Source: Giardia intestinalis (Eukaryota). Taken from it: 64,000 bases of DNA. Below, piece after piece: positions 1 through 64,000 of the stretch. A model generated the notes under the pieces. That model saw only the letters and a program-made list of their open reading frames with translations, searched no databases and had not been told where the DNA came from. The stretch lies in NCBI GenBank assembly GCA_000002435.2, contig CM018790.1; one strand, given 5' to 3'. Every line of letters begins with the position of its first letter. The first letter of the stretch is position 1. Made by a program: the position numbers and the translations under genes.

Positions 1-2070
1 GAGTACATTTGCTCTATAAAACAGTGCACACTCGTCCTCGACACGATAAGAGAGCACTTTCTTGCCACACAAAAGTACGAAAGGGATTATATTCCAGCCT
101 ACAATGGATCATATTCTTGGGCTCACAATTCCACAGCACCTGCAGTGTATAACCAGCTGTCTCCTTCTTCATTTAGGACACACGCCAATGCTTACCGTCC
201 AGAGCAGCTCACAGTGCATGGATCTGGAACGTATAGCTATGATCCTTCCAAACAGCTGGTGCAGACGTTCACGCCTGCGACCTCCACTGTATACTCCAAC
301 TCGGTAGCTTCACAGCCACAAACAGATGTTATCCCTACATCTGTTGATTCCAGGACTGAGCGTAGAGATAGAGATCCCGCTGCAATAACATATATAGATG
401 GTTATGCGGCCAAATATTCTCCGGTGCTTTATGATTCCCATATAATGTCTAATAGATCCGGTGTAGAGAAGCTTATGTCACCGCTACAAGCGATAGATGG
501 CCCAGTTAAGCCTGATTGGAACGGAGCTTCCACAGCATCAAGGGTATCCCCAGAAGCCAACACCGCTGGTAATATCTTTCAACCACCAACGAGCTATACG
601 CTGCAGAATATGCTATATGAGCAGTCTCATCATCCCTCTACCCAATCATCATATGGAACATACGCTCCACTCGGTGCTACGGACACTAGCGAACGAGCTA
701 TCCCTTATGACATGGTGGGACATCCTTCACTGCCTGCAGACTCCGCTGTTGTATCGGTTCAGCCTCCTCATCTTGTCCAAAAGCCCAGGCCCTTAGAGAT
801 TGAAGATCTAAGGCAATCGCGACCAGTCCCGAACTATCAAGCTGCTAGTCAGGCGGTGATTGTCGCTGACATCGAGTCGAGGCTGTCTCTCATGGACAGA
901 GTCAAGTCCAGGTCTGCCAACGTTAAAGGTCTAGGCTCTGATGCCACATTATTGATGCTGGCCGTTGTTAATTTTGATAACAATGAAGTGCTCAGACACT
1001 TGGCTCTTGCGGGAAAGCGTACGCATGAAGGAGTCTCAGCACTCATGCTTGCAGCCAGTGTTGGAAACACTTACGCTATTCGGAGCATTCTGGAGCGTGT
1101 CGGAACTGCAGGCCAAAAAGAGACTCGCATGCAGGACTACAGCAATGGAAAGACAGCACTGATGTATGCCGTGGAAGGCCAGCACGAAGAAGCAGTGGAT
1201 GTACTGGCGAAGCACGAAGCAACTATGACTTTGAACGACGGCACAACTGCTCTTATGCTGGCAGCTGTGAGGGAGAATGTGGAAATAGTCAAAAGGCTTG
1301 CAAATTTGGAAGGAGGAATGGTAGATTCTATTGGAAGAACGGCTCTAATGCACGCCATGGGCATCCACAACTATAAGGCTGTTTCCATTCTTGCCAAATG
1401 GGAAGGGGAAAAGCAGGACCATAACGGTCTCACTCCTCTAATGATAGCAGCAAAGGTTGGGGATAATGAGCTGGTGGACATACTCAAGTTGTGCGGTTTA
1501 AACCTCAGAACTCCGGCAGGCGAAACAGCGCTCATGGCTGCTGCAGCTGCTGGACACGTCGCGGTTTGTAGAACATTGGCCCCACAATATGCAGGAGCAG
1601 CCAACATCATTGGGATGACTGCACTGATGTACGCTGCTGAAGCCGGGCACGAAGAGATATGTGAAGCGCTACTTCCATACGAAAAGGGAAAGCGAGATAC
1701 AGCAGGGAGGACTGCGCTCATGTATGCTGCATCCACCGGTCAGGTTGGCTGTGTGCGAAAGCTGCTTCATGCTGAGGAACGAATGCGGGCAACAGACGGA
1801 TCAACGGCTCTCATCATAGCAGCAGAATTGGGCTTTACAGCTGTTGTTGCAGAACTGGTTACGCGGGAAGCAGGGATTGCTCGGTTTTCAGACGAAACAG
1901 CTTTGTCAATGGCCATAATGAACAATAGAAGAGACTGCGTCCAACTTCTTCTTAAGGCTGAGGGTATGCTAAAGTGTCCCGGAGGCATGACACCTGTCGA
2001 ATATGCGACACATTTGAACCGGCCTGAACTCTCAACGATCTTACGTTCTCTTTCGTTTAATGAAGACTAG
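1..2070 (+). CDS. Ankyrin-repeat protein of the Giardia 'Protein 21.1' family. The reading frame is open from base 1, so it is either 5'-partial or starts at the first in-frame ATG at 445.
   Basis: The listed ORF at 145 begins with GTG, and frame 1 has no stop between bases 1 and 145. The C-terminal ~400 aa carry at least ten ankyrin repeats with the Giardia-type G(R/K)TALM(Y/L)AA...GH motif. The N-terminal third is low-complexity Ser/Pro/Thr-rich. Confidence 0.75.
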   Translation, partial: EYICSIKQCTLVLDTIREHFLATQKYERDYIPAYNGSYSWAHNSTAPAVYNQLSPSSFRTHANAYRPEQLTVHGSGTYSYDPSKQLVQTFTPATSTVYSNSVASQPQTDVIPTSVDSRTERRDRDPAAITYIDGYAAKYSPVLYDSHIMSNRSGVEKLMSPLQAIDGPVKPDWNGASTASRVSPEANTAGNIFQPPTSYTLQNMLYEQSHHPSTQSSYGTYAPLGATDTSERAIPYDMVGHPSLPADSAVVSVQPPHLVQKPRPLEIEDLRQSRPVPNYQAASQAVIVADIESRLSLMDRVKSRSANVKGLGSDATLLMLAVVNFDNNEVLRHLALAGKRTHEGVSALMLAASVGNTYAIRSILERVGTAGQKETRMQDYSNGKTALMYAVEGQHEEAVDVLAKHEATMTLNDGTTALMLAAVRENVEIVKRLANLEGGMVDSIGRTALMHAMGIHNYKAVSILAKWEGEKQDHNGLTPLMIAAKVGDNELVDILKLCGLNLRTPAGETALMAAAAAGHVAVCRTLAPQYAGAANIIGMTALMYAAEAGHEEICEALLPYEKGKRDTAGRTALMYAASTGQVGCVRKLLHAEERMRATDGSTALIIAAELGFTAVVAELVTREAGIARFSDETALSMAIMNNRRDCVQLLLKAEGMLKCPGGMTPVEYATHLNRPELSTILRSLSFNED

Positions 2071-2095
2071 ACCTTAAAATTCAGACTTTACTGCC

Positions 2096-2431
2096 ATGTC
2101 TCTGGGTAAGATCACGCACGAAGATTACTGTCTGGAAAAGGAGATGGGGAGGAAGCTTCGATCGGACTACAATCCAATATTGCAGACACTTCATCCCAAT
2201 AGCAACGAAAACCGTGTGGATCACATGAGTGATTTTTTCACGTCAAAGCTCCGTGACCCGCTACCTCATACAGATAAATTTGTGCCTGACCGCACAATAC
2301 TAAATAAGGCCCATTATGCCCAGAAAGAAAAGCGAATGCAAGAGGATGCCCAATTAGTGGCGTCCTTGCCAACCTATGATGAACCTAGTGACGATCTTGC
2401 TTCGCGACCCACAAACAACAAGCACAAATAG
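2096..2431 (+). CDS. Small hypothetical protein (111 aa).
   Basis: True ATG at 2096 in a short intergenic spacer after the upstream gene. Basic/acidic mixed composition; no homolog recognised. Confidence 0.3.
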   Translation: MSLGKITHEDYCLEKEMGRKLRSDYNPILQTLHPNSNENRVDHMSDFFTSKLRDPLPHTDKFVPDRTILNKAHYAQKEKRMQEDAQLVASLPTYDEPSDDLASRPTNNKHK

Positions 2432-2523
2432 ACAACGCAAGCAGACGAGTGAATTTTCTCGACCAGATTAGATTATCTGTCAACAAATATTAACTTTTGT
2501 GTTTTCTGCGCCGGTCCTCAAAT

Positions 2524-5500
2524 ATGAGGACACTACCTTCACAGCCTCCAAAGGCAATTGTGATTCCCCAGCAGCTCCAAAGATTAGCGTCAAGAACTTC
2601 TACTGAAACCTCTTCCTCTGGAGCTAGCCCATCGAAAGACCTTATGACAAAATACGCGTCTGTCGTCTATTCCAATTTGGAGGAGCAGCGACACGTTCGA
2701 CAATGTGATGCAGAACTAGTCACTACGGCACACCGTGGCAAGAAAGCTCTCATCTCCTACGATTTCACTAATCCGCTTTTGATCAAACAACATACCATTC
2801 CAGCATTAGAGGCTCTACGCCGTGAGCGCCCTCGAACCGTTGGGCTCAAGAAGTACCAAGATGTTTCTATTCTGGGCAGAGCATATGCACGGATGATAGA
2901 TAAGGTTCAAAGTGCGCTCTTTCAATCGGGTTTTCTACGCATTTATGATGACGCCACAGGGGTGTTGGCTCCTTCAGAAGCTCGTGAGCGCACATTAGCC
3001 CACCAGCGCATGGCTCACTACCGTATCCTCGAACTTGAGTACATGGAGCATGCTCGAAGTCTCCACGAACACCTTTCGCCATTACTAGTCGACTACACAA
3101 ACAGGATGGAGTATCGGCACCATTTACTGCTCCATTCTATCGCTGACTATTCAATCGAGAATCTCTTTGTAAGCGTATCGGCACAAACACTATACAAGTC
3201 CGTCCAGAATTCGTGCGACGATATCCCTGTGATCCTATTTCAGTGCCGGCTTGAGGACATCATCCGGGGATCTGTACCCTTGATAGATCCCGGCTGCAAG
3301 CAAACACGAATTGATGCATTGACCACTAATGACATTGTCAGTATATCTGAGCTTGCACAGGCCATTGCATCTGAGCAAACCGCAGAGCTCCACGATCCTT
3401 CCATGCTACACCCTGCAATCCAGCAATCTTCCCAACCACGTACAGATATACTAACGTTGGGAAAACATCTTAGTACGATGTTGCTCAATGAGGATAGTAC
3501 TTCTCGAGATTCACTGGCGCTCATGGATGGTTCTCATAGCAACACTCTAAACATTTGCAGCGATCCTGGTGTCGATCGGAAGGTAGAAGATACCGATAGA
3601 ACTCATGCTTCTGATGTTATCGTTACTCGCCTACTCTCACCAGATCCTCAACTGTACGCTTCACAGCAAGAACCTCCCTCGCCAGAGTACAGTACTAAAC
3701 AAGAATCTCAAAGATCTCCAAAGAACTTCCAGATTACGACAATAACTACGCAGAAATACACCAAATCAGGTCTTCCATTGCCGCAATCTAGATTATGTAC
3801 ACGAGGAACTAGCAGATTGAAAGCAGAGATTAATTTATCTAATTTAGACCGTGGTCAGTATGAAGCACTCCACGCAACCAATCCTATATTGGCCAAACCA
3901 AACCGTCAACAGCCTGCGAACACCATAGAGCCGCTCATTGGCAGGGCCATACAGTCCCCGCCAGCAAAACCCAGAACTGTATCACGAGTGTCGGTACTCA
4001 GAAGTCCTACCGTACCCACACGTGAGGCCACACTTCCTCCCAAGGATCTGCAGGCTTGTCTTGTTCCCTTCACTAAAGTTACCTTTCAGCCGGGGTCTCC
4101 AAGCCTACACTTCTCAGAACCAAGTGTACACCCTGTGAGAGATCCCTTTTCAGATAGCGAGTCATCCACCTTAGAGGGTTTTGACACTCTTGAAGACCTT
4201 CCTCAATCACAGGGTCTTCACTTAAGAGCCTGGTCTCCTCTAATTGCTCATGCACATTCATCAGCTTACCAAGATCAAGGACGTAATAAGTCTGTGCCTC
4301 ATACCAAGAACTCGTCACCCAGAAGTCCTGTCACCACGTCTCCTACACACCCATATCCTAGGCTTAGAGACAGATTTGGCTCTCCTTTATTGGCTCTCTC
4401 AACCAAGCGGCTTAGCACAGAAGCGACGCAAGTACTAAGATGCAAAGAACACCTACAGCTCTGTATTTCGCATTACTGCAAGCTTGCTTTACATGGAAAC
4501 CCCTCTAACTATTCCACAGGCTTCACATATACTTCTTGGCTGACAGCAGATCCTATTAACGTGGTTGAGGCTATGCGCCACCTGGCTCCTCAGTGGCCCA
4601 ATGAGAAGAGTTGTGAAAGACTGCAGAAAATTAGAAGGGTACCTTCAGAGCTTACCACAAGCTTGCCACGGAAACTTATATGGATGAACCCTGTGTATAG
4701 GGAGCCTTTCAATGACGTTAGAGACTTGTGCTTTTCAATCATGTGGATGCTTACGGGGGAGTGCGCACCGTCATGGTATGTACCGAGCTCCAGAGCTATG
4801 AAGAAGCGCCGTGCAGACATGAATAGGAGGCTTCTGCTCAACCTAGGGGCAATAGACACATATGATGAGCGAGAAATGACCCCAGGAGTATTTGCACAAC
4901 TAGTGTCTCTCAATAGGAGACTAGAAAGAAAGCCTACTATGTCTCGTGACTCCGCACTTCCTTTCTCAAGAGGAAGAACTTCTGCAACTAGTAGATCACA
5001 AGAGCTAGACATTTCAGACAGCACTCATGACCCCAGCAGCACAGCAAATTCGCTCAGGGAGGCAGAATACTGTGACACATACAACGCTGCTCTTCAAGAG
5101 CTCTATTATAGAGAAGTTCCTGCTGTTGAGCGGTTCCACTTTCCCAAGAACCAGATTGTGTATGGAGCCTATCTGGCTTCTTCTATTCCCTATTACCATG
5201 AAGACCTCGATTTCGTTCTTGCTGAGCTGGAGTCCAGAAGTTACAACAATATTATTTCTATAGGACCAGTAATAGAGCGTGCTATGAAGCACGAGAGGAA
5301 CGACAACTATGACCCTTCGTTTACCCTAGAACGTGTAGGGCTTAAACGAAAGCAGCTCGCCACCTTAGCTAGCGGGATAGAAAAGCCATCAGATGCGGAG
5401 CTTTACCTAATGAATGGAGGCGTAACTCCATACGTTAGTCCATGTCTTTCAGAGTTCAGTAGCTTCATTGCTGCTGGATCAGACTCTGGTGCATCGGATA

Positions 5501-8139
5501 GTAGTGAAAGCCCTCAATCTCGTTCTTTACCAGACTCCGAAATAAGCCTGCTGTACGAAGACGGAGATATCAGCATCAAAAGCCGTCCCTCATTACAATC
5601 TGAGCAATGTAATGGCAGCATGTCCATATCTGAGCTTACAGAGTCGCAAGAGAAGACCCCTGCCAAGATTCCCTTTAGTTCTAGAGACACCCTATCTGAT
5701 GATTGGACTGATATGTTTTTGCAGCGCGTAGTTCATAAGCTTAAGACATATTCCAAGGTGCAGTTGCACCTCCTTAGAGACAGCAATCCTAACTATTACA
5801 CAGGGCACTACGCAGCCTTGAACATGCAAGTGGTTAGCGCTGGCAAGTCCATCAACGGGTGCACCCAGTCAACGAACAGAAGCTCTCCACCAACAACCCC
5901 GCATATGCCCCAGACGAAAGTCACCAGAAAGACGCTGGTACGGTCGAGTGACCAGTATGGCACCAGTTCAATTGCACGGATAATTGAACATCCACTGGAT
6001 TTTACTGATGAGCTTTCGGCAAGTGAGCATCCAGCTGCCTCCACTCATCGCGTGAGAGTCCACGAGGGTAAGCAGGCAGAACCAAATGCGCTGGCGACAC
6101 CCTATGATTCACGAAGGCTTCAAGTCATAGATGTTCACTACCCTAACCGTCGGGCACTTAGGAAAGGATGCTATGTGAACCTGCAGCTTCTGGCAGACCT
6201 CTCCTATTTCAAGGAGACAGAGGAGCGTCAGAGAGAGATCTCTAATGCGTACCTCTTAGATCCCGATATATATCTGGCAGACAGCACAATAAGAGCTTAC
6301 TACGATGAACCTCTGCTTCCATATTACCAGTTCCAAAACCCTTCAATCACTGCAGGCATATACATAGTTACAAAAAATTATGCAAAACCTCCTCAATCAG
6401 TGACCTTTATTGATGGATTTTCAGATGACGAAGTTATAAAGATTACGAAAAAGAAAAGGACACAGATGCAGCACTGGAGCAACTCTCCACATTTGTATTT
6501 ACCTTTTGTTCGAACAATTCTCAGGAATGCTGAGTTCCACCTCCTTGAGTCATATCCTTTTGACTTCTTTTCAACCAAGCCGAGTACCGAGCCAAGCAGT
6601 AATGGCATATCTAAAGGAGAGTCGCTCTTTTGTAGACCTTGTGACTTCACTCGTGACATGTTAAGTTCACAAACATCTCAAGGACCTACAACAGCAGTCA
6701 CAGCAATAACGGCAATTGATAACCTGCAGGAAGCGGAACCACAGACCATGCTGACAGACAGGGTATCTGCAGAGATTGTCGGGGCTGATACCCAGGCATT
6801 TGAGTTGAGTGACAACAATCTACTTACGTTGTTTTCGCTACGTGTCTCAAACATAAAGGAAATAATCAACAGGCTATTGCACTGGATAGAAATGGTGTAC
6901 CCTCTACTTATGCTAGATGGACGGGCGCTTTTGTCGTCCGTTTGTGGATCCAGCTATTGGGCAGATGTCACTAACAGTTCACTTGAGTTAGAGAAGCGCT
7001 CGAAGAAAGAGCAGCTTGCTGCAATGTATAGAAGGTATCTGCACTCTCGTGACGTAAGAAATATTCCAGAGATAGCACAGCCCGAAGGAGATCAAGTGCA
7101 TGCAAGAGCCATGGATAATATGCAGTTATTTGAACTGAAGCGTAACGACGCAATCAGGTTTCTGAAACTAGCCAATAGGATGTATGCAGAGTGTGTAGCC
7201 GAAGCCGTTGTCTACATAGTATGTCAGGTCGTTCTTCCAACGATTAAATCGATACTGAGCTTGATAGCTAAAGAAGCCACGGCAATGATGGACTTGGCGC
7301 GCCTTACAGTATTTAAATATATGGTATACCTGAAAAAGGCTGAGCCAGATCACACTATCTTAGTCAAGGCAAACACAGACTACTTCAAAATCCTCGAGTA
7401 CTGTGAAAGAGTGACAAGCCAGATATTCTGGTTGTTCAGGCACATACCGAGCGTAGATAACAGCCTTATTACAATATCTCACACCAGCGAGGCTAGAGAC
7501 CAAGCAAATAACCAGGGCTTTCGAATGGCAAAGGTGATCATTCGCTGTATTCCGTCCATGCGGACAGCCTGGAATGTCTGCAAGTTAATGTTCATTAAAG
7601 TCAGAGCCACCTTAAGCGCAGGAATGCAGTGTCTAGTCAACATGCCCGAGGCCCCAACTCTTCCCAGATACGTTTTCAGATTCACAGGAAATACAGAGGA
7701 GACCGGACACAACCATCAGGAACCAGGCTGCAGCGACCGCAGGACTATAGTTTTTGGCTACCCAACTTCAAATCTATATAGACAGTGCTCTACGCTGCAG
7801 CTAGAGTTTTCTCTAAAGAAGAATACGCGACTCTGCACAATATCAGGGCTGGCACAATTTGAGTATCTTCTACCCAAAGCACCCGAAACAGCCGTTACTG
7901 ACAAGACACACGAGAAACAGTTCTGGCCCTTTCATAAGTATGGATACTACCACCTACTGCACAGCCTATTTGAGCACTTTGATGACAGAGTGGAGCCACT
8001 TAAAGCTCTTGTCAGTACTGGAAGTAAAAGTATTGCACATGACAGCGAGGATTGCGGCTTCAGCAGCAGCGTAAATGGCAGCATATCGTTGATTGATAGC
8101 GAAGAAGATTATGTAGATGAAGAAGAATTTGGAAACTAA
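2524..8139 (+). CDS. Large hypothetical protein (~1871 aa).
   Basis: Uninterrupted 5.6-kb ORF. The listed start at 2497 is TTG; the first in-frame ATG is 2524. Ser/Pro-rich low-complexity N-terminal third and an acidic C-terminal tail. No domain recognised. Confidence 0.6.
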   Translation: MRTLPSQPPKAIVIPQQLQRLASRTSTETSSSGASPSKDLMTKYASVVYSNLEEQRHVRQCDAELVTTAHRGKKALISYDFTNPLLIKQHTIPALEALRRERPRTVGLKKYQDVSILGRAYARMIDKVQSALFQSGFLRIYDDATGVLAPSEARERTLAHQRMAHYRILELEYMEHARSLHEHLSPLLVDYTNRMEYRHHLLLHSIADYSIENLFVSVSAQTLYKSVQNSCDDIPVILFQCRLEDIIRGSVPLIDPGCKQTRIDALTTNDIVSISELAQAIASEQTAELHDPSMLHPAIQQSSQPRTDILTLGKHLSTMLLNEDSTSRDSLALMDGSHSNTLNICSDPGVDRKVEDTDRTHASDVIVTRLLSPDPQLYASQQEPPSPEYSTKQESQRSPKNFQITTITTQKYTKSGLPLPQSRLCTRGTSRLKAEINLSNLDRGQYEALHATNPILAKPNRQQPANTIEPLIGRAIQSPPAKPRTVSRVSVLRSPTVPTREATLPPKDLQACLVPFTKVTFQPGSPSLHFSEPSVHPVRDPFSDSESSTLEGFDTLEDLPQSQGLHLRAWSPLIAHAHSSAYQDQGRNKSVPHTKNSSPRSPVTTSPTHPYPRLRDRFGSPLLALSTKRLSTEATQVLRCKEHLQLCISHYCKLALHGNPSNYSTGFTYTSWLTADPINVVEAMRHLAPQWPNEKSCERLQKIRRVPSELTTSLPRKLIWMNPVYREPFNDVRDLCFSIMWMLTGECAPSWYVPSSRAMKKRRADMNRRLLLNLGAIDTYDEREMTPGVFAQLVSLNRRLERKPTMSRDSALPFSRGRTSATSRSQELDISDSTHDPSSTANSLREAEYCDTYNAALQELYYREVPAVERFHFPKNQIVYGAYLASSIPYYHEDLDFVLAELESRSYNNIISIGPVIERAMKHERNDNYDPSFTLERVGLKRKQLATLASGIEKPSDAELYLMNGGVTPYVSPCLSEFSSFIAAGSDSGASDSSESPQSRSLPDSEISLLYEDGDISIKSRPSLQSEQCNGSMSISELTESQEKTPAKIPFSSRDTLSDDWTDMFLQRVVHKLKTYSKVQLHLLRDSNPNYYTGHYAALNMQVVSAGKSINGCTQSTNRSSPPTTPHMPQTKVTRKTLVRSSDQYGTSSIARIIEHPLDFTDELSASEHPAASTHRVRVHEGKQAEPNALATPYDSRRLQVIDVHYPNRRALRKGCYVNLQLLADLSYFKETEERQREISNAYLLDPDIYLADSTIRAYYDEPLLPYYQFQNPSITAGIYIVTKNYAKPPQSVTFIDGFSDDEVIKITKKKRTQMQHWSNSPHLYLPFVRTILRNAEFHLLESYPFDFFSTKPSTEPSSNGISKGESLFCRPCDFTRDMLSSQTSQGPTTAVTAITAIDNLQEAEPQTMLTDRVSAEIVGADTQAFELSDNNLLTLFSLRVSNIKEIINRLLHWIEMVYPLLMLDGRALLSSVCGSSYWADVTNSSLELEKRSKKEQLAAMYRRYLHSRDVRNIPEIAQPEGDQVHARAMDNMQLFELKRNDAIRFLKLANRMYAECVAEAVVYIVCQVVLPTIKSILSLIAKEATAMMDLARLTVFKYMVYLKKAEPDHTILVKANTDYFKILEYCERVTSQIFWLFRHIPSVDNSLITISHTSEARDQANNQGFRMAKVIIRCIPSMRTAWNVCKLMFIKVRATLSAGMQCLVNMPEAPTLPRYVFRFTGNTEETGHNHQEPGCSDRRTIVFGYPTSNLYRQCSTLQLEFSLKKNTRLCTISGLAQFEYLLPKAPETAVTDKTHEKQFWPFHKYGYYHLLHSLFEHFDDRVEPLKALVSTGSKSIAHDSEDCGFSSSVNGSISLIDSEEDYVDEEEFGN

Positions 8140-8152
8140 TGCAGATGTGCGA

Positions 8153-8932
8153 CTAGAGATACACGGAATTGTATATTATCGTGACCATACGACGATGACT
8201 GTCTATTATCACGAAACACCTGTTACTGGGATGCAGGTCAAAGTCACGCTGCCTCGGAAATAGATCTGCGGATCCTACTTCAATAATGCGATAGGCGTGT
8301 ATGTGAGAAAGGGTCAGCGAGTCCTCTTCACAGACACGCAAGGGATGCACATGTAGCCTGTACAGATCGGTGCTCAGTTTGATGTAGTTCATTACGTCAA
8401 CTGATTGTTGGTTTAGAGCGCCTCCAGCACGTAAGATCGAGAAGAGTGCACACAGCAACTCACTTCTCCATTCAGGGGTAAATAGTTGGTACAGCTCAGA
8501 GTCCACGTCAAAGAGAGCCTCGTCTATTTCATAGGATACATCCATGTCCAAACGCTGTAATTTGTGGGGAGTGCGGCCCTTGAAGCTGCTTCCAGAAACA
8601 AACCGATGACTAATCGCAGGCAACAGAGCACTTGTGTCAACCTTAGTGACATGCATGACCTCATAGCGTAAGCGATCTGACTCCGGTGAAGGCAAGGGAA
8701 GCGTCTGCATTCCCGAAATATCTGGCAAAAGAAATGCCTCACGAACAGAAGCATCGGCGAAGAAATCACTTAGAAATGTGTCAGCATTGGATGGATGGTA
8801 CTGCTTTGAAAATGCAAATTGAGCAGATTTAAAGCTGTGGTCAAGCCCCCACTGTTGCAACAGGTCGTGTGCATCTCTATCAAGGCCATCAATGCCTCGA
8901 AATGATGAGAGATGCGAAAAGGAAAATGACAT
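8153..8932 (-). CDS. CFAP300: CFAP300 (C11orf70)-like cilia/flagella-associated protein.
   Basis: True ATG (cat at 8930-8932) preceded by an AT-rich stretch. Blocks RSELLCALFSILRAGGALNQQSVDVMNYIKLSTDLYRLHV and CFVIIDSHRRMVTIIYNSV resemble human CFAP300 ([24 protein letters not shown]... / YFIVDPIRRHLHVLYHCYG). Length ~260 aa matches the family. Confidence 0.6.
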   Translation of the reverse strand: MSFSFSHLSSFRGIDGLDRDAHDLLQQWGLDHSFKSAQFAFSKQYHPSNADTFLSDFFADASVREAFLLPDISGMQTLPLPSPESDRLRYEVMHVTKVDTSALLPAISHRFVSGSSFKGRTPHKLQRLDMDVSYEIDEALFDVDSELYQLFTPEWRSELLCALFSILRAGGALNQQSVDVMNYIKLSTDLYRLHVHPLRVCEEDSLTLSHIHAYRIIEVGSADLFPRQRDFDLHPSNRCFVIIDSHRRMVTIIYNSVYL

Positions 8933-9240
8933 TTAAATTTTAAAGACGGGCTTCTTCCGATTTCTTTCTTTATTTGCTTAGCTCCCATAGAGGCCAGGCG
9001 ATATTTGGTCTTGATGGATCAGTTGTCGGTAAACTAATTATCTGTATGTCCGTGAGGCTTCATTTCAACTAACGGTATTCAGCGGCTCCTTTTCTCGCCC
9101 ATAACTGCAACGCACTGTAACCTCATGCTTGCCAGGACAGCGTCTCATGTGTGTCATGGGCTAATTGGTGAACAGAGCAAGCAGTTTTCAGAGTTCAGTA
9201 AAGATATGCAAAGAAAAAGCACGTGAGAAAAAATAAGATC
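8933..9240. promoter_or_regulatory. Divergent intergenic region shared by the CFAP300-like (-) and IFT22-like (+) genes.
   Basis: 308-bp spacer between two head-to-head ATGs. A-rich tracts (gagaaaaaataagatc) lie immediately upstream of the 9241 ATG, as is typical for short Giardia promoters. Confidence 0.3.
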
Positions 9241-9819
9241 ATGCATCTCATTAAACTGGGTATCTTTGGGGCTGTGCACTCTGGAAAGTCTACCATAGCC
9301 GAATTTTACACCGAACTAACTAAGCGAGACGACAAAGGGAACCTTCCACAATATGTCCCAACTGTCGGTTTGCGGATTCTAGAGTCTGAGAAGAGATTGA
9401 CAGACGAATCTGGCTCTCAGGTAGATGTCTCGCTTCAAATCTGGGACGCCTCGGGAGACCCGGCGTATGAGTTTGCCTATAATAGGATTGCCGAACAGCT
9501 GGATGGATTAATCATTGTAGTTCCGTCAACTGAGCTCAATATCGATAAATATGTGCGGAGATATTACGATCTGATCACCCCAAATACAAAGTTTTCTAGC
9601 GGCGCAGGCATTGGGTTCATTTTGGTGTTTGTTCATTACAATGGCAAGATAGCTGGACGAGATGTTTTTCTGGAAGATCGAACACTTGCAACAATACCGG
9701 TGATTAAAACGTCCATGGATGCAGAGCCAAGCCGCATCAGCACGGCTATCGATGACTTTGTCCACAAATGCCACTTGGCAAAGGCGAGTGCAGACAACGA
9801 CCTGCTTGTCCTTAATTAG
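9241..9819 (+). CDS. IFT22: IFT22/RABL5-like atypical small GTPase.
   Basis: The listed start at 9223 is GTG; the first ATG is 9241. A P-loop GAVHSGKST is present. KLGIFGAVHSGKSTIAEFYTE...PTVGLRILESE aligns with human IFT22 KILFVGPCESGKTVLANFLTE...PTQGVRILEFE. QIWDASGDPAYEFAYNRIAEQLDGLIIVV aligns with ELWDCGGDAKFESCWPALMKDAHGVVIVF. There is no NKxD motif, as in IFT22. Confidence 0.6.
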   Translation: MHLIKLGIFGAVHSGKSTIAEFYTELTKRDDKGNLPQYVPTVGLRILESEKRLTDESGSQVDVSLQIWDASGDPAYEFAYNRIAEQLDGLIIVVPSTELNIDKYVRRYYDLITPNTKFSSGAGIGFILVFVHYNGKIAGRDVFLEDRTLATIPVIKTSMDAEPSRISTAIDDFVHKCHLAKASADNDLLVLN

Positions 9820-10360
9820 TAGTAGAGCTTTTAGATGTACGTATGTGTTTCCTGTGCGCTAGTGTGACGCGAACACCTGATACGACTTGGAGTGCTCTGC
9901 AACTGTTCGAGAGTTCCGCCACCATATTATACTGTTTGTCTGCATCAGTGCATCTTTCCCAAAGAGGAGTCTCACAGATATCTAGACACCGAAGACTCTT
10001 CAAGCCTTTGATACCGTACTTTAGCTCACTCAGCTCTTCAATGCTGGTTCCACGAAGGGACAGGCCAGTGAGGAGCGGAACTGTGTTCTTGAGCGGTGCA
10101 TCGAAGCGCTGCAGTGAATTGTACGAGAGTATTAAATTTGTAATAGATTGAAATAGTATAGGTTGCATGTCAGTGCTCGGCCACTTTGGCCATGCACTTA
10201 TGTTGTTATGACTAAGGTCAAGGGTGTCACATATAGACGGTAGAATAATGGAAGATGGTGTAGTTAAACACTGATTTCGTACTAGAGCCGTCCTCTGCCC
10301 CGAAGGAAGCTGCAGCATGCGAATCATTGGACCTGCCATACTGTCAGCGGGGTGCTCCAT
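9812..10360 (-). CDS. Leucine-rich-repeat protein (182 aa).
   Basis: True ATG at 10358-10360. Tandem LxxLxLxxN motifs are present (LDLSHNNIS, LILSYNSLQ, LTGLSLRGTSI, LRCLDICETPL). Its 3' end overlaps the IFT22-like gene by 8 nt. Confidence 0.55.
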   Translation of the reverse strand: MEHPADSMAGPMIRMLQLPSGQRTALVRNQCLTTPSSIILPSICDTLDLSHNNISAWPKWPSTDMQPILFQSITNLILSYNSLQRFDAPLKNTVPLLTGLSLRGTSIEELSELKYGIKGLKSLRCLDICETPLWERCTDADKQYNMVAELSNSCRALQVVSGVRVTLAHRKHIRTSKSSTTN

Positions 10361-10423
10361 GCCGTGCTTTGCCCAAAGCTAAAATTGCATTTAAGTTCAA
10401 GTTTAACACCTTAGAATTTATTT
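10361..10423. promoter_or_regulatory. 63-bp bidirectional intergenic region between the LRR gene (-) and the transporter gene (+).
   Basis: Both flanking ATGs were verified. The spacer is AT-rich (aaaattgcatttaagttcaagtttaacaccttagaatttattt). Confidence 0.3.
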
Positions 10424-12094
10424 ATGATAGAGAGCGCAGCCTCAGACGCTGACCATTTACTCCATAACGCTGACCCTGAGAGTCTGCCTTCTGAAGACAC
10501 ACCTCAGGACACATGCCAAACTTGCGATCAGATTGAGGTGGTGTCCATTCAGGAGTCTACCGGGGAGGCCCTACCGAAGGAACGGTGCTGTATGCGGTGT
10601 AGGAACAAGTATAAGCCTGGAAAAGCGTCTTTTCTCTCCCAATTTCCGTATCTCATCTCTATATTTGCGTCCATCGGTTATGACCAGCAGGTCATGGCCC
10701 TGGCTCTTCCTCAGCTCAGCTCAGTCTATGGGACTACCTCCAGCCAGATGCAATGGATCATCACATCCTTCTACATCGCAAACGCAGCCACATCCGTCCT
10801 TAATGGCCATGTGGGGAATATGGTTGGCCCCATCATATACACCCGCATACTCTCCATCGCTGCAGTCTGCCTTTACATAGCATCCATCTTCATGCCAAGA
10901 TTGGAACTGATAATACTTCTTAGGATCTTCTCAGGGTACAGTGCATCGGGACTTGTGGCCTGCAAGAACGCCCTCACCAAGTCGCTCAGTCCACCAGACA
11001 AACTTCAGAAGTACCTCATGTGGCAGATGACTGCGGTGAATATTATCGCTGTCATTATCCCGTTCATTGGAGGGGAGCTTGTTGACTATATGGGATGGCA
11101 GAGCATCTTTGTCGTCTGTGCTGTCCTGAACCTGTGCACAGTCATTAATAGCTTCATAATACCAAACCCGTACAAGACAAAGCTCAAGGTTCGCTTCGAC
11201 TATGGTGGCACGATTCTGTTAACTATTGCCGTGACCTCCTTTTGTCTTCTCTTCAGTTTCCTGGCCATGAATGCCTTCATTCTGACCGCTATATTTGCAA
11301 TTATGACTATAGTATTTTCCATATTCTTCTATCTAATCGAACGGAAAGTTCCTTATCCGCTCATACTATTCAAAGCACTGCAGAATCCAATTGGGGCCAT
11401 GTATTTTGTTTACGTTATGCTAAACGTGATATCTTCTGGTTATACTATTCTATTGCCGTATGTCTTTACGAAAAAGTATGGACTCAGCAGCCTTTCCATA
11501 GGAATGATTAGTGGTTCCTCCTGCGTTTTGCGAATAGTAGCGTCTGCAGTCACGCCGCTGATAGATTCTAGGGTTGTCAGGCGCCATATAATTGGATTTG
11601 CATTCCTGGGGTCGTCTGTTGTTACTGCACTGGGTGCATGCTTCTTGGGAGTGCACATTTCGCTGGCAATCATCATGCAAATGATACAAACGTTTCTTCT
11701 GGGGGTTGCCGGCACGCTCCTGTTCCCGATGGTTCTTACTACTGCGCCACAGAAGTACTCTGCTTTGATGAATGGGCTTCCCACCATGTCCAGAACCATG
11801 GGGTCTTCCATCGGGAATTCATTGTTCACTGCAATCCAGAATTTTATTTTGCTGATTGACTATGGTCAGGCAGAGATGTCTGGCCCTGACGACCCGTACT
11901 ATATTAAGTCATATGTGTACGGATGCCAGGTTAGCTTCTTCGTCGTGACTGGATTGGCCATCATGGCAGGTATCATATCTATCCTGAGAATACGTAACTC
12001 TATAGAGGAGAAGAACAAATACCTATTCAAAGCAACTCAAATTCCATTACCGTATGACGAGGACGAAGTAGATGATAAAGAAGATAAAATCTAA
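10424..12094 (+). CDS. Polytopic membrane transporter, MFS-like (556 aa).
   Basis: True ATG at 10424. About 12 hydrophobic segments follow an ~85-aa cytosolic N-terminus that carries a Cys cluster (CQTC...CCMRC). Acidic C-terminal tail. The topology is consistent with a major-facilitator transporter. Confidence 0.55.
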   Translation: MIESAASDADHLLHNADPESLPSEDTPQDTCQTCDQIEVVSIQESTGEALPKERCCMRCRNKYKPGKASFLSQFPYLISIFASIGYDQQVMALALPQLSSVYGTTSSQMQWIITSFYIANAATSVLNGHVGNMVGPIIYTRILSIAAVCLYIASIFMPRLELIILLRIFSGYSASGLVACKNALTKSLSPPDKLQKYLMWQMTAVNIIAVIIPFIGGELVDYMGWQSIFVVCAVLNLCTVINSFIIPNPYKTKLKVRFDYGGTILLTIAVTSFCLLFSFLAMNAFILTAIFAIMTIVFSIFFYLIERKVPYPLILFKALQNPIGAMYFVYVMLNVISSGYTILLPYVFTKKYGLSSLSIGMISGSSCVLRIVASAVTPLIDSRVVRRHIIGFAFLGSSVVTALGACFLGVHISLAIIMQMIQTFLLGVAGTLLFPMVLTTAPQKYSALMNGLPTMSRTMGSSIGNSLFTAIQNFILLIDYGQAEMSGPDDPYYIKSYVYGCQVSFFVVTGLAIMAGIISILRIRNSIEEKNKYLFKATQIPLPYDEDEVDDKEDKI

Positions 12095-12113
12095 AGTGTG
12101 GATGCTCTTTCTG

Positions 12114-15100
12114 TTACAAAATCATGTCTAACATGTCCCTGATGTTCTTTGACTTCGCCCAATCCTTAACTGTTTTCCCATTAGCTTGAACAATCTTCCC
12201 TTCTATTGGCAATAACAGCTCTACGATCGGTCCCGAGCCAACATAAGCAGCAGCCATTAATGCAGTAAAGCCAGCACCGTGGACATGGGTCTTATTTGTA
12301 GTCATTCCCGCTTCACCAGTAAGAAGTTCTGCAACTTCAACTTGACCGGCAAATGCCGCCCATATGAGCGCGGTGACACCACTAGTGTCTACACACTTCA
12401 ATTCTGCTTCTCGCAACAACTTAATGGCTTCTAGATGAGACTTTCCCGAGTTATTCTGAACAGCAATCATGAGCGCCGTTTGGCCATTTGAATCCAGAAA
12501 CCTTGCTTCCTTGGGTATGAGATCCTTAATCATGTTAGTGTGTGCATACCTGGAGGCTATCATGAGTGCTGTATGCCCCTCATCATCGGCAAGGCCACCT
12601 TCGTATGGAACAAGGGCTCTTACACAAGAGTCGTGACCTTTTGCAGCTGCTATCATGAGAGCTGTTCCGTTGCTCAACTCATAGAATGTGCGCAAGGAGT
12701 ACTTGGCGAGACGGATCTTCGCCTCTGTTGCTCGGAGAACCATCACCATGTCTTGATTCCCCATCTCAGCAGCATACATAAGAGCAGTCATTCCCAAGTC
12801 GTCAACGAAACCAGAATGCTCTTGAAGATACCGTTTGAGACCTGGGAGGTCCCCCATTTTGACGGCCTCGATCAGTGGGGTTGAATTGGCCATGCCGCGA
12901 GGTCTCATAATGGGCGAATCTGTTGGTGAAATGGTGCACGGTGAAGTATCCGTGTAGCGGGCAGAGGGCTGTTGCACAGGGTGGGTAAAGAGCATCTCAA
13001 CAGTCAGGTCTTGAGTAGAAGTAGTGTTCCTGTGCTGTTTCTGTGTTAATTGCGGGGTTTCATCATTCATAGATGAATTGGTAGACAAAGGTATACCATG
13101 AAAGATAGAGTCGGACTCATCGGCCGGGCCAGGGCATGACGGAGACCCTCTGTCGGTTATCTTAAGGGATAGCTTGCGTTCAGGGCTTCCTTTCTGGAGA
13201 TGCTTTTCGTAGGGACGAATAATTCCGGCCACAGCATAGTTGCTATGGCTCATGGCAATTTCATAAGCGGTCTGGTCGTCATCGTTAACGAGACCTGCTT
13301 CATACTTAACTAAAAGAGTGGCAAAATTTGGCCGATTGAGCTTTGCAGCGTACATCAATGCAGTACATCCGTTTCTATCTCCACGGCCGTGCTGTTGTTC
13401 AATGAGGTTCTTTCCCATTTCAAATTCATCATTCTCCACGCAAATCATGAGCTCCGACTTGCCCGTAGCCAATGGAGAGTGGCTCTTCATGTTCGCAGAG
13501 TTGGAGCGAGATCTACGCGACGCTTTAACTCGTTCTTTGGTCAATCCATCTGTCCTTTTGCTCGAAGACAGGATCTCATCTGAATAAGGTTTGTCTTCTG
13601 GATTTTTCAGCGTGGCAGACACAGATCTAAGCTTCAAATTGCTCCCAGCGCGAACTGGCTGATGGCTTAATGCCTGCGATACATTTTGACTACTGGGATC
13701 AGTGTGGTGATGAGGTGTGGTCGCATTTTCTTTAGTCAGTACTAGAGTAGAAGAGACCCGTTTATACGGAGGCTTGCGTGGACTAGTTGGTATTACCGTA
13801 GCAACAGTGTTTTCAGATTGTGGAACTGTATCGTGATTAGTAACAACTGGCGCTTCTTCCAAGATCTGCTTTGGCTGTGCTGGGATGATAATTGGGTGAG
13901 CTGGTTCAGACTTACCGGGTGACAGTCTTGGGGCTTGTGGAGAAGGAGGTGCATCGTAAACAGAAAGGGATACCGACGGAGGGATTCCTCCATCCTTGTT
14001 ACTCTTGGTCTGAGATAGTAATTGCGTTTTCTCAGAGCTCGCCTTTTGATTGGCCATCTGCTCTGCTTTGTAGAAATTTATTATATCTTGTATCTGTCTC
14101 GATTTTGGTGCAGGCTTAGATCCTAGGCTGTTCTGCGATAAGACAGATACTGTCTCCACTTTGTTGCGTGGAGGGGAGTGCGTTAGCTGATTAGGTCTCA
14201 ATTCAAGCAAATAGGTGAGTACTTTGGTTGCGTTCTTCTGCTTGGCCAAATCTTCAATCGACAGGCCGGAATGCATTTTCAGATCCTTTTCCTGATAATA
14301 TAAAATCTGGAAAGCGTCTAGAGAATCATGTTCAGCTGCATGATGGAGTGCAGTCCGACCCTCATTGTCTTGCATCCTCACCTCTACAGAAGAAAGTAAA
14401 TGTACAAGCTCTCGTGAATTAAACTTTGCTGCAATCATCAGGGCTGTTGTGCCATCTAAAAGACGTGCCTTCGCCTCTGTATGAAGAAATCTCCGTGCAG
14501 TAGCCAGGTTATTTTCTTGCGCTGCTCTCATTAAGTTTGTCTCCCCGGAAACATTCTTTTTCACATCTCTAATGCTGCTACTGGAGTCTTGTTCACCATC
14601 GCTTGGTGGAACATCCAATAGACGTGGTATAGAATCTAGATCCTCTTTCAGATCAGAAAGACTATCATGCCAGTGTCCCATTGGGGTTACTGGAAATACC
14701 CTAGTCTGTGGATCTTCCTCGCGCATCAGTCGATGCTGCTGACTCGGTGTTTTGCGGAGTGGGGATGTCTTAAGAGGAGTTTCAGCTCCTTCGTCAGGCA
14801 ATACAGGCCAAGAAGGAGTGTTGTCTAACTCCATGTAACGTTTCCCGAAGAATCTGTTGCTTTTTGAAGAGGCTCTGCTTACGGATTTGCGCTTGGTACT
14901 CCCCGGAGTCGCAGGAGGCACAGCTGTGCTGTCACCATATTCTGGGTCATCGTTTCCACCCATGACTCCTTTTTCTTTGTGACTGAATACATTATGATTT
15001 ACCGATGAAGGAATAGCAAAGGATTTGCTTCTTGCATTTTGCCGCTCCTTCAATTGATTATATTCTGCACTTAGAAGTTGAAAGTTGGCATTGAGTTCTT

Positions 15101-16097
15101 GAAACTGAGTATACCTGTTAGCCAGAGGTGTAAGGGTGGGGTGCTGATGCGGCTGCGTGAGCGTGGCAGGTGCATAAGACTGGTAATAGGGGTTGAGCGA
15201 CAAATTCAGTTGGGGTGGGCGGGTCAGACTAGAAGATGCACGAGTAGGATCTTCATATTGAATAGTAGGCTGTCCTGTTGGCATGAAGGATTGCTCTGGG
15301 TTCGATTGGAAGCTTGGGGGCTGATGTGTATGCAGTGAGTGACTACCGAGAGCTTGCTGTGAAGAATAAGGCTCAAGGGGTACGTCTATTACAGATGTGG
15401 ACACAGAAGAAAGATTTGGCATGGTTCTTTGAGTCAGACTCTGCGTTTGATAGAACGTGTTCACCAGTCTATTCAAGTAAGCAAGAAGCTCTGTTTGCAT
15501 AGCAAGTTTGGCAGCCAACGCCTTGCAATTGTTGCATGTTTCTGCAGAGGAGTTCCGTGCATACCGTTCTAAGATTTGAATAACGCTAGTATAGGAGTTA
15601 TCTCTTGCAATAGAAAGGGCTATGGATAGATCATGTTCATTGGGGTTCTGCGCATCCAGTAAGAGTTGAAGAAGATCAGTGTCTTGGGTTAAGACAGCCA
15701 AATCAAGAGCAGAGAATCCAGCAACGTCTCTCTCGTTTCCAAAATATGGCAGCAACACGACAACGGTATCGATGTTACCCATCTCGACAGCCACCATCAG
15801 CATAGTCCTGTTCTGCTCCGTGAGAATGTGCCGCTCACGAGAGGCAAGAATGTAGCATAGTTCTGCGTGTCCGGCTGCCACGGCCATATACAAAGCCGTT
15901 CTGCCGGTGGCGGAAACCATACCTGCTTCATAGGATGCAAGCAGCTGTACCATGTGGGGGTCATTCTCAAGTACTGCACACATTAGTCCCGTATTTCCAT
16001 AGTTGTCCCGCATGCCACTGCAACCCTTTGCATAGGTAGCTACCACGCTGTATTCCCGGGAGTGAATGGCCTGAAACCACTCTTCGCGCGAAGTCAT
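12114..16097 (-). CDS. Ankyrin-repeat protein, 'Protein 21.1' family (1327 aa).
   Basis: True ATG at 16095-16097. Ankyrin repeats (GxTALMxAA..GH..V..L) lie at both the N-terminus and the C-terminal ~400 aa, separated by a long Ser/Pro/Gln-rich low-complexity linker. Confidence 0.8.
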   Translation of the reverse strand: MTSREEWFQAIHSREYSVVATYAKGCSGMRDNYGNTGLMCAVLENDPHMVQLLASYEAGMVSATGRTALYMAVAAGHAELCYILASRERHILTEQNRTMLMVAVEMGNIDTVVVLLPYFGNERDVAGFSALDLAVLTQDTDLLQLLLDAQNPNEHDLSIALSIARDNSYTSVIQILERYARNSSAETCNNCKALAAKLAMQTELLAYLNRLVNTFYQTQSLTQRTMPNLSSVSTSVIDVPLEPYSSQQALGSHSLHTHQPPSFQSNPEQSFMPTGQPTIQYEDPTRASSSLTRPPQLNLSLNPYYQSYAPATLTQPHQHPTLTPLANRYTQFQELNANFQLLSAEYNQLKERQNARSKSFAIPSSVNHNVFSHKEKGVMGGNDDPEYGDSTAVPPATPGSTKRKSVSRASSKSNRFFGKRYMELDNTPSWPVLPDEGAETPLKTSPLRKTPSQQHRLMREEDPQTRVFPVTPMGHWHDSLSDLKEDLDSIPRLLDVPPSDGEQDSSSSIRDVKKNVSGETNLMRAAQENNLATARRFLHTEAKARLLDGTTALMIAAKFNSRELVHLLSSVEVRMQDNEGRTALHHAAEHDSLDAFQILYYQEKDLKMHSGLSIEDLAKQKNATKVLTYLLELRPNQLTHSPPRNKVETVSVLSQNSLGSKPAPKSRQIQDIINFYKAEQMANQKASSEKTQLLSQTKSNKDGGIPPSVSLSVYDAPPSPQAPRLSPGKSEPAHPIIIPAQPKQILEEAPVVTNHDTVPQSENTVATVIPTSPRKPPYKRVSSTLVLTKENATTPHHHTDPSSQNVSQALSHQPVRAGSNLKLRSVSATLKNPEDKPYSDEILSSSKRTDGLTKERVKASRRSRSNSANMKSHSPLATGKSELMICVENDEFEMGKNLIEQQHGRGDRNGCTALMYAAKLNRPNFATLLVKYEAGLVNDDDQTAYEIAMSHSNYAVAGIIRPYEKHLQKGSPERKLSLKITDRGSPSCPGPADESDSIFHGIPLSTNSSMNDETPQLTQKQHRNTTSTQDLTVEMLFTHPVQQPSARYTDTSPCTISPTDSPIMRPRGMANSTPLIEAVKMGDLPGLKRYLQEHSGFVDDLGMTALMYAAEMGNQDMVMVLRATEAKIRLAKYSLRTFYELSNGTALMIAAAKGHDSCVRALVPYEGGLADDEGHTALMIASRYAHTNMIKDLIPKEARFLDSNGQTALMIAVQNNSGKSHLEAIKLLREAELKCVDTSGVTALIWAAFAGQVEVAELLTGEAGMTTNKTHVHGAGFTALMAAAYVGSGPIVELLLPIEGKIVQANGKTVKDWAKSKNIRDMLDMIL

Positions 16098-16156
16098 GCC
16101 GCCAAGCTCTTGTGCACCTTAAGCTTTTTGCTTTGCAGAACCTTTGGATGGATCAT

Positions 16157-19105
16157 TCACTTTTCAACCCTTGGTGGGCGTGCCAGTAGGGCAGAGATGG
16201 TTTTTCCAGTAAAGTGGGATAGACACGGATTGCTGGCGGGGGTGATTTGATCAATCGTGATGGTTTTTCGTCGACCCTTCTTGTCTAGCGCATTCCGCGG
16301 TGATGATTGCACAGCAGATATCACTTTAGGGACAGGCCTCGGAGGCGTTTGAGGAAGAGCCTCCACAACGTACTTCTCAAGGTCTATGTGATGCGATCTT
16401 GAATGATGTCGAATAGGCATAGGAGCGATAGCATTTTCCACGTATTCAGAGGCTACTTCAGAGAGTACTGTTGTTCTATCAGGCTCTGCATTACAATATT
16501 GAAAGAGATCAATCTGGTTTGCTGACAATAGCTGAGGTACAGGGGAGAACACTTCAATAGTGTCTGCAGCACCCCGTGGTGTGAAGGAGGCCTGGTAGGT
16601 TACCATATCAAGGTAGGCAGGAGCTGGGACAGCTTCTCTATCCGGGAGTAAACCAATGCTAACCGCTTTAGGGTCTTTGTGCTCACCACTTGCTTTTGAG
16701 TTCGCCCCCTTTGCTGATGGTATTGTAGTGAGAGATTCATTTGCTGGATTGGATCCATTTCGGTCAAGTATGGCAGTAACTAGACCGATATTTGTACAAA
16801 TAGACTCGGCCTGTTGCAGTTCCTTATCAGTAATATAATCTAACACAACTTTTCCTGTCAAAAGGTTTTGCTGGGGCAGTATGGTCGTTGAGATTTCAAA
16901 TGCTGGCTTTCCTGGTTCGACCAATTCTCTGGCTGCTTTGGCAGCTTTGTTCTCCGTCCCTTGAACACCTCTGGTACGGCTAGTCCCGACTGGGAGAACG
17001 GGAGTGGATTGTGGCCTTAAGACTGGAGTCAAAGGGGCAGATAAGCATCCGTTCCTTTGTTCTATCTCAGACTTAGCTGCAGACACCACTTGCTTCTCGA
17101 CAGTCTTCTTCTTGCATGAATTAAATTTGCAAGAGTCAGGGTTTAAACTTTCTGCGGACAAATCTGTAATATCAATCGGAGTGAATTTTATACTGGGCTT
17201 TTCTGAAAGAGTTTCGAGATCATAATCCTGCGTGGTACTCTGTAATGTCTTGGCCAATCTCCTGCACCTTTTGCTAAAAGGTTTGAGAGACTCTCCTGAA
17301 CGTTCATTCACGGCACGAATTGTCGAGCCAAGCATAAATCTACTAAGAACGCTTGTGTTCTTAACACGTTCAACCTCCCCATTGTAAATTCCACTGAGGC
17401 CAGTGGAGTACGGAGCACCATTTATTGCTTGCTGAATGGTGTCCCGATGACCCTCAACACATGCCTTCAGGTCGGCCTCATCGATGATCTTGCGTGTCTG
17501 GTATGTCGGCTTGGGATCTCTGCATTCCTGGCAAGTAGAAGCGTGATGGGTCCAAAGGGTATCAAGCGGGGCCATGGCCTGCCCAAGGACGGTATCTGCT
17601 AATGATGTTGCTAGCTCTGCAGGAGAAGGGCAAACATGGAGTCCAGAAAGATCCATGGATCGTATTGGAGCAGTAGAGGCAATGACTGGGCTCTTGGGTA
17701 CGGTGATGTGTTTTGATGCACCGGGGTTCTTTCGGGACTGAACGGCTTCTTGAAATGCCTTCATCAGTGAGTCCTTAGTTTCTGCAACACAGCTATCGAA
17801 GCTATCCTCACTTACCGAACGTGTGTGATGTGTAAGCGCGTGAAGAGCTGCCTCAGAGGCGGGATGGGTATTAATAATAGACCTAACTGCATCCCCAGGC
17901 CCAACCTTCGATATAGTACCAAAGCTTATGTGATGCTTATCGTGATGTTTGCTGGTGAAAAGCGACACTAATTGCAAACCGTACATGTCAGAGACATATT
18001 CCGCCAGACTAGTCTCCTCAATTATCTTCTTCCGTGACAGTGCCTGCATGCCGGCCTCGGCAGCCTTTCGCGATGCCTTTTTATCATACGTTGACAATAA
18101 CGCCCAGACAGTATCGGTAAAAGTGTTCTCCTTCATGAGGCCTGTAAATGAGTGAATAGCTGTCTGTGTGTCCCAGGCCCATGGGAAGGCAAAGGAGTAG
18201 AGATCCAGGAGATACTCAGTGTTTTCCATGCAGACTTTAACTGCATTGGGGCTGCCACCAATAGAAAGATACCTGTCAAGAAGCACCTGGTACAGTCCAG
18301 TTGGATCGAAGATTACATTAGATATGACCAGTTTGTGGAACTCGCCAAGCACGTGGTTTAGAATGCTTCGAATGTCGCAGTTCACCACTATGGGAAGCTT
18401 CACACACCTATCAACGGCAATCTTACAGAGGGACACAAACACCCTCAACAGCAAGTGATACTTCCGAAGTTCTGCTGGTGACATGCTGGTCAAACTAGGG
18501 ATCCTAGTAATGACACGGGGAGGGATACCAGCTCGGAGCTGAGCACAAACCGCGGGGGTGGCTATCTCTGCTGCAGTCTGCGAGTGGTATGACAGGGCCA
18601 GTGAAATAAGATTGATCCCCTCAACTATATTACCGTAGTATGCAATGGTAGCTGCTCGTAAAGCCAATGCCTCTGCTGGGTGTGTGGCGCAACTGTCATT
18701 ACATAAAGTAATCTTATTATAGTTCAAGAGGGGATCAGAGACCAGACAGAGAAGATGGCTTGTTGCGGAATTTGAATCGTTGCGCTGAATTGCCAAGTAG
18801 CTAAGTCTTTGGAGTGATAGGTGTGTAGGGAGTATCCGGATGGACTGTTCTAAAGCAAGGGATGCCGACAACAAATCATTGTTCAGCCAATGATATAATC
18901 CTAAGTCTCCATACAGGCACGCTTTAAGAACGCGATAATATGTCCGAAAATATAGTCGATGCACCTCGGGCTCTGCGTGAAACCACTTGTCCATGAGGGG
19001 CAAGAGCTTATTAAGTGATTCTATTGCGTCAGAATACCGTTTTTCTCGCCCACTCTGCACTACTTTGACCAAGCTATCATTCAATTTAGCCTCCAGAACA
19101 CTCAT
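16157..19105 (-). CDS. Hypothetical protein (~982 aa) with a helical/TPR-like N-terminal region.
   Basis: The listed start at 19132 is TTG; the first in-frame ATG is at 19103-19105. Continuous 2.9-kb ORF. No domain recognised. Confidence 0.5.
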   Translation of the reverse strand: MSVLEAKLNDSLVKVVQSGREKRYSDAIESLNKLLPLMDKWFHAEPEVHRLYFRTYYRVLKACLYGDLGLYHWLNNDLLSASLALEQSIRILPTHLSLQRLSYLAIQRNDSNSATSHLLCLVSDPLLNYNKITLCNDSCATHPAEALALRAATIAYYGNIVEGINLISLALSYHSQTAAEIATPAVCAQLRAGIPPRVITRIPSLTSMSPAELRKYHLLLRVFVSLCKIAVDRCVKLPIVVNCDIRSILNHVLGEFHKLVISNVIFDPTGLYQVLLDRYLSIGGSPNAVKVCMENTEYLLDLYSFAFPWAWDTQTAIHSFTGLMKENTFTDTVWALLSTYDKKASRKAAEAGMQALSRKKIIEETSLAEYVSDMYGLQLVSLFTSKHHDKHHISFGTISKVGPGDAVRSIINTHPASEAALHALTHHTRSVSEDSFDSCVAETKDSLMKAFQEAVQSRKNPGASKHITVPKSPVIASTAPIRSMDLSGLHVCPSPAELATSLADTVLGQAMAPLDTLWTHHASTCQECRDPKPTYQTRKIIDEADLKACVEGHRDTIQQAINGAPYSTGLSGIYNGEVERVKNTSVLSRFMLGSTIRAVNERSGESLKPFSKRCRRLAKTLQSTTQDYDLETLSEKPSIKFTPIDITDLSAESLNPDSCKFNSCKKKTVEKQVVSAAKSEIEQRNGCLSAPLTPVLRPQSTPVLPVGTSRTRGVQGTENKAAKAARELVEPGKPAFEISTTILPQQNLLTGKVVLDYITDKELQQAESICTNIGLVTAILDRNGSNPANESLTTIPSAKGANSKASGEHKDPKAVSIGLLPDREAVPAPAYLDMVTYQASFTPRGAADTIEVFSPVPQLLSANQIDLFQYCNAEPDRTTVLSEVASEYVENAIAPMPIRHHSRSHHIDLEKYVVEALPQTPPRPVPKVISAVQSSPRNALDKKGRRKTITIDQITPASNPCLSHFTGKTISALLARPPRVEK

Positions 19106-19329
19106 GACATAAGGGTTTAAGTCTATGGACAACAGAACGTTAGACCACGATCAAAACGATAATTCAATTTTTGGTCGTCCCCAAGGAGCCTTTCCTGCGC
19201 GCCAGAAGTTACTGCTTGGCATTTATATAGTAGTATAACATTCATTAGCAAGATAATGTGGTAACAGGGGCAATACTACCGTTAAAAATTCTTAAAACTC
19301 TAAGCCGTAGGTGTGGGGCACACACTTGC

Positions 19330-22300
19330 ATGGCGCCTCTATCACATATATATACTGATATCAGTACGCTATCTAGTACTCCAGCGGTTGTCTTTTTCAA
19401 AGCTAACAGACGAGCAGATGCTGCACCGGTTTTGATTAAACTGTTTCGGACCCAAGAGGACTCCGACAGCTCCGCCAGAATAAAGACAATAGTTTCCTTC
19501 ACTGAACTACTGACAGTTACATCTGTGGCTTTGGGCACGATCTCTGCTATTCGAGAAGTAGACTCTGGTTTGCTGATAGAGTATGCTCTGCCACCACACG
19601 CCACAATCCAAGCTTTGCCTGAATATTTGCTGTCAAAAAGGGCTCTGACAGCTCGTGAAAGTGGGCAAAAAGCGAGTGTCTCAAGGCCATCAAGCAAGTT
19701 GAGCAATCGACCTTCTAGTACCCGTAATCTTGAGCATAGCATGTCTACCCCAAACATTTCAGATTTCCCTGGAACTGAAACTTGGTGCACAACTCCACGA
19801 TTTAGCAGGAGAGCTTATAGGTCAAGGTCCAATAAGTCCCAGAGTAAAGTAACAACAGCAACAGCAGCACCAGAATGGAAAGTAATTGCTGCAACAATCG
19901 ATAGGTGGCAAGAGCGGATTGTTTGGCAGATAGTTGCGCAGCTTGTTCAAGGATTGGCAGACTTTTACAAGGCTCCTGAGTCTCTTAGAGCAGGCCTCAC
20001 ACCAACCATCTGTCCAGAGGCAATCTTTGTTGTTCACGACTCATGCGCACCATTGCGACCAGAGATAGTAATCTTAGCATGCATCTTAGATACGCATACA
20101 CCAGTCTCCAATACAGTATACAAAGCGCCAGAACTGTTTAGAGGCGCAACTAAGGGGCCTGCTGCTGACATTTGGGCGCTTGGGTGTCTTGCATTTGAAG
20201 TTGTGGCACAGCGAAAACCAAGATTTAATTCTGCTAAGCTGGTCAAAGATCCAGTATTGCAGAATATAGACTGCTCGCCTAGTTTACTCGAGTTTATAAC
20301 CTCCTGCTGTCGATTTAGTCCCCACGAAAGACCATCTCTCGTAGAGCTTATGAAGTCCAAGATAATTCATGCAGTCATGACCTATATGTTTGGTATAGCA
20401 CAGACTAAGAGCGAGCTAACTCTGGTCAAGCAGTTAGACCTGACCAAAATCAATATGCGACGTCTATCTAAGAGTAAAGGCTTCAGACCAACACGTTCTG
20501 AAGTTCCAGTGTCACTTACAAATCGGTCAGAGAGCTCCGATAGCCTTTCCATTACTGACATTTTGGATCTCTGTGTACGGTCACCAGACACAGGCATGCA
20601 TCAATTGCCTTTAATATGCTATGATGTTGCGGCAAGATCAGGTGTTCTTGGCCAGCAGTGCGTTACGTGGGAGTATGATAACCCGTGCTTTTCGGCTGAC
20701 ATGAACGAGTGTATTAGCAGACGGAAACTTCTATCATTTCTTCTGCTTCCCAATGCTGCCGATCTCATCGGCAAGGAGGCTCTAAACTTGCTGCCTTTTC
20801 TGACGTCCTTCGAAGCCATAAAGCAGCTGTGTGACTTGTCCTTTGATGGTATTGCAATGGAGTCGGATAAGGAGTTCACCAGACAAGAGGAAGCACAGCT
20901 CTTAAACAATCTAGATACGATCTGGGCCACTATTCTCAATGTGCCATACATCCCTGGTTTCTTACTTCAGGACGACTACTTTGTTGATCGTATTACTAAC
21001 GAGCTCGGTGCCTGTGCAGCCTGGGTCACGGAAAACAATAATTCTATCATCAGCATTAAGACAGAGCTTTGCTGTATTTACACTGTGCTATCTAGTCTTT
21101 ACTTTACTGCCCCTCAAGAGTTCTGTGCATGTTTCCTGACTAATAACAATCGCTTTAATTGTATTTTGAGTACTGCCTTCGATCAACACATCAGTAAGCT
21201 ACTTACATCAATTTTGACTGAGGGACATGTGCCACCCTTTGTTATCACCGAGGCACATCAGCTTTTTAGCCATAGTGTGCTACAGCTGACATCCCGTCTG
21301 GATTCTTCTGACTCAGTTATTCCTAGTGGTCATGTTTTTCTGCTTATTAATCTGAGTGGGGTACTGCTTTCTGCAGCTACTAAACAGACTCGCCCAATCA
21401 TAGATCCCCCTGAGCTGATGCCAATTGTATCAGCGATTAGGTCTCTCATCTCAAGAGGAATCCAGTTCAAGATCCTTGTACAGCACTTTATCACCCAGCT
21501 ATTATTGATTCTATCACTCTCTTTGATGCATGAGCTGAATAATAATGTATATTCGCCAACCAGTCCTGCTGGTGCAACTCTGACAAAGCTGTTTTCATGC
21601 GTCATTAAGTGTTTTGAGGACCTTCCGAAAAGAGAATGTGCATACCACCAACACAGTTCTTCCCATGATACTATACACCTAATCATGGTCCTCAGTTTGA
21701 CTTGCCAAGTCTTTATGCTGCTTACATATATCCAGCGACAACACCTTAAAAGCCTAGGACTAGACGTTTGCTCTGACGTCTTTGCACAAGATAATCTGTT
21801 GAAGAACAGTGCCTCTTCTTCAGAAGAAATGCAGCAACCGTCTATGTCCGATTGCATCACTGAATACATAGGACAGACGGCACACATAGGACTAAGAGCC
21901 CCTGAGTCTTGGAGCCAAGCAAAGATCAACTTTATCAAAGCCTTTGTGCCACTGAAAGAGCAATTTATCCGCTTTGGTCAGGAGCTGGTTCCATACCTTG
22001 CACAACTGACCCTGGACAAAGAGCTTTCCGCAGTAACTATTGTGCAGTTCTTTTTATGCAGATTGAGGAATATTCTTTTAGATTTGGAATCGCGGTCCTC
22101 TTCGTCATTGGGCCGAATCCTCACCGAATCGTCGTTCTTTTCTAAGGTGCAGCATTATCTAATTCTTCTCGCCCAGAAAGACGGCAGAAGGCCTCTCCAT
22201 GTCACTGCATTTCGACAAGAATACCCAGAAGTGGTGTACCTTCTGGCGACAGCCAAGCGGCTCCTTTACCTTGCACTAGGCAAGCGGGATTCTGAGGTTT

Positions 22301-22443
22301 TCAGAGGATGCATTACAAATAATTTACAGGGACAACTACAAGAGTATTTAAAGCACTGCAAACAGGAACTCCTCGACATTGCGACAGAGTCATATATTGT
22401 CAATCTGGATCTCACAAAAACGTTCGTCCAGACACTTACCTAA
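19330..22443 (+). CDS. Divergent kinase-like protein, probably a catalytically dead NEK-type pseudokinase. The N-terminal boundary is uncertain.
   Basis: Residues ~230-330 show kinase C-lobe signatures (VYKAPELFRG ... ADIWALGCLAFEVVAQRKPRF), but the HRD catalytic loop and DFG motif are not recognisable. The listed start at 19258 is GTG; the first in-frame ATG is 19330. A minus-strand ORF (19245-19790) overlaps the first 150 codons. Confidence 0.45.
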   Translation: MAPLSHIYTDISTLSSTPAVVFFKANRRADAAPVLIKLFRTQEDSDSSARIKTIVSFTELLTVTSVALGTISAIREVDSGLLIEYALPPHATIQALPEYLLSKRALTARESGQKASVSRPSSKLSNRPSSTRNLEHSMSTPNISDFPGTETWCTTPRFSRRAYRSRSNKSQSKVTTATAAPEWKVIAATIDRWQERIVWQIVAQLVQGLADFYKAPESLRAGLTPTICPEAIFVVHDSCAPLRPEIVILACILDTHTPVSNTVYKAPELFRGATKGPAADIWALGCLAFEVVAQRKPRFNSAKLVKDPVLQNIDCSPSLLEFITSCCRFSPHERPSLVELMKSKIIHAVMTYMFGIAQTKSELTLVKQLDLTKINMRRLSKSKGFRPTRSEVPVSLTNRSESSDSLSITDILDLCVRSPDTGMHQLPLICYDVAARSGVLGQQCVTWEYDNPCFSADMNECISRRKLLSFLLLPNAADLIGKEALNLLPFLTSFEAIKQLCDLSFDGIAMESDKEFTRQEEAQLLNNLDTIWATILNVPYIPGFLLQDDYFVDRITNELGACAAWVTENNNSIISIKTELCCIYTVLSSLYFTAPQEFCACFLTNNNRFNCILSTAFDQHISKLLTSILTEGHVPPFVITEAHQLFSHSVLQLTSRLDSSDSVIPSGHVFLLINLSGVLLSAATKQTRPIIDPPELMPIVSAIRSLISRGIQFKILVQHFITQLLLILSLSLMHELNNNVYSPTSPAGATLTKLFSCVIKCFEDLPKRECAYHQHSSSHDTIHLIMVLSLTCQVFMLLTYIQRQHLKSLGLDVCSDVFAQDNLLKNSASSSEEMQQPSMSDCITEYIGQTAHIGLRAPESWSQAKINFIKAFVPLKEQFIRFGQELVPYLAQLTLDKELSAVTIVQFFLCRLRNILLDLESRSSSSLGRILTESSFFSKVQHYLILLAQKDGRRPLHVTAFRQEYPEVVYLLATAKRLLYLALGKRDSEVFRGCITNNLQGQLQEYLKHCKQELLDIATESYIVNLDLTKTFVQTLT

Positions 22444-22479
22444 AAGTTGCAAGCAAGCTGCAAGCAGGTTAAATAGAGC

Positions 22480-25400
22480 TCACAATCCGTTACATCTCCT
22501 TCGCCGTATCTTGCACTGGTGACAATACTTTAATAATAATATAATGACAACGATAAGTAAAGCTAGAAGAACAATAGCGATACCAACATATGTGATAAAA
22601 ATCTTCCACTCAAGGGCATTCGGAGAAACGCACACGTCATTGATACATGTGTAGAGACAATTTGCGGGTGTACACATCTGGTCATCAGGGTCGACTGTTG
22701 CATCATCACGCACCTTAAGTGGGATATGGATGCAAGCATCTCCAACGGCGCTTTGCATATCTCCACTGGGACAGCCCTCGCACTGTGACAGGCCTGACAT
22801 AGAAAATTCATCAATGGGGCATCTTTGGACTAACAGCCCCCCGACAGATTCGGGATTTCTGCAAGAGTGACCAGCAGGGCATGGTCTACACCCTCCATTG
22901 GGACCATCCCCGACCATGCTGTGGATTGCTAACGGTAGGTTTGCTGTGTATTCCTGTTCTACAATAGAGTATGGGACATTGGTCTCATTCTTGCTGGCAT
23001 AACATATCAATGTAGAAGCGCTTTTCTTGCAAGTGCCTTGCCCTTCTTCATCTTGATACTCGTTGCCGATGCAGGGGATAGGCATCCCTCTGATGCATCG
23101 GAAACCTCGGGGACAGAGTATCTGTTCCTTTCCCGGAATGCAAAGATACCCTAATAGCAAGCAAGGTACGCAAAAAGCTTTATTCATGAACAGATATGGA
23201 GGGCAATTCGTTGTAAGATACCCAGAACCGTCTGATGTATATTGGACATGGTATATCGGCTCCTGGTAGGCAATCTCCTCAGTTATTGTACTGTAGTTTC
23301 CAGGGTATATTCTATCACATGATTCTGAGTTCTTGCTGGTGAAAAACCCAAAGTCGCATGGCTTCCTGATATTATCCTTACAAATAGAACCGTCCAGGCA
23401 CGGTACACAGTTGAGGCTAGAGTTGAGACCTCTCCACAGATATGTCTTATGTTCGCAACTAACGGGCTCCTCATCTAGGTTATACTGCTCATCCCAATAA
23501 CTGTATGGAATCGTGTACAAACCCCGATGGAATACGTATCCTGTGCTGACTGTATGCATATTACCAGATGATACGGTATATCTTTTCCCGCTGATTATAA
23601 TATCGAAATCCTCATGTGTCCATGTGGTGATATTTGCGTCCATGGGGGCGCAGAGAATCGTTCCAGATGGGATGGTCATAGTGTACTTAGGAAGGTCGCT
23701 ATTCACATCACTGCTAGCATCCTGTGGCATAGCGCCTACTACCCGTGGCTTGATTGAGACGACTCGCATGTTCACCAGAGTAACGTCGTCGCTAAAGGAG
23801 ATAGACACCCCATTTGTCGCATTGTTAGACTGGTGCTTGAAAGATGTGTCACCAATTAAATTCTTGAGCGACATCTTATAGCTAATCATCACCATCTCGC
23901 CGGCTGCGTCTCTCACAGAACGCTGAATTACAGTAAGCATTCGGCAATCTATGGATATAACGTCTCTTACGGTGGAAATAAAGATAACAAGGTACTCTGG
24001 CAAGCTGGTGTGAAAGTCTAGATAGATTTCTACATCGTCATCCGCATTGTATGAATCTATTAGGGCGTACCATCGCTTGGACGAAAAAAGAGTTGGCATA
24101 AACACAGCTGCTGTGCAATCATAATCCATTAGATACGGGAATGGCATTGACGCAGATGTGAATGTATACGATCCAGAAGAATAGTCTAGTTCTGTTATGG
24201 CTATCCTTCGTGTATTAGCCTTGTAATGGGTATACGTATACATACGTGAATAATTGCTAAGGGCTTCCTTCTCTGTATACCCATGGGCATAGTATCTAAA
24301 CGTGCACTGGGTGTCAGTATATGGTAGACTCAATACTCGGTAAGTAAATTCATAGTCTCTCATCAGATCGGTGTCCGAAGTAAGCGCTTCCTTAAACGAT
24401 AGAGACAGGTTCATTGTGCTGCCAATAGATTCTGCGAAAGTCTGATCATACACCCAGGTGAATATGTTCCAGTACATATCTCTTATGGCGACATACCCAC
24501 GTGGCACTGCAGATAGCAAGGCCTTGTACTTTTCGTCAGTAAAGATAAGCAAAGCATTCGCCATTTGCCCATGCCGAGTATTGTAGACGTCCACCACGTC
24601 CGCAATGTCGTCACTAGAGCTGTTCGTCCATCCACAGACATAGTGCACCAAAAGGTCTGCAGGTAGATCCTTCTGTGCGTTAGAATCCTTGCTTAGTTTT
24701 ATTTGAAGTGTTTCAGACGCAAAAAGGCCGGTTGAAAACCAAAGACTAGATTGGTCGGTGTTAGTCCCATCAGAGAACAGAGCGAACGACGATCTAAACG
24801 TGTAGTGAGGCCAACTATACGCTATGTCCTGTACATAGTAGCGCAGAGTGCCGCCACCCTTTTTAAATACTGGACGTATGTTGAAGGCAACAGAACCAGA
24901 TGCAAAAGTATATGAAGAACAATTGATAGTTGCTGCAGGGCTGCTTTCTACATCTGGGACAGAGCTCGTACACACTATCCCAGGAGGGATTGTCAGCTCA
25001 AAGGGGAGAAAGAATAGCTTAGGCGTATCAGTGTCAGATGACGAGGACAGTGAATGGGGTAGGGACCGGTTAAAGCCTGATGCCGGCTGATAGAGATAAG
25101 AGATGATAGCATAGGAAAGCTGCGGAAAGGTGGGAGGTGTCTTGTTGTCCAGCATTTCGGTCAGAGAAGACGTGTAGCAAGGGGCGACTGTCTTCTCAAC
25201 AACAAGATCGAATGAGTTGAGATCACAAATTGGACACTTCCATATGCGTCCAGGAATTGGCTGTGCTATTGCAAGAAAGAATTTTCCTGTTACATCCGCT
25301 TCGCTCTGGACAGAGTAGGCAATAGAGTCGAATCGAGAACCGGGTGTCTGGGGATCTCCGACAATAAGTCTAATAGATAGCCCGCCAAAGCTATACACTG

Positions 25401-26745
25401 AGTTACGCCTATACTCTAAAATAAGCGAGATAGGACGAGAGAGTGCACTAATGAAAGACGAGTCTAACTGCAGCTCTACGGCCATGGTTGTCGTGCTATT
25501 TGGAGGAGTAAATGATCGGGTACGTGGACAATCGCTTGCTAGAAGCATGAACATTTTATACGCCGGGATAGAGTGCTTATCTGACTGTATCTTTAAATGA
25601 TGAGAAGGGGGTACTGTGCCCATTTGGTAAATTTGCCACGCAAGCGACGGAACAGAAAACTCTGTGGCGGCCCCGCTTCCCATAACCTCCATCGGGTCTA
25701 GCTGCGACTTGATCTCCTTGCTCTTACCAAGAAGCGACTCTAGCAGAGTAATCTTTGCTGTGCCAAACTCTGCCAAGCGCCAAAACGATCGCATGAGCTC
25801 TGTAACAGTATCAATTGGAGATGTATCCACCACAAGACAGGAAGGCGCATGGGGAACATAGATCCACGGGCCACCATTCCAGTATGACGCTGCATATGAG
25901 AAAAGGTCTGTTGCATTCAACGTTAACTTGTAGGAGTCGTGATTGGGAAACATGCTTGAAATGAATATGCGGATCGAGGCACGTGCAGGAACATTCTTGA
26001 GCCACTCATAGGCTGATTCTTTAGAATTATTGCCTGGGTTGTGCATGCTCTTGTTGCTTGGTCGTGGGGGGTCGTTGTACAATGAGGCATTCTCTGTGTT
26101 CAGCAGTCTGATAACATCATTATTTGGCGGTTCAGTGTCTTTGTAGGACGAAGGAATACAGATGGGAGAGACAAAAGAGCTGCCTACATTAAGGAAGGCT
26201 TTGTTGTTGGTGAGGAAGCGCATTTTTATTGATACAAAATGCAAGTACGAGCGAACATCCTCCTCGCTGATGCACCTAGATGTATGAATGACCTGGTTCT
26301 GGGTAGAGTATTCCACTCTGAAGGCAGAGACATTGAGCGGTTTTCCTTGCAGCCAAGGCGTTGTAGACTCGGTGTAGTAAGTAGTACGTATGGGCGGACT
26401 ATAAGTACATGTATTTAGATCTATGGCCTGGCTAGACTGCCTCTCAGTCGCAGAAGAGGTAGGAGGGGTGTGATGGTCTGTGGGAAAAGAGTGTGTGTTG
26501 GGCTCAGGGGTGCATATTTTCTCTAGTTGTAGTTTAGAATCATCAGTGTCATCGGAGACAAACCCCACAACCCAACCAGAGATGGCCTGCTTAACAACAC
26601 TTGATGGCTCAGCCCTGAGAAGAGATCCATCAGTGGATGCTAGAACAGTTCCATTGCTCAGAACGCTGAGATAAACGTCTCTTGCTACCGGCTGAAGAGG
26701 CTCGATGGCAAAAAAGAGAGTGGCGAAAACGATCAAGTAATGCAT
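22480..26745 (-). CDS. Giant type-I membrane glycoprotein (~1421 aa) with a membrane-proximal cysteine-rich (EGF/furin-like) module.
   Basis: The listed start at 26766 is GTG; the ATG at 26743-26745 opens directly onto a signal peptide (MHYLIVFATLFFAIEPLQP). The ~1100-aa ectodomain has many NxS/T sites. The last ~250 aa are rich in CxxC and CPxGxxC motifs. A single TM (IFITYVGIAIVLLALLIVVIILLL) is followed by the short basic tail KYCHQCKIRRRRCNGL. Confidence 0.65.
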   Translation of the reverse strand: MHYLIVFATLFFAIEPLQPVARDVYLSVLSNGTVLASTDGSLLRAEPSSVVKQAISGWVVGFVSDDTDDSKLQLEKICTPEPNTHSFPTDHHTPPTSSATERQSSQAIDLNTCTYSPPIRTTYYTESTTPWLQGKPLNVSAFRVEYSTQNQVIHTSRCISEEDVRSYLHFVSIKMRFLTNNKAFLNVGSSFVSPICIPSSYKDTEPPNNDVIRLLNTENASLYNDPPRPSNKSMHNPGNNSKESAYEWLKNVPARASIRIFISSMFPNHDSYKLTLNATDLFSYAASYWNGGPWIYVPHAPSCLVVDTSPIDTVTELMRSFWRLAEFGTAKITLLESLLGKSKEIKSQLDPMEVMGSGAATEFSVPSLAWQIYQMGTVPPSHHLKIQSDKHSIPAYKMFMLLASDCPRTRSFTPPNSTTTMAVELQLDSSFISALSRPISLILEYRRNSVYSFGGLSIRLIVGDPQTPGSRFDSIAYSVQSEADVTGKFFLAIAQPIPGRIWKCPICDLNSFDLVVEKTVAPCYTSSLTEMLDNKTPPTFPQLSYAIISYLYQPASGFNRSLPHSLSSSSDTDTPKLFFLPFELTIPPGIVCTSSVPDVESSPAATINCSSYTFASGSVAFNIRPVFKKGGGTLRYYVQDIAYSWPHYTFRSSFALFSDGTNTDQSSLWFSTGLFASETLQIKLSKDSNAQKDLPADLLVHYVCGWTNSSSDDIADVVDVYNTRHGQMANALLIFTDEKYKALLSAVPRGYVAIRDMYWNIFTWVYDQTFAESIGSTMNLSLSFKEALTSDTDLMRDYEFTYRVLSLPYTDTQCTFRYYAHGYTEKEALSNYSRMYTYTHYKANTRRIAITELDYSSGSYTFTSASMPFPYLMDYDCTAAVFMPTLFSSKRWYALIDSYNADDDVEIYLDFHTSLPEYLVIFISTVRDVISIDCRMLTVIQRSVRDAAGEMVMISYKMSLKNLIGDTSFKHQSNNATNGVSISFSDDVTLVNMRVVSIKPRVVGAMPQDASSDVNSDLPKYTMTIPSGTILCAPMDANITTWTHEDFDIIISGKRYTVSSGNMHTVSTGYVFHRGLYTIPYSYWDEQYNLDEEPVSCEHKTYLWRGLNSSLNCVPCLDGSICKDNIRKPCDFGFFTSKNSESCDRIYPGNYSTITEEIAYQEPIYHVQYTSDGSGYLTTNCPPYLFMNKAFCVPCLLLGYLCIPGKEQILCPRGFRCIRGMPIPCIGNEYQDEEGQGTCKKSASTLICYASKNETNVPYSIVEQEYTANLPLAIHSMVGDGPNGGCRPCPAGHSCRNPESVGGLLVQRCPIDEFSMSGLSQCEGCPSGDMQSAVGDACIHIPLKVRDDATVDPDDQMCTPANCLYTCINDVCVSPNALEWKIFITYVGIAIVLLALLIVVIILLLKYCHQCKIRRRRCNGL

Positions 26746-26872
26746 AAGATTACCAAGGTCAACCACCTTTTTGGAAATTCAGTTGAAATGGCAACGTGGT
26801 TTTTAATAAGTGATAAAACTAAACTCTGTGTTTTGACGCAAAGTTGGTAGTCGGTCCATTTACACAGAAGCC

Positions 26873-27445
26873 TCATAAGAAGTATTCAGAGATAGAGGTA
26901 ATAAGGGTGGGCCTGCTGGTTTTACTACTTCCACTAGTTGTTTCCTTCGCAAGGTTTTCATGGAAAAGGATGCAGTGTCGAGCTGGATGCATGCTATCCT
27001 GAAGAATGTATCGTTCAGTGCAAAGACCTATAGTAAATGTTATGGGGGCCAGATATGGCCCTAGAGAATCCTTGATTGCATGGTCCCGTACCCAGCTAGA
27101 TGCATGGGCCGAGTCGTGCTGCGCAAGCTGGTACTGCACTGGGGTTATGTTTATTTCTGATGGAGCGAAATCTGTCGGCCGCTGCTTGCCGTTTTTGTGG
27201 TCACGATAGCACTCCGTTGGAGCTGTTAGCTTCAAGGTATGGACTAGATCTGCGTTATCCCCCGAAAGGATGAGCGTAGGGGGCATAGCCATATCAATCG
27301 CCATTGTAATAAGTTTAAGAAGCTGATTATATTGGCCGTGCACCGTAGAAACGGATCCGGCTTTAGCAGTATTCGGATCTAGAGAGTCTGTGCCTTGGTC
27401 CTCTGGATCCATCCTTAAGTACTTCTCGAAAAACTGAAGGCTCAT
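26873..27445 (-). CDS. Hypothetical protein (190 aa).
   Basis: True ATG at 27443-27445 with an AT-rich upstream stretch. No homolog recognised. Confidence 0.45.
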   Translation of the reverse strand: MSLQFFEKYLRMDPEDQGTDSLDPNTAKAGSVSTVHGQYNQLLKLITMAIDMAMPPTLILSGDNADLVHTLKLTAPTECYRDHKNGKQRPTDFAPSEINITPVQYQLAQHDSAHASSWVRDHAIKDSLGPYLAPITFTIGLCTERYILQDSMHPARHCILFHENLAKETTSGSSKTSRPTLITSISEYFL

Positions 27446-27457
27446 GACGTAAATAAA
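27446..27457. promoter_or_regulatory. 12-bp bidirectional spacer between two divergent genes.
   Basis: The verified ATGs at 27443-27445 (minus) and 27458-27460 (plus) are separated only by gacgtaaataaa. Confidence 0.35.
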
Positions 27458-30067
27458 ATGATTAAACAGAGACTTATTGAGGCTTTACGTGCTCTAGAAC
27501 TGCCGGTAGATGAGATAGAATCTGTCCCCGCTATAGGTTTACTAAACCCGGTAGTCCTTACCGTTTTGATTCTCGAATTTATTGATTTATTGCCCCCAGA
27601 AAAGCAGATCAAAATCCTACACAAACAGCCCGTAGAGTCTCTGTTAAATAACAGAAGGATCATCTCTGCGTTAGACTTCCTCTGCCTGTATGATTGTATG
27701 GCTTCAAGCAAGATTTCCCTGACACCCGTCCCACCAATCACCACGATACAATCTTTCGCGGATTTATATTCTAAAATTAAGGATTTTCTCCGACGAATGT
27801 GTTACCTGGTGGAGGGCATCATTGCCGGGAGTGCTCTTTTTCCCATGCAAAATACCCTGACAGAGACTGACGCGCAAGCAGCCAAGGTTGAGGAAAACCT
27901 ACTTGGATTGTCTCCTCTTGTTTACTGTGTAAAAACTAATAATGCAGCTACGAATCCAGTTATAACTAACGAGTCGTTCTTGGAAGACAGTCCTGCCAGA
28001 ACCAGAATTGGCAAATCGTTTGAATTCATATTTACGGAGCAGGAAATTGAAAACTTTTCGTACAAAGATTATAACAGTCTACCATTCAAACTAGAAAAAT
28101 ATATTTATGAACTCAATCTGGCTGTTCTGCGGCGGGTTGGTGTCTGCACTGCACCTCATGACATACACTTTTCCTTCCATTTGACAACGACTGTATGCCA
28201 GGACAACAATATGAAAGACACTGGCACATACTATGTTCCACTCCACAGTCCTGCACCAATCATATTACAGCCAGAGAGTTTGACATTTGACCAGATAGAG
28301 CCTGAACTGATAGAGATCTCTCGGTTGCGAAACGCTTCAGATGAGGAGGAAGATGAAGAGGATGCTGATGTTACTACGCCCCGCGAGCGCATTCTTATAC
28401 AGGCCAAGCAGATTGAAGAGCAGATAGAGGTACTCAACCCATCATATACAAATGTCGGTTCTGAAAATCCTTTCTTTAACACACATGCAACAAACACCAC
28501 TAGCTCCTCAGGCCAAATGTGGCAGAAAGTTTCTAGTGAGACGGACGGGATCACCCTCAGTCTACTACCCTCCTCAACAGACGCGAAGCCAAGATGGCTT
28601 GTAGATAGCTCGACACAGCTCAATACTATGGGAAATGGAGATAGTCTGCGGCATGATGGGGACCTGTACGAGACTTTTGATAGAGACAAAGATGGAGTGG
28701 GCGCCCAGAACAAGTTTTCTCACCTATCTGTTACAGCATCAGACAAGGTCTATGAGGTATCACCAAGCAGCAGTCAGCACAACTCTTTCAGAGCAAGTCT
28801 AGAGGACAACAAGTCCTGCTCTTATTCTCAGTCTCAGAGTACATCTAACAACAGTGGGCAAAGTCCACACATATATGCCAATGATGAAGATGCTTCCTTG
28901 GCTCCGTCGCGTGTTACCTTTAATGAGGCCGTAGAAGTTGATCCAGGGAGATGCTATAGGTTAAAGCCTTTTGACGAAATGCAAGACGTAATTAACAGCA
29001 TAGCACTAATGAATAATATGTCTGTTCACATCCATGAACTAGAAGAGAAGGTGTCGTCTCTATTGAGTGAAAATGACAAGTTACTGAATAGATATACTCT
29101 TGTGGTCAACGAACACGAGCATGAAAAGGCTGCACTAAACGCGTCATTGAATGAGGCTCTACAGAAGATAAGAACTCTTGAAGCTAAGGTTTTAGAGTTA
29201 GAAATTAAACAGTCTAGTGACGCGTACTTTACCAAGCTCTCTGTTAGTACGCAACCTCTAGCTCAAAAAACTAATCCTGAAACAGCCAGGTCCCTCACAG
29301 CACACCCACAGCGCACGCGACATTTCCCCGAGATCAGCTTTTCCCCTGTGGCAAGTGACGCTGCCGTACAAAACATATCAATAAAGGGACAGCGAGACAT
29401 AACGTGCAATACTGCAGGTGTTTCTGTTACTGCCGTAGTCGCACAGCCCATAGACAATTCCGCAATACATGACACACATGCAATTCAGCACCCAATCTCA
29501 GAAGCAAATCTAGAGCTCCACGACCTGGACCTTGGCTGCAGTCTTGCTTCAACACCAGCACGTCTGCAGACACACCATCCCTCCACTGCACTAGATCCCT
29601 TGGCCCTATCCACTTCAAAGCAGATTGACTTGTTTTCCAGTCATGAGCATACTCTTGCAGCTCAACGTCCAGGTCTCTTCTCAAACATGCAGCGTTTGAA
29701 TGTAACGCCCATGAAGTCGGCTGAAAGGCGAGAGCGCCGTTCAGAAAGTTTTGACGGCAGCAGCCAGCACTTGAAGAAGTCAAGGAAGCCACGTACTGCC
29801 TCACACAGCCGCGAGAAAAAGGATGTATCTACTAATGCAAACTCGGCTTTGGTGAAGGAGATGCTTGAGAAAATACTCAGCAGCAGCTCCATACAAAATA
29901 AGGCATATCTGGCCGGAGCCAATCAAGTCAAGGCAGAGACCCTATCGTCTCAAATTCGGTCATTGTCAATAGAAAGAGAAGCACCCATGAAGCCACCTGG
30001 ATCTCCAACAAGCAGTGTTCGGAGGCTCAGACACGCGTCGGCCATTACTCGTAGTAATAGGCAGTAA
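27458..30067 (+). CDS. Hypothetical coiled-coil protein (869 aa).
   Basis: True ATG at 27458. An acidic stretch (DEEEDEED) and a heptad-rich segment (LEEKVSSLLSENDKLLNRY...LEAKVLELEIKQ) are present. The C-terminus is Ser/Arg-rich. Confidence 0.55.
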   Translation: MIKQRLIEALRALELPVDEIESVPAIGLLNPVVLTVLILEFIDLLPPEKQIKILHKQPVESLLNNRRIISALDFLCLYDCMASSKISLTPVPPITTIQSFADLYSKIKDFLRRMCYLVEGIIAGSALFPMQNTLTETDAQAAKVEENLLGLSPLVYCVKTNNAATNPVITNESFLEDSPARTRIGKSFEFIFTEQEIENFSYKDYNSLPFKLEKYIYELNLAVLRRVGVCTAPHDIHFSFHLTTTVCQDNNMKDTGTYYVPLHSPAPIILQPESLTFDQIEPELIEISRLRNASDEEEDEEDADVTTPRERILIQAKQIEEQIEVLNPSYTNVGSENPFFNTHATNTTSSSGQMWQKVSSETDGITLSLLPSSTDAKPRWLVDSSTQLNTMGNGDSLRHDGDLYETFDRDKDGVGAQNKFSHLSVTASDKVYEVSPSSSQHNSFRASLEDNKSCSYSQSQSTSNNSGQSPHIYANDEDASLAPSRVTFNEAVEVDPGRCYRLKPFDEMQDVINSIALMNNMSVHIHELEEKVSSLLSENDKLLNRYTLVVNEHEHEKAALNASLNEALQKIRTLEAKVLELEIKQSSDAYFTKLSVSTQPLAQKTNPETARSLTAHPQRTRHFPEISFSPVASDAAVQNISIKGQRDITCNTAGVSVTAVVAQPIDNSAIHDTHAIQHPISEANLELHDLDLGCSLASTPARLQTHHPSTALDPLALSTSKQIDLFSSHEHTLAAQRPGLFSNMQRLNVTPMKSAERRERRSESFDGSSQHLKKSRKPRTASHSREKKDVSTNANSALVKEMLEKILSSSSIQNKAYLAGANQVKAETLSSQIRSLSIEREAPMKPPGSPTSSVRRLRHASAITRSNRQ

Positions 30068-30108
30068 ATATGAAGTGAAATGAATGCCCAAAAATTAATA
30101 CGGGCCCC

Positions 30109-31557
30109 ATGGACAACGATCGCAAGCAACTATGTGAGCGGCTCATTAAAAAGGTATTCCAGTTTGCAGAGCTAAAAGCAAGCCGCATTCAAAGGGCAGA
30201 AAGGCTTGAGCAGAAAATAGCATCTATTAATGCCACCCCAGCAGTCGAGGAAGAGCTCAAGGCAGACCTTAGAAAGCGTGAAAGAGAATATTTGCGTCTC
30301 ATGAGGCGCAAGATCAATGTCAATCTCTTTGAAAAGATCAAGATGCTGGGCAAGGGTGCCTTTGGATCTGTGTGGCTAGTCCGTGAGAAGTCCACCCAGA
30401 AGTACTTCGCTATGAAGCAGCTGTGCAAAGATGAAATGATCAGGAGAGGCCAGGTTGAGCACTGCATTACTGAGAAAGAAATTATGGCTTCTTCTGTTAG
30501 TGATTGGATCATCCGACTATACTACTCCTTTCAGGATGACCTGTATCTCTATCTAGTGATGGAGTTTGCTATTGGTGGGGATCTCATGGGCCTTCTAATT
30601 AGGGTTGACCTGTTTCCAGAACCAGTCGCACGTTTTTATATGTCGCAATGCTGTGCTTGTATTAATGAAATTCATAAGAACAACTCCTTTTATCGGGACG
30701 CCAAGCCAGATAACTTTCTTATTTCGGAAAGCGGACATGTCAAGCTCTCCGATTTCAGTCTAGCCAAGGACTTTAAATCTAGGCCCGGAACAATGGAAGT
30801 AACAACCATGAGTGACGAGCACTTGGGTACCGGATCGATAAACCCGCTTGCAAGCCCTACTCTATCCCCAGGATTGAGCGGCACAGCATCATCCTTGAGG
30901 TCCGAGGCTACCGGATCAATAACTGCTCCCTCCATGACCGTGCCAGACAATGTGGGGATTATGCACAATCGCGCATATTCAACGGTAGGAACTCTTGACT
31001 ACAGCGCCGTGGAGATCGTGCGCAAAGATCCAGGCGGCTATGGTCACAAGGTGGACTGGTGGAGTATGGGCGCCATCTTGTATGAGTGCGTCTTTGGTTA
31101 CCCGCCCTTTGGATCTGACAATCCTCGAGATTCTGTTAAGAAAATAGTCAAATACAAGCAGTACCTCAAATTTCCCGCAGACCCTAAGGTCTCTCCCGAG
31201 TGCATTGATTTAATAAAGCATTTGATATGCGAGCCTGAAGAGCGCTATGACTTCGAGCAGATAAAAGCCCATCCGTGGTTTGCTAACGTTGACTGGAACG
31301 ATCTGCATTCCTACAACCCTCCATTCAAGCCAAATGTTAGCTCTGAAGTCGACCTAAAGTACTTTGATTTCGTGAATGAGGCCAAGGATGGTGGGCCTGT
31401 TGAGGCTCTTCCAGAGTGCAAGGAGCAGGTGAAGTGGTTCTCGCCTCCTACATTTGGAAATTATACATATCGAGCATTTCCTGGCACTGTCGACTTACGC
31501 ACTAACGCAAATAACAGAACCAATGTCAAAGACCTCTTTAAGCCGCCTGGGAATTAA
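30109..31557 (+). CDS. AGC-family NDR/LATS-type Ser/Thr protein kinase.
   Basis: True ATG at 30109. Gly-loop GKGAFGSV and VAIK-equivalent FAMKQL are present. The catalytic loop reads YRDAKPDN and the Mg-binding motif reads DFS. There is an NDR-type insert between the DFS motif and the APE-equivalent (SAVE), and a C-terminal hydrophobic motif FGNYTYRAF. An N-terminal basic/coiled segment typical of the MOB-binding region is present. Confidence 0.8.
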   Translation: MDNDRKQLCERLIKKVFQFAELKASRIQRAERLEQKIASINATPAVEEELKADLRKREREYLRLMRRKINVNLFEKIKMLGKGAFGSVWLVREKSTQKYFAMKQLCKDEMIRRGQVEHCITEKEIMASSVSDWIIRLYYSFQDDLYLYLVMEFAIGGDLMGLLIRVDLFPEPVARFYMSQCCACINEIHKNNSFYRDAKPDNFLISESGHVKLSDFSLAKDFKSRPGTMEVTTMSDEHLGTGSINPLASPTLSPGLSGTASSLRSEATGSITAPSMTVPDNVGIMHNRAYSTVGTLDYSAVEIVRKDPGGYGHKVDWWSMGAILYECVFGYPPFGSDNPRDSVKKIVKYKQYLKFPADPKVSPECIDLIKHLICEPEERYDFEQIKAHPWFANVDWNDLHSYNPPFKPNVSSEVDLKYFDFVNEAKDGGPVEALPECKEQVKWFSPPTFGNYTYRAFPGTVDLRTNANNRTNVKDLFKPPGN

Positions 31558-31571
31558 TATTTGTTGCAGCG

Positions 31572-31578
31572 AGTGAAC
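31572..31578 (+). terminator. Giardia polyadenylation signal AGTGAAC downstream of the NDR kinase gene.
   Basis: AGTRAAY consensus lies 15 nt after the TAA stop. Confidence 0.4.
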
Positions 31579-31725
31579 CTAACTTAGTAGTGCACATGGA
31601 GCCTAGCTAGAGGACTTATTGTTTCTAGCTCGTTTACATATAAAGTAGAAGCGCTGCCATTTGACCGTTCCGCGTGCCCAACTCCTTTGTTCTGGTCCCT
31701 TTTACTTCCAAACTATTTAGACTAC

Positions 31726-33834
31726 CTAGACCCGCTCACCATAGATGCGTACATACTGAGATAACTGATACCGTGGCCACCGGACGTACCATCTGCTGAA
31801 GAGGGAACAGGTAAGGGCAAATGAAACCAGTCCAAAGAGGAAGATGATTAGATAAGGTACAATCGCGCTTGTGGTCGCATGCTGAGAACACAAGACAAAT
31901 AGAAGAACAGCAAACACGAGCAAAAACACAAGGAGAGAGGCAAAAGACAGATGGAATACCTCGTTGCTCTTTTGAAGGGGATTAGTTATAGACATGCGCA
32001 GAAAGAGATAGCCGTCTTGCAGTGGCCCATCAACAAAATTACTAGTTATCCATCTGGTAAACCATATATGCAAGTCCTTCATCCGTCCTTTGAAAGTGCG
32101 TCGTCCAACTATGCTAAGATCACCTTTCATCGCATCTGTTGTTGCGTACTGCAAAGAGAGAGCATTTCCATGCCGCCAAAACGTTGCGTTAAGGTGTCCA
32201 AATGCCTCTTCGAGAGTAATCTCGTAGGGGGTGTACCGAGGAAATTCTGCATGTGCTCCCGAACAGAGAACTTTAGTAACTGTCTTGCGCAAAAATTCTT
32301 TGCAAAGGCATAACTGCACGGTGTTAGTGCGGTCAAGGCTATCTAAACAGTTAATACGATATATAAAATCGCATACAGACTCAGAGGTATTCAGATCGCG
32401 CTCAAAGAAACGAAGAAAGTAGTGCACAGTTCGCATGTCACCCTTGAAGGCGTGGGACACAACAGAGTGGAAGTCGAGATGTACGTATGAAAAACCAGGT
32501 GTTTGTAAAACAATGTTGCTTTTCGGGTAGTGTAACGTCTCAGACGCAAGAGAATCAGACGTTGCCACCGGTTTCACTTCTTGCATTAGCTCTATGACCT
32601 CTGGATCTGATGGATTCATGGCCTCAAGTATCTTGCGAGACTGCTTCATCTCCTGGCGTGCACCTCGAAGCATTTGAAAATCAAAGTTGCGAAACTCAAC
32701 AAGAAAAGGAGATGATACTGGAATGGGTACTTTCGTTACTGATGTGTCCGGGGTAATCGGTGCAACCTGCTTAACAGTCAGATGATCACTTTCAGCAGTA
32801 TCTTTTGCGATTTCAAAGACAAACATGGACTTCTCATAGGAGCGAGAACTGGCTAAAAGATTGCAGAGAGAAAGAAAGCGACGAGAGAGGGCGCCTTCGG
32901 ATGATACGCCATCAAGCAAATTAAGATATACCTGTTTTGATCCAGGGTACCGTCGTTCAAACCTCTGCTGTTGAGTGGTGAACTCCTGAAGAGAAAGGTT
33001 GCTGGGAAAGTCTCTGGTGATCTTGATGGGTGGCTTCTGTGATAAATTAGGGACCTGTTGGAAGGAAACTGGGATCGAACCGCGAAGAGAAATGTTTGTG
33101 CAAGTAAATGCAGCACGAGATTGCTCATTGTAAAATGTAGCCAATACTTCTGTTTCTACGTAGTTAGATGTGTGCCCCTCTGCATCGATTCCACGTTGGA
33201 AGTAACGCTTACCCGCAGACTTCAAGGAGCGCCGGGAAATTAATAAGATAGTAAGGGTTGTTCCTGGTGCAACTACGAAGGGTTTAGTTTCCTCAATGTA
33301 CCCACATATTACAAAAGGTACACAACTGGTGATGTCGAGGTCCACAAGGCCTTCTCCACATCCGGGGAAAACATTTCGGTTCCAATGAAAGGCATGCCTG
33401 TTAGACTTATATTTGGATGTCTCAATGAGCCGTTTATCAAATGCACAATAAAGGCCCTTCTGGGAGAACTGCTTCATAAGTGCGGCCCTTATGTAGTTAT
33501 TTTTCTTTCCTGTGACAAAAACATCGACAGCATCAATGGAATAGACATCTATAGGCGTTGAGTCAAGAGATGAAACTGCTTCTCCATCACACGGCCTATA
33601 AGTGACGCAATATTCGAGCTTTGTTGCCACAATGATATAAGATGCACCATCGTAGTTTAGAATGCCTAGCAAGGCTGAGATGTGTTTTGTGGGCACCTCA
33701 CTCGCTATAGATTGGAGCTTCTCTTCACTGAAAGAAAGCAGTTGCCTCGTCACGCAATCTAGTGCATACACACCACTGTGATTATGCAGGATTAGATTGT
33801 CACCGTACTGATAGCAAAGTATATCGGGCACCAT
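31726..33834 (-). CDS. SAC1: SAC1-like phosphoinositide phosphatase with two C-terminal transmembrane helices.
   Basis: True ATG at 33832-33834. The Sac-domain catalytic motif RINCLDSLDRTN (CX5R(T/S)) is present. Two C-terminal TM segments (LLVFLLVFAVLLFVLC, IVPYLIIFLFGLVSFALTCSLF) match ER-anchored SAC1. Confidence 0.75.
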   Translation of the reverse strand: MVPDILCYQYGDNLILHNHSGVYALDCVTRQLLSFSEEKLQSIASEVPTKHISALLGILNYDGASYIIVATKLEYCVTYRPCDGEAVSSLDSTPIDVYSIDAVDVFVTGKKNNYIRAALMKQFSQKGLYCAFDKRLIETSKYKSNRHAFHWNRNVFPGCGEGLVDLDITSCVPFVICGYIEETKPFVVAPGTTLTILLISRRSLKSAGKRYFQRGIDAEGHTSNYVETEVLATFYNEQSRAAFTCTNISLRGSIPVSFQQVPNLSQKPPIKITRDFPSNLSLQEFTTQQQRFERRYPGSKQVYLNLLDGVSSEGALSRRFLSLCNLLASSRSYEKSMFVFEIAKDTAESDHLTVKQVAPITPDTSVTKVPIPVSSPFLVEFRNFDFQMLRGARQEMKQSRKILEAMNPSDPEVIELMQEVKPVATSDSLASETLHYPKSNIVLQTPGFSYVHLDFHSVVSHAFKGDMRTVHYFLRFFERDLNTSESVCDFIYRINCLDSLDRTNTVQLCLCKEFLRKTVTKVLCSGAHAEFPRYTPYEITLEEAFGHLNATFWRHGNALSLQYATTDAMKGDLSIVGRRTFKGRMKDLHIWFTRWITSNFVDGPLQDGYLFLRMSITNPLQKSNEVFHLSFASLLVFLLVFAVLLFVLCSQHATTSAIVPYLIIFLFGLVSFALTCSLFSRWYVRWPRYQLSQYVRIYGERV

Positions 33835-33958
33835 AAGCGAGTAGTTTTTAATTCTTGGACATTGGAATTAAAATCTAAATTTAGCACGGTTTTCAAATAC
33901 ATTTTCTTTATACCTTAATCTATGATTTCATTTATTTACACTTGTTTTGCTAAGTAGC
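33835..33958. promoter_or_regulatory. 124-bp divergent intergenic region between the SAC1 (-) and bystin (+) genes.
   Basis: AT-rich spacer (aattaaaatctaaatttagc...tttatttacac) between two verified ATGs. Confidence 0.3.
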
Positions 33959-35398
33959 ATGGGAAAGCCTTCTTTGCACGCGGCCTCGCGGGCTCAACGT
34001 CCATCTCTAGGCCTCCACATTGATGGGATGAAGTCTCGCAAGCTGACAGCTAAGACTATTGTTCCAAGGGATATCCGTCATGCCGTGGGCTCAGATGACG
34101 ATCAAGATCCTTACGACACATATGATCCCACAGCACAGGAGCAGGATGAGGAGGAGATACTTGATGCCGCTCTCCTCAAGGCTCTCAATCTTAAGGTTTC
34201 AAGCACAGTGGGGGAGATCAAGATCAACCCGAAGGTTCTGCGGTCCGTGGTCCCAAAGAACACTTATAGCTCGTCGGCTGTTGATTTGAAGGACATGCAA
34301 AATAGTCTAGATATGCTAACCATGTTTGACCAAACTACCAGTACACTAATCTCCACAGAGCAATTTGAAGCAGCTATTGAAAAGGCAGTCGCAAAAGCTA
34401 CCGCACAGTCTACCAGTGATCACAGCTTTTCGTTGCGTGCCTACAATGAGCAGGAGGCGCAAAGGTCCAAAGCAGATGCACTGGATGACGAACGCTTTAA
34501 TCCATATGAGGGCTATGAGCGTAGAGGAGAAACAGAACCAAGCTATGCTAAGGCCGATTGCATGTCGATGGCAGCAAAGTCCATCTTGAGTGATCAGACT
34601 CTGGCAGATGTTCTGCGACATACGGGATTGCTTCTTTCCAAATACAAATCAGGGACGTTGCCAAAAATTCTGAAAAATATCCCTGCTTCTTCATCATGGG
34701 AGCCGATAGTTGAAGTGATGAATCCTCTGGCTTGGACGCCTCACGCAATACAGGTTGTCACCAAGCTTTTCATCTCCCAGCTCCCCGAGGACCAGGCCTA
34801 CCTGTACGATAAGAATGTCCTGCTAGAGCAGGTTAAGGAGAGTCTTAGGCATAACAAGAAACTGCCTGTTCACATCTTCGATGCGTTGGGTAAGGCAACA
34901 TACAAACCGCGTGCGTTTTACAAAGGGATTGTCTTTCCATTGGCAAATACAGATGCACACGTGGTTGTCGTGAAGGCTGTTGCATCTATACTGAAGAAGA
35001 GCTCCATCCCCATACAGATTTCTGCACCCGCCTTACTGAAGCTTTTAGAGATACCGTACAATGGTGCAGCATCTGCATTTATCGGTAGCCTGATTGAAAA
35101 GGGCTACGCACTGCCTGTCACAGTTATAGAAGAGCTGGTCAAGTACTATGAGCAAACAGCCAACGAATACAAGTCTCAGCAACTCCCCTTGGTCTTCCAC
35201 GCAGGGCTGCTTGCATTTGTTAGAAAGTATAACACAGCCATGACGGGAGAGCAGCAGCTCCGACTAATTTCGGCTGTAAAGATGTCCCCCCACAAAGGTG
35301 GCATCAGCAAAGAGATACTGCGATTATTCAATGAGAGCTCCGTTCTGTTTACTAGAAACATGGGCACCACGTTTTCTCCCCATCAGCTCATAATATAG
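33959..35398 (+). CDS. BYSL: Bystin/ENP1 homolog (40S ribosome biogenesis factor).
   Basis: The listed start at 33947 is TTG; the ATG is at 33959. [36 protein letters not shown] resembles human [50 protein letters not shown]...[48 protein letters not shown] resembles AWFKGILIPLCES...[48 protein letters not shown]. Confidence 0.85.
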   Translation: [479 protein letters not shown]

Positions 35399-35427
35399 AT
35401 AGATATTGTGGGGCTGAATTCACGATG

Positions 35428-37641
35428 CTAAATAAGCTCGTGCCACGGGGCTCCACTGCAGACATATGCCATGGCAAATATGTTATTATATCGTTGATTC
35501 TCAAACAGAGGCATGTACGATGCAGCCTCCTTAGTAGGAAATATGCGGGTGAACATCCCAGAGCGCTGCTCTTCATCAGAGATTTGCATACAGATTCTTC
35601 GCTCCATCTCTGTGAGATTTGCCATCGCGCCTTGAGGAAGACCGTATCGTACCCGACCCTGTTTATCCATACGCCGCAGCTGATCGGTTGTCATACTTTT
35701 GCCGTTAGCGCTCGGCCGCATTTCATTGAAAGGTAAGCGTGGTAGGTCGGTCTTAGACTGGCTAGAATCAGAAAGGCTATCTGATGTGCGACAAGATTTG
35801 TTGGATTTGCTCGATAGTGAACTCGGTGAGGCGTTTGCGTTGGTTTTGACATTAACAGGGGTGTCACCTTGTTTTTTCTGGGCAGAGATGCTACCACTTG
35901 CAGCTACGTCTGCATCTGGGCATGGATTGGCGTCTGCAAGCCTCATAGATTGAGTAGGGGGGAGGCTCCCTGCCGAGAGGTAGAGTGCACTATCCAACAT
36001 CGCTTTTCCATGCACTGAGGCTGACGTCTGCGGTCGTGGAAGAGGTACGTTGCTAGACCCTTGGCGGATTGCTTCTCCAGATGTCTGAGCGCGCGCAGTT
36101 AGTTGGGTATTCCGTTCTTTAATAGACTTTGCTCTCTTTTCATCCTCTGTCATGATCGTTGGGACCATAATGTCCAGCTCATTACGCTTTTCAACAGGAA
36201 TGCCAATTGTGTTCAAAGCTTCCGCTATCATAGGGTATTTAACATTAACATCTAGCTGCGTTGATGTAGCTGTGGCCGGAGAAGAGTTGACTTCTATCAA
36301 GATTGGCTTCCCGTTGCTTTGAAGCATGATATCGAATCCATAGATTCCAAACGAGATCCTCGGGTAGGTGCTAGCCGTTCGTGCTTTGTGACCAAGGATA
36401 TAGAAATTTGGCTCACAAGCAATCAGTGTTTTGATTACTAGATCACATATGCTGGAGTATAGCCTTTGCTGAACAACCCCGTTGCCTGGGACACCAGCGT
36501 TTTTCACAATTGAATCTGGGTCTTTGCTGTCAAAACAATCCCTATTCATGTCCAGATGTGCAAACAGGTCTGATGCTTTCCATTTGGAGGGGAACGCAGT
36601 ATTACCTTGACAACTGTCATCCTCATCTTCAGGGTTAGAGTACTCATAGCTACTCATGCTACTATCGCTGTCGTCGCTACCAGTAGAATTAGAGGCAGAA
36701 CCCGATCCCTTGTTTAAAGAGCTTCCCGTACTGGTCATGGTCATGATTCGTTCAACCTTCTCTTGAAGCTTCCCCTTTTTAGCCTTCACAGGGCAATGCT
36801 TTCCTGAATCTGGATTCACAAATGTGTCTGAAGATGCATTAATGCTGAAATTGGTTAAGTGCATCTTTTTGAGCTTTTTATTGCGTATAGTCGGCTTGTG
36901 GTATTTACGCGTGGCGAACCTGCCCAGGCCCTCATTATATATGTACATTATAAGAGGATCTACAGAGGTTATTAGCACGTAAATCCGCAAATCAAATTTG
37001 TACCCGTTGACAAGAAGGGGGTTGGAGATGTACTTTTGCAAGACAGCGGGCTTATCATCAAGGATGGCGTCACCATTTGATAGCAATCTGATGCCCTCGC
37101 CCCTTGCTCCTAGGGCCGGTTTGTAGATATAAAAGGCGTCTGGATTCATTGCCATATCACGCACAGCAATGGAAGCAGATTGCGGGAGTATGTACGTCTT
37201 TGGGATAAAGTCGTAGAGCTCCTTACCAGATCTATTCTGGGCAGCTACGATGCAGGAGGCTAGCTTGTCCTTCCTGCCGATAGCATTAGATCCCGGCACC
37301 TGATTGCAGATCTGCCCCGCCACCAGGGTTGAATAGAAACTCACGTTTTTGGGGGACCCCCAGCATATATTGAATTTTCGGCAATTTTTTGGTCCTGGAA
37401 CAAATCCAGCATCCGCAAAGGTGCGCCGGATTGCCTTTGTAGTTGGTCCGGCATACCGCACAATTGGCTTAGCTTTAGGAAGGATGGTTGTGTCAGCAAC
37501 ATTTCCCAGAAACCAGTAATAATACCCAAGTGAAGGGAACAGCGACTTGGCTATTCTTACGTCTCCGATATGCCCTGCTTTAAGTTGTGAGCGCCTCTTG
37601 ATCTCTGCATCGGTGAGAGCATCTTTTTTAATTGGAAGCAT
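35428..37641 (-). CDS. TTLL: Tubulin-tyrosine-ligase-like (TTLL) protein; subtype (glutamylase or glycylase) not determinable.
   Basis: True ATG at 37639-37641. A TTL domain is present: WGSPKN...YIYKPALGARGEGIRLLSN...VLQKYISNPLLVNGYKFDLRIYVLITSVDPL...YNEGLGRFATRKY...FGIYGFDIMLQSNGKPILIEVNSSPA. Long Ser-rich C-terminal extension. Confidence 0.8.
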   Translation of the reverse strand: MLPIKKDALTDAEIKRRSQLKAGHIGDVRIAKSLFPSLGYYYWFLGNVADTTILPKAKPIVRYAGPTTKAIRRTFADAGFVPGPKNCRKFNICWGSPKNVSFYSTLVAGQICNQVPGSNAIGRKDKLASCIVAAQNRSGKELYDFIPKTYILPQSASIAVRDMAMNPDAFYIYKPALGARGEGIRLLSNGDAILDDKPAVLQKYISNPLLVNGYKFDLRIYVLITSVDPLIMYIYNEGLGRFATRKYHKPTIRNKKLKKMHLTNFSINASSDTFVNPDSGKHCPVKAKKGKLQEKVERIMTMTSTGSSLNKGSGSASNSTGSDDSDSSMSSYEYSNPEDEDDSCQGNTAFPSKWKASDLFAHLDMNRDCFDSKDPDSIVKNAGVPGNGVVQQRLYSSICDLVIKTLIACEPNFYILGHKARTASTYPRISFGIYGFDIMLQSNGKPILIEVNSSPATATSTQLDVNVKYPMIAEALNTIGIPVEKRNELDIMVPTIMTEDEKRAKSIKERNTQLTARAQTSGEAIRQGSSNVPLPRPQTSASVHGKAMLDSALYLSAGSLPPTQSMRLADANPCPDADVAASGSISAQKKQGDTPVNVKTNANASPSSLSSKSNKSCRTSDSLSDSSQSKTDLPRLPFNEMRPSANGKSMTTDQLRRMDKQGRVRYGLPQGAMANLTEMERRICMQISDEEQRSGMFTRIFPTKEAASYMPLFENQRYNNIFAMAYVCSGAPWHELI

Positions 37642-38330
37642 TATACACAGTCACAATTGCAGCAAGTTCCTATAGCACAACCGTAAGCGATAGACACAAT
37701 GATAGTCCGCTTCTTTCAATTTTTAAGGTGTCAGTTTTTATGTTTTTGCTGAGATGATGATTCGCTCCACCCACTGGTTGCTTCTAGCGTTGTGCTGCTG
37801 GGCTTTTTGCCCACCATGAAGGAAGGCCAAAAAGTGAGGCACCACTAGTGGACTAGGGGTCTGAGAGAAGACCTGAATTCCAGGCGGACCAACGCACATA
37901 CTCAGACTGAGCACATCCCTGCGGAACAACTGAGGGACGCAGAAGACTCCTGGTATACAAATGAAGGGAGATCCCTATTATATCATCAGCGACCAGCCAT
38001 AGTCTCCAGGCGGCCGGGAAGTGAGCGCGGCTTACCCATGAGACCTCTGAGCGCACCTGCAGGCGGGCCCAGTGATACAGTGACAGCAATGTACAGGAGT
38101 ACACCCCAATCAATCACTCCACAAGAGAGGTGCGATCTGAGTCTGGTCCTCACTGGTCATGTTCCTATGGAAGTCAGGGGGAACTGCGCTATCAACTGGC
38201 CTCCGGTGGGTGTGCTCCTATCTTATCCTTCTCCAGTCCAACTGATCAAGGAGAGCAAGAGCGGCTGTCTCTCACTGCTCGCGGCAACACACAAGTCTGA
38301 CGGAAGAGCAGTGGCATACTAACCCGGCTA

Positions 38331-38714
38331 ATGTTGGTAGGATTTCTCCTAGTTTTTGTGGTAACACAGGCCAACTGCGCACCAGAGCTGACCAGAGCGG
38401 GCTGCAAGACGTGTAGCCCCGACGGCCAGACCTGCACGGCATGCACCAACGATTCTCACAACGTACAGGTCGACGGGAAGAGCTGCGATGCCAACTGCCC
38501 GGAGCACTCCGCGGCGAACGGCCAGAAGGTGTGCGAGTGCGAGGGAGGATACGGCCCGGTCACCGGAGAGAACAGGTGCGAGCCTTCTAATACCAACAAG
38601 AGTAGCGGTCTTTCTACCGGCGCTATTGCAGGCATCGCTGTTGCAGCCGTCATTGTCGTCGGAGGCCTCGTTGGCTTCCTCTGCTGGTGGTTCCTCTGCC
38701 GGGGCAAAGCGTAG
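38331..38714 (+). CDS. VSP: Miniature variant-specific surface protein (127 aa); possibly a deletion remnant.
   Basis: True ATG at 38331. Signal peptide [16 protein letters not shown]; CxxC motifs (CKTC, CTAC); a [13 protein letters not shown]-like motif; TM segment; invariant ...[17 protein letters not shown]-terminus. GC-rich like VSP genes, but far shorter than typical VSPs. Confidence 0.65.
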
Positions 38715-38719
38715 ATGTA

Positions 38720-38734
38720 GACTTAGGTAGTAAA
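38720..38734 (+). terminator. Extended VSP 3' motif plus polyA signal (ACTTAGGTAGTAAAT).
   Basis: Exact match to the ACTYAGRTAGTRAAY consensus, 6 nt after the mini-VSP stop codon. Confidence 0.6.
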
Positions 38735-39070
38735 TGCTGTATGGACATGTGGGCGGTGCTCTGGCGTGATTGAGCAATGGGTGCCCGATCTCTGAGCTCT
38801 CGTGGTCCTCATTCATAGACTCCCGTGGCCTCTGCATGAGAGCATCCGTTTGCGGAATGCTGAAGAGGCGCGCCTGTGTGTCGCCATGGCAGGAGCGTTG
38901 TGTCTCCCATGCATGCCCTTGCAGTCGTGCGTCATCCCCGGGACCCCAGCTCGGATCCTCAGACTCCACGGCGCAGGGAGAGGAGTTGGCCCGCTCCTGC
39001 CATCGCCTCGTCTGCGCGGCGGTCGTGGCTGTGCGCACCCTTGTATGCACTGGGCAGTGGAAGGACAGCC

Positions 39071-40417
39071 CTACGCATCGCTGACCCGTGCCTTGTGCTT
39101 CCTCTGCCTCCCCTCCTGGTCCTTCTGCGACCTCCCCCCGACCCCAGCGCGACGGCCGGAACTCACCTGCGTGCTCGCCATGCAGAGGAACAGGCGCGCT
39201 CCATCCACGGCCGTGAAGACGCATCGCAAGGCCCCTTCTGTCTCGTACAGGGCGCAGAACATGTGTGTCGAAGGGGCCAGCTCGCATGTGCCGATAGAGC
39301 GGGGGCCGTCTGTGCCGCTCTCCACGGGCATCCTGTGGAAGTGGAGAAGGCTTCCCCTGCAGAAGGCCAGACAGAGGCTTCCCGGGGCAGCCGAGGATGG
39401 GGACAGAGAGCAGATGCGGAACGACTCAGACTCCGGGGGCAGGCTCTGGGCCCCGAAGTCATCGAGTTCTATCGTGGAGAACGAGAGATGCGACAGCAGG
39501 CCGGAGACGACCAGGAGGACCGGCAGATCGGAGCGCTCGCCGGTCTCGGAAATGGCTGACACGGCGACGACAGCCGAGGTGCCACACATGCAGACGGCCC
39601 CGACCTGCGCCTCTGCAAGCCCGGGACCCTCTTTGCAGCGGTACAAGAGATGCTCCTCGGGGCTCGAGACAACAACCCGGGACATGTAGAACTCCGTGCC
39701 GGTCTGAGTGAACCACTCGAATCCCCGTAGCGCTGGGTCCAGAGTTGCGGGCTCCTGGAAGCAGACGCAGCACAGAACGACTTCTGCATCAGTCGTGGAG
39801 GCCAGGACATAGAGGAGGGAGGAGGCCGGATCGTAGCGCAGAGAGGGGCAGGCAGTGTCAGCGACGGAGACGGGGAGGACAGTTGCCTGGGGACACCCGC
39901 CGCGCAGGCAGAGCAGTAGAAGGCCAGTGCCTTGCGGGTCCTGTGCTGGGAGCCCAAACACAGCGACGAGGACACTTGCGGCCCCGCACCTCTCAGCAGA
40001 GAGGTTTCGGATAGGCCAGGGGATGTCCCGTGCGGGGTAGAGCAGGACTAGGCGATGCGTTCGATGGGAGCCTGCTACGAGCTCGTAGATGGCCGACACA
40101 GAGGCGAGGAAGACCCGCTCATCCAGGGCGCAGACCGCGGTCAGGGGCTCTCCCGGGGCGGCGCGTCCGAGGCTGCAGACACTTCTGCTGCCGCTGATGC
40201 CCTTGGAGGTGATTGCATGGACGATGGGGGCCCAGCTCTGCGTGGTTAGCGCCACGACAGCGTCCCCGCCGCAGACTCGCGCAACCACCGCAGCAATGAC
40301 CGGGGCGTCAAGCTCGGCCCTCCACTCGCACAGGGGGGATCCGGGGGCGTGGGCAGCGATATCCCCAGAAGAGACACCCGCGCGCTCCAGGGCGCTCATT
40401 TTAAGACTGAGGTCCAT
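39071..40417 (-). CDS. Hypothetical GC-rich ORF (448 aa). Its coding status is uncertain.
   Basis: True ATG at 40415-40417. It lies in a ~65% GC block where ORFs overlap on both strands. The composition looks protein-like (not purely Ala/Arg/Pro) but no domain was recognised. Confidence 0.25.
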   Translation of the reverse strand: MDLSLKMSALERAGVSSGDIAAHAPGSPLCEWRAELDAPVIAAVVARVCGGDAVVALTTQSWAPIVHAITSKGISGSRSVCSLGRAAPGEPLTAVCALDERVFLASVSAIYELVAGSHRTHRLVLLYPARDIPWPIRNLSAERCGAASVLVAVFGLPAQDPQGTGLLLLCLRGGCPQATVLPVSVADTACPSLRYDPASSLLYVLASTTDAEVVLCCVCFQEPATLDPALRGFEWFTQTGTEFYMSRVVVSSPEEHLLYRCKEGPGLAEAQVGAVCMCGTSAVVAVSAISETGERSDLPVLLVVSGLLSHLSFSTIELDDFGAQSLPPESESFRICSLSPSSAAPGSLCLAFCRGSLLHFHRMPVESGTDGPRSIGTCELAPSTHMFCALYETEGALRCVFTAVDGARLFLCMASTQVSSGRRAGVGGRSQKDQEGRQRKHKARVSDA

Positions 40418-40982
40418 AGCTCTGCAACGCCATCTGCACGTCAGCCCCGGGCAAACAGTCGGACTGTTCTCTTGGCCATATGCTCGCTGCTGCGGGGACC
40501 CCGAGCTGTTCTCACCTCGAGTCTTCGCAACAGCCCGGGCAGATGGGTGCAGAGGCAGTCACAGCGCGGCTAAGCCGTTGCCTGCAGGGCATTCTTCCAG
40601 CCAGGGGCAAGGTTTTGCAGCGAGACATGGCCTGCTTCAGACCATCAGGGAGCTCGCGCACGCAGACTACCGACCAGGTGGCTGCCGCCGTGCAAGGCGT
40701 GCGCTAAGATTGGAGTGGAGCGTTTACTGCCTTCCAAGCGGATGTGTTTCCTCAGCATGGTGGTCCGTGTGGTGGGAACGGATGCACACCATGGTTTGCG
40801 AAGGGGGCTCTAGGCTTCAGAATCCCAGTGATCACTTTGTTGCACCTTGCTACACATAGCAGGGGCGACGGAAGGAATCCAAGGGGTGCAGTCTTTGTAT
40901 GATGCGCCATCTGGATGCGCTGCAAGAGGCCCAGGAATTGCAGGCGTACTGCCACACGCGTTCTATGTGACCTGCAGTAAAA

Positions 40983-41618
40983 ATGCCGTCTATGGATGAC
41001 TTAGATCAATTCCTTCAGGAGTGCGACTGCGCCTTACTCCTCATGTCTGAGAAGAACACGAGCGAAGAGAGCGCAGGAAACTCAACTGAGTCTTCACAAA
41101 CAGATGATGAAGGCAGCGTGGACGAGGACGGCGTCACCACGCTTATGGAGGCAGCCAAAAGAAACGACGTGAAGGCGGTGAAGCGCTATATCCCTTATCA
41201 GGCAAGGATGGTGGCGAAGCTTGTCAAGGCAGGGAGAGTAGAGATATACGATGGGACGGCCCTGATGGTCGCTGCGGTGCTTGGACACACCAGAGTGGTG
41301 AAGCTGCTGATGAGGCACGAGCGTTGCATGAGGAGCAGTAATGAATGGACGGCCCTCATGTGGGCGGCACTTTTTGGCCGCACCGAGGTCGTGAAACTAC
41401 TCCTGGATGTTGAGGGAGGCATGCAAATAAACGGAGGTGTTACCGCCCTCACAGCTGCAGCAGGCTTTGGCCGTCTGGACTGTGTCAAGTTACTGCTGGA
41501 GAGAGAGAAGGACGTAGGCGGCGAGTCTGCTCTTTGTATGGCTAGTACACGAGGTCACCCCGAGGTGGCGTCTTTTCTTGAAAATAAGGGCATTAGGCTA
41601 GTGGATCCTTACCTGTGA
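40983..41618 (+). CDS. Short ankyrin-repeat protein (211 aa, ~4 repeats), 21.1-like.
   Basis: True ATG at 40983. Repeats with TALMxAA...GH..VVKLL follow an acidic N-terminal region. Confidence 0.6.
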   Translation: MPSMDDLDQFLQECDCALLLMSEKNTSEESAGNSTESSQTDDEGSVDEDGVTTLMEAAKRNDVKAVKRYIPYQARMVAKLVKAGRVEIYDGTALMVAAVLGHTRVVKLLMRHERCMRSSNEWTALMWAALFGRTEVVKLLLDVEGGMQINGGVTALTAAAGFGRLDCVKLLLEREKDVGGESALCMASTRGHPEVASFLENKGIRLVDPYL

Positions 41619-41964
41619 ATACTATCCAGAAAGCCCGTGAGTAAACGCGCTTAACTGTTGGTTGCATCCGACGGGGACTAGAGTCTCCCTCCAGCTGTGC
41701 AGGGGGACGGCTAGCCAATAGGGTGAAGTGATGGCTGTCAGTGGGGCACACAGCCACCCGTTTCCGCAGAGGCCAGGGGGCTGGCCTTCTCACCCTCGGT
41801 CAGCACTGGGACACCGGTGGGTGAAACGGTCGCACAGGTGGCCTTCTCGCTGCTGATGCAGAAGCCCTCCGCAAGCATTGGACCACTACAGATCTGTAGA
41901 CACAAACCCCTGTGGAAACGGATCGTTTCCAAAACTGTAGATTACCAAAATAATAAAACCAGGA

Positions 41965-44118
41965 TGCACGCTGCTTCGTCTGGATCTGCAACAATAGCTT
42001 TCAGTGCCCCGCAGTTCACCCCCAAGGAGCTCCACGAGGGGCTGGATGACGTGCTGGCCAAAGACCCCACAAGCACAATCTACTCTCTCGAAGCTATCTG
42101 GGCCTCGCTGTAAAGGTCATTCCACTAGGTTACCTGGACAAGAACAGTGCAGACGCCATCAGGACAAGGTTGACCACCCTCCCCGACCTCTCCCATCCGG
42201 GGGTCCTCAGGTACCACCAGGTGATTGAAGACGAGGGCCTCATCTACGTCGTCACGGACTGCCAAGACAAGACCCTCGAGCGCCCCCTCGCCGAGCACAA
42301 ACGAAGGAAGATCCCCGTCCCTATCACTATGATCCTCTCTGTCATGAAACAGATCGCCGCCGCCCTCGCCTACCTCCACAGCGTCAATGGGGCAAACACG
42401 AGAGGCCTCGTCCACTGCGACCTCAGGCCTGCCAGCATTCTTATCAACGCAGACGGAGAGCGCTTCATCATCGCCGACTTCGGCCTCTGTAAGGACGCCC
42501 TGTGGAGTGGGAACATTCTCATAGGAATAATGGCATACGTTGCCCCCGAGGTGCTCCTCCACAACGAGCCCAGCCCCGCCTCCGACGTGTGGAGCCTCGG
42601 GGTCATCCTCTACGAGCTTACTACTCTGAGGAGACTGGACTTCCTGAAAGGCAAGGAGCCGGCAGAGGTCTTCGTCGATGGGTGGAGGCCGGACCTGAGC
42701 GGTGTCACTGATGGCTTCATGCAGAATGTTCTGGAGAGGATCTTTGTACTAGAGCCAGAGAGGAGACCGACAGCCAGGGAGCTGCACGAGACGCTCACCA
42801 CATTCGACATCCCAGTTGGTGAGCTGGGGGTCAGTGCGTGATGCTGAGGTACAAGTGCGGATCCTTGAAGATTGCTTTGAATGGCGCTAACGCCAGGATC
42901 GCGCTTCTGGAAGAGGATGTTAAGATTAAATCCACTAGATCGACGCACTTGAAGACCAAAGTAAGGAGCATCTGGCCATGATTAAGGCACTGGAGAATAG
43001 GCTTGCACAGCTCAACATCAGAATAGCTACGACTGAGTCTCTGACCAGCCTCTTTTTGCTGCCCAGGCTGATGCGTGCCGCGCATACGAATAGCACGGAA
43101 ACCGTCTGGATGCTGCTTGAAGAAAGACTCGGCATCGACTAGTGCGACGAGCAGGGGCACGTTGATCCCGTCGAGTTGCTTGTTGGGGAGGAGAGGGGCC
43201 TCCAGGACAAGAATGGCTGGACTACCTGATGATCGCCACAGAGGAGGGCCACACAGAAGCTGCCTCCCTTCTGGTCCCATATGAGAAGGACCTAATCGAT
43301 GGCGAAGGCAAGACGGCCTTGGTGATTGCGGCAGAAGCAGAACATGGAACTGTGGTGGAGGCCATCGACCCAACCGATGAGAACGGCGTCACGGCGCTCA
43401 TGCGGGCTGTTAATAGAAACGACGTGGAGGCTGTAAAAGCACTCTTACCCATCCAGAGGGGGAGGAAAACATACAAAGAGGTCATAGCAAGCAGATGGTA
43501 CATGCGCAAAGGAATAGCTCTGATGATGGCTGCGGCAAGTGGACACGCAGAACTGGTAGAACTGCTAGCAGAGCACGAAAACGGAGAGAAAGTAGGCGGT
43601 TGGACCGCTCCCGTATTCGCGGCACGGTGCAATCGTTCCAATGACCCCCTGGTGGACTATCCCAGGCGCGTTGAGCTTTTGATGGAGTATGAGAGCAATA
43701 TCTCAGAGTAGACGGAGCTCATGTATGCAGCAGCACGAGGGCACGAAGGGAGTGTAGAGCTGCTCAAGCAAGAAACTTGTATGAAGAATAACGAGCATCA
43801 GACTGCCCTCACGTGGACGGTGTGCAATGATCATCCAGAGTGCGTCAGGATCCTACTGAAGGACGAAGGCGGCATGCAAGCGACCAAGGGGGGACCGCCC
43901 TTATGAACGCAGCGTATAGCAACACCGTGGAGTGTGCAAGACTTCTTAAGGAAAACGAGAAAGATCTGAAGACAACCTGCAGCTGCCATGGTTACTCGCC
44001 CGGTACCACTGCCCTCAGTATCGCTAAGAAGAAGGATCACAAAGAGATAGTAGACATCCTCCCAAACGAGATCTACTCTGCTTCATCAAGGTCGGCTTGC
44101 CAGCTCCTGTCCGAGTAA
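41965..44118 (+). pseudogene. Decayed NEK-type kinase fused to ankyrin repeats (Giardia NEK-ankyrin architecture), broken by frameshifts and an in-frame stop.
   Basis: Frame 2 holds kinase subdomains from GLAVKVIPLGYLDK (beta-3 Lys), through HCDLRPASILIN, IADFGLCKD and AYVAPEV to DVWSLGVILYEL (42098-42841). The Gly-loop region upstream lies in another frame and is truncated. Downstream ankyrin repeats run in three frames (43229-43711, 43721-43906, 43840-44118). A TAG at 43709-43711 interrupts a repeat (...NISE*TELMYAAARGH). A 1-nt loss near 43190 disrupts NGWTALMIATEEGH. A frame switch occurs at a G6 run near 43890. Confidence 0.55.
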
Positions 44119-44840
44119 ACCCGTCCAGAGTCCGAAGCTCGGATGCCGCCCACTCTGGAGAAGAGCCTTGTGCATCCCGCCTGGGAGCCGTTGGGTGCTC
44201 CACTATGCGCTCCGGGGCGTCCCTTCCTCTGGCTGGCTTGGGTCAACCATCGTCTGGCATCTAGTGAGCACCTGCTGTCCCGGGCCTTGCGTCGGTCACA
44301 GCGATCTAGTCTCGAGAGCAATTGACTCTGGCCATGTACTCCGGAGTAGCTTTGTGGTGCTGATGCTCTACGACGGAGATTGCACGCCACGACCCCGGGT
44401 GCCTACCCCGTTCCTCGGGTGCCTCCTTGTCTCCTCGTGGATTGTGCCGTCGGTCCCGAGCATGATCAGAGGGTGCGCTCCCCGTACGCCTCTATCTTTG
44501 AGTCATAGTACGCGTTCGTGGATGCCGGCGGAGTACTCCCATGCGTTGTGTCGGGGAAGAGGCCCATCTCTCTGCTCACGGACCGCAGAAGTGCTCCGTC
44601 ACCCAGCACGAGACCGTGTCGACGCTCACCCTGTGCAGTGCGTCTGGCTCAGTGACGTGTGGGCTGGTCCATCCTCACACCGCACACTTGGGGGTGATGC
44701 TTCGGTCTGTCGAGGCGTCGTCCAAAGCATCACGAGCGATCAAGACCGGTTCACCGAGGCCGTCTCTCTACAACCAGCACCCGTCTATTCGAGGGTGTCA
44801 GGTACTGCCAGCTGCTGTGGCAGACACCCGGCAGGTGGTC
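44067..44840. repeat. Copy A of a ~0.7-kb direct repeat (partner at 55527-56260).
   Basis: Colinear similarity starts ~15 nt left of the shared cttcatc(a/g)aggtcggcttgccagctcctgtccgagtaaa. It is ~85% identical overall. A 216-nt core (44313-44528) is 100% identical to 55774-55989. Indels are not multiples of 3, so it is non-coding. Confidence 0.7.
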
Positions 44841-45333
44841 CAAGTCACCACTCTCCGGTGCGGGCAGGATCAGTCCGCCTCTGTCAGCCAAGCACTCCAG
44901 GGGCCCCATCTCTTGTCGAGGAATTCATATGGGTCACGTGTGGGTCCATCTTGACAAGCGGGGCGAGTGATTAGTGCCATCACTAGCTTCGGTCCTCCGT
45001 TGCCCCCTCTATCGCCTCGGGGGAGGAGGCATAAATCTTCCTCGTCAGAAGTAGACGGCATCCGACCTTCGGATTTCGGATTCTGGGTCTCAGCTGATGA
45101 ACAAGCGAGAGACTGCCAGCCTAGTGTGGCAGTGGATTGCACGAGGGGATTTACTCAGGGCTCATTTGAGACTATAGACTAAACAAAAGGCAGTACAGTT
45201 TCTTGAAGAAAACTATGGTTATAGGCCAAAAGGCAGACAGGCCAAGGCTACATTATATTAACATCTTGGGTCAGTACTGGGGGTTCTAGGATCCTAGAGG
45301 ATTAGAGGTCAGAATAAATACTTTAAAAAACAC

Positions 45334-48300
45334 ATGTCCAATACTAGTGCTGTTCTTTCTCAAATGTCCCCTCCTACTGGAGTATCTACGGCAGCACAAT
45401 TTTCCCTTGAGGGTCAGGAGTATCTGGCGGTGGTGCGTGTATCTGTGCTGCACATTTATAAGGTAAAAGATGATAGAATACAGTTCATTATCTCACAAAG
45501 CTTCGCAGAACGAATTTTGCAAGTGTTTCCCCGTATCTTCATTGACGAGCTTTCAGGAATGGAGAAACTCCAGCTTTTACTCTGCTTTGATTCCCACAAA
45601 GCTGTCCTGTACGCCCTAACTGGCCTTCGTCTGTCTCAGCTTATGATCTACGACTTTACTGTTACTGCAGAAGAAGCATTAGCCCATGAGCAGGCGTCTT
45701 ATGCGCTGTATGATAACTCTATTCTAGTCTGTATCTGTGGCACAATTCGTACTTATATTGGACTTGCCCAGCTTGATACAGGCTCCATCATCCTAATACC
45801 TTTCGTTGGTGAGAAGATTATTGATGTGCAGTGCCTTTCTCGCTCTTCTACTAACGGCCCTCAGCTGGGTATTCTAACTAGCTTTCCTGTCCCTGCACAA
45901 AGGTGGGCGCGTAACGCTCGTGGAGCGCATCTTCACGTCTATACCATAGAGTATAACGGTGCCGGATTGTCTTCTGAAAAGTCATCTCAGAGAGATGCGT
46001 TTACGCTGGCCCTGCAGCATAAGGTCTCCAACCTTCCCTCAGATAGCTATAGCCTTACGGCTCTTGAGGATCCGCTTAATCTATTTTTAGTCCATTCCAC
46101 ACGAGTTTTCGTATTAGTTAATCCAACTGAAAGGACTTTTCAACCGCTACACTTTCGTTTCTCCTTCCTTCCAGAGGAACAGACGTGCAGTAGTGCATAT
46201 ATAAAAAGCGCCATATCACAGTGTGCATCATTGTCAGGGTCTCATCTTTCTCCGTTTGCTGAGAAGTTTACTGCTTCTTCAGATTTGAAGCTTGTGAGCA
46301 ACAAGCTATTATCTCTACATAACGGCATACTTACAACAGAGAAAACACAATTTAATTCTGTTCACCGGGCTACTCTACCCATTGCACCCACACTCATGCC
46401 TGCTCACCCTATCAAAGGAGGTCTGGAGTACCCTTATTACGGATTCAGCATAGACCGACCAGATGAGCCTGTTTGTTTATCACAAATTAGCAACGTTTTG
46501 GGTGGGTTTCCTGCGTTAGATCTACACTTATATATGGAAGCATGCGGTTCTACGCATATCGATAATCTACTCCGATTTGAAAATCGAACTAGAAGTAGCA
46601 TTACTCCAGGAGAGTACATCAACATGTCAGCGTTCGGCAAGTATCCGTCGAATTTGGAGTACCTTGGCCCTCGGTCAGATGTGTTTAATTACCTACAGAT
46701 TCCCCCGTTAAATGGTACGCGTGTGTGTTATTTGAAAAGCTCTACTACCATGTTGAAAGGTTGGCACAACATCTTAGTGATGGATAGCAGGGGTTTATCA
46801 TTTATTATGCGATTTCATAGCGATAACGGGGCGATTACTAAGCAGAGCTTGGAGTTGTATCCTGTTTGTCTTTGTGATCGCAACGCAGCGATAACGACAG
46901 GTTCTCCTGCGATGCTGTTTCCGCCTTCCGTGATCTTGGCTCTTTCAGCAGCCTCTACAAAGAATACTCCACTGGGATACGAACTGGAACGCAGATATCG
47001 CGCAGTAGCGGAACTCCCAGCTGACGTTAGGCCTAGAGAAGATAAGGTACAATGCGACGTCCAACATCCATATCATGATCTTTTTTCTGTACGGGTATTC
47101 GTTGGCTCTCTTGTTGAGGACTCTCTCTTGTGTATGATAACGATGTCAACTGCAACACCAAAGCAAGGATACTACTATGATTACAGGCCGTGCCCTCTAC
47201 CAGGTGAGACGAACCATGCAAATATAACTAAGCTTGCACAAGCCTTGTATGCCTCGTCCTCCATAACTGAGAGCACCGCGCCGCATTTATCTTCTCTTTC
47301 ATCTCCGTTAGTTACTTCCGAGTCCAGTGCGGAGACAAGAAAAATCCAGATCTTTGGTCAGAGCTTCAATGTAGAAAACTATCATAGAATTAGGATCTTT
47401 GCTAATGCAAAACTGCTCAAGCCTTTTTCGGGAAGCATACTCCGTCTTATCGAGCGTCAAACTACTCATCTTCCAACATATGACACTGTGATGCACGGGC
47501 TTGTCTTTCCATACGCAATTCTCCCCTCCATGTCTTCTGTTAAGGATGCTTCCGCCAAGCCCGTCGGTTTGGGTGAGCAGAAGGATGCAAATGCTCGACC
47601 TCGCCTTCATCTGCTTCACGAGGCCGGTGCTATTTCCATGGTTAGCTCTTACGCGACATCTACGACTTCTTCGCAGTTTAAGTATGCTCAGAAGATGAAC
47701 AGACTAGACGACAGAGCAACATCTCTCTCAGATAGCTACGTCTGCGCTTTTTACCATATGAATCCAGATGCAAACAACCATCGCTCATTGAGATCTATGT
47801 TTTCTGGGGCTACGTCTTTCAATATTCTCGTCACATCGCGGGATGGAACAAACGTAATGTCCATTACCAAAGACACCGATCTTTTCAGCTCTACGTCGAC
47901 GAAGAAAGAACTGTCAATACACCCAGTGAGCACGCCAGCAGTACTTCATCAACCAACCATTCTAGCATTTACCCTCGCATGCGGCGTTTCTGTTCAAGTG
48001 TGCCCTCTAGAAATGGTGCTCTTTGCATACGATGGCCTGGAGAAAGTCTCGGTATCAATTGGCGAGCTAGCGTCGTCTTGTAAACCGCAGATGCTTCAGG
48101 ATTGCTCCGAACATTTGGCGATCTTACATGCCGAAAGCGACTATGTGAGATTTCTGTTTTTGACTACTTCTACTGCAATCTTCTGTGTACCCTTGCCTAC
48201 TTCTAAGGCAGATCTTGTGGGATATCGTACGCCTGTTAGCGAAACTGCGTTGTGCATTTATACCATGACCTCAATAGAGAACTTTTGCTCATCGGCCTTC

Positions 48301-51300
48301 TTGTCTGCAAAGAACTCTGAACCATTATTGGCATACTTGTCTTTGTCAAGAGTAGAGGTACTTGCTGCAGACTATCTCAGCTCTGAGGAAGCATCACGTG
48401 TTTCGAAGGATGTGTTTATGAAGAGAATTCACACCTTAGTTTCGACGATTAATGACGACCATACATCATTAGGTTGCTTATTTGCTGTGACTTCTAACGC
48501 AAGGATAATCTTTATTCTCCTACTAGAACACAAAACAACACAATCCCTCCTATATTTACCTCTCTGGGTTTGGCAGGTATATGAGCAGAACCTTCTCGAA
48601 AAGGATCACAAGAGCAAGATCTCTTTCCGCACTAACACACACATTCTCTCACTACTGCCGTACATATGCACTTATGGGGTTTTCGAATGCTGTACGTCAG
48701 CGGAATCAACAAAAGATATAACTGGAAACATACTGATGGGGCGCCAGGTTAGTCCTCAACCTTGTCAATCGTCAGACATGCTTCTCCCATACAACACAGC
48801 GTACATGACTGCTCTTTTCGAGACACAGCGAGACACTATAGCCTCTGAAATGACTCCAGATAGATCTCTCGCTAAGCATACAAACCACTTGAGCACTGAG
48901 ATTAACACTAGGCGCATTTCTAGCATTTATGTGTCATCAACACCCATCATTTCTCAAGTCTGTACCCCTGTCCCTTCACAATTTGATTCTACAGAGGAGA
49001 ACATGAAGAGTACTGAAATAAGCACAAACATTACGCTATTCATTGCGTACTTTGGTGGGCATACGTCTGTACATCGGATTGGGCCACAATTAGATGCCCA
49101 GCATAAATTGTGTGCTACGCTGGGAGACAGTATAGCTCTTACCACTCAACCGATATCAACCAAATCCGTGGCGACAAGATCCATTGATTCCTCTTGCAGC
49201 TATGAGTACTCAGACTTGTGGTCAGACGTTGTCTCCCTTTCTTTTCCTACTAAAGAAAAGGTAGTCACAAAGTCCGTGGCCCTTAGAATTGGTCGTCCGT
49301 TTCGGCCGATCTACCTTGTTGATGCTGGGCCTCAGCAAGAAAGCCTCTCCTTGCCATTAATATTCATTGGCACACCACGCCCCACAACGGGTGCGACACC
49401 TGTGTCTTGTATTGCAGTCCCCAATCTGTTCGGGTCATATAGCTTGCACATCCTGGGTCGTACACAGTCTTATCTTCTTTTGAACAAACGGTATTCAATA
49501 CCCATCCAACATCCAGTGAGGCAGATGCTTCCTATTTGCTACATTCCTGGTTGTTCTTTCCCAGCGTGTCTAAATCTCATTGATTCAAGTCTCCCCATAT
49601 CAATGATGACACAGGGAACATCTCCACATGTCATGAGCAACTTTACAAACATCCCACACGTCTATCTACACAGAAATGGAATAGAGCTAGGCAGCATAGA
49701 AAACATTTACTTTGGAACGCACTTGCTTTACAAGGATGTTTGTGAGAAAGAGTACAAGGACACGGCCAAGGGCTGCTGCTTCCTGAATCGCCGCCTGACG
49801 CACTCAAGAAAAAATATAATCTACAATCTGCTTTACTTAGCATCTTTTGGAAATAATACACAAATGCCCGTACGCACCATACTGAATCTTCCACCAAGCC
49901 TGAAGGGAAGTAAGATGTGTTACAACGTGGAGAGCGATGCATTTGCAGTGGTGTCACACATCGAGCGCTATGAGGTCCGAAATCCCCGATCGATCGCTAA
50001 GGATGAAGTTGCTGGGATAAAGGTTTCAGAAGAGATCAAGGCGCTAAGGGACTACCATCGCATAGGTGACATGACAGAGGAGGATGCCCTCCTGAGTGCA
50101 CAAAAGGATGGAGATCAGGCGCAGCTCGAAGCCTATACGCGCTTCAAAGAGGAAGGACTCGTAAGAGCAAAAGAGATCATGCTCGCCAGTCCGCCAACTT
50201 ATAACTCCTTCATGAAAGTCAAGTTCGAAGCCCTTCTACTTATTGTTAACGATCCATCAATGAGCAAGTATCGTGTATGCGACTATTACTTGTATGATTT
50301 AAAACGATACGAGACGTCTACAACACTTGTGTCTGACACAATAGATTCCCAGTTCCCTCGCCGCTTTGGTAGTGCCTGGAGGCACGAGGGTGGAATATCC
50401 CGTGATGACTTCGGCTGCATAAACAGGCGTAACTACCATAACTCACAAACTAGTGAGCAAACCAGTTCCAAGCCTCGTGAAATCCTTAGGTCAGGAACAA
50501 AAGAGCTTATTCTGCTGGGCACTGGATACCTACTTGGGCCAGATGAAAAGTGCTATGGAACATGCAAGATATTAGCGCTTGAAAAGACTGACAAAAACGA
50601 TGACATCAAGGCTAACAAGTGGAATTTGGGGGCATGGTCGTCTTTCTTTGCATTCAGGCTAATTACACAAGAGGAATTCCAAAATGTAATAACAACTGTG
50701 CGCTCATTCCCTGCAGCGCGAGTTATTCTTATCGGAGAAAACAAGCGCATATGCGCATATCATTTAGAGGATAGCTGCCGTCTCACCTGCTGCAGCGTTT
50801 TTGAGCGTTGCGGTTACATATCAAATATCTCACGGTTTAACGAGTTTATTTCTGTCTCTGATCTTATGTTGCGCAACGGTCTGTACGTGTTTAGAAGCCG
50901 CGGAAGCAGAAACAATCCTATCAGCTACTCATCCAACGATCTTCCTATATATGCGAGTGACTTCTTGGTCTCCGGGGTGACCAAGGAGATGAATGTTATT
51001 GGAGTTAGTTTGCATCGGATAGTCTGTCTCTTATCATATCCGTACACAAAAACCAGCCAGAGGCTTGTTTCTCAGTTAGCAGTGCAAAGCAGCTGTAAGA
51101 TACCATGGACTTGTGTGTCGATCCTCCAAGCTGCGGGATGGATCAACGCCCCTGAGGTAGAGAGTAATGACAGGCCGACTAAGAGCAGTCAACTGACTAG
51201 TAATGCCAACTGTATTCTTGCGTGTGCCGAGGGCGCCGTTTTGGTGGCAGTACCTGTGCCAGCAGAAGTAGATCAGTTCATAGAGATGATGGGGTGCTTT

Positions 51301-51507
51301 AATCTATTTGATATAGGTCCACACTGCATTGCAAGAAAAAGAAGAAGTTTTGATAGGAGGCTTGTATATGATTCTGCCAGGCTAATTATATTACAAACGC
51401 TTGACAATACTTCCAGAGATTACTCTGGCCTCGGCCCGAAAGCGGCCAACATAAGGGGCTTTAATAACCTGATTTGGAGACTCATGAGCGATGCTGTATG
51501 CTTGTGA
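45334..51507 (+). CDS. Giant hypothetical protein (2057 aa).
   Basis: True ATG at 45334, immediately preceded by aataaatactttaaaaaacac. 6.2-kb uninterrupted ORF. No domain recognised. Confidence 0.65.
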   Translation: MSNTSAVLSQMSPPTGVSTAAQFSLEGQEYLAVVRVSVLHIYKVKDDRIQFIISQSFAERILQVFPRIFIDELSGMEKLQLLLCFDSHKAVLYALTGLRLSQLMIYDFTVTAEEALAHEQASYALYDNSILVCICGTIRTYIGLAQLDTGSIILIPFVGEKIIDVQCLSRSSTNGPQLGILTSFPVPAQRWARNARGAHLHVYTIEYNGAGLSSEKSSQRDAFTLALQHKVSNLPSDSYSLTALEDPLNLFLVHSTRVFVLVNPTERTFQPLHFRFSFLPEEQTCSSAYIKSAISQCASLSGSHLSPFAEKFTASSDLKLVSNKLLSLHNGILTTEKTQFNSVHRATLPIAPTLMPAHPIKGGLEYPYYGFSIDRPDEPVCLSQISNVLGGFPALDLHLYMEACGSTHIDNLLRFENRTRSSITPGEYINMSAFGKYPSNLEYLGPRSDVFNYLQIPPLNGTRVCYLKSSTTMLKGWHNILVMDSRGLSFIMRFHSDNGAITKQSLELYPVCLCDRNAAITTGSPAMLFPPSVILALSAASTKNTPLGYELERRYRAVAELPADVRPREDKVQCDVQHPYHDLFSVRVFVGSLVEDSLLCMITMSTATPKQGYYYDYRPCPLPGETNHANITKLAQALYASSSITESTAPHLSSLSSPLVTSESSAETRKIQIFGQSFNVENYHRIRIFANAKLLKPFSGSILRLIERQTTHLPTYDTVMHGLVFPYAILPSMSSVKDASAKPVGLGEQKDANARPRLHLLHEAGAISMVSSYATSTTSSQFKYAQKMNRLDDRATSLSDSYVCAFYHMNPDANNHRSLRSMFSGATSFNILVTSRDGTNVMSITKDTDLFSSTSTKKELSIHPVSTPAVLHQPTILAFTLACGVSVQVCPLEMVLFAYDGLEKVSVSIGELASSCKPQMLQDCSEHLAILHAESDYVRFLFLTTSTAIFCVPLPTSKADLVGYRTPVSETALCIYTMTSIENFCSSAFLSAKNSEPLLAYLSLSRVEVLAADYLSSEEASRVSKDVFMKRIHTLVSTINDDHTSLGCLFAVTSNARIIFILLLEHKTTQSLLYLPLWVWQVYEQNLLEKDHKSKISFRTNTHILSLLPYICTYGVFECCTSAESTKDITGNILMGRQVSPQPCQSSDMLLPYNTAYMTALFETQRDTIASEMTPDRSLAKHTNHLSTEINTRRISSIYVSSTPIISQVCTPVPSQFDSTEENMKSTEISTNITLFIAYFGGHTSVHRIGPQLDAQHKLCATLGDSIALTTQPISTKSVATRSIDSSCSYEYSDLWSDVVSLSFPTKEKVVTKSVALRIGRPFRPIYLVDAGPQQESLSLPLIFIGTPRPTTGATPVSCIAVPNLFGSYSLHILGRTQSYLLLNKRYSIPIQHPVRQMLPICYIPGCSFPACLNLIDSSLPISMMTQGTSPHVMSNFTNIPHVYLHRNGIELGSIENIYFGTHLLYKDVCEKEYKDTAKGCCFLNRRLTHSRKNIIYNLLYLASFGNNTQMPVRTILNLPPSLKGSKMCYNVESDAFAVVSHIERYEVRNPRSIAKDEVAGIKVSEEIKALRDYHRIGDMTEEDALLSAQKDGDQAQLEAYTRFKEEGLVRAKEIMLASPPTYNSFMKVKFEALLLIVNDPSMSKYRVCDYYLYDLKRYETSTTLVSDTIDSQFPRRFGSAWRHEGGISRDDFGCINRRNYHNSQTSEQTSSKPREILRSGTKELILLGTGYLLGPDEKCYGTCKILALEKTDKNDDIKANKWNLGAWSSFFAFRLITQEEFQNVITTVRSFPAARVILIGENKRICAYHLEDSCRLTCCSVFERCGYISNISRFNEFISVSDLMLRNGLYVFRSRGSRNNPISYSSNDLPIYASDFLVSGVTKEMNVIGVSLHRIVCLLSYPYTKTSQRLVSQLAVQSSCKIPWTCVSILQAAGWINAPEVESNDRPTKSSQLTSNANCILACAEGAVLVAVPVPAEVDQFIEMMGCFNLFDIGPHCIARKRRSFDRRLVYDSARLIILQTLDNTSRDYSGLGPKAANIRGFNNLIWRLMSDAVCL

Positions 51508-51516
51508 GGGTATTTA

Positions 51517-51523
51517 AGTGAAC
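51517..51523 (+). terminator. PolyA signal AGTGAAC after the 2057-aa gene.
   Basis: AGTRAAY consensus lies 10 nt after the TGA stop. Confidence 0.4.
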
Positions 51524-51534
51524 ATACTGTGTTT

Positions 51535-53379
51535 CTAATTTTTCTTTAACGTTGGAGGCAAGGGAATGTCGCGCAAATCCTTTCTAGTACACTCTAGCGA
51601 GAAGTTGTACGGAGTAGTTGTACTGGCACCCGCAAGTTTCACTTGCTTACGAGTATCAATAAAGAGAGAGTCGTAGCTCTGATCAGAAATAACATCACTT
51701 AATCCCTTCTCGCTTGATGTTTCATTGCTGGATAGAGCATGATAATTCAAAGACTTAAATCCAGATCCAGAGTCATTGCGTGGCGTTGATGAGTGTATGG
51801 GCGTCACCAGAAAGCGTCTACCGTGTGTACTTGTGCTATTTTCCGGCAAAATGACCACTTTCGGTGTCGCAGCAAGAACACTATTCTTGAGGATTGGTGA
51901 TTGAATTGTTTCTCGATTAACTCGTACACTCCGGTAACCTATATCTCCAGGAACATTGAGCGCAAAAGGCACAAGTGGCGACATGAGGGAGGCCTTCAGA
52001 GGAGAAAGTGCATTAGTCTGGGAGAGATCCTGATCTTCCCACCCAGCTTGCATTCCGTCTTTGCAATAAAAAATGAATGCATCCTGAGGCATAAAATCAT
52101 CCGTCTGGGCACCAACTGGCAGGACCTGGTAGGCCTCGACAGAGCTTCCCGCCACGGAGGAGAATAGAGTGCCAGTACAATCATTTTCACCATCTCCAAT
52201 GATGGGTTGGTTACTAACTACTATCCTTATCATACGACGGCCATGGAATAATCGTTTTTTCAATTGAATCTCTGCTGGAACATTCATGGCTCGGCCTCTA
52301 AGATACTTTGGCATATATAGACTAGTTGGGGTCAGGGCAGTGAATGCACGGTGATGAGCCCAGCGATGACTTGTTGTAGGACTAACTAAGTATGGATCGT
52401 GTACGTGTCCAGCCTTTGGGGTGCATAAGTTTGTGGTGTTTAGTGTGGTAACGGGCTCTGCATGTCTCATAAGCTCTGAAAACTCATAAGCAGAATGAGC
52501 ATCAAGCAGGGTAGGATCCCCATAAGCTGAAAGCATAAGGGAGTCCAGAACAGGATCCTGAAACGCTGGGGTTGCAGTGCTGGTGGAAATTGCAACATCA
52601 ACGGATGGTGAAGTCACTTGAAAAAGCGTAACACCATCGTGCTCTGAAAACTGTTGGTCCGTAACCGGGCCCGAGTTATCTGTGGCCGAGGTTCCATCCG
52701 CAGAAACATCCAAGAGAAGTTCGTCATAGTTTGAAATATGCATTGCGTCGCTAATTGGCCTAAATATATAGGTCTTAGCTGGAAACTGCTGAATTGTATG
52801 AGAAGAATTAGTCCCGGAAAGCACAGCAAAGGAGGCTGACGTGCCGCTGATATCTATAAACCGTTGAGCAATCGCATACGTGTACTCGTGAACGGTTCCA
52901 GTTAGTGGACCGCGACCCAACGAGTCGACGGGGTTTAATGTCGATCCGGTGGAGAGTCGCCAGGGCACCTCCTGGGTGTTGACATGTAAAGCAGATTCAT
53001 TGTATGGGGCGATAGACATAAAGTGCCGTAGAATAGATCCTTGATAACTATCGATAACGAGTGTACTAAGACTAGAAGCAACACTACTAATAGAGTGTGT
53101 GGAAGCGAGCTGGATGGATCCAGCCTGTTGTGAGGATGGATGGGTGGAAGCAGAAGACTCTGCAAGACATACTGATGAGGGTGATGCCGATGCATTGTTA
53201 TTACAATTTGCATCAGTGCTGCAGACAATTCCATGCTCGATACGCGTTTCATTACCAGGCCTAGTTGGTGTGGGAATTAGATACCTTACTGGAGCGTTCA
53301 GCCTCTGTGCATCCCACTGCATGATCTGCTCTTTGTTGAGTAGAAAGAAATCGAGCCTTGTGCAGGGGGTCTGGTGCAT
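51535..53379 (-). CDS. Hypothetical Ser/Thr-rich protein (~614 aa).
   Basis: The listed start at 53409 is TTG; the first ATG is at 53377-53379. No homolog recognised. Confidence 0.5.
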   Translation of the reverse strand: MHQTPCTRLDFFLLNKEQIMQWDAQRLNAPVRYLIPTPTRPGNETRIEHGIVCSTDANCNNNASASPSSVCLAESSASTHPSSQQAGSIQLASTHSISSVASSLSTLVIDSYQGSILRHFMSIAPYNESALHVNTQEVPWRLSTGSTLNPVDSLGRGPLTGTVHEYTYAIAQRFIDISGTSASFAVLSGTNSSHTIQQFPAKTYIFRPISDAMHISNYDELLLDVSADGTSATDNSGPVTDQQFSEHDGVTLFQVTSPSVDVAISTSTATPAFQDPVLDSLMLSAYGDPTLLDAHSAYEFSELMRHAEPVTTLNTTNLCTPKAGHVHDPYLVSPTTSHRWAHHRAFTALTPTSLYMPKYLRGRAMNVPAEIQLKKRLFHGRRMIRIVVSNQPIIGDGENDCTGTLFSSVAGSSVEAYQVLPVGAQTDDFMPQDAFIFYCKDGMQAGWEDQDLSQTNALSPLKASLMSPLVPFALNVPGDIGYRSVRVNRETIQSPILKNSVLAATPKVVILPENSTSTHGRRFLVTPIHSSTPRNDSGSGFKSLNYHALSSNETSSEKGLSDVISDQSYDSLFIDTRKQVKLAGASTTTPYNFSLECTRKDLRDIPLPPTLKKN

Positions 53380-53509
53380 TTTTTTGACTTCGATTGGTTC
53401 GCCATACAAAATGGTTTGTAACCAGTTTGGTTAGTCATATTAGTATCTTCTACTCCTGTAGCTTACATGTTGTTCAAAAGCTGTCAATTCTCGTATTCAT
53501 GGCCAAAAA

Positions 53510-54508
53510 ATGAACCGAAAACGCTCCAGCGTAAGCGACCTTGTTGTCGCTATTGCTAAAATGCTCAGTGGCCGCACAGAGCAGGCATCCTTCAAGGAGG
53601 CGGATGCAGAAGCCCTTAAAGTGAGCATATCTCAACTTAAGTCCCAGGTAACATCACCCAATCCACAGCTCCAACGTGCTCATTACAACGAGTTTACCCG
53701 GGTTATAATGACTGATAACACGTTAGTAGATATTGTTGGCGGCCTTGCTTGGCTAGATTTTGATTCTCGCAAGTCCCTTATTTCATTGGTTGCTGGTCTT
53801 GCCCACCGTGCATCCAGTGGGGATCCTGCAGATGATGCTGACCCCGCTCTTCTCGTGAATTATATTCTTAGCCATCAAGACCTCCTTGACGTCCTTCTAG
53901 ATGGCTATAAACTTCCACAGCCCTTTCACGTGACCACAATCCTGTGTGAGTATATTAAAGTTTACTCCATAGCCGAGACCATCCTACTATTCTGTGCTAA
54001 AGAACAGTTCCAGCGAATCTTCTCTGCAATGAGTAGCCCGAATTTTGATGTTTCTTCTGACGCTTCTGTGGTGCTGAAGGATTTATTAACAAAGCATGAA
54101 CAGCTTACGGCTACATTTCTTGACCAAAATCCTCAGTTCTTTACTTGGTTCTGTACCCTGCTGCATTCCTCTAATTACGCCACGCGCCGCTTCAGTTTAA
54201 ATTTGCTGAGCACATTGCTTCTTAACCGCGCAAACTTCAATGCGATGTCACGCTTTGTGGAATCTGATGAGAATTTGAAGTTGATCATGAGACTTCTCAA
54301 GGATGACAGCGCTGTAATTAGGTTTGAAGCATTTCACGTGTTTAAGGTATTTGTGGCCAATCCAAAGAAAACAGAGCCCGTTCACAAGATCCTGAAGCGG
54401 AATAAGGACAAGCTTATAGAGCACCTTCTGAGCTTCACTACTGAGACTAATTCAAGTGACTTTGAGGAAGAAAAGGGCTTCATAGTTGATAGCATCTCAG
54501 AGCTGTGA
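53510..54508 (+). CDS. MO25: MO25/CAB39 (Hym1) scaffold protein.
   Basis: True ATG at 53510. [104 protein letters not shown] closely track human CAB39 ([104 protein letters not shown]). Confidence 0.85.
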   Translation: [332 protein letters not shown]

Positions 54509-54538
54509 CTGATACTTTATAAAGCGAAGGTTATACTC

Positions 54539-55546
54539 TCAAATTACTTTACTGCTCATTGACACCCCACTCTGCTTTCCTACTTCGTTGCTATCTGAGT
54601 CGCATTCGTCTGTACGGTCTCCAATATCCGGGTTCTGAACCATGAGCTCCTTATCTTCGCTGTTATCGTTCTTACTCTTCTTTCTCCTGTCCCTAAACGT
54701 GTATATAATTAATGCAACCGTCAAGACAAATAGCTGTACAGTCGAAGAAGTCATTGTTAAGTAGGTCATCCAATTAGCCTTAGATATGATAGCAAAAACG
54801 AACATACATAAGACGACAATGAACTGGATACTTGAAAGTAAGACAGACATGCTTCCTGGTGATTTGACTTTACATGTGTGGTAAATTTGGGGACTGAACT
54901 GTGCCAGGTTAAAGAAAAGGGATGTGATGGACAGTGCCAAAGTAAATCCACGGACCCATGGGGTACACATACCATAGAAGATCACAATTACAGTAGCTGC
55001 TGCGATGATGGATAGCATAACACCTAAAAATAGGAAGAAAGCAAGTACATGACACTTAGCTCTTTGAACATCTCCTTGATCACTGGTAGGCTCGGCTTCA
55101 GATGAGGTTGCATGATTGGTCTTGACCTTTGACACATATAATAAACGGATAGTGAGTGCATACCACCATATGAACCCCAATAGGAAGGCAGAGCTCTGCA
55201 GAAAGGGGATCATGTTTGAATAGCATAAGCCTGGGTTTTGAGGACAGGCGAAAATTTGAGGAAGGGTGGTGATATAGAATACACTAGTGGAAAATAAGAG
55301 AGAGTATGAAGCAACGTGTAAAAAGATGAACGAAATACTGTAAACGGATCTTGTTCGGTACATCTTCACCAGCTGAGGAATATATGAGATAACGATTAAA
55401 GCTAGGAGAATGCTGTTGAATATCGTAACAGGAAGGCTTATATTAGCTAGATAAGGTGTGTAGTCGTATGGATCTATAAACGTGCCGTCTTCAATATAGC
55501 AAGGGTTACGTATCATTTTAATAAAGCTCAATTTGCTCTTCTTCAT
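54539..55546 (-). CDS. PQ-loop repeat 7-TM protein (cystinosin/LCT-type transporter family).
   Basis: True ATG at 55544-55546. About seven hydrophobic helices and two PQ-loop motifs (ISYIPQLVKMYRTRSV and AQFSPQIYHTCKVKS). Charged C-terminal tail. Confidence 0.55.
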   Translation of the reverse strand: MKKSKLSFIKMIRNPCYIEDGTFIDPYDYTPYLANISLPVTIFNSILLALIVISYIPQLVKMYRTRSVYSISFIFLHVASYSLLFSTSVFYITTLPQIFACPQNPGLCYSNMIPFLQSSAFLLGFIWWYALTIRLLYVSKVKTNHATSSEAEPTSDQGDVQRAKCHVLAFFLFLGVMLSIIAAATVIVIFYGMCTPWVRGFTLALSITSLFFNLAQFSPQIYHTCKVKSPGSMSVLLSSIQFIVVLCMFVFAIISKANWMTYLTMTSSTVQLFVLTVALIIYTFRDRRKKSKNDNSEDKELMVQNPDIGDRTDECDSDSNEVGKQSGVSMSSKVI

Positions 55547-56260
55547 CGAGGTCGGCTTGCCAGCTCCTGTCCGAGTAAATCCGTCCAGGATCCGAAGCTC
55601 GGATGCCGTCCACTCTGGAGAAGAGCCTTGTGCCTCCTCGCCCGGGAGCCGTTGGGTGCCCCACTATGCGCTCCGGGACGTCCCTCCTCTCTGGCCCGTC
55701 GGGGTCAACCATCGTCTGGCATCTAGTGAGCACCCGTTGTCCCGGACCTGCCGTCGGTCACAGCAGTCTGGCCTCAGAGCAATTGACTCTGGCCATGTAC
55801 TCCGGAGTAGCTTTGTGGTGCTGATGCTCTACGACGGAGATTGCACGCCACGACCCCGGGTGCCTACCCCGTTCCTCGGGTGCCTCCTTGTCTCCTCGTG
55901 GATTGTGCCGTCGGTCCCGAGCATGATCAGAGGGTGCGCTCCCCGTACGCCTCTATCTTTGAGTCATAGTACGCGTTCGTGGATGCCGGGGGACAGCTCC
56001 TATGCGCTGGTATTGGGGGAGAAGTATGGTCCTCTGCTCATGGATCGCAGAGGTGCTCTTGCAGGCGGTCCGTCACCCAGCACGAGATCATGTCGGCGCA
56101 TCATTCTATGCAGTGCGTCTGGCTCAGCGACGTGTGGGCTGGTCCATCCTCACACCGCACACTTGGGGGTGATGCTTCGGTCTGTCGAGGCGTCGGTCCA
56201 GGGTCATCGACTGCTGGGACCCTCCACCATCAGGGTGGTAGACCAAGGAGAGGCGCCACT
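55527..56260. repeat. Copy B of the ~0.7-kb direct repeat (partner at 44067-44840).
   Basis: It begins at the start codon and first ~5 codons of the PQ-loop gene and extends across that gene's upstream region. The 216-nt core 55774-55989 is identical to copy A. The right end lies ~280 bp from the 3' end of the VSP gene. Confidence 0.7.
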
Positions 56261-56521
56261 GATAGACGACGCAGATGGGTAAGTAAGCTAAATCCTGGGC
56301 TGAGCGACGCACGTACACAGTCTGAGCACACGCCCATGAAACGGTAGAGAAATGTACCGAGCCCTGGATATATCACTGGAGAGGACTCTCTCATCATGTT
56401 ATCCATGATCAACAGTTGTCTCCGGACGGCCAGGACTTGAACGAGAATTTACTCGTGAGACTTCTGGACGCACTGCAGGTGGACCTATCAACATATCTAC
56501 GCAAGCTACGCACAGTAACGC

Positions 56522-56536
56522 GTTTACTATCTAAGT
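56522..56536 (-). terminator. Extended VSP 3' motif plus polyA signal (ACTTAGATAGTAAAC on the minus strand).
   Basis: Exact ACTYAGRTAGTRAAY match, 5 nt downstream of the VSP stop codon at 56541-56543. Confidence 0.6.
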
Positions 56537-56540
56537 ACAT

Positions 56541-58724
56541 CTACGCCTTCCCCCTGCAGATGAACCACCAGCAGAGGAACCCTACGAGACCAGCCACAAC
56601 GACGATGACAGCCACGGAGATCCCCGCGATAGCGCCCGCGCTGAGACCGCTCTTGTTGGTGTTCTGTATGAGGTAGCAGAGGACGGAGCCAGTACTAGAC
56701 GATGGAGGAGCGCAGTTTAGGCAACCCTTAATACCAGTGACCCCATTGCTATCACTTTCGCAGGATGTGCACGCACCTTCTCCTGATGCGGTCTTGTAGT
56801 ATCCTGTAGCACACGCCTTACATGTTGTAGCTGCTCCATTACATGTTTCGCAGCTGGAATCACACTTTGTGCATGCACTTGCACTCTTTACATATCCGTC
56901 CAGACACGTAGTACAGTCGGTACTGCTGGTACATTCCTTACACCCTTCAGAACAAACTGTAAGGGTACCTGAATCCAACTTGTAACCATCTGCAGCTTTT
57001 TGACACGTACCACCATTTGGTGCACTAATGCAAACCGTCTTACCGGGATACTTGACTGTTTCATAGCACCCTCCGTTCATCTTAAAGTAGTTATCGGCAC
57101 ACGTTCCACAAACACCATTCTGAATAGGCGAGTCGTTGCACGTAGGTGTGGCGCGGCTAGCCTTTGGTGCACAGACGCCATTTTGAGGATACTCTGTCGT
57201 TGTGGCGCACTCAGAGCAGTAGCTAGCACCATCGATAGTGAGCCCACACGTTTTGCAGGCGCCGCTGCCTTGGCCCGTTGTGCAGCCTTCTCCGCACGTG
57301 CCCTTAGTACCGTCGTCCCCGTACCTAAGTGCTTTTCCAGTGGGACACTCGGTGCAGTCGCTGGCAGTGCCTGCGCTGCATGTCTTGCAGCTTTCGTGGC
57401 ACGGAGAGCATGCGTCGCCGTTTTTATAGAATCCGTCGCTGCATGCTTGGCACTGCCCTTGCCCATCGCAAGTCTTGCAGTTAGCCGCAGTGCACTCTTT
57501 ACAGATTTTCTTTGCTCCTTCGGTAGCTCCATAGTAGTTTCCAATCTTAGCGCAGCTGTCTATGCACTGGCTTGTCGGCGTGAGATATGTGCTACTATCA
57601 CAGTCTGTGCAGACCTCGTTCTCCTTTCCTTCGTTGCTGCACGCCTTGCATCCGGGGGTCTTGCAGTTGCTTACCGCCTCGCACGTAGTTTTGTCGGCAC
57701 TAGGCTTGTATCCATTCGTGCAAGCGATGCACGTAATAGTGGGCGCTATCCTTCCTTGGTCTGTCGGAGTACACGCCGCGCACTTATCGACGCCCCCATT
57801 CGCAGCGTCACCGCATAAAACACACCTGTTTCCGCTCTGGGAATTTTCTACCGGAAAAGAGTCGGGTGAGCATGCGCTTTGCTCTACACATGTCGTTGTG
57901 CCATCAGCGGCCGTTTTGAGATAGTTATTGCCACCGCACTTCGTGCAAGCAGGCTTGGCTTGATCGGGACTTGGCGGCGTGCACTTTTCGCAACTCGCCA
58001 CCCCAGTGGTTACATCTCCGCATGCAAAGCATCTCTTGCCATTGTCAGAGTCCTCCTTCGAAAACTCAGTGTCAGGCGTGCAGCCCTCCCCACAAGTACC
58101 AGTCGTTGCAAGGTACTTATCCTGGCCGCACCTGGTGCACTTGGCGTCTCCGCCGGCAGCGTCTGTCAGCGCCGCCCCGTCGCATCTCTCGCAGTGCTGC
58201 ACCCCCCTGTACGTTTTGCCGCTGTCGGTGAACCCGGTCGTGTCCGAGCACGATACCACAGAGTCCTTGGTATTCGCCCTCAGCGGGTTGAGGAAGTACC
58301 CCGGGGCCGCCTCGGTGCACTTTCCCTCAGAGGCTTGCGTGCACATGCTCTGTCCTGGTGCAGTGTCCTTTGAATAACAGCCGTCCTTGTACATGAAGGA
58401 GGCGCCTCCGCACTGCGTGCACTTCCCCTGGCCCTTTGCCGGGCAGAGCGTTTTGCTTTGCCCCTCAGCGTTGACGTCTGCACACTGGCCGTTCACGGGG
58501 GCGTAGTTTGCTCCGTTGCACTCGGAGCAGTATTGTTCTTGGCCGATGGTGACGCCACACGTTTTACAGCTCCCATCGCTGCCTGATCCGTCTGCCTGAC
58601 ACGCAGCCCGTGCCAGCTGAAGGATGACGATCGCGAGCAAAAATCTGCCGAACATTGGGCCGCCGACCTGCTGGGTGGCGCCGGCCTTCCCCGGGAGAGG
58701 CGGGGTCGTCTGATGTGCCGACAT
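56541..58724 (-). CDS. VSP: Variant-specific surface protein (VSP), full length (727 aa from the first ATG; 704 aa if translation starts at the ATG that opens the signal peptide, at 58653-58655).
   Basis: Dozens of CxxC motifs; GGCY motifs (KDGCYSKD, MNGGCYETV); TM segment; invariant ...[16 protein letters not shown] terminus. The signal-peptide-like MFGRFLLAIVILQLARAAC begins at the second in-frame ATG. GC-rich. Confidence 0.9.
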   Translation of the reverse strand: MSAHQTTPPLPGKAGATQQVGGPMFGRFLLAIVILQLARAACQADGSGSDGSCKTCGVTIGQEQYCSECNGANYAPVNGQCADVNAEGQSKTLCPAKGQGKCTQCGGASFMYKDGCYSKDTAPGQSMCTQASEGKCTEAAPGYFLNPLRANTKDSVVSCSDTTGFTDSGKTYRGVQHCERCDGAALTDAAGGDAKCTRCGQDKYLATTGTCGEGCTPDTEFSKEDSDNGKRCFACGDVTTGVASCEKCTPPSPDQAKPACTKCGGNNYLKTAADGTTTCVEQSACSPDSFPVENSQSGNRCVLCGDAANGGVDKCAACTPTDQGRIAPTITCIACTNGYKPSADKTTCEAVSNCKTPGCKACSNEGKENEVCTDCDSSTYLTPTSQCIDSCAKIGNYYGATEGAKKICKECTAANCKTCDGQGQCQACSDGFYKNGDACSPCHESCKTCSAGTASDCTECPTGKALRYGDDGTKGTCGEGCTTGQGSGACKTCGLTIDGASYCSECATTTEYPQNGVCAPKASRATPTCNDSPIQNGVCGTCADNYFKMNGGCYETVKYPGKTVCISAPNGGTCQKAADGYKLDSGTLTVCSEGCKECTSSTDCTTCLDGYVKSASACTKCDSSCETCNGAATTCKACATGYYKTASGEGACTSCESDSNGVTGIKGCLNCAPPSSSTGSVLCYLIQNTNKSGLSAGAIAGISVAVIVVVAGLVGFLCWWFICRGKA

Positions 58725-58870
58725 GCACGACTAGCGGCTAATAACCTACTGAGGCAATCGGTGGACACATCCACTATCAGTTATAAGTAGCTATGAATAC
58801 ATCATTTGGCATTGGTCTCCACGTTTATAATAGCAGCACATGTCTAACTAGATCACTGCCTTAATCTGGT

Positions 58871-61800
58871 TTACTTAAGTACCTCAGAAGCAAACTGGCA
58901 AATATCAACCCACACAACTCTCAACATTGTATAGAGTACCCCCATGGCTTCAATCTGCCGCATATAATTGCGAACCTCTGCTATACGTGATTGATTGACT
59001 GTTCCATTAGAGCTTTTGATGCCGTGAATCTCTTGCAGTTCACAACAGACCCACGAAATCCACGATTCAATGGCCTCGGGTGCTAATAACGTTGCGATAC
59101 TCGATGATAGACGGCTTTCCACAACATTTCCCATGGCCAGTTGTGTCAAAGAAAAGGATGCCCAGGCTTGACCTAGATGAGGATATTTTAGTATCAAGTT
59201 CTTCAGTGCAGAGGAAGCAAGAATAAGAGCACGAGAAACGTCTTTCTGCGTCCTCTCTGGCGTTAGCGTACGGTTAGTAATTGTAGCACTAGCCAATGCC
59301 GCTATAGTGTTATCGAAATCCACAGCCGTTGTGTCCTGTATCTTCTGTTGCATCATACTTGCAATGTTGGCCGACGAAGCCACCACTCCATGGCCAGGAC
59401 TGTTATTCCTGCTATCACTAGTCAGCAATTCAGTGTCTCCCCCCGCATCCACGACTATTTCCTTCGCTCGTGCCTTCAGCTCCTTCAGCAAGTCAACAGA
59501 CATCTTAACGGGCTCCTTACTGTCCTTGAGCTGCTGCACTTTAATTAGTTTATTTGCATTGTACTGCTCTCTCATGTACATCATTTGGGTAGACGTGGCA
59601 TCAGATGTAATATCGTAGGGCTGTCTTGAATAAGTCGGCTTTGGAAGAGGTAACAATGATGTGAAGTCATTTAAGGTGTCCATGTTTCTATCATCTTCAT
59701 CGACGGCATTAGAACGAGTGTCCTGATATTTGGGTACTTCAGTAAACATAAGGTCTACCTTTTGCTTGACTTCTTCTGAAGACGCCTCCTTTGACTTTAC
59801 AGAGGTTGAGGCAAAAATAGAGCGTATAACGCCAACTATATTTATGGACGAAAAGAGAATGAGCGCAATGGTGTACAGAAATTCTACAGGCAAGTACGAA
59901 TCATAGGTGCTTGTGCTGCCACGGAAGAAATCGTCTCGTCCTCCCTGCTTTGACCTACTCGCTAGCTGATACGCCTGAATAGCCATTCTGGAGGTTTCAT
60001 TCAAAAGGGCGCGAGTGGAGTCATTCGATAACATGGTACTGAGGCCATATTGACTGGATTGCTCAAGTTGACCAGATGCTTGGATAGTTGTCGGATCATA
60101 AGCTTTCATAAGAAGCGAAATGTTCATATTGGTAATTATGCGGGCGCGTAGATACAAAAAGGCCGGACACGCCTTAACTTTCGGGATGAGAGCGGGACCT
60201 AGGCTTCCTCGAAGCACAGAGTCCGCAAACTCTAATGCAGGTGCATATCTCCGCTCATATAACATGTTCCTCATGGAGATAATTATCCCACGAAGCTGTT
60301 GATGCAAGAAGAAGGGCGAGTCTGATGCGGCAGTCCCAGAAGTTATCATTATCTTCAAGATGTGATCTGCCAAAGAAGTCGCATACGTGGAAATAACCGT
60401 TTCTCCTCTGAGACTGAGCCATTCTGCAAGGGACAGAAAAGCACACAGGCGCATAATATTTTTGGAGGCGGGGTCGTTAGGATTAGCAAATTTATCGTTT
60501 TCAGGTAATGTGGAGTCTAGGACATACTCCATAAACTCAGCATTAGACTTGAAGCGATAAGGAAGAGGAGCAAACATCCCACCATCAAGGGTGTCGCTCT
60601 TAAGATATTCCTGGATGGCAGAGTAATGATTTATGGAGACCTGCTTGGCATAGTTGCTCTTTTGCATCTTTAGTGACTTGTAATTCTTCAGGTCTTCAAA
60701 GGAAAGACGTGAGAGCGACGGTGAGGGGTGGACATCGTTTGTCCCATGGATGTTCATAGAGGTAGTGTTGCAAGATAGGTTGTTACCTGACGGACTCACA
60801 CCGGCAACAAGGTCTGCGTCCACAGAGATGGTGGTATCGCAGGACTTCCCGCTATCGACGTCGCTTCCAATGCTGTCATCAGCAAAATCTTTCATGGTTT
60901 TTCTGCGCTTCCCATGTTCCTGGAAATAAACGTCATCCTTGTATTGTTCTTGTTTGAGTTCAATATACCTACGAAAGCTCGTCTGCAATGCACGGGCGAT
61001 GTGTCGGGCATCCATCAGCTTCATGCTCCATAGAACAAAGATATAGGCACCCATCGCCCAAAATGGAGGGTATGCATACACTCCATCTCCGGGCACATTG
61101 TAGAACGGCATGGCGTCAAGCTCGGCCTGCAGTTCCGGAGATATAGCCTTGGCCTTCTTTTCACTCGCAAGACCAGATAACCCGGACATGACGCTTGTAG
61201 TAGCACTCATGCCAGCTGCGTTTCGACGCAGTGTTGATCCAACCTCTGATACGTCATCTCCAATCCGTTTGGGTTGGCGGTCATATAAACTAATAGCCAC
61301 GCTTCCAGCAATGCTTCCAGCGATACTCTCATTGCTGGGAAATGCAGTTATCTTTGTAGCATCTTTGGGCAGCTTGACAACATGTGTATTTGCCTCTCCC
61401 TCCAGCAGGTCATTAAACTGCTTAGAGTAGTAGTTGCGGATGGGTGTGATCTTCAAGATCTCCATCATAGAATCCACATCCTCCTTGTTGTACTTCCTCT
61501 CACGTAACTTGGTAGCAACGGTGGACTGGGTGTCATTCTTGGTCCAGACGTGGACCTCCTCCACGTTGTAGCCTGCAACCTTACTGATTAGGTACTTCAT
61601 GAAATTATCGTAGGCAAGAAGGGCGCTGACAAGGAGTTGCTCTGAGTAATCGTAACCGAGAGGTACGACAATCTTGCCCCGCTTCCCCTGTCTCTTCTGC
61701 GACGTATCTGATGTTCCTATGGCGCTTTTAAAGAGTGTTTTGGTGATAGCAAGGGCCAAAAGACACGAGTCTGTACCGAGAAGCTGCATACTCTGCTCGC

Positions 61801-63718
61801 TGTCCAGACACGCACAGATCACTCCCACTGGGCCACGCATGTAGGTGGCTAAGCGCTCAAAGTCTGTAGACGTCCTCACAACATGTGGTGACGACAATCG
61901 CGTGCCAGCAATGAGCATTGTACTCACCATGATCTGAAAATTGGAGCGGCTCACAAGCTTGGAAATGCGAGCTATGTTGGTAGTATCAAATATATCAATT
62001 TTTCTGTCATTGGAAAGAAGCTGACCCTGCCTTGCAAGCGTTGCAGATGCAAGCTTGAAGCTTAGTTCCAAGCAGTCATCCATTCCTAAGATTGATAAGA
62101 ATTTAGCCTTAAACAAATAATTATTGATGTCTTTAAGGGATACATGCTGCGGAATCATCAAACTATTCATCCCGTCTAAGTATGACGTATCTTGGCTGAT
62201 GTTGCTCTGATTCGTTATCGCAGTACTGAGGCGCCCTCTTTCCTCTTCATCAACGTCTGGGAAAAGCACACTAATACTATCTCCTACGACGCGGACCCTG
62301 TCGTTGGTCAAGACGCTAGAATCTTGACAGTTGGTTTCAGACTTTCTTTGCGGCTGGGTTAATGAAAGACTGATCTTACGGTCAGTATTTTGAAGACGTG
62401 GTCCGCTGCTGATAAGTGCCGATAACCCGTCGTCATCATCCTTGTCGATTCGACGCTGAATTTTGTACCCTTTGACCCTAGGCTTCTCCAGATCCCTATC
62501 TGCATCCAGAGGCTCGCCGTCAACAATATTAATTAGGAGATACTCCATCATGTCGTCGATATTATTGAAACCTTTGTGCGCAAGAGACTCCAGCTGCAGA
62601 AGAATTCGTCTGCTGAGGATTTCTACGAAGCCCTCGTTTTGAATTAACAGTTTAAAGTTCTTAATGGAGTAGTCATTTGCCACCTCCGACTTTTCCTCTG
62701 TCAGAAGAGCTGAGATTTGCGGTAGAATAGCAGGAGTCACCAGGGCATTCTGCGTCAGGATCTGGCCCTGGAGACCGCGTAAAGCCAACTGACGTCCGGC
62801 CTGAATGATGGCCTTCATCTTTGCATTTTCCTCCGGGATGTCAGAATAGGATATCGTGGTCCGGCCTTGCTGCGTGGCCTCTGTCTTCAAAGGCTTGCAG
62901 ACCTGTTTGTAGCGAGCCGTAATGTCATCTCTCCAGCTGTCCACAAGCCTTCTGATATTAACCATCGTTTTCTGCCGCTCCTTCGCCATAGAATATGTAT
63001 CCATGTACGAAAGAATGTGCTGCCTGTCCCGCTTGCTCAGATTCGTCCGGCTCTGGTGTGCATCATCGCTACCTTCTAGCCCAGCATCACTGCTGTTTAG
63101 ACGAGTTGATGGGTCGGTCTCATGCCTAGCATGCCTGTGCCTAACAAGCCTGAGAGAAGCAGGCCAGATAGAACCACCGCTTTCAGAAACAGCACCCGAG
63201 GTCAGGACCCGTGCTGATTGAGTAATCTGAACATTCGCTAAAAGAGGGTATTGGAACCCAATGGAAGCTCCAATTAAAGGAAAACTAAGAGTCGATTGAA
63301 GAGAGTCGTTAAACACCATCGGCATCGTAATTATTTTCTGTAAATCGGCCAAAGTGTCCAAGACAACAGTCATGTTGAGCATATCGTTGCAGTACTTGTT
63401 TATCAAATTAACAATATACAAAGATTCGAGTGAGGGGCTCTGAACTGGTACAGGAGAGAGAGGCGCACTCGAAAGCGTCTCCAATAAACTATAGACCCCG
63501 CACAGAATGTTCCCAAATATATAATTTGGATTTCCATTGCTATACCGAGCAGCTTTCCCGATAAATTCGGCTAATAGTGGGTTCTGTACCGGCTGCTTAG
63601 CATTCTTGTCCGAAGCGCCTGCTGCCTTCATACTGGTATTTGCAGATGTAGCACCCATAACGGTTGATCCCTGGTTCTGCCTGTTAGCCTTTCCACGTAG
63701 TTGTATGGGGGCTTCCAT
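58871..63718 (-). CDS. Giant hypothetical protein (~1615 aa).
   Basis: The listed start at 63856 is GTG; the frame has a stop at 63995-63997. The first in-frame ATG is at 63716-63718. 4.8-kb continuous ORF. No domain recognised. Confidence 0.55.
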   Translation of the reverse strand: MEAPIQLRGKANRQNQGSTVMGATSANTSMKAAGASDKNAKQPVQNPLLAEFIGKAARYSNGNPNYIFGNILCGVYSLLETLSSAPLSPVPVQSPSLESLYIVNLINKYCNDMLNMTVVLDTLADLQKIITMPMVFNDSLQSTLSFPLIGASIGFQYPLLANVQITQSARVLTSGAVSESGGSIWPASLRLVRHRHARHETDPSTRLNSSDAGLEGSDDAHQSRTNLSKRDRQHILSYMDTYSMAKERQKTMVNIRRLVDSWRDDITARYKQVCKPLKTEATQQGRTTISYSDIPEENAKMKAIIQAGRQLALRGLQGQILTQNALVTPAILPQISALLTEEKSEVANDYSIKNFKLLIQNEGFVEILSRRILLQLESLAHKGFNNIDDMMEYLLINIVDGEPLDADRDLEKPRVKGYKIQRRIDKDDDDGLSALISSGPRLQNTDRKISLSLTQPQRKSETNCQDSSVLTNDRVRVVGDSISVLFPDVDEEERGRLSTAITNQSNISQDTSYLDGMNSLMIPQHVSLKDINNYLFKAKFLSILGMDDCLELSFKLASATLARQGQLLSNDRKIDIFDTTNIARISKLVSRSNFQIMVSTMLIAGTRLSSPHVVRTSTDFERLATYMRGPVGVICACLDSEQSMQLLGTDSCLLALAITKTLFKSAIGTSDTSQKRQGKRGKIVVPLGYDYSEQLLVSALLAYDNFMKYLISKVAGYNVEEVHVWTKNDTQSTVATKLRERKYNKEDVDSMMEILKITPIRNYYSKQFNDLLEGEANTHVVKLPKDATKITAFPSNESIAGSIAGSVAISLYDRQPKRIGDDVSEVGSTLRRNAAGMSATTSVMSGLSGLASEKKAKAISPELQAELDAMPFYNVPGDGVYAYPPFWAMGAYIFVLWSMKLMDARHIARALQTSFRRYIELKQEQYKDDVYFQEHGKRRKTMKDFADDSIGSDVDSGKSCDTTISVDADLVAGVSPSGNNLSCNTTSMNIHGTNDVHPSPSLSRLSFEDLKNYKSLKMQKSNYAKQVSINHYSAIQEYLKSDTLDGGMFAPLPYRFKSNAEFMEYVLDSTLPENDKFANPNDPASKNIMRLCAFLSLAEWLSLRGETVISTYATSLADHILKIMITSGTAASDSPFFLHQQLRGIIISMRNMLYERRYAPALEFADSVLRGSLGPALIPKVKACPAFLYLRARIITNMNISLLMKAYDPTTIQASGQLEQSSQYGLSTMLSNDSTRALLNETSRMAIQAYQLASRSKQGGRDDFFRGSTSTYDSYLPVEFLYTIALILFSSINIVGVIRSIFASTSVKSKEASSEEVKQKVDLMFTEVPKYQDTRSNAVDEDDRNMDTLNDFTSLLPLPKPTYSRQPYDITSDATSTQMMYMREQYNANKLIKVQQLKDSKEPVKMSVDLLKELKARAKEIVVDAGGDTELLTSDSRNNSPGHGVVASSANIASMMQQKIQDTTAVDFDNTIAALASATITNRTLTPERTQKDVSRALILASSALKNLILKYPHLGQAWASFSLTQLAMGNVVESRLSSSIATLLAPEAIESWISWVCCELQEIHGIKSSNGTVNQSRIAEVRNYMRQIEAMGVLYTMLRVVWVDICQFASEVLK

Positions 63719-64000
63719 ACCTGCAGAAGTGGGCCTGGATCGACCCACAGAAGCAGCATCGGATCCGTCTTCGCTACAAACACCGTTATTATATAGAGTT
63801 TCAAACTCATCCTCTTCTATGCCAGCCTGGCCGGCAACACCAGTCCAGCTAGACACAACCGGTGGGAAGAAGGCGGAAAAGATTGCCTCATCATATGGCA
63901 GTAATGGGTAGACACTATCGCAGGATGCATACTGGCAGACAGGGCTGAGTATGGAGCTAGCGTTGATCCGGGTATAACAGTACGCTGCAAGCGGTTCAGC

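What the first reader, a model, noticed from the sequence alone, without database searches (positions are those of the whole stretch)
44067..56260. Two ~0.7-kb direct repeats with a perfectly identical 216-nt core flank an 11-kb four-gene segment
Copies at 44067-44840 and 55527-56260 are in the same orientation and ~85% identical overall. An internal 216-nt block (44313-44528 and 55774-55989) is identical base for base. The repeat is non-coding: indels between the copies are not multiples of 3, and the ORFs it generates (44168-44974, 55533-56282, 44073-44390, 55518-55733) are frame-discordant. Copy B covers the upstream region and first ~5 codons of the PQ-loop gene. Copy A preserves the same ATG-AAG-(A/C)AG-AG start, but there it abuts ankyrin-gene debris instead of a gene body. 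A core this much better conserved than its flanks could mean recent gene conversion. It could also mean a functional non-coding element, such as a shared promoter or ncRNA, or a recombination substrate that moved or duplicated the enclosed block. The enclosed block carries the 2057-aa gene, the 614-aa gene, MO25 and the PQ-loop gene. Copy B sits ~280 bp from a VSP gene.
Basis: seen in the sequence. Interest (0 to 1): 0.65.

Follow-up and report, generated by a model that had tools for sequence, protein, structure and literature searches.

The report
Gene-converted dispersed repeat pair in Giardia
Two copies of a non-coding, GC-rich repeat found in Giardia's variable VSP/kinase "islands" happen to bracket four housekeeping genes, and their identical core is a footprint of recent copy-correction (gene conversion), not a hidden gene, RNA or promoter.

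Summary
The repeat is real, with small corrections. Copy A is 44071-44724 and copy B is 55531-56200, about 89% identical. The exact core is 214 nt (44315-44528 = 55776-55989), not 216.

The window is Giardia intestinalis assemblage AI, WB-like. The repeat belongs to a low-copy dispersed family with at least 8 copies in the AII isolate DH. Family members lie in GC-rich, non-syntenic islands that carry VSP and NEK-kinase/ankyrin genes.

The first 48 nt of the repeat are the last 15-16 codons, stop codon and AGTAAAC signal of a NEK-kinase gene. The rest shows no coding periodicity, Pfam or Rfam match, or conserved RNA structure.

The 11-kb block is ancestral. Assemblages E and B have it without repeat B, and B has no left island.

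The decisive comparison is with DH. DH copies A and B share a different, 314-nt perfect tract. The orthologous cores of WB and DH differ by about 14-16% plus 19- and 11-nt deletions, while neighbouring genes are 98-99% identical. This is concerted evolution by repeated ectopic gene conversion.

The promoter, ncRNA and "moved the block" options are not. The "first five PQ-loop codons" come from an obsolete gene model. Interest is low to moderate.

The parts
44071..44724 (+). Repeat copy A (654 nt, 62% G+C, A-poor on + strand)
   Evidence: present at the same place in DH/AII (L019) and in three metagenome assemblies
55531..56200 (+). Repeat copy B (670 nt), starting about 15 nt upstream of the true PQ-loop ATG
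   Evidence: present in DH/AII (L019, L006), absent from P15 (E) and from assemblage B contig L011
44315..44528 (+). Exact 214-nt gene-conversion tract, copy A side
   Evidence: exact extent; permutation p<5e-6; A=B within each genome, orthologues differ
55776..55989 (+). Exact 214-nt gene-conversion tract, copy B side
44626..44720 (+). Second near-identical tract (96% to 56101-56195). In DH the same stretch is only about 62% alike between A and B
42170..44118 (+). Frameshifted NEK-kinase/ankyrin pseudogene. Kinase fragment at 42170-42838; ankyrin fragments at 43229-43711, 43721-43906 and 43840-44118. Its last 15-16 codons, TAA and AGTAAAC signal (44071-44122) form the left end of the repeat
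   Evidence: Pfam; 87% homology to DH paralogous locus L003 4102-6641; an intact 769-aa NEK paralogue ends ...EIYSISSRQVCQLLSE, against ...EIYSASSRSACQLLSE here
44725..45086 (+). Right extension of copy A, not shared with copy B but shared with family members L005, L008 and L009
56201..56452 (+). Right extension of copy B, shared with L003 6641-6894. It resembles sequence downstream of other VSP genes (70-74%)
37753..45157 (.). Left variable island (GC-rich: VSP remnant, ankyrin ORFs, NEK pseudogene, repeat A). Absent in assemblage B, where TTL abuts the 2057-aa gene. Different content in P15
45157..55521 (.). Conserved syntenic block: CPSF_A-like gene 45334-51507 (+), hypothetical 51535-53409 (-), Mo25 53510-54508 (+), PQ-loop 54539-55516 (-)
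   Evidence: 87.6% to P15, 77% to assemblage B, 98.3-99.1% to DH for the three genes compared
56541..58724 (-). VSP gene of the right island (727 aa). It is reduced to a 247-aa remnant in DH

Best explanation
The two copies are members of a low-copy, dispersed, non-coding repeat family. The family lives in the variable VSP/NEK-kinase/ankyrin islands of Giardia assemblage A.

The family unit is the extreme 3' end of a NEK-kinase gene (last 15-16 codons, stop, polyadenylation signal) plus about 0.6-1.7 kb of the sequence that followed it. This unit has been spread by segmental duplication and has decayed differently in each copy.

Copy A still follows its NEK pseudogene. Copy B is a truncated copy wedged between a VSP gene and the PQ-loop gene. 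The copies bracket the 11-kb housekeeping block only because islands formed in the two intergenic gaps on either side of it.

The copies are 11.46 kb apart, in direct orientation and about 89% alike. The homologous-recombination repair machinery therefore uses one as template for the other. These non-crossover gene conversions erase differences over a few hundred bases, giving the 214-nt perfect core. This has happened repeatedly and independently in the AI and AII lineages, and third-party family members have also served as donors. The element itself performs no function.

Shown: dispersal, NEK origin of the left end, absence in other assemblages, and the concerted-evolution pattern.
Inferred: the duplication history and the repair mechanism.
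For: (1) Dispersed family. The + strand ORF of copy B matches 20 'hypothetical proteins', including 5 from G. duodenalis DH. blastn finds 73-87% homologues at five unrelated loci (L003, L004, L005, L008, L009). With two further DH ORFs and DH copies A and B, that is at least 8 copies per genome.

(2) Organism. The window's ORFs are identical to WB proteins.

(3) The block is ancestral. Homology to P15 and to assemblage B covers only 45157/45323-55521. Assemblage B has TTL directly next to the 2057-aa gene. P15 has an unrelated 1.1-kb spacer in place of repeat B.

(4) Concerted evolution. In the 4-way alignment, 53 informative sites, about 45 of them in the core, group winA+winB against DH-A+DH-B. 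Only 15 sites support orthology, and nearly all of these lie at the outer edges and in the flanks. The perfect A=B run is 214 nt in the window and 314 nt in DH, each p<5e-6. WB versus DH cores are 84-86% identical over the alignable part and also differ by 19- and 11-nt deletions. By contrast, genes are 98.3-99.1% identical.

(5) Both core types also occur in other DH paralogues: the deleted type in L004 and L008, the undeleted type in L003, L005 and L009. Donors outside the pair have therefore been used.

(6) NEK origin of the left end.

(7) No coding or RNA signal. Substitutions fall 104/89/105 by codon position (p=0.45). Pfam finds nothing. Rfam finds nothing. Folding z-scores are +0.53 and +0.15. 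Covariation equals the shuffles.

(8) Literature. Synteny breaks at VSP/NEK/Protein 21.1 islands are described (PMC3091692, PMC7000408). Gene conversion in GC-rich, VSP-linked regions of assemblage A is described (PMC12669663).
Against: - Only two independent lineages (AI-like window; AII DH, which equals the metagenome contigs at 99.9%) could be compared.
- On both sides of the homogenised core, about 15 sites and a 12-nt deletion group winA with DH-B and winB with DH-A. A single non-reciprocal conversion does not explain this.
- The + strand carries stop-free stretches longer than dinucleotide shuffles (p about 0.002-0.003). I attribute this to a frame-independent depletion of stop triplets, but it is not fully explained.
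- What the 0.6-1.7 kb downstream sequence originally was remains unknown.
- No expression data could be examined.
Confidence: 0.8

Rival explanations
1. The repeat is the remnant of a transposable element. It could be the non-coding 3' part of the dead non-LTR retrotransposon GilD, or an unknown non-autonomous element. Copies would share one end and be truncated at the other.
For: Copies share a roughly common left end, within about 50 nt of the AGTAAA motif, and have variable right extents from 650 nt to at least 1.7 kb. L004 is a solitary copy between two ordinary genes with no VSP or ankyrin gene beside it. Retrotransposon fragments are known at Giardia synteny breaks (PMC3091692).
Against: The shared left end is the coding 3' end of a NEK kinase, not an element terminus. 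No poly(A)/poly(T), terminal repeats or target duplications were seen at the junctions. Family ORFs gave no Pfam match of any kind, so no reverse-transcriptase or endonuclease match. By eye, the six-frame translation of L005 up to 9.4 kb shows no RT motifs. Left and right boundaries are not sharp.
Confidence: 0.1
2. The core is a functional non-coding element, such as an ncRNA gene, a shared promoter or a regulatory element. It would be kept identical by selection.
For: There is a 214-nt perfect core. Short invariant blocks occur across all eight aligned family members, for example GGGTGATGCTTCGGTC. Copy B lies immediately upstream of the PQ-loop gene.
Against: The same core differs by about 14-16% plus two deletions between AI and AII at orthologous positions, while genes differ by about 1%. 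There is no Rfam match, no thermodynamic signal and no covariation above shuffles. The PQ-loop orthologues in E and B work without it. The AT-rich initiator TTTATTAAAATG lies outside the repeat. Copy A faces no gene.
Confidence: 0.05
3. The + strand ORFs (268 and 249 aa; annotated as hypothetical proteins in DH) encode a real protein family.
For: Stop-free stretches exceed dinucleotide shuffles (p about 0.002-0.003). In the family consensus one + frame is open throughout. DH annotators called genes there.
Against: The open frame differs between copies. Frameshifts of +1, +1 and -1 fall within 140 nt between A and B. There is no codon-position periodicity, and the putative third position is the least variable. 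Stop depletion is frame-independent. There is no Pfam match. No long ATG-initiated ORF exists, and the ATG-started ORFs of the window are not in the protein collection, so they are not annotated in WB.
Confidence: 0.03
4. The repeats are the scars of a rearrangement that transposed or tandemly duplicated the enclosed 11-kb block.
For: Direct orientation flanking a discrete block. The 'swap' pattern hints at reciprocal exchange between the copies.
Against: The block has the same gene order and the same neighbours (TTL on one side, a VSP on the other) in assemblage B, and the same order with a VSP beside the PQ-loop gene in assemblage E, without repeat B. The copies differ in their outer parts and derive from different family subtypes on their right sides.
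Confidence: 0.02

Closest known systems
Low-copy repeats (segmental-duplication remnants) undergoing interlocus (ectopic) gene conversion / concerted evolution
   Same: Paralogous copies in one genome are more alike than orthologous copies between lineages. Identical tracts of a few hundred bp have sharp edges. The flanks follow orthology. The sequence is GC-rich. Direct repeats about 11 kb apart on one chromosome are a classical substrate.
   Different: Here the copies are non-coding debris rather than genes. The organism is a tetraploid, binucleate protist. One of the lineages (AI) is reported to be asexual, so the events are presumably mitotic.
Non-syntenic VSP / NEK kinase / Protein 21.1 (ankyrin) islands of Giardia genomes (PMC3091692; PMC7000408)
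   Same: GC-rich islands with VSPs, NEK/ankyrin genes and pseudogenes interrupt conserved gene arrays. They differ between assemblages. 6.9% of the WB genome is duplicated, mostly in short stretches.
   Different: Those papers describe gene families and synteny breaks. To my knowledge from the papers searched, they do not describe this particular non-coding family or its concerted evolution.
AI-AII 'gene conversion' tracts in GC-rich, VSP-enriched regions of assemblage A (PMC12669663)
   Same: Same organism. Non-reciprocal conversion is inferred in GC-rich, VSP-linked sequence.
   Different: That study infers transfer between sub-assemblages with median tracts of about 3.3 kb. Here conversion is between paralogous copies within one chromosome, with tracts of 0.2-0.3 kb.
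Girep RNAs (PMC2817412)
   Same: Giardia non-coding repeats associated with VSP genes.
   Different: Gireps are tandem arrays of 7-10 units of 222-228 nt with similarity to VSP coding repeats. This family is not tandem and has no similarity to VSP coding sequence.
GilD dead non-LTR retrotransposon (Arkhipova & Morrison 2001, cited in PMC7000408)
   Same: An old, degenerate, chromosome-internal dispersed repeat of Giardia at synteny breaks.
   Different: No reverse-transcriptase remnant was found next to any copy. The left end is a NEK gene end. A direct comparison with the GilD sequence was not possible with these tools.

Membership tests
Interlocus gene conversion / concerted evolution between paralogous repeats | Paralogues within a genome are more similar than orthologues between genomes in the converted tract | tested here: met
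   53 sites group A+B within each genome, about 45 of them in the core. Only one orthology-type site falls within about 100 nt of the tract, and none inside it. Per-50-nt identities are A-B 100% in both genomes against 34-92% between genomes
Interlocus gene conversion / concerted evolution between paralogous repeats | Unique flanks and outer repeat edges follow orthology | tested here: met
   winA-DH A is 90-100% and winB-DH B is 96-98% in the flanks, against about 30% for A-B. Continuous 95% homology runs from 43507 to 56715 between the window and L019
Interlocus gene conversion / concerted evolution between paralogous repeats | Identical run longer than expected from the distribution of differences (GENECONV-type test) | tested here: met
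   Runs of 214 nt and 314 nt. 0 of 200,000 permutations reached either
Interlocus gene conversion / concerted evolution between paralogous repeats | Independent events in separate lineages (different tract sequence and boundaries) | tested here: met
   The window tract is 44315-44528. The DH tract corresponds to about 44255-44568 and carries 19- and 11-nt deletions
Structured non-coding RNA family | Match to a curated RNA family | tested here: not met
   Rfam 15, E<=1, 43000-57500: the only hit is a chance SAM riboswitch hit inside the PQ-loop gene
Structured non-coding RNA family | Folding energy below shuffles; compensatory covariation | tested here: not met
   z-scores +0.53 and +0.15. Covariation term is -1.4 of -126 kcal/mol. 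6 pairs have double changes against 5.3 +/- 1.6 in shuffles
Structured non-coding RNA family | Discrete transcript | not testable with these tools
   No RNA-seq, CAGE or small-RNA data available
Girep tandem-repeat RNAs | Tandem array of 222-228-nt units similar to VSP repeat units | tested here: not met
   Tandem Repeats Finder finds nothing in either copy. tblastn of VSP and all other locus ORFs against the family gives only self hits
Non-LTR retrotransposon (GilM/GilT/GilD) | Reverse transcriptase / endonuclease ORF or its remnant | tested here: not met
   No Pfam hit on family ORFs. No RT motifs seen by eye in six-frame translations of L005 5.7-9.4 kb. No RT domain is listed for called genes around any copy
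Non-LTR retrotransposon (GilM/GilT/GilD) | Sequence similarity to the published element consensus | not testable with these tools
   No Giardia repeat library or genome BLAST available. The paper is not held
Non-LTR retrotransposon (GilM/GilT/GilD) | Common 3' end with variable 5' truncation | tested here: inconclusive
   The left ends cluster within about 50 nt and the right ends vary. However, the common end is a NEK gene 3' end
Protein-coding gene | Conserved reading frame, codon-position bias of substitutions, known domain | tested here: not met
Promoter of the PQ-loop gene | Conserved upstream of orthologues | tested here: not met
   P15 and assemblage B orthologues have unrelated upstream sequence. 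The A/T-rich initiator lies in the 15 nt outside the repeat
NEK-kinase gene 3' end (origin of the repeat's left 48 nt) | In-frame continuation of a kinase + ankyrin ORF ending in the family's C-terminal tail | tested here: met
   Pkinase fragment at 42170-42838 and ankyrin fragments up to 44118. An intact 769-aa paralogue aligns to its last residue and ends ...EIYSISSRQVCQLLSE. The same TAA ends the annotated ORFs in L003 and L019

The most novel reading that the evidence does not exclude
The segments on both sides of the homogenised core are 'swapped' between lineages: copy A of the WB-like genome matches copy B of DH, and vice versa. This includes a shared derived 12-nt deletion. The pattern could record a reciprocal exchange between the two direct repeats. 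Possible routes are a double crossover, or excision of the 11.46-kb block as a circle followed by re-integration at a different point in the repeat. If so, the locus would be a natural reporter of crossing-over and NAHR-type copy-number change of four housekeeping genes in Giardia, including in the supposedly asexual AI lineage. The equally simple alternative is two independent conversions from third-party family members.
Probability: 0.15. Interest if true: 0.5.

Novelty: new member of a known kind. Interest (0 to 1): 0.25.

Why it matters
The finding removes a candidate "functional non-coding element" and explains it with ordinary genome dynamics.

It also gives a clean, small-scale example of recurrent ectopic gene conversion in Giardia's variable islands. 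Island sequence differs by 9-22% between AI and AII, while adjacent genes differ by about 1%. Between-isolate "recombination" signals in such regions can therefore come from paralogous conversion.

Practically, three points follow:
- The old 335-aa PQ-loop model is too long.
- DH 'hypothetical proteins' of this family are almost certainly spurious.
- The direct repeats predict possible deletion, duplication or circle formation of an 11.46-kb block that could be looked for in long-read data.

Tried and rejected
- Rfam scan: nothing relevant.
- Pfam on all repeat ORFs and on DH/ENA homologues: nothing.
Six-frame translations of L005 and L008 were inspected by eye only.
- Exact-motif scan of JGI metagenome contigs for a conserved 25-mer: no Giardia copies.
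- Girep hypothesis: rejected after reading PMC2817412 and finding no tandem repeats.
- VSP, ankyrin or other gene-derived origin of the core: tblastn of 182 ORFs from all loci gave only self hits.
- tRNA/SINE idea, prompted by a tRNA-like D-arm at the edge of the L005 copy: ARAGORN finds no tRNA in or beside any other copy.
- Literature searches for Genie/GilD descriptions did not yield usable sequence information.
- Assembly artefact: rejected. The arrangement is reproduced in the DH assembly and in metagenome assemblies from four independent samples. An independent WB-like Logan contig breaks 17 nt inside repeat B and about 60 nt beyond the extended copy A.

Full report
**1. The observation**

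The repeat finder and MAFFT confirm two direct copies with a start-to-start spacing of about 11,461 nt. blastn aligns 44076-44724 with 55536-56200: 666 columns at 89.5% identity.
- Homology begins at about 44071 / 55531 and stops abruptly at 44724 / 56200.
- The longest exact match is 214 nt, 44315-44528 = 55776-55989.
- With 62 difference events over 655 aligned positions, no permutation out of 200,000 gives a run that long.
- A second tract, 44626-44720 / 56101-56195, is 96% identical.
- No further copy exists in the window.
- The copies are 62% G+C and A-poor on the + strand (14.5% A). The enclosed block is 45% G+C.

**2. Organism and gene models**

The VSP Pfam domain identifies Giardia. 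The window's PQ-loop ORF is identical to GL50803_15292, and its Mo25 is identical to the WB protein. The window is therefore assemblage AI, WB or WB-like.

The current WB model of the PQ-loop protein (325 aa) and the P15 and GS-type orthologues all start at the second Met, MIRNPCY.... That Met is preceded by the typical A/T-rich initiator TTTATTAAAATG. The real ATG is at 55516, and copy B begins about 15 nt upstream of it. It contains no PQ-loop codons.

**3. What the left end of the repeat is**

Upstream of copy A lies a frameshifted NEK-kinase pseudogene. It has a kinase-domain fragment at 42170-42838 and ankyrin fragments up to 44118. Its reading frame runs 48 nt into the repeat and stops at TAA (44116-44118), inside AGTAAAC. 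From my own knowledge, this matches the Giardia polyadenylation consensus AGTRAAY.

A search of 1.8 billion representative proteins found an intact 769-aa kinase-ankyrin protein that aligns to its very last residue. It ends ...EIYSISSRQVCQLLSE, against ...EIYSASSRSACQLLSE here.

Copy B carries the same 15-16 codons and stop, but no kinase gene. It is a truncated copy.

**4. A dispersed family**

The long + strand ORF of copy B hits 20 predicted proteins. All are Giardia 'hypothetical proteins' from isolate DH (AII) or unnamed ORFs from metagenome contigs.

Fetching their contigs showed 73-87% DNA homologues at five unrelated loci:
- L003: after a NEK/ankyrin pseudogene and before TFIIB.
- L004: alone between two ordinary genes.
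- L005: next to a VSP fragment.
- L008: in a 5-kb gene-poor stretch.
- L009: next to a RING-finger gene.

With two more annotated DH ORFs (P0003 and DHA2_150180) and DH's own copies A and B, the family has at least 8 members per genome.

All members share a ~500-nt core (44220-44724), but the family is mosaic:
- The left 150 nt come in two subtypes, 65-70% alike.
- Copy A's right extension (to about 45086) is shared with L005, L008 and L009.
- Copy B's right extension (to 56452) is shared with L003 and resembles sequence downstream of other VSP genes.
- In the second subtype a decayed stop/AGTAAA-like motif is also visible at the left edge.

**5. The block is ancestral; the islands are not**

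- P15 (assemblage E) is homologous to the window only from 45157 to 55521 (87.6%). It has an unrelated, 43% G+C, 1.1-kb spacer between its VSP and the PQ-loop gene.
- An assemblage B contig is homologous from 45323 to 55519 (77%). Its tubulin-tyrosine-ligase gene (window 35428-37641) lies 268 nt from the 2057-aa gene. A Cys-rich, VSP-like sequence (judged by eye) lies about 110 nt from the PQ-loop gene.
- Window 37753-45157 is therefore a 7.4-kb island added in the A lineage. P15 has a different island there, with only faint family matches. Repeat B is likewise A-specific.

This fits the published picture of conserved gene arrays interrupted by VSP / NEK / Protein 21.1 islands (PMC3091692; PMC7000408). 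The repeats did not move or duplicate the block.

**6. Why the core is perfect**

The orthologous DH locus (L019) is 99.9% identical to contigs from four metagenome samples. It carries both copies in the same places.

In a four-way alignment of window A, window B, DH A and DH B:
- The unique flanks follow orthology at 90-100%.
- Inside the repeat, 53 informative sites group A with B within each genome, about 45 of them in the core. No orthology-type site falls inside the tract, and only one lies within about 100 nt of it.
- DH copies A and B share a 314-nt perfect run (equivalent to about 44255-44568) that has 19- and 11-nt deletions relative to the window. The window pair shares its own 214-nt run.
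- Between genomes the core is only 84-86% identical over its alignable part, whereas the 2057-aa gene, Mo25 and PQ-loop are 98.3-99.1% identical.

A selectively constrained element would show the opposite pattern. This is concerted evolution by gene conversion, occurring independently in both lineages.

Both core types also occur in other DH paralogues: the deleted type in L004 and L008, the undeleted type in L003, L005 and L009. At least one lineage therefore imported its core from outside the pair.

The islands as a whole are 9-22% diverged between AI and AII. This is far more than the neighbouring genes and is consistent with frequent ectopic exchange. Gene conversion in GC-rich, VSP-linked sequence of assemblage A has been reported (PMC12669663).

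**7. Tests for function**

Coding:
- Substitutions across eight family members fall 104/89/105 on the three codon positions (p=0.45). The putative third position of the open frame is the least variable.
- A and B differ by +1, +1 and -1 indels within 140 nt.
- Pfam finds nothing.
- No ORF from any fetched locus matches the core.

RNA:
- No Rfam match.
- Folding z-scores are +0.53 and +0.15.
- The RNAalifold covariation term is -1.4 of -126 kcal/mol.
- Counts of compensatory pairs equal the shuffles.

Other:
- No tandem structure, so this is not a Girep.
- Promoter: the orthologues lack the repeat, the initiator lies outside it, and copy A faces no gene.

One loose end remains. The + strand has fewer stop triplets than dinucleotide shuffles in all frames, and its longest open stretches are unusually long (p about 0.002-0.003). 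This explains why DH annotators called genes there. Because the depletion is frame-independent and the frames are not conserved, I read it as compositional.

**8. An unexplained detail**

Flanking the homogenised core on both sides (about 44170-44255 and 44569-44650), about 15 sites and a derived 12-nt deletion group window A with DH B, and window B with DH A. There are two possible explanations:
- A reciprocal exchange happened between the two direct repeats in one lineage.
- Each lineage had a different copy overwritten by a third-party donor. Window B's right part resembles L004.

The data cannot decide between these.

**9. Verdict**

The finding is real and well described, but it is ordinary biology. 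It is a pair of low-copy repeat remnants, each a NEK-gene 3' end plus downstream debris, in Giardia's variable islands. Recurrent ectopic gene conversion homogenises them. It is a new, apparently undescribed member of a known kind of feature.

A transposon-fragment origin (GilD or similar) remains possible at about 10%, because no Giardia repeat library could be searched.

Noticed in passing
L005 8366-8850 (DH contig AHGT01000015) and L005 5835-5849: A tRNA-Ile(GAT) gene at 8777-8850 is preceded by four tandem units, each containing the first 46 nt of the tRNA. This is a partial-tRNA tandem array. A 15/15-nt tRNA D-arm-like fragment also sits at the left edge of that locus's family copy.
   Followed up: partly
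window 43507-44070, 44725-45333, 56201-56540 versus L019: Island sequence is only 91%, 91% and 77.7% identical between the WB-like window and DH, although adjacent genes are 98.3-99.1% identical. The islands evolve about 10-20 times faster than the genes, presumably through ectopic exchange.
   Followed up: partly
window 56541-58724 (-): The 727-aa VSP is represented in DH and in related metagenome contigs by a 247-aa remnant. Window 56715-58294 has no counterpart there.
   Followed up: no
window 54539-55546 (-): The 335-aa ORF equals the obsolete model GL50803_15292. Orthologues and the current WB model start at the second Met (55516). In DH and the metagenome contigs the gene caller extended the ORF to 408-420 aa into repeat B.
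   Followed up: yes
window 38594-38719 and 56536-56661: Inverted 126-nt repeat (75%), formed by VSP 3' ends. A VSP remnant in the left island faces the opposite way to the intact VSP of the right island. Window 37993-38737 is also homologous, inverted, to the VSP-fragment region of L003.
   Followed up: partly
window 44050-45000 and 55500-56300, + strand: Stop-free stretches of 306 and 260 codons exceed 1000 dinucleotide shuffles (p about 0.003 and 0.002). Stop triplets are depleted in all three + frames in every family member, without any codon periodicity.
   Followed up: yes
window ~44170-44255 and ~44569-44650 (and the matching parts of copy B): 'Swap' pattern: window copy A resembles DH copy B, and window copy B resembles DH copy A. 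This includes a 12-nt deletion shared by window A and DH B only.
   Followed up: partly
L001 (Logan SRR10063828 contig), equivalent to window 45149-55547: An independent short-read contig of a WB-identical sample ends 17 nt inside repeat B. Its other end is at 45149, about 60 nt beyond the furthest family homology of copy A's right extension. Something repeated or heterozygous also lies near 45149.
   Followed up: no
window 39071-40417 (-), 40089-40859 (+), 38349-39287 (-): Several long ORFs in the 60-68% G+C part of the left island have no Pfam match. They are probably further compositional ORFs or unrecognised pseudogenes.
   Followed up: no
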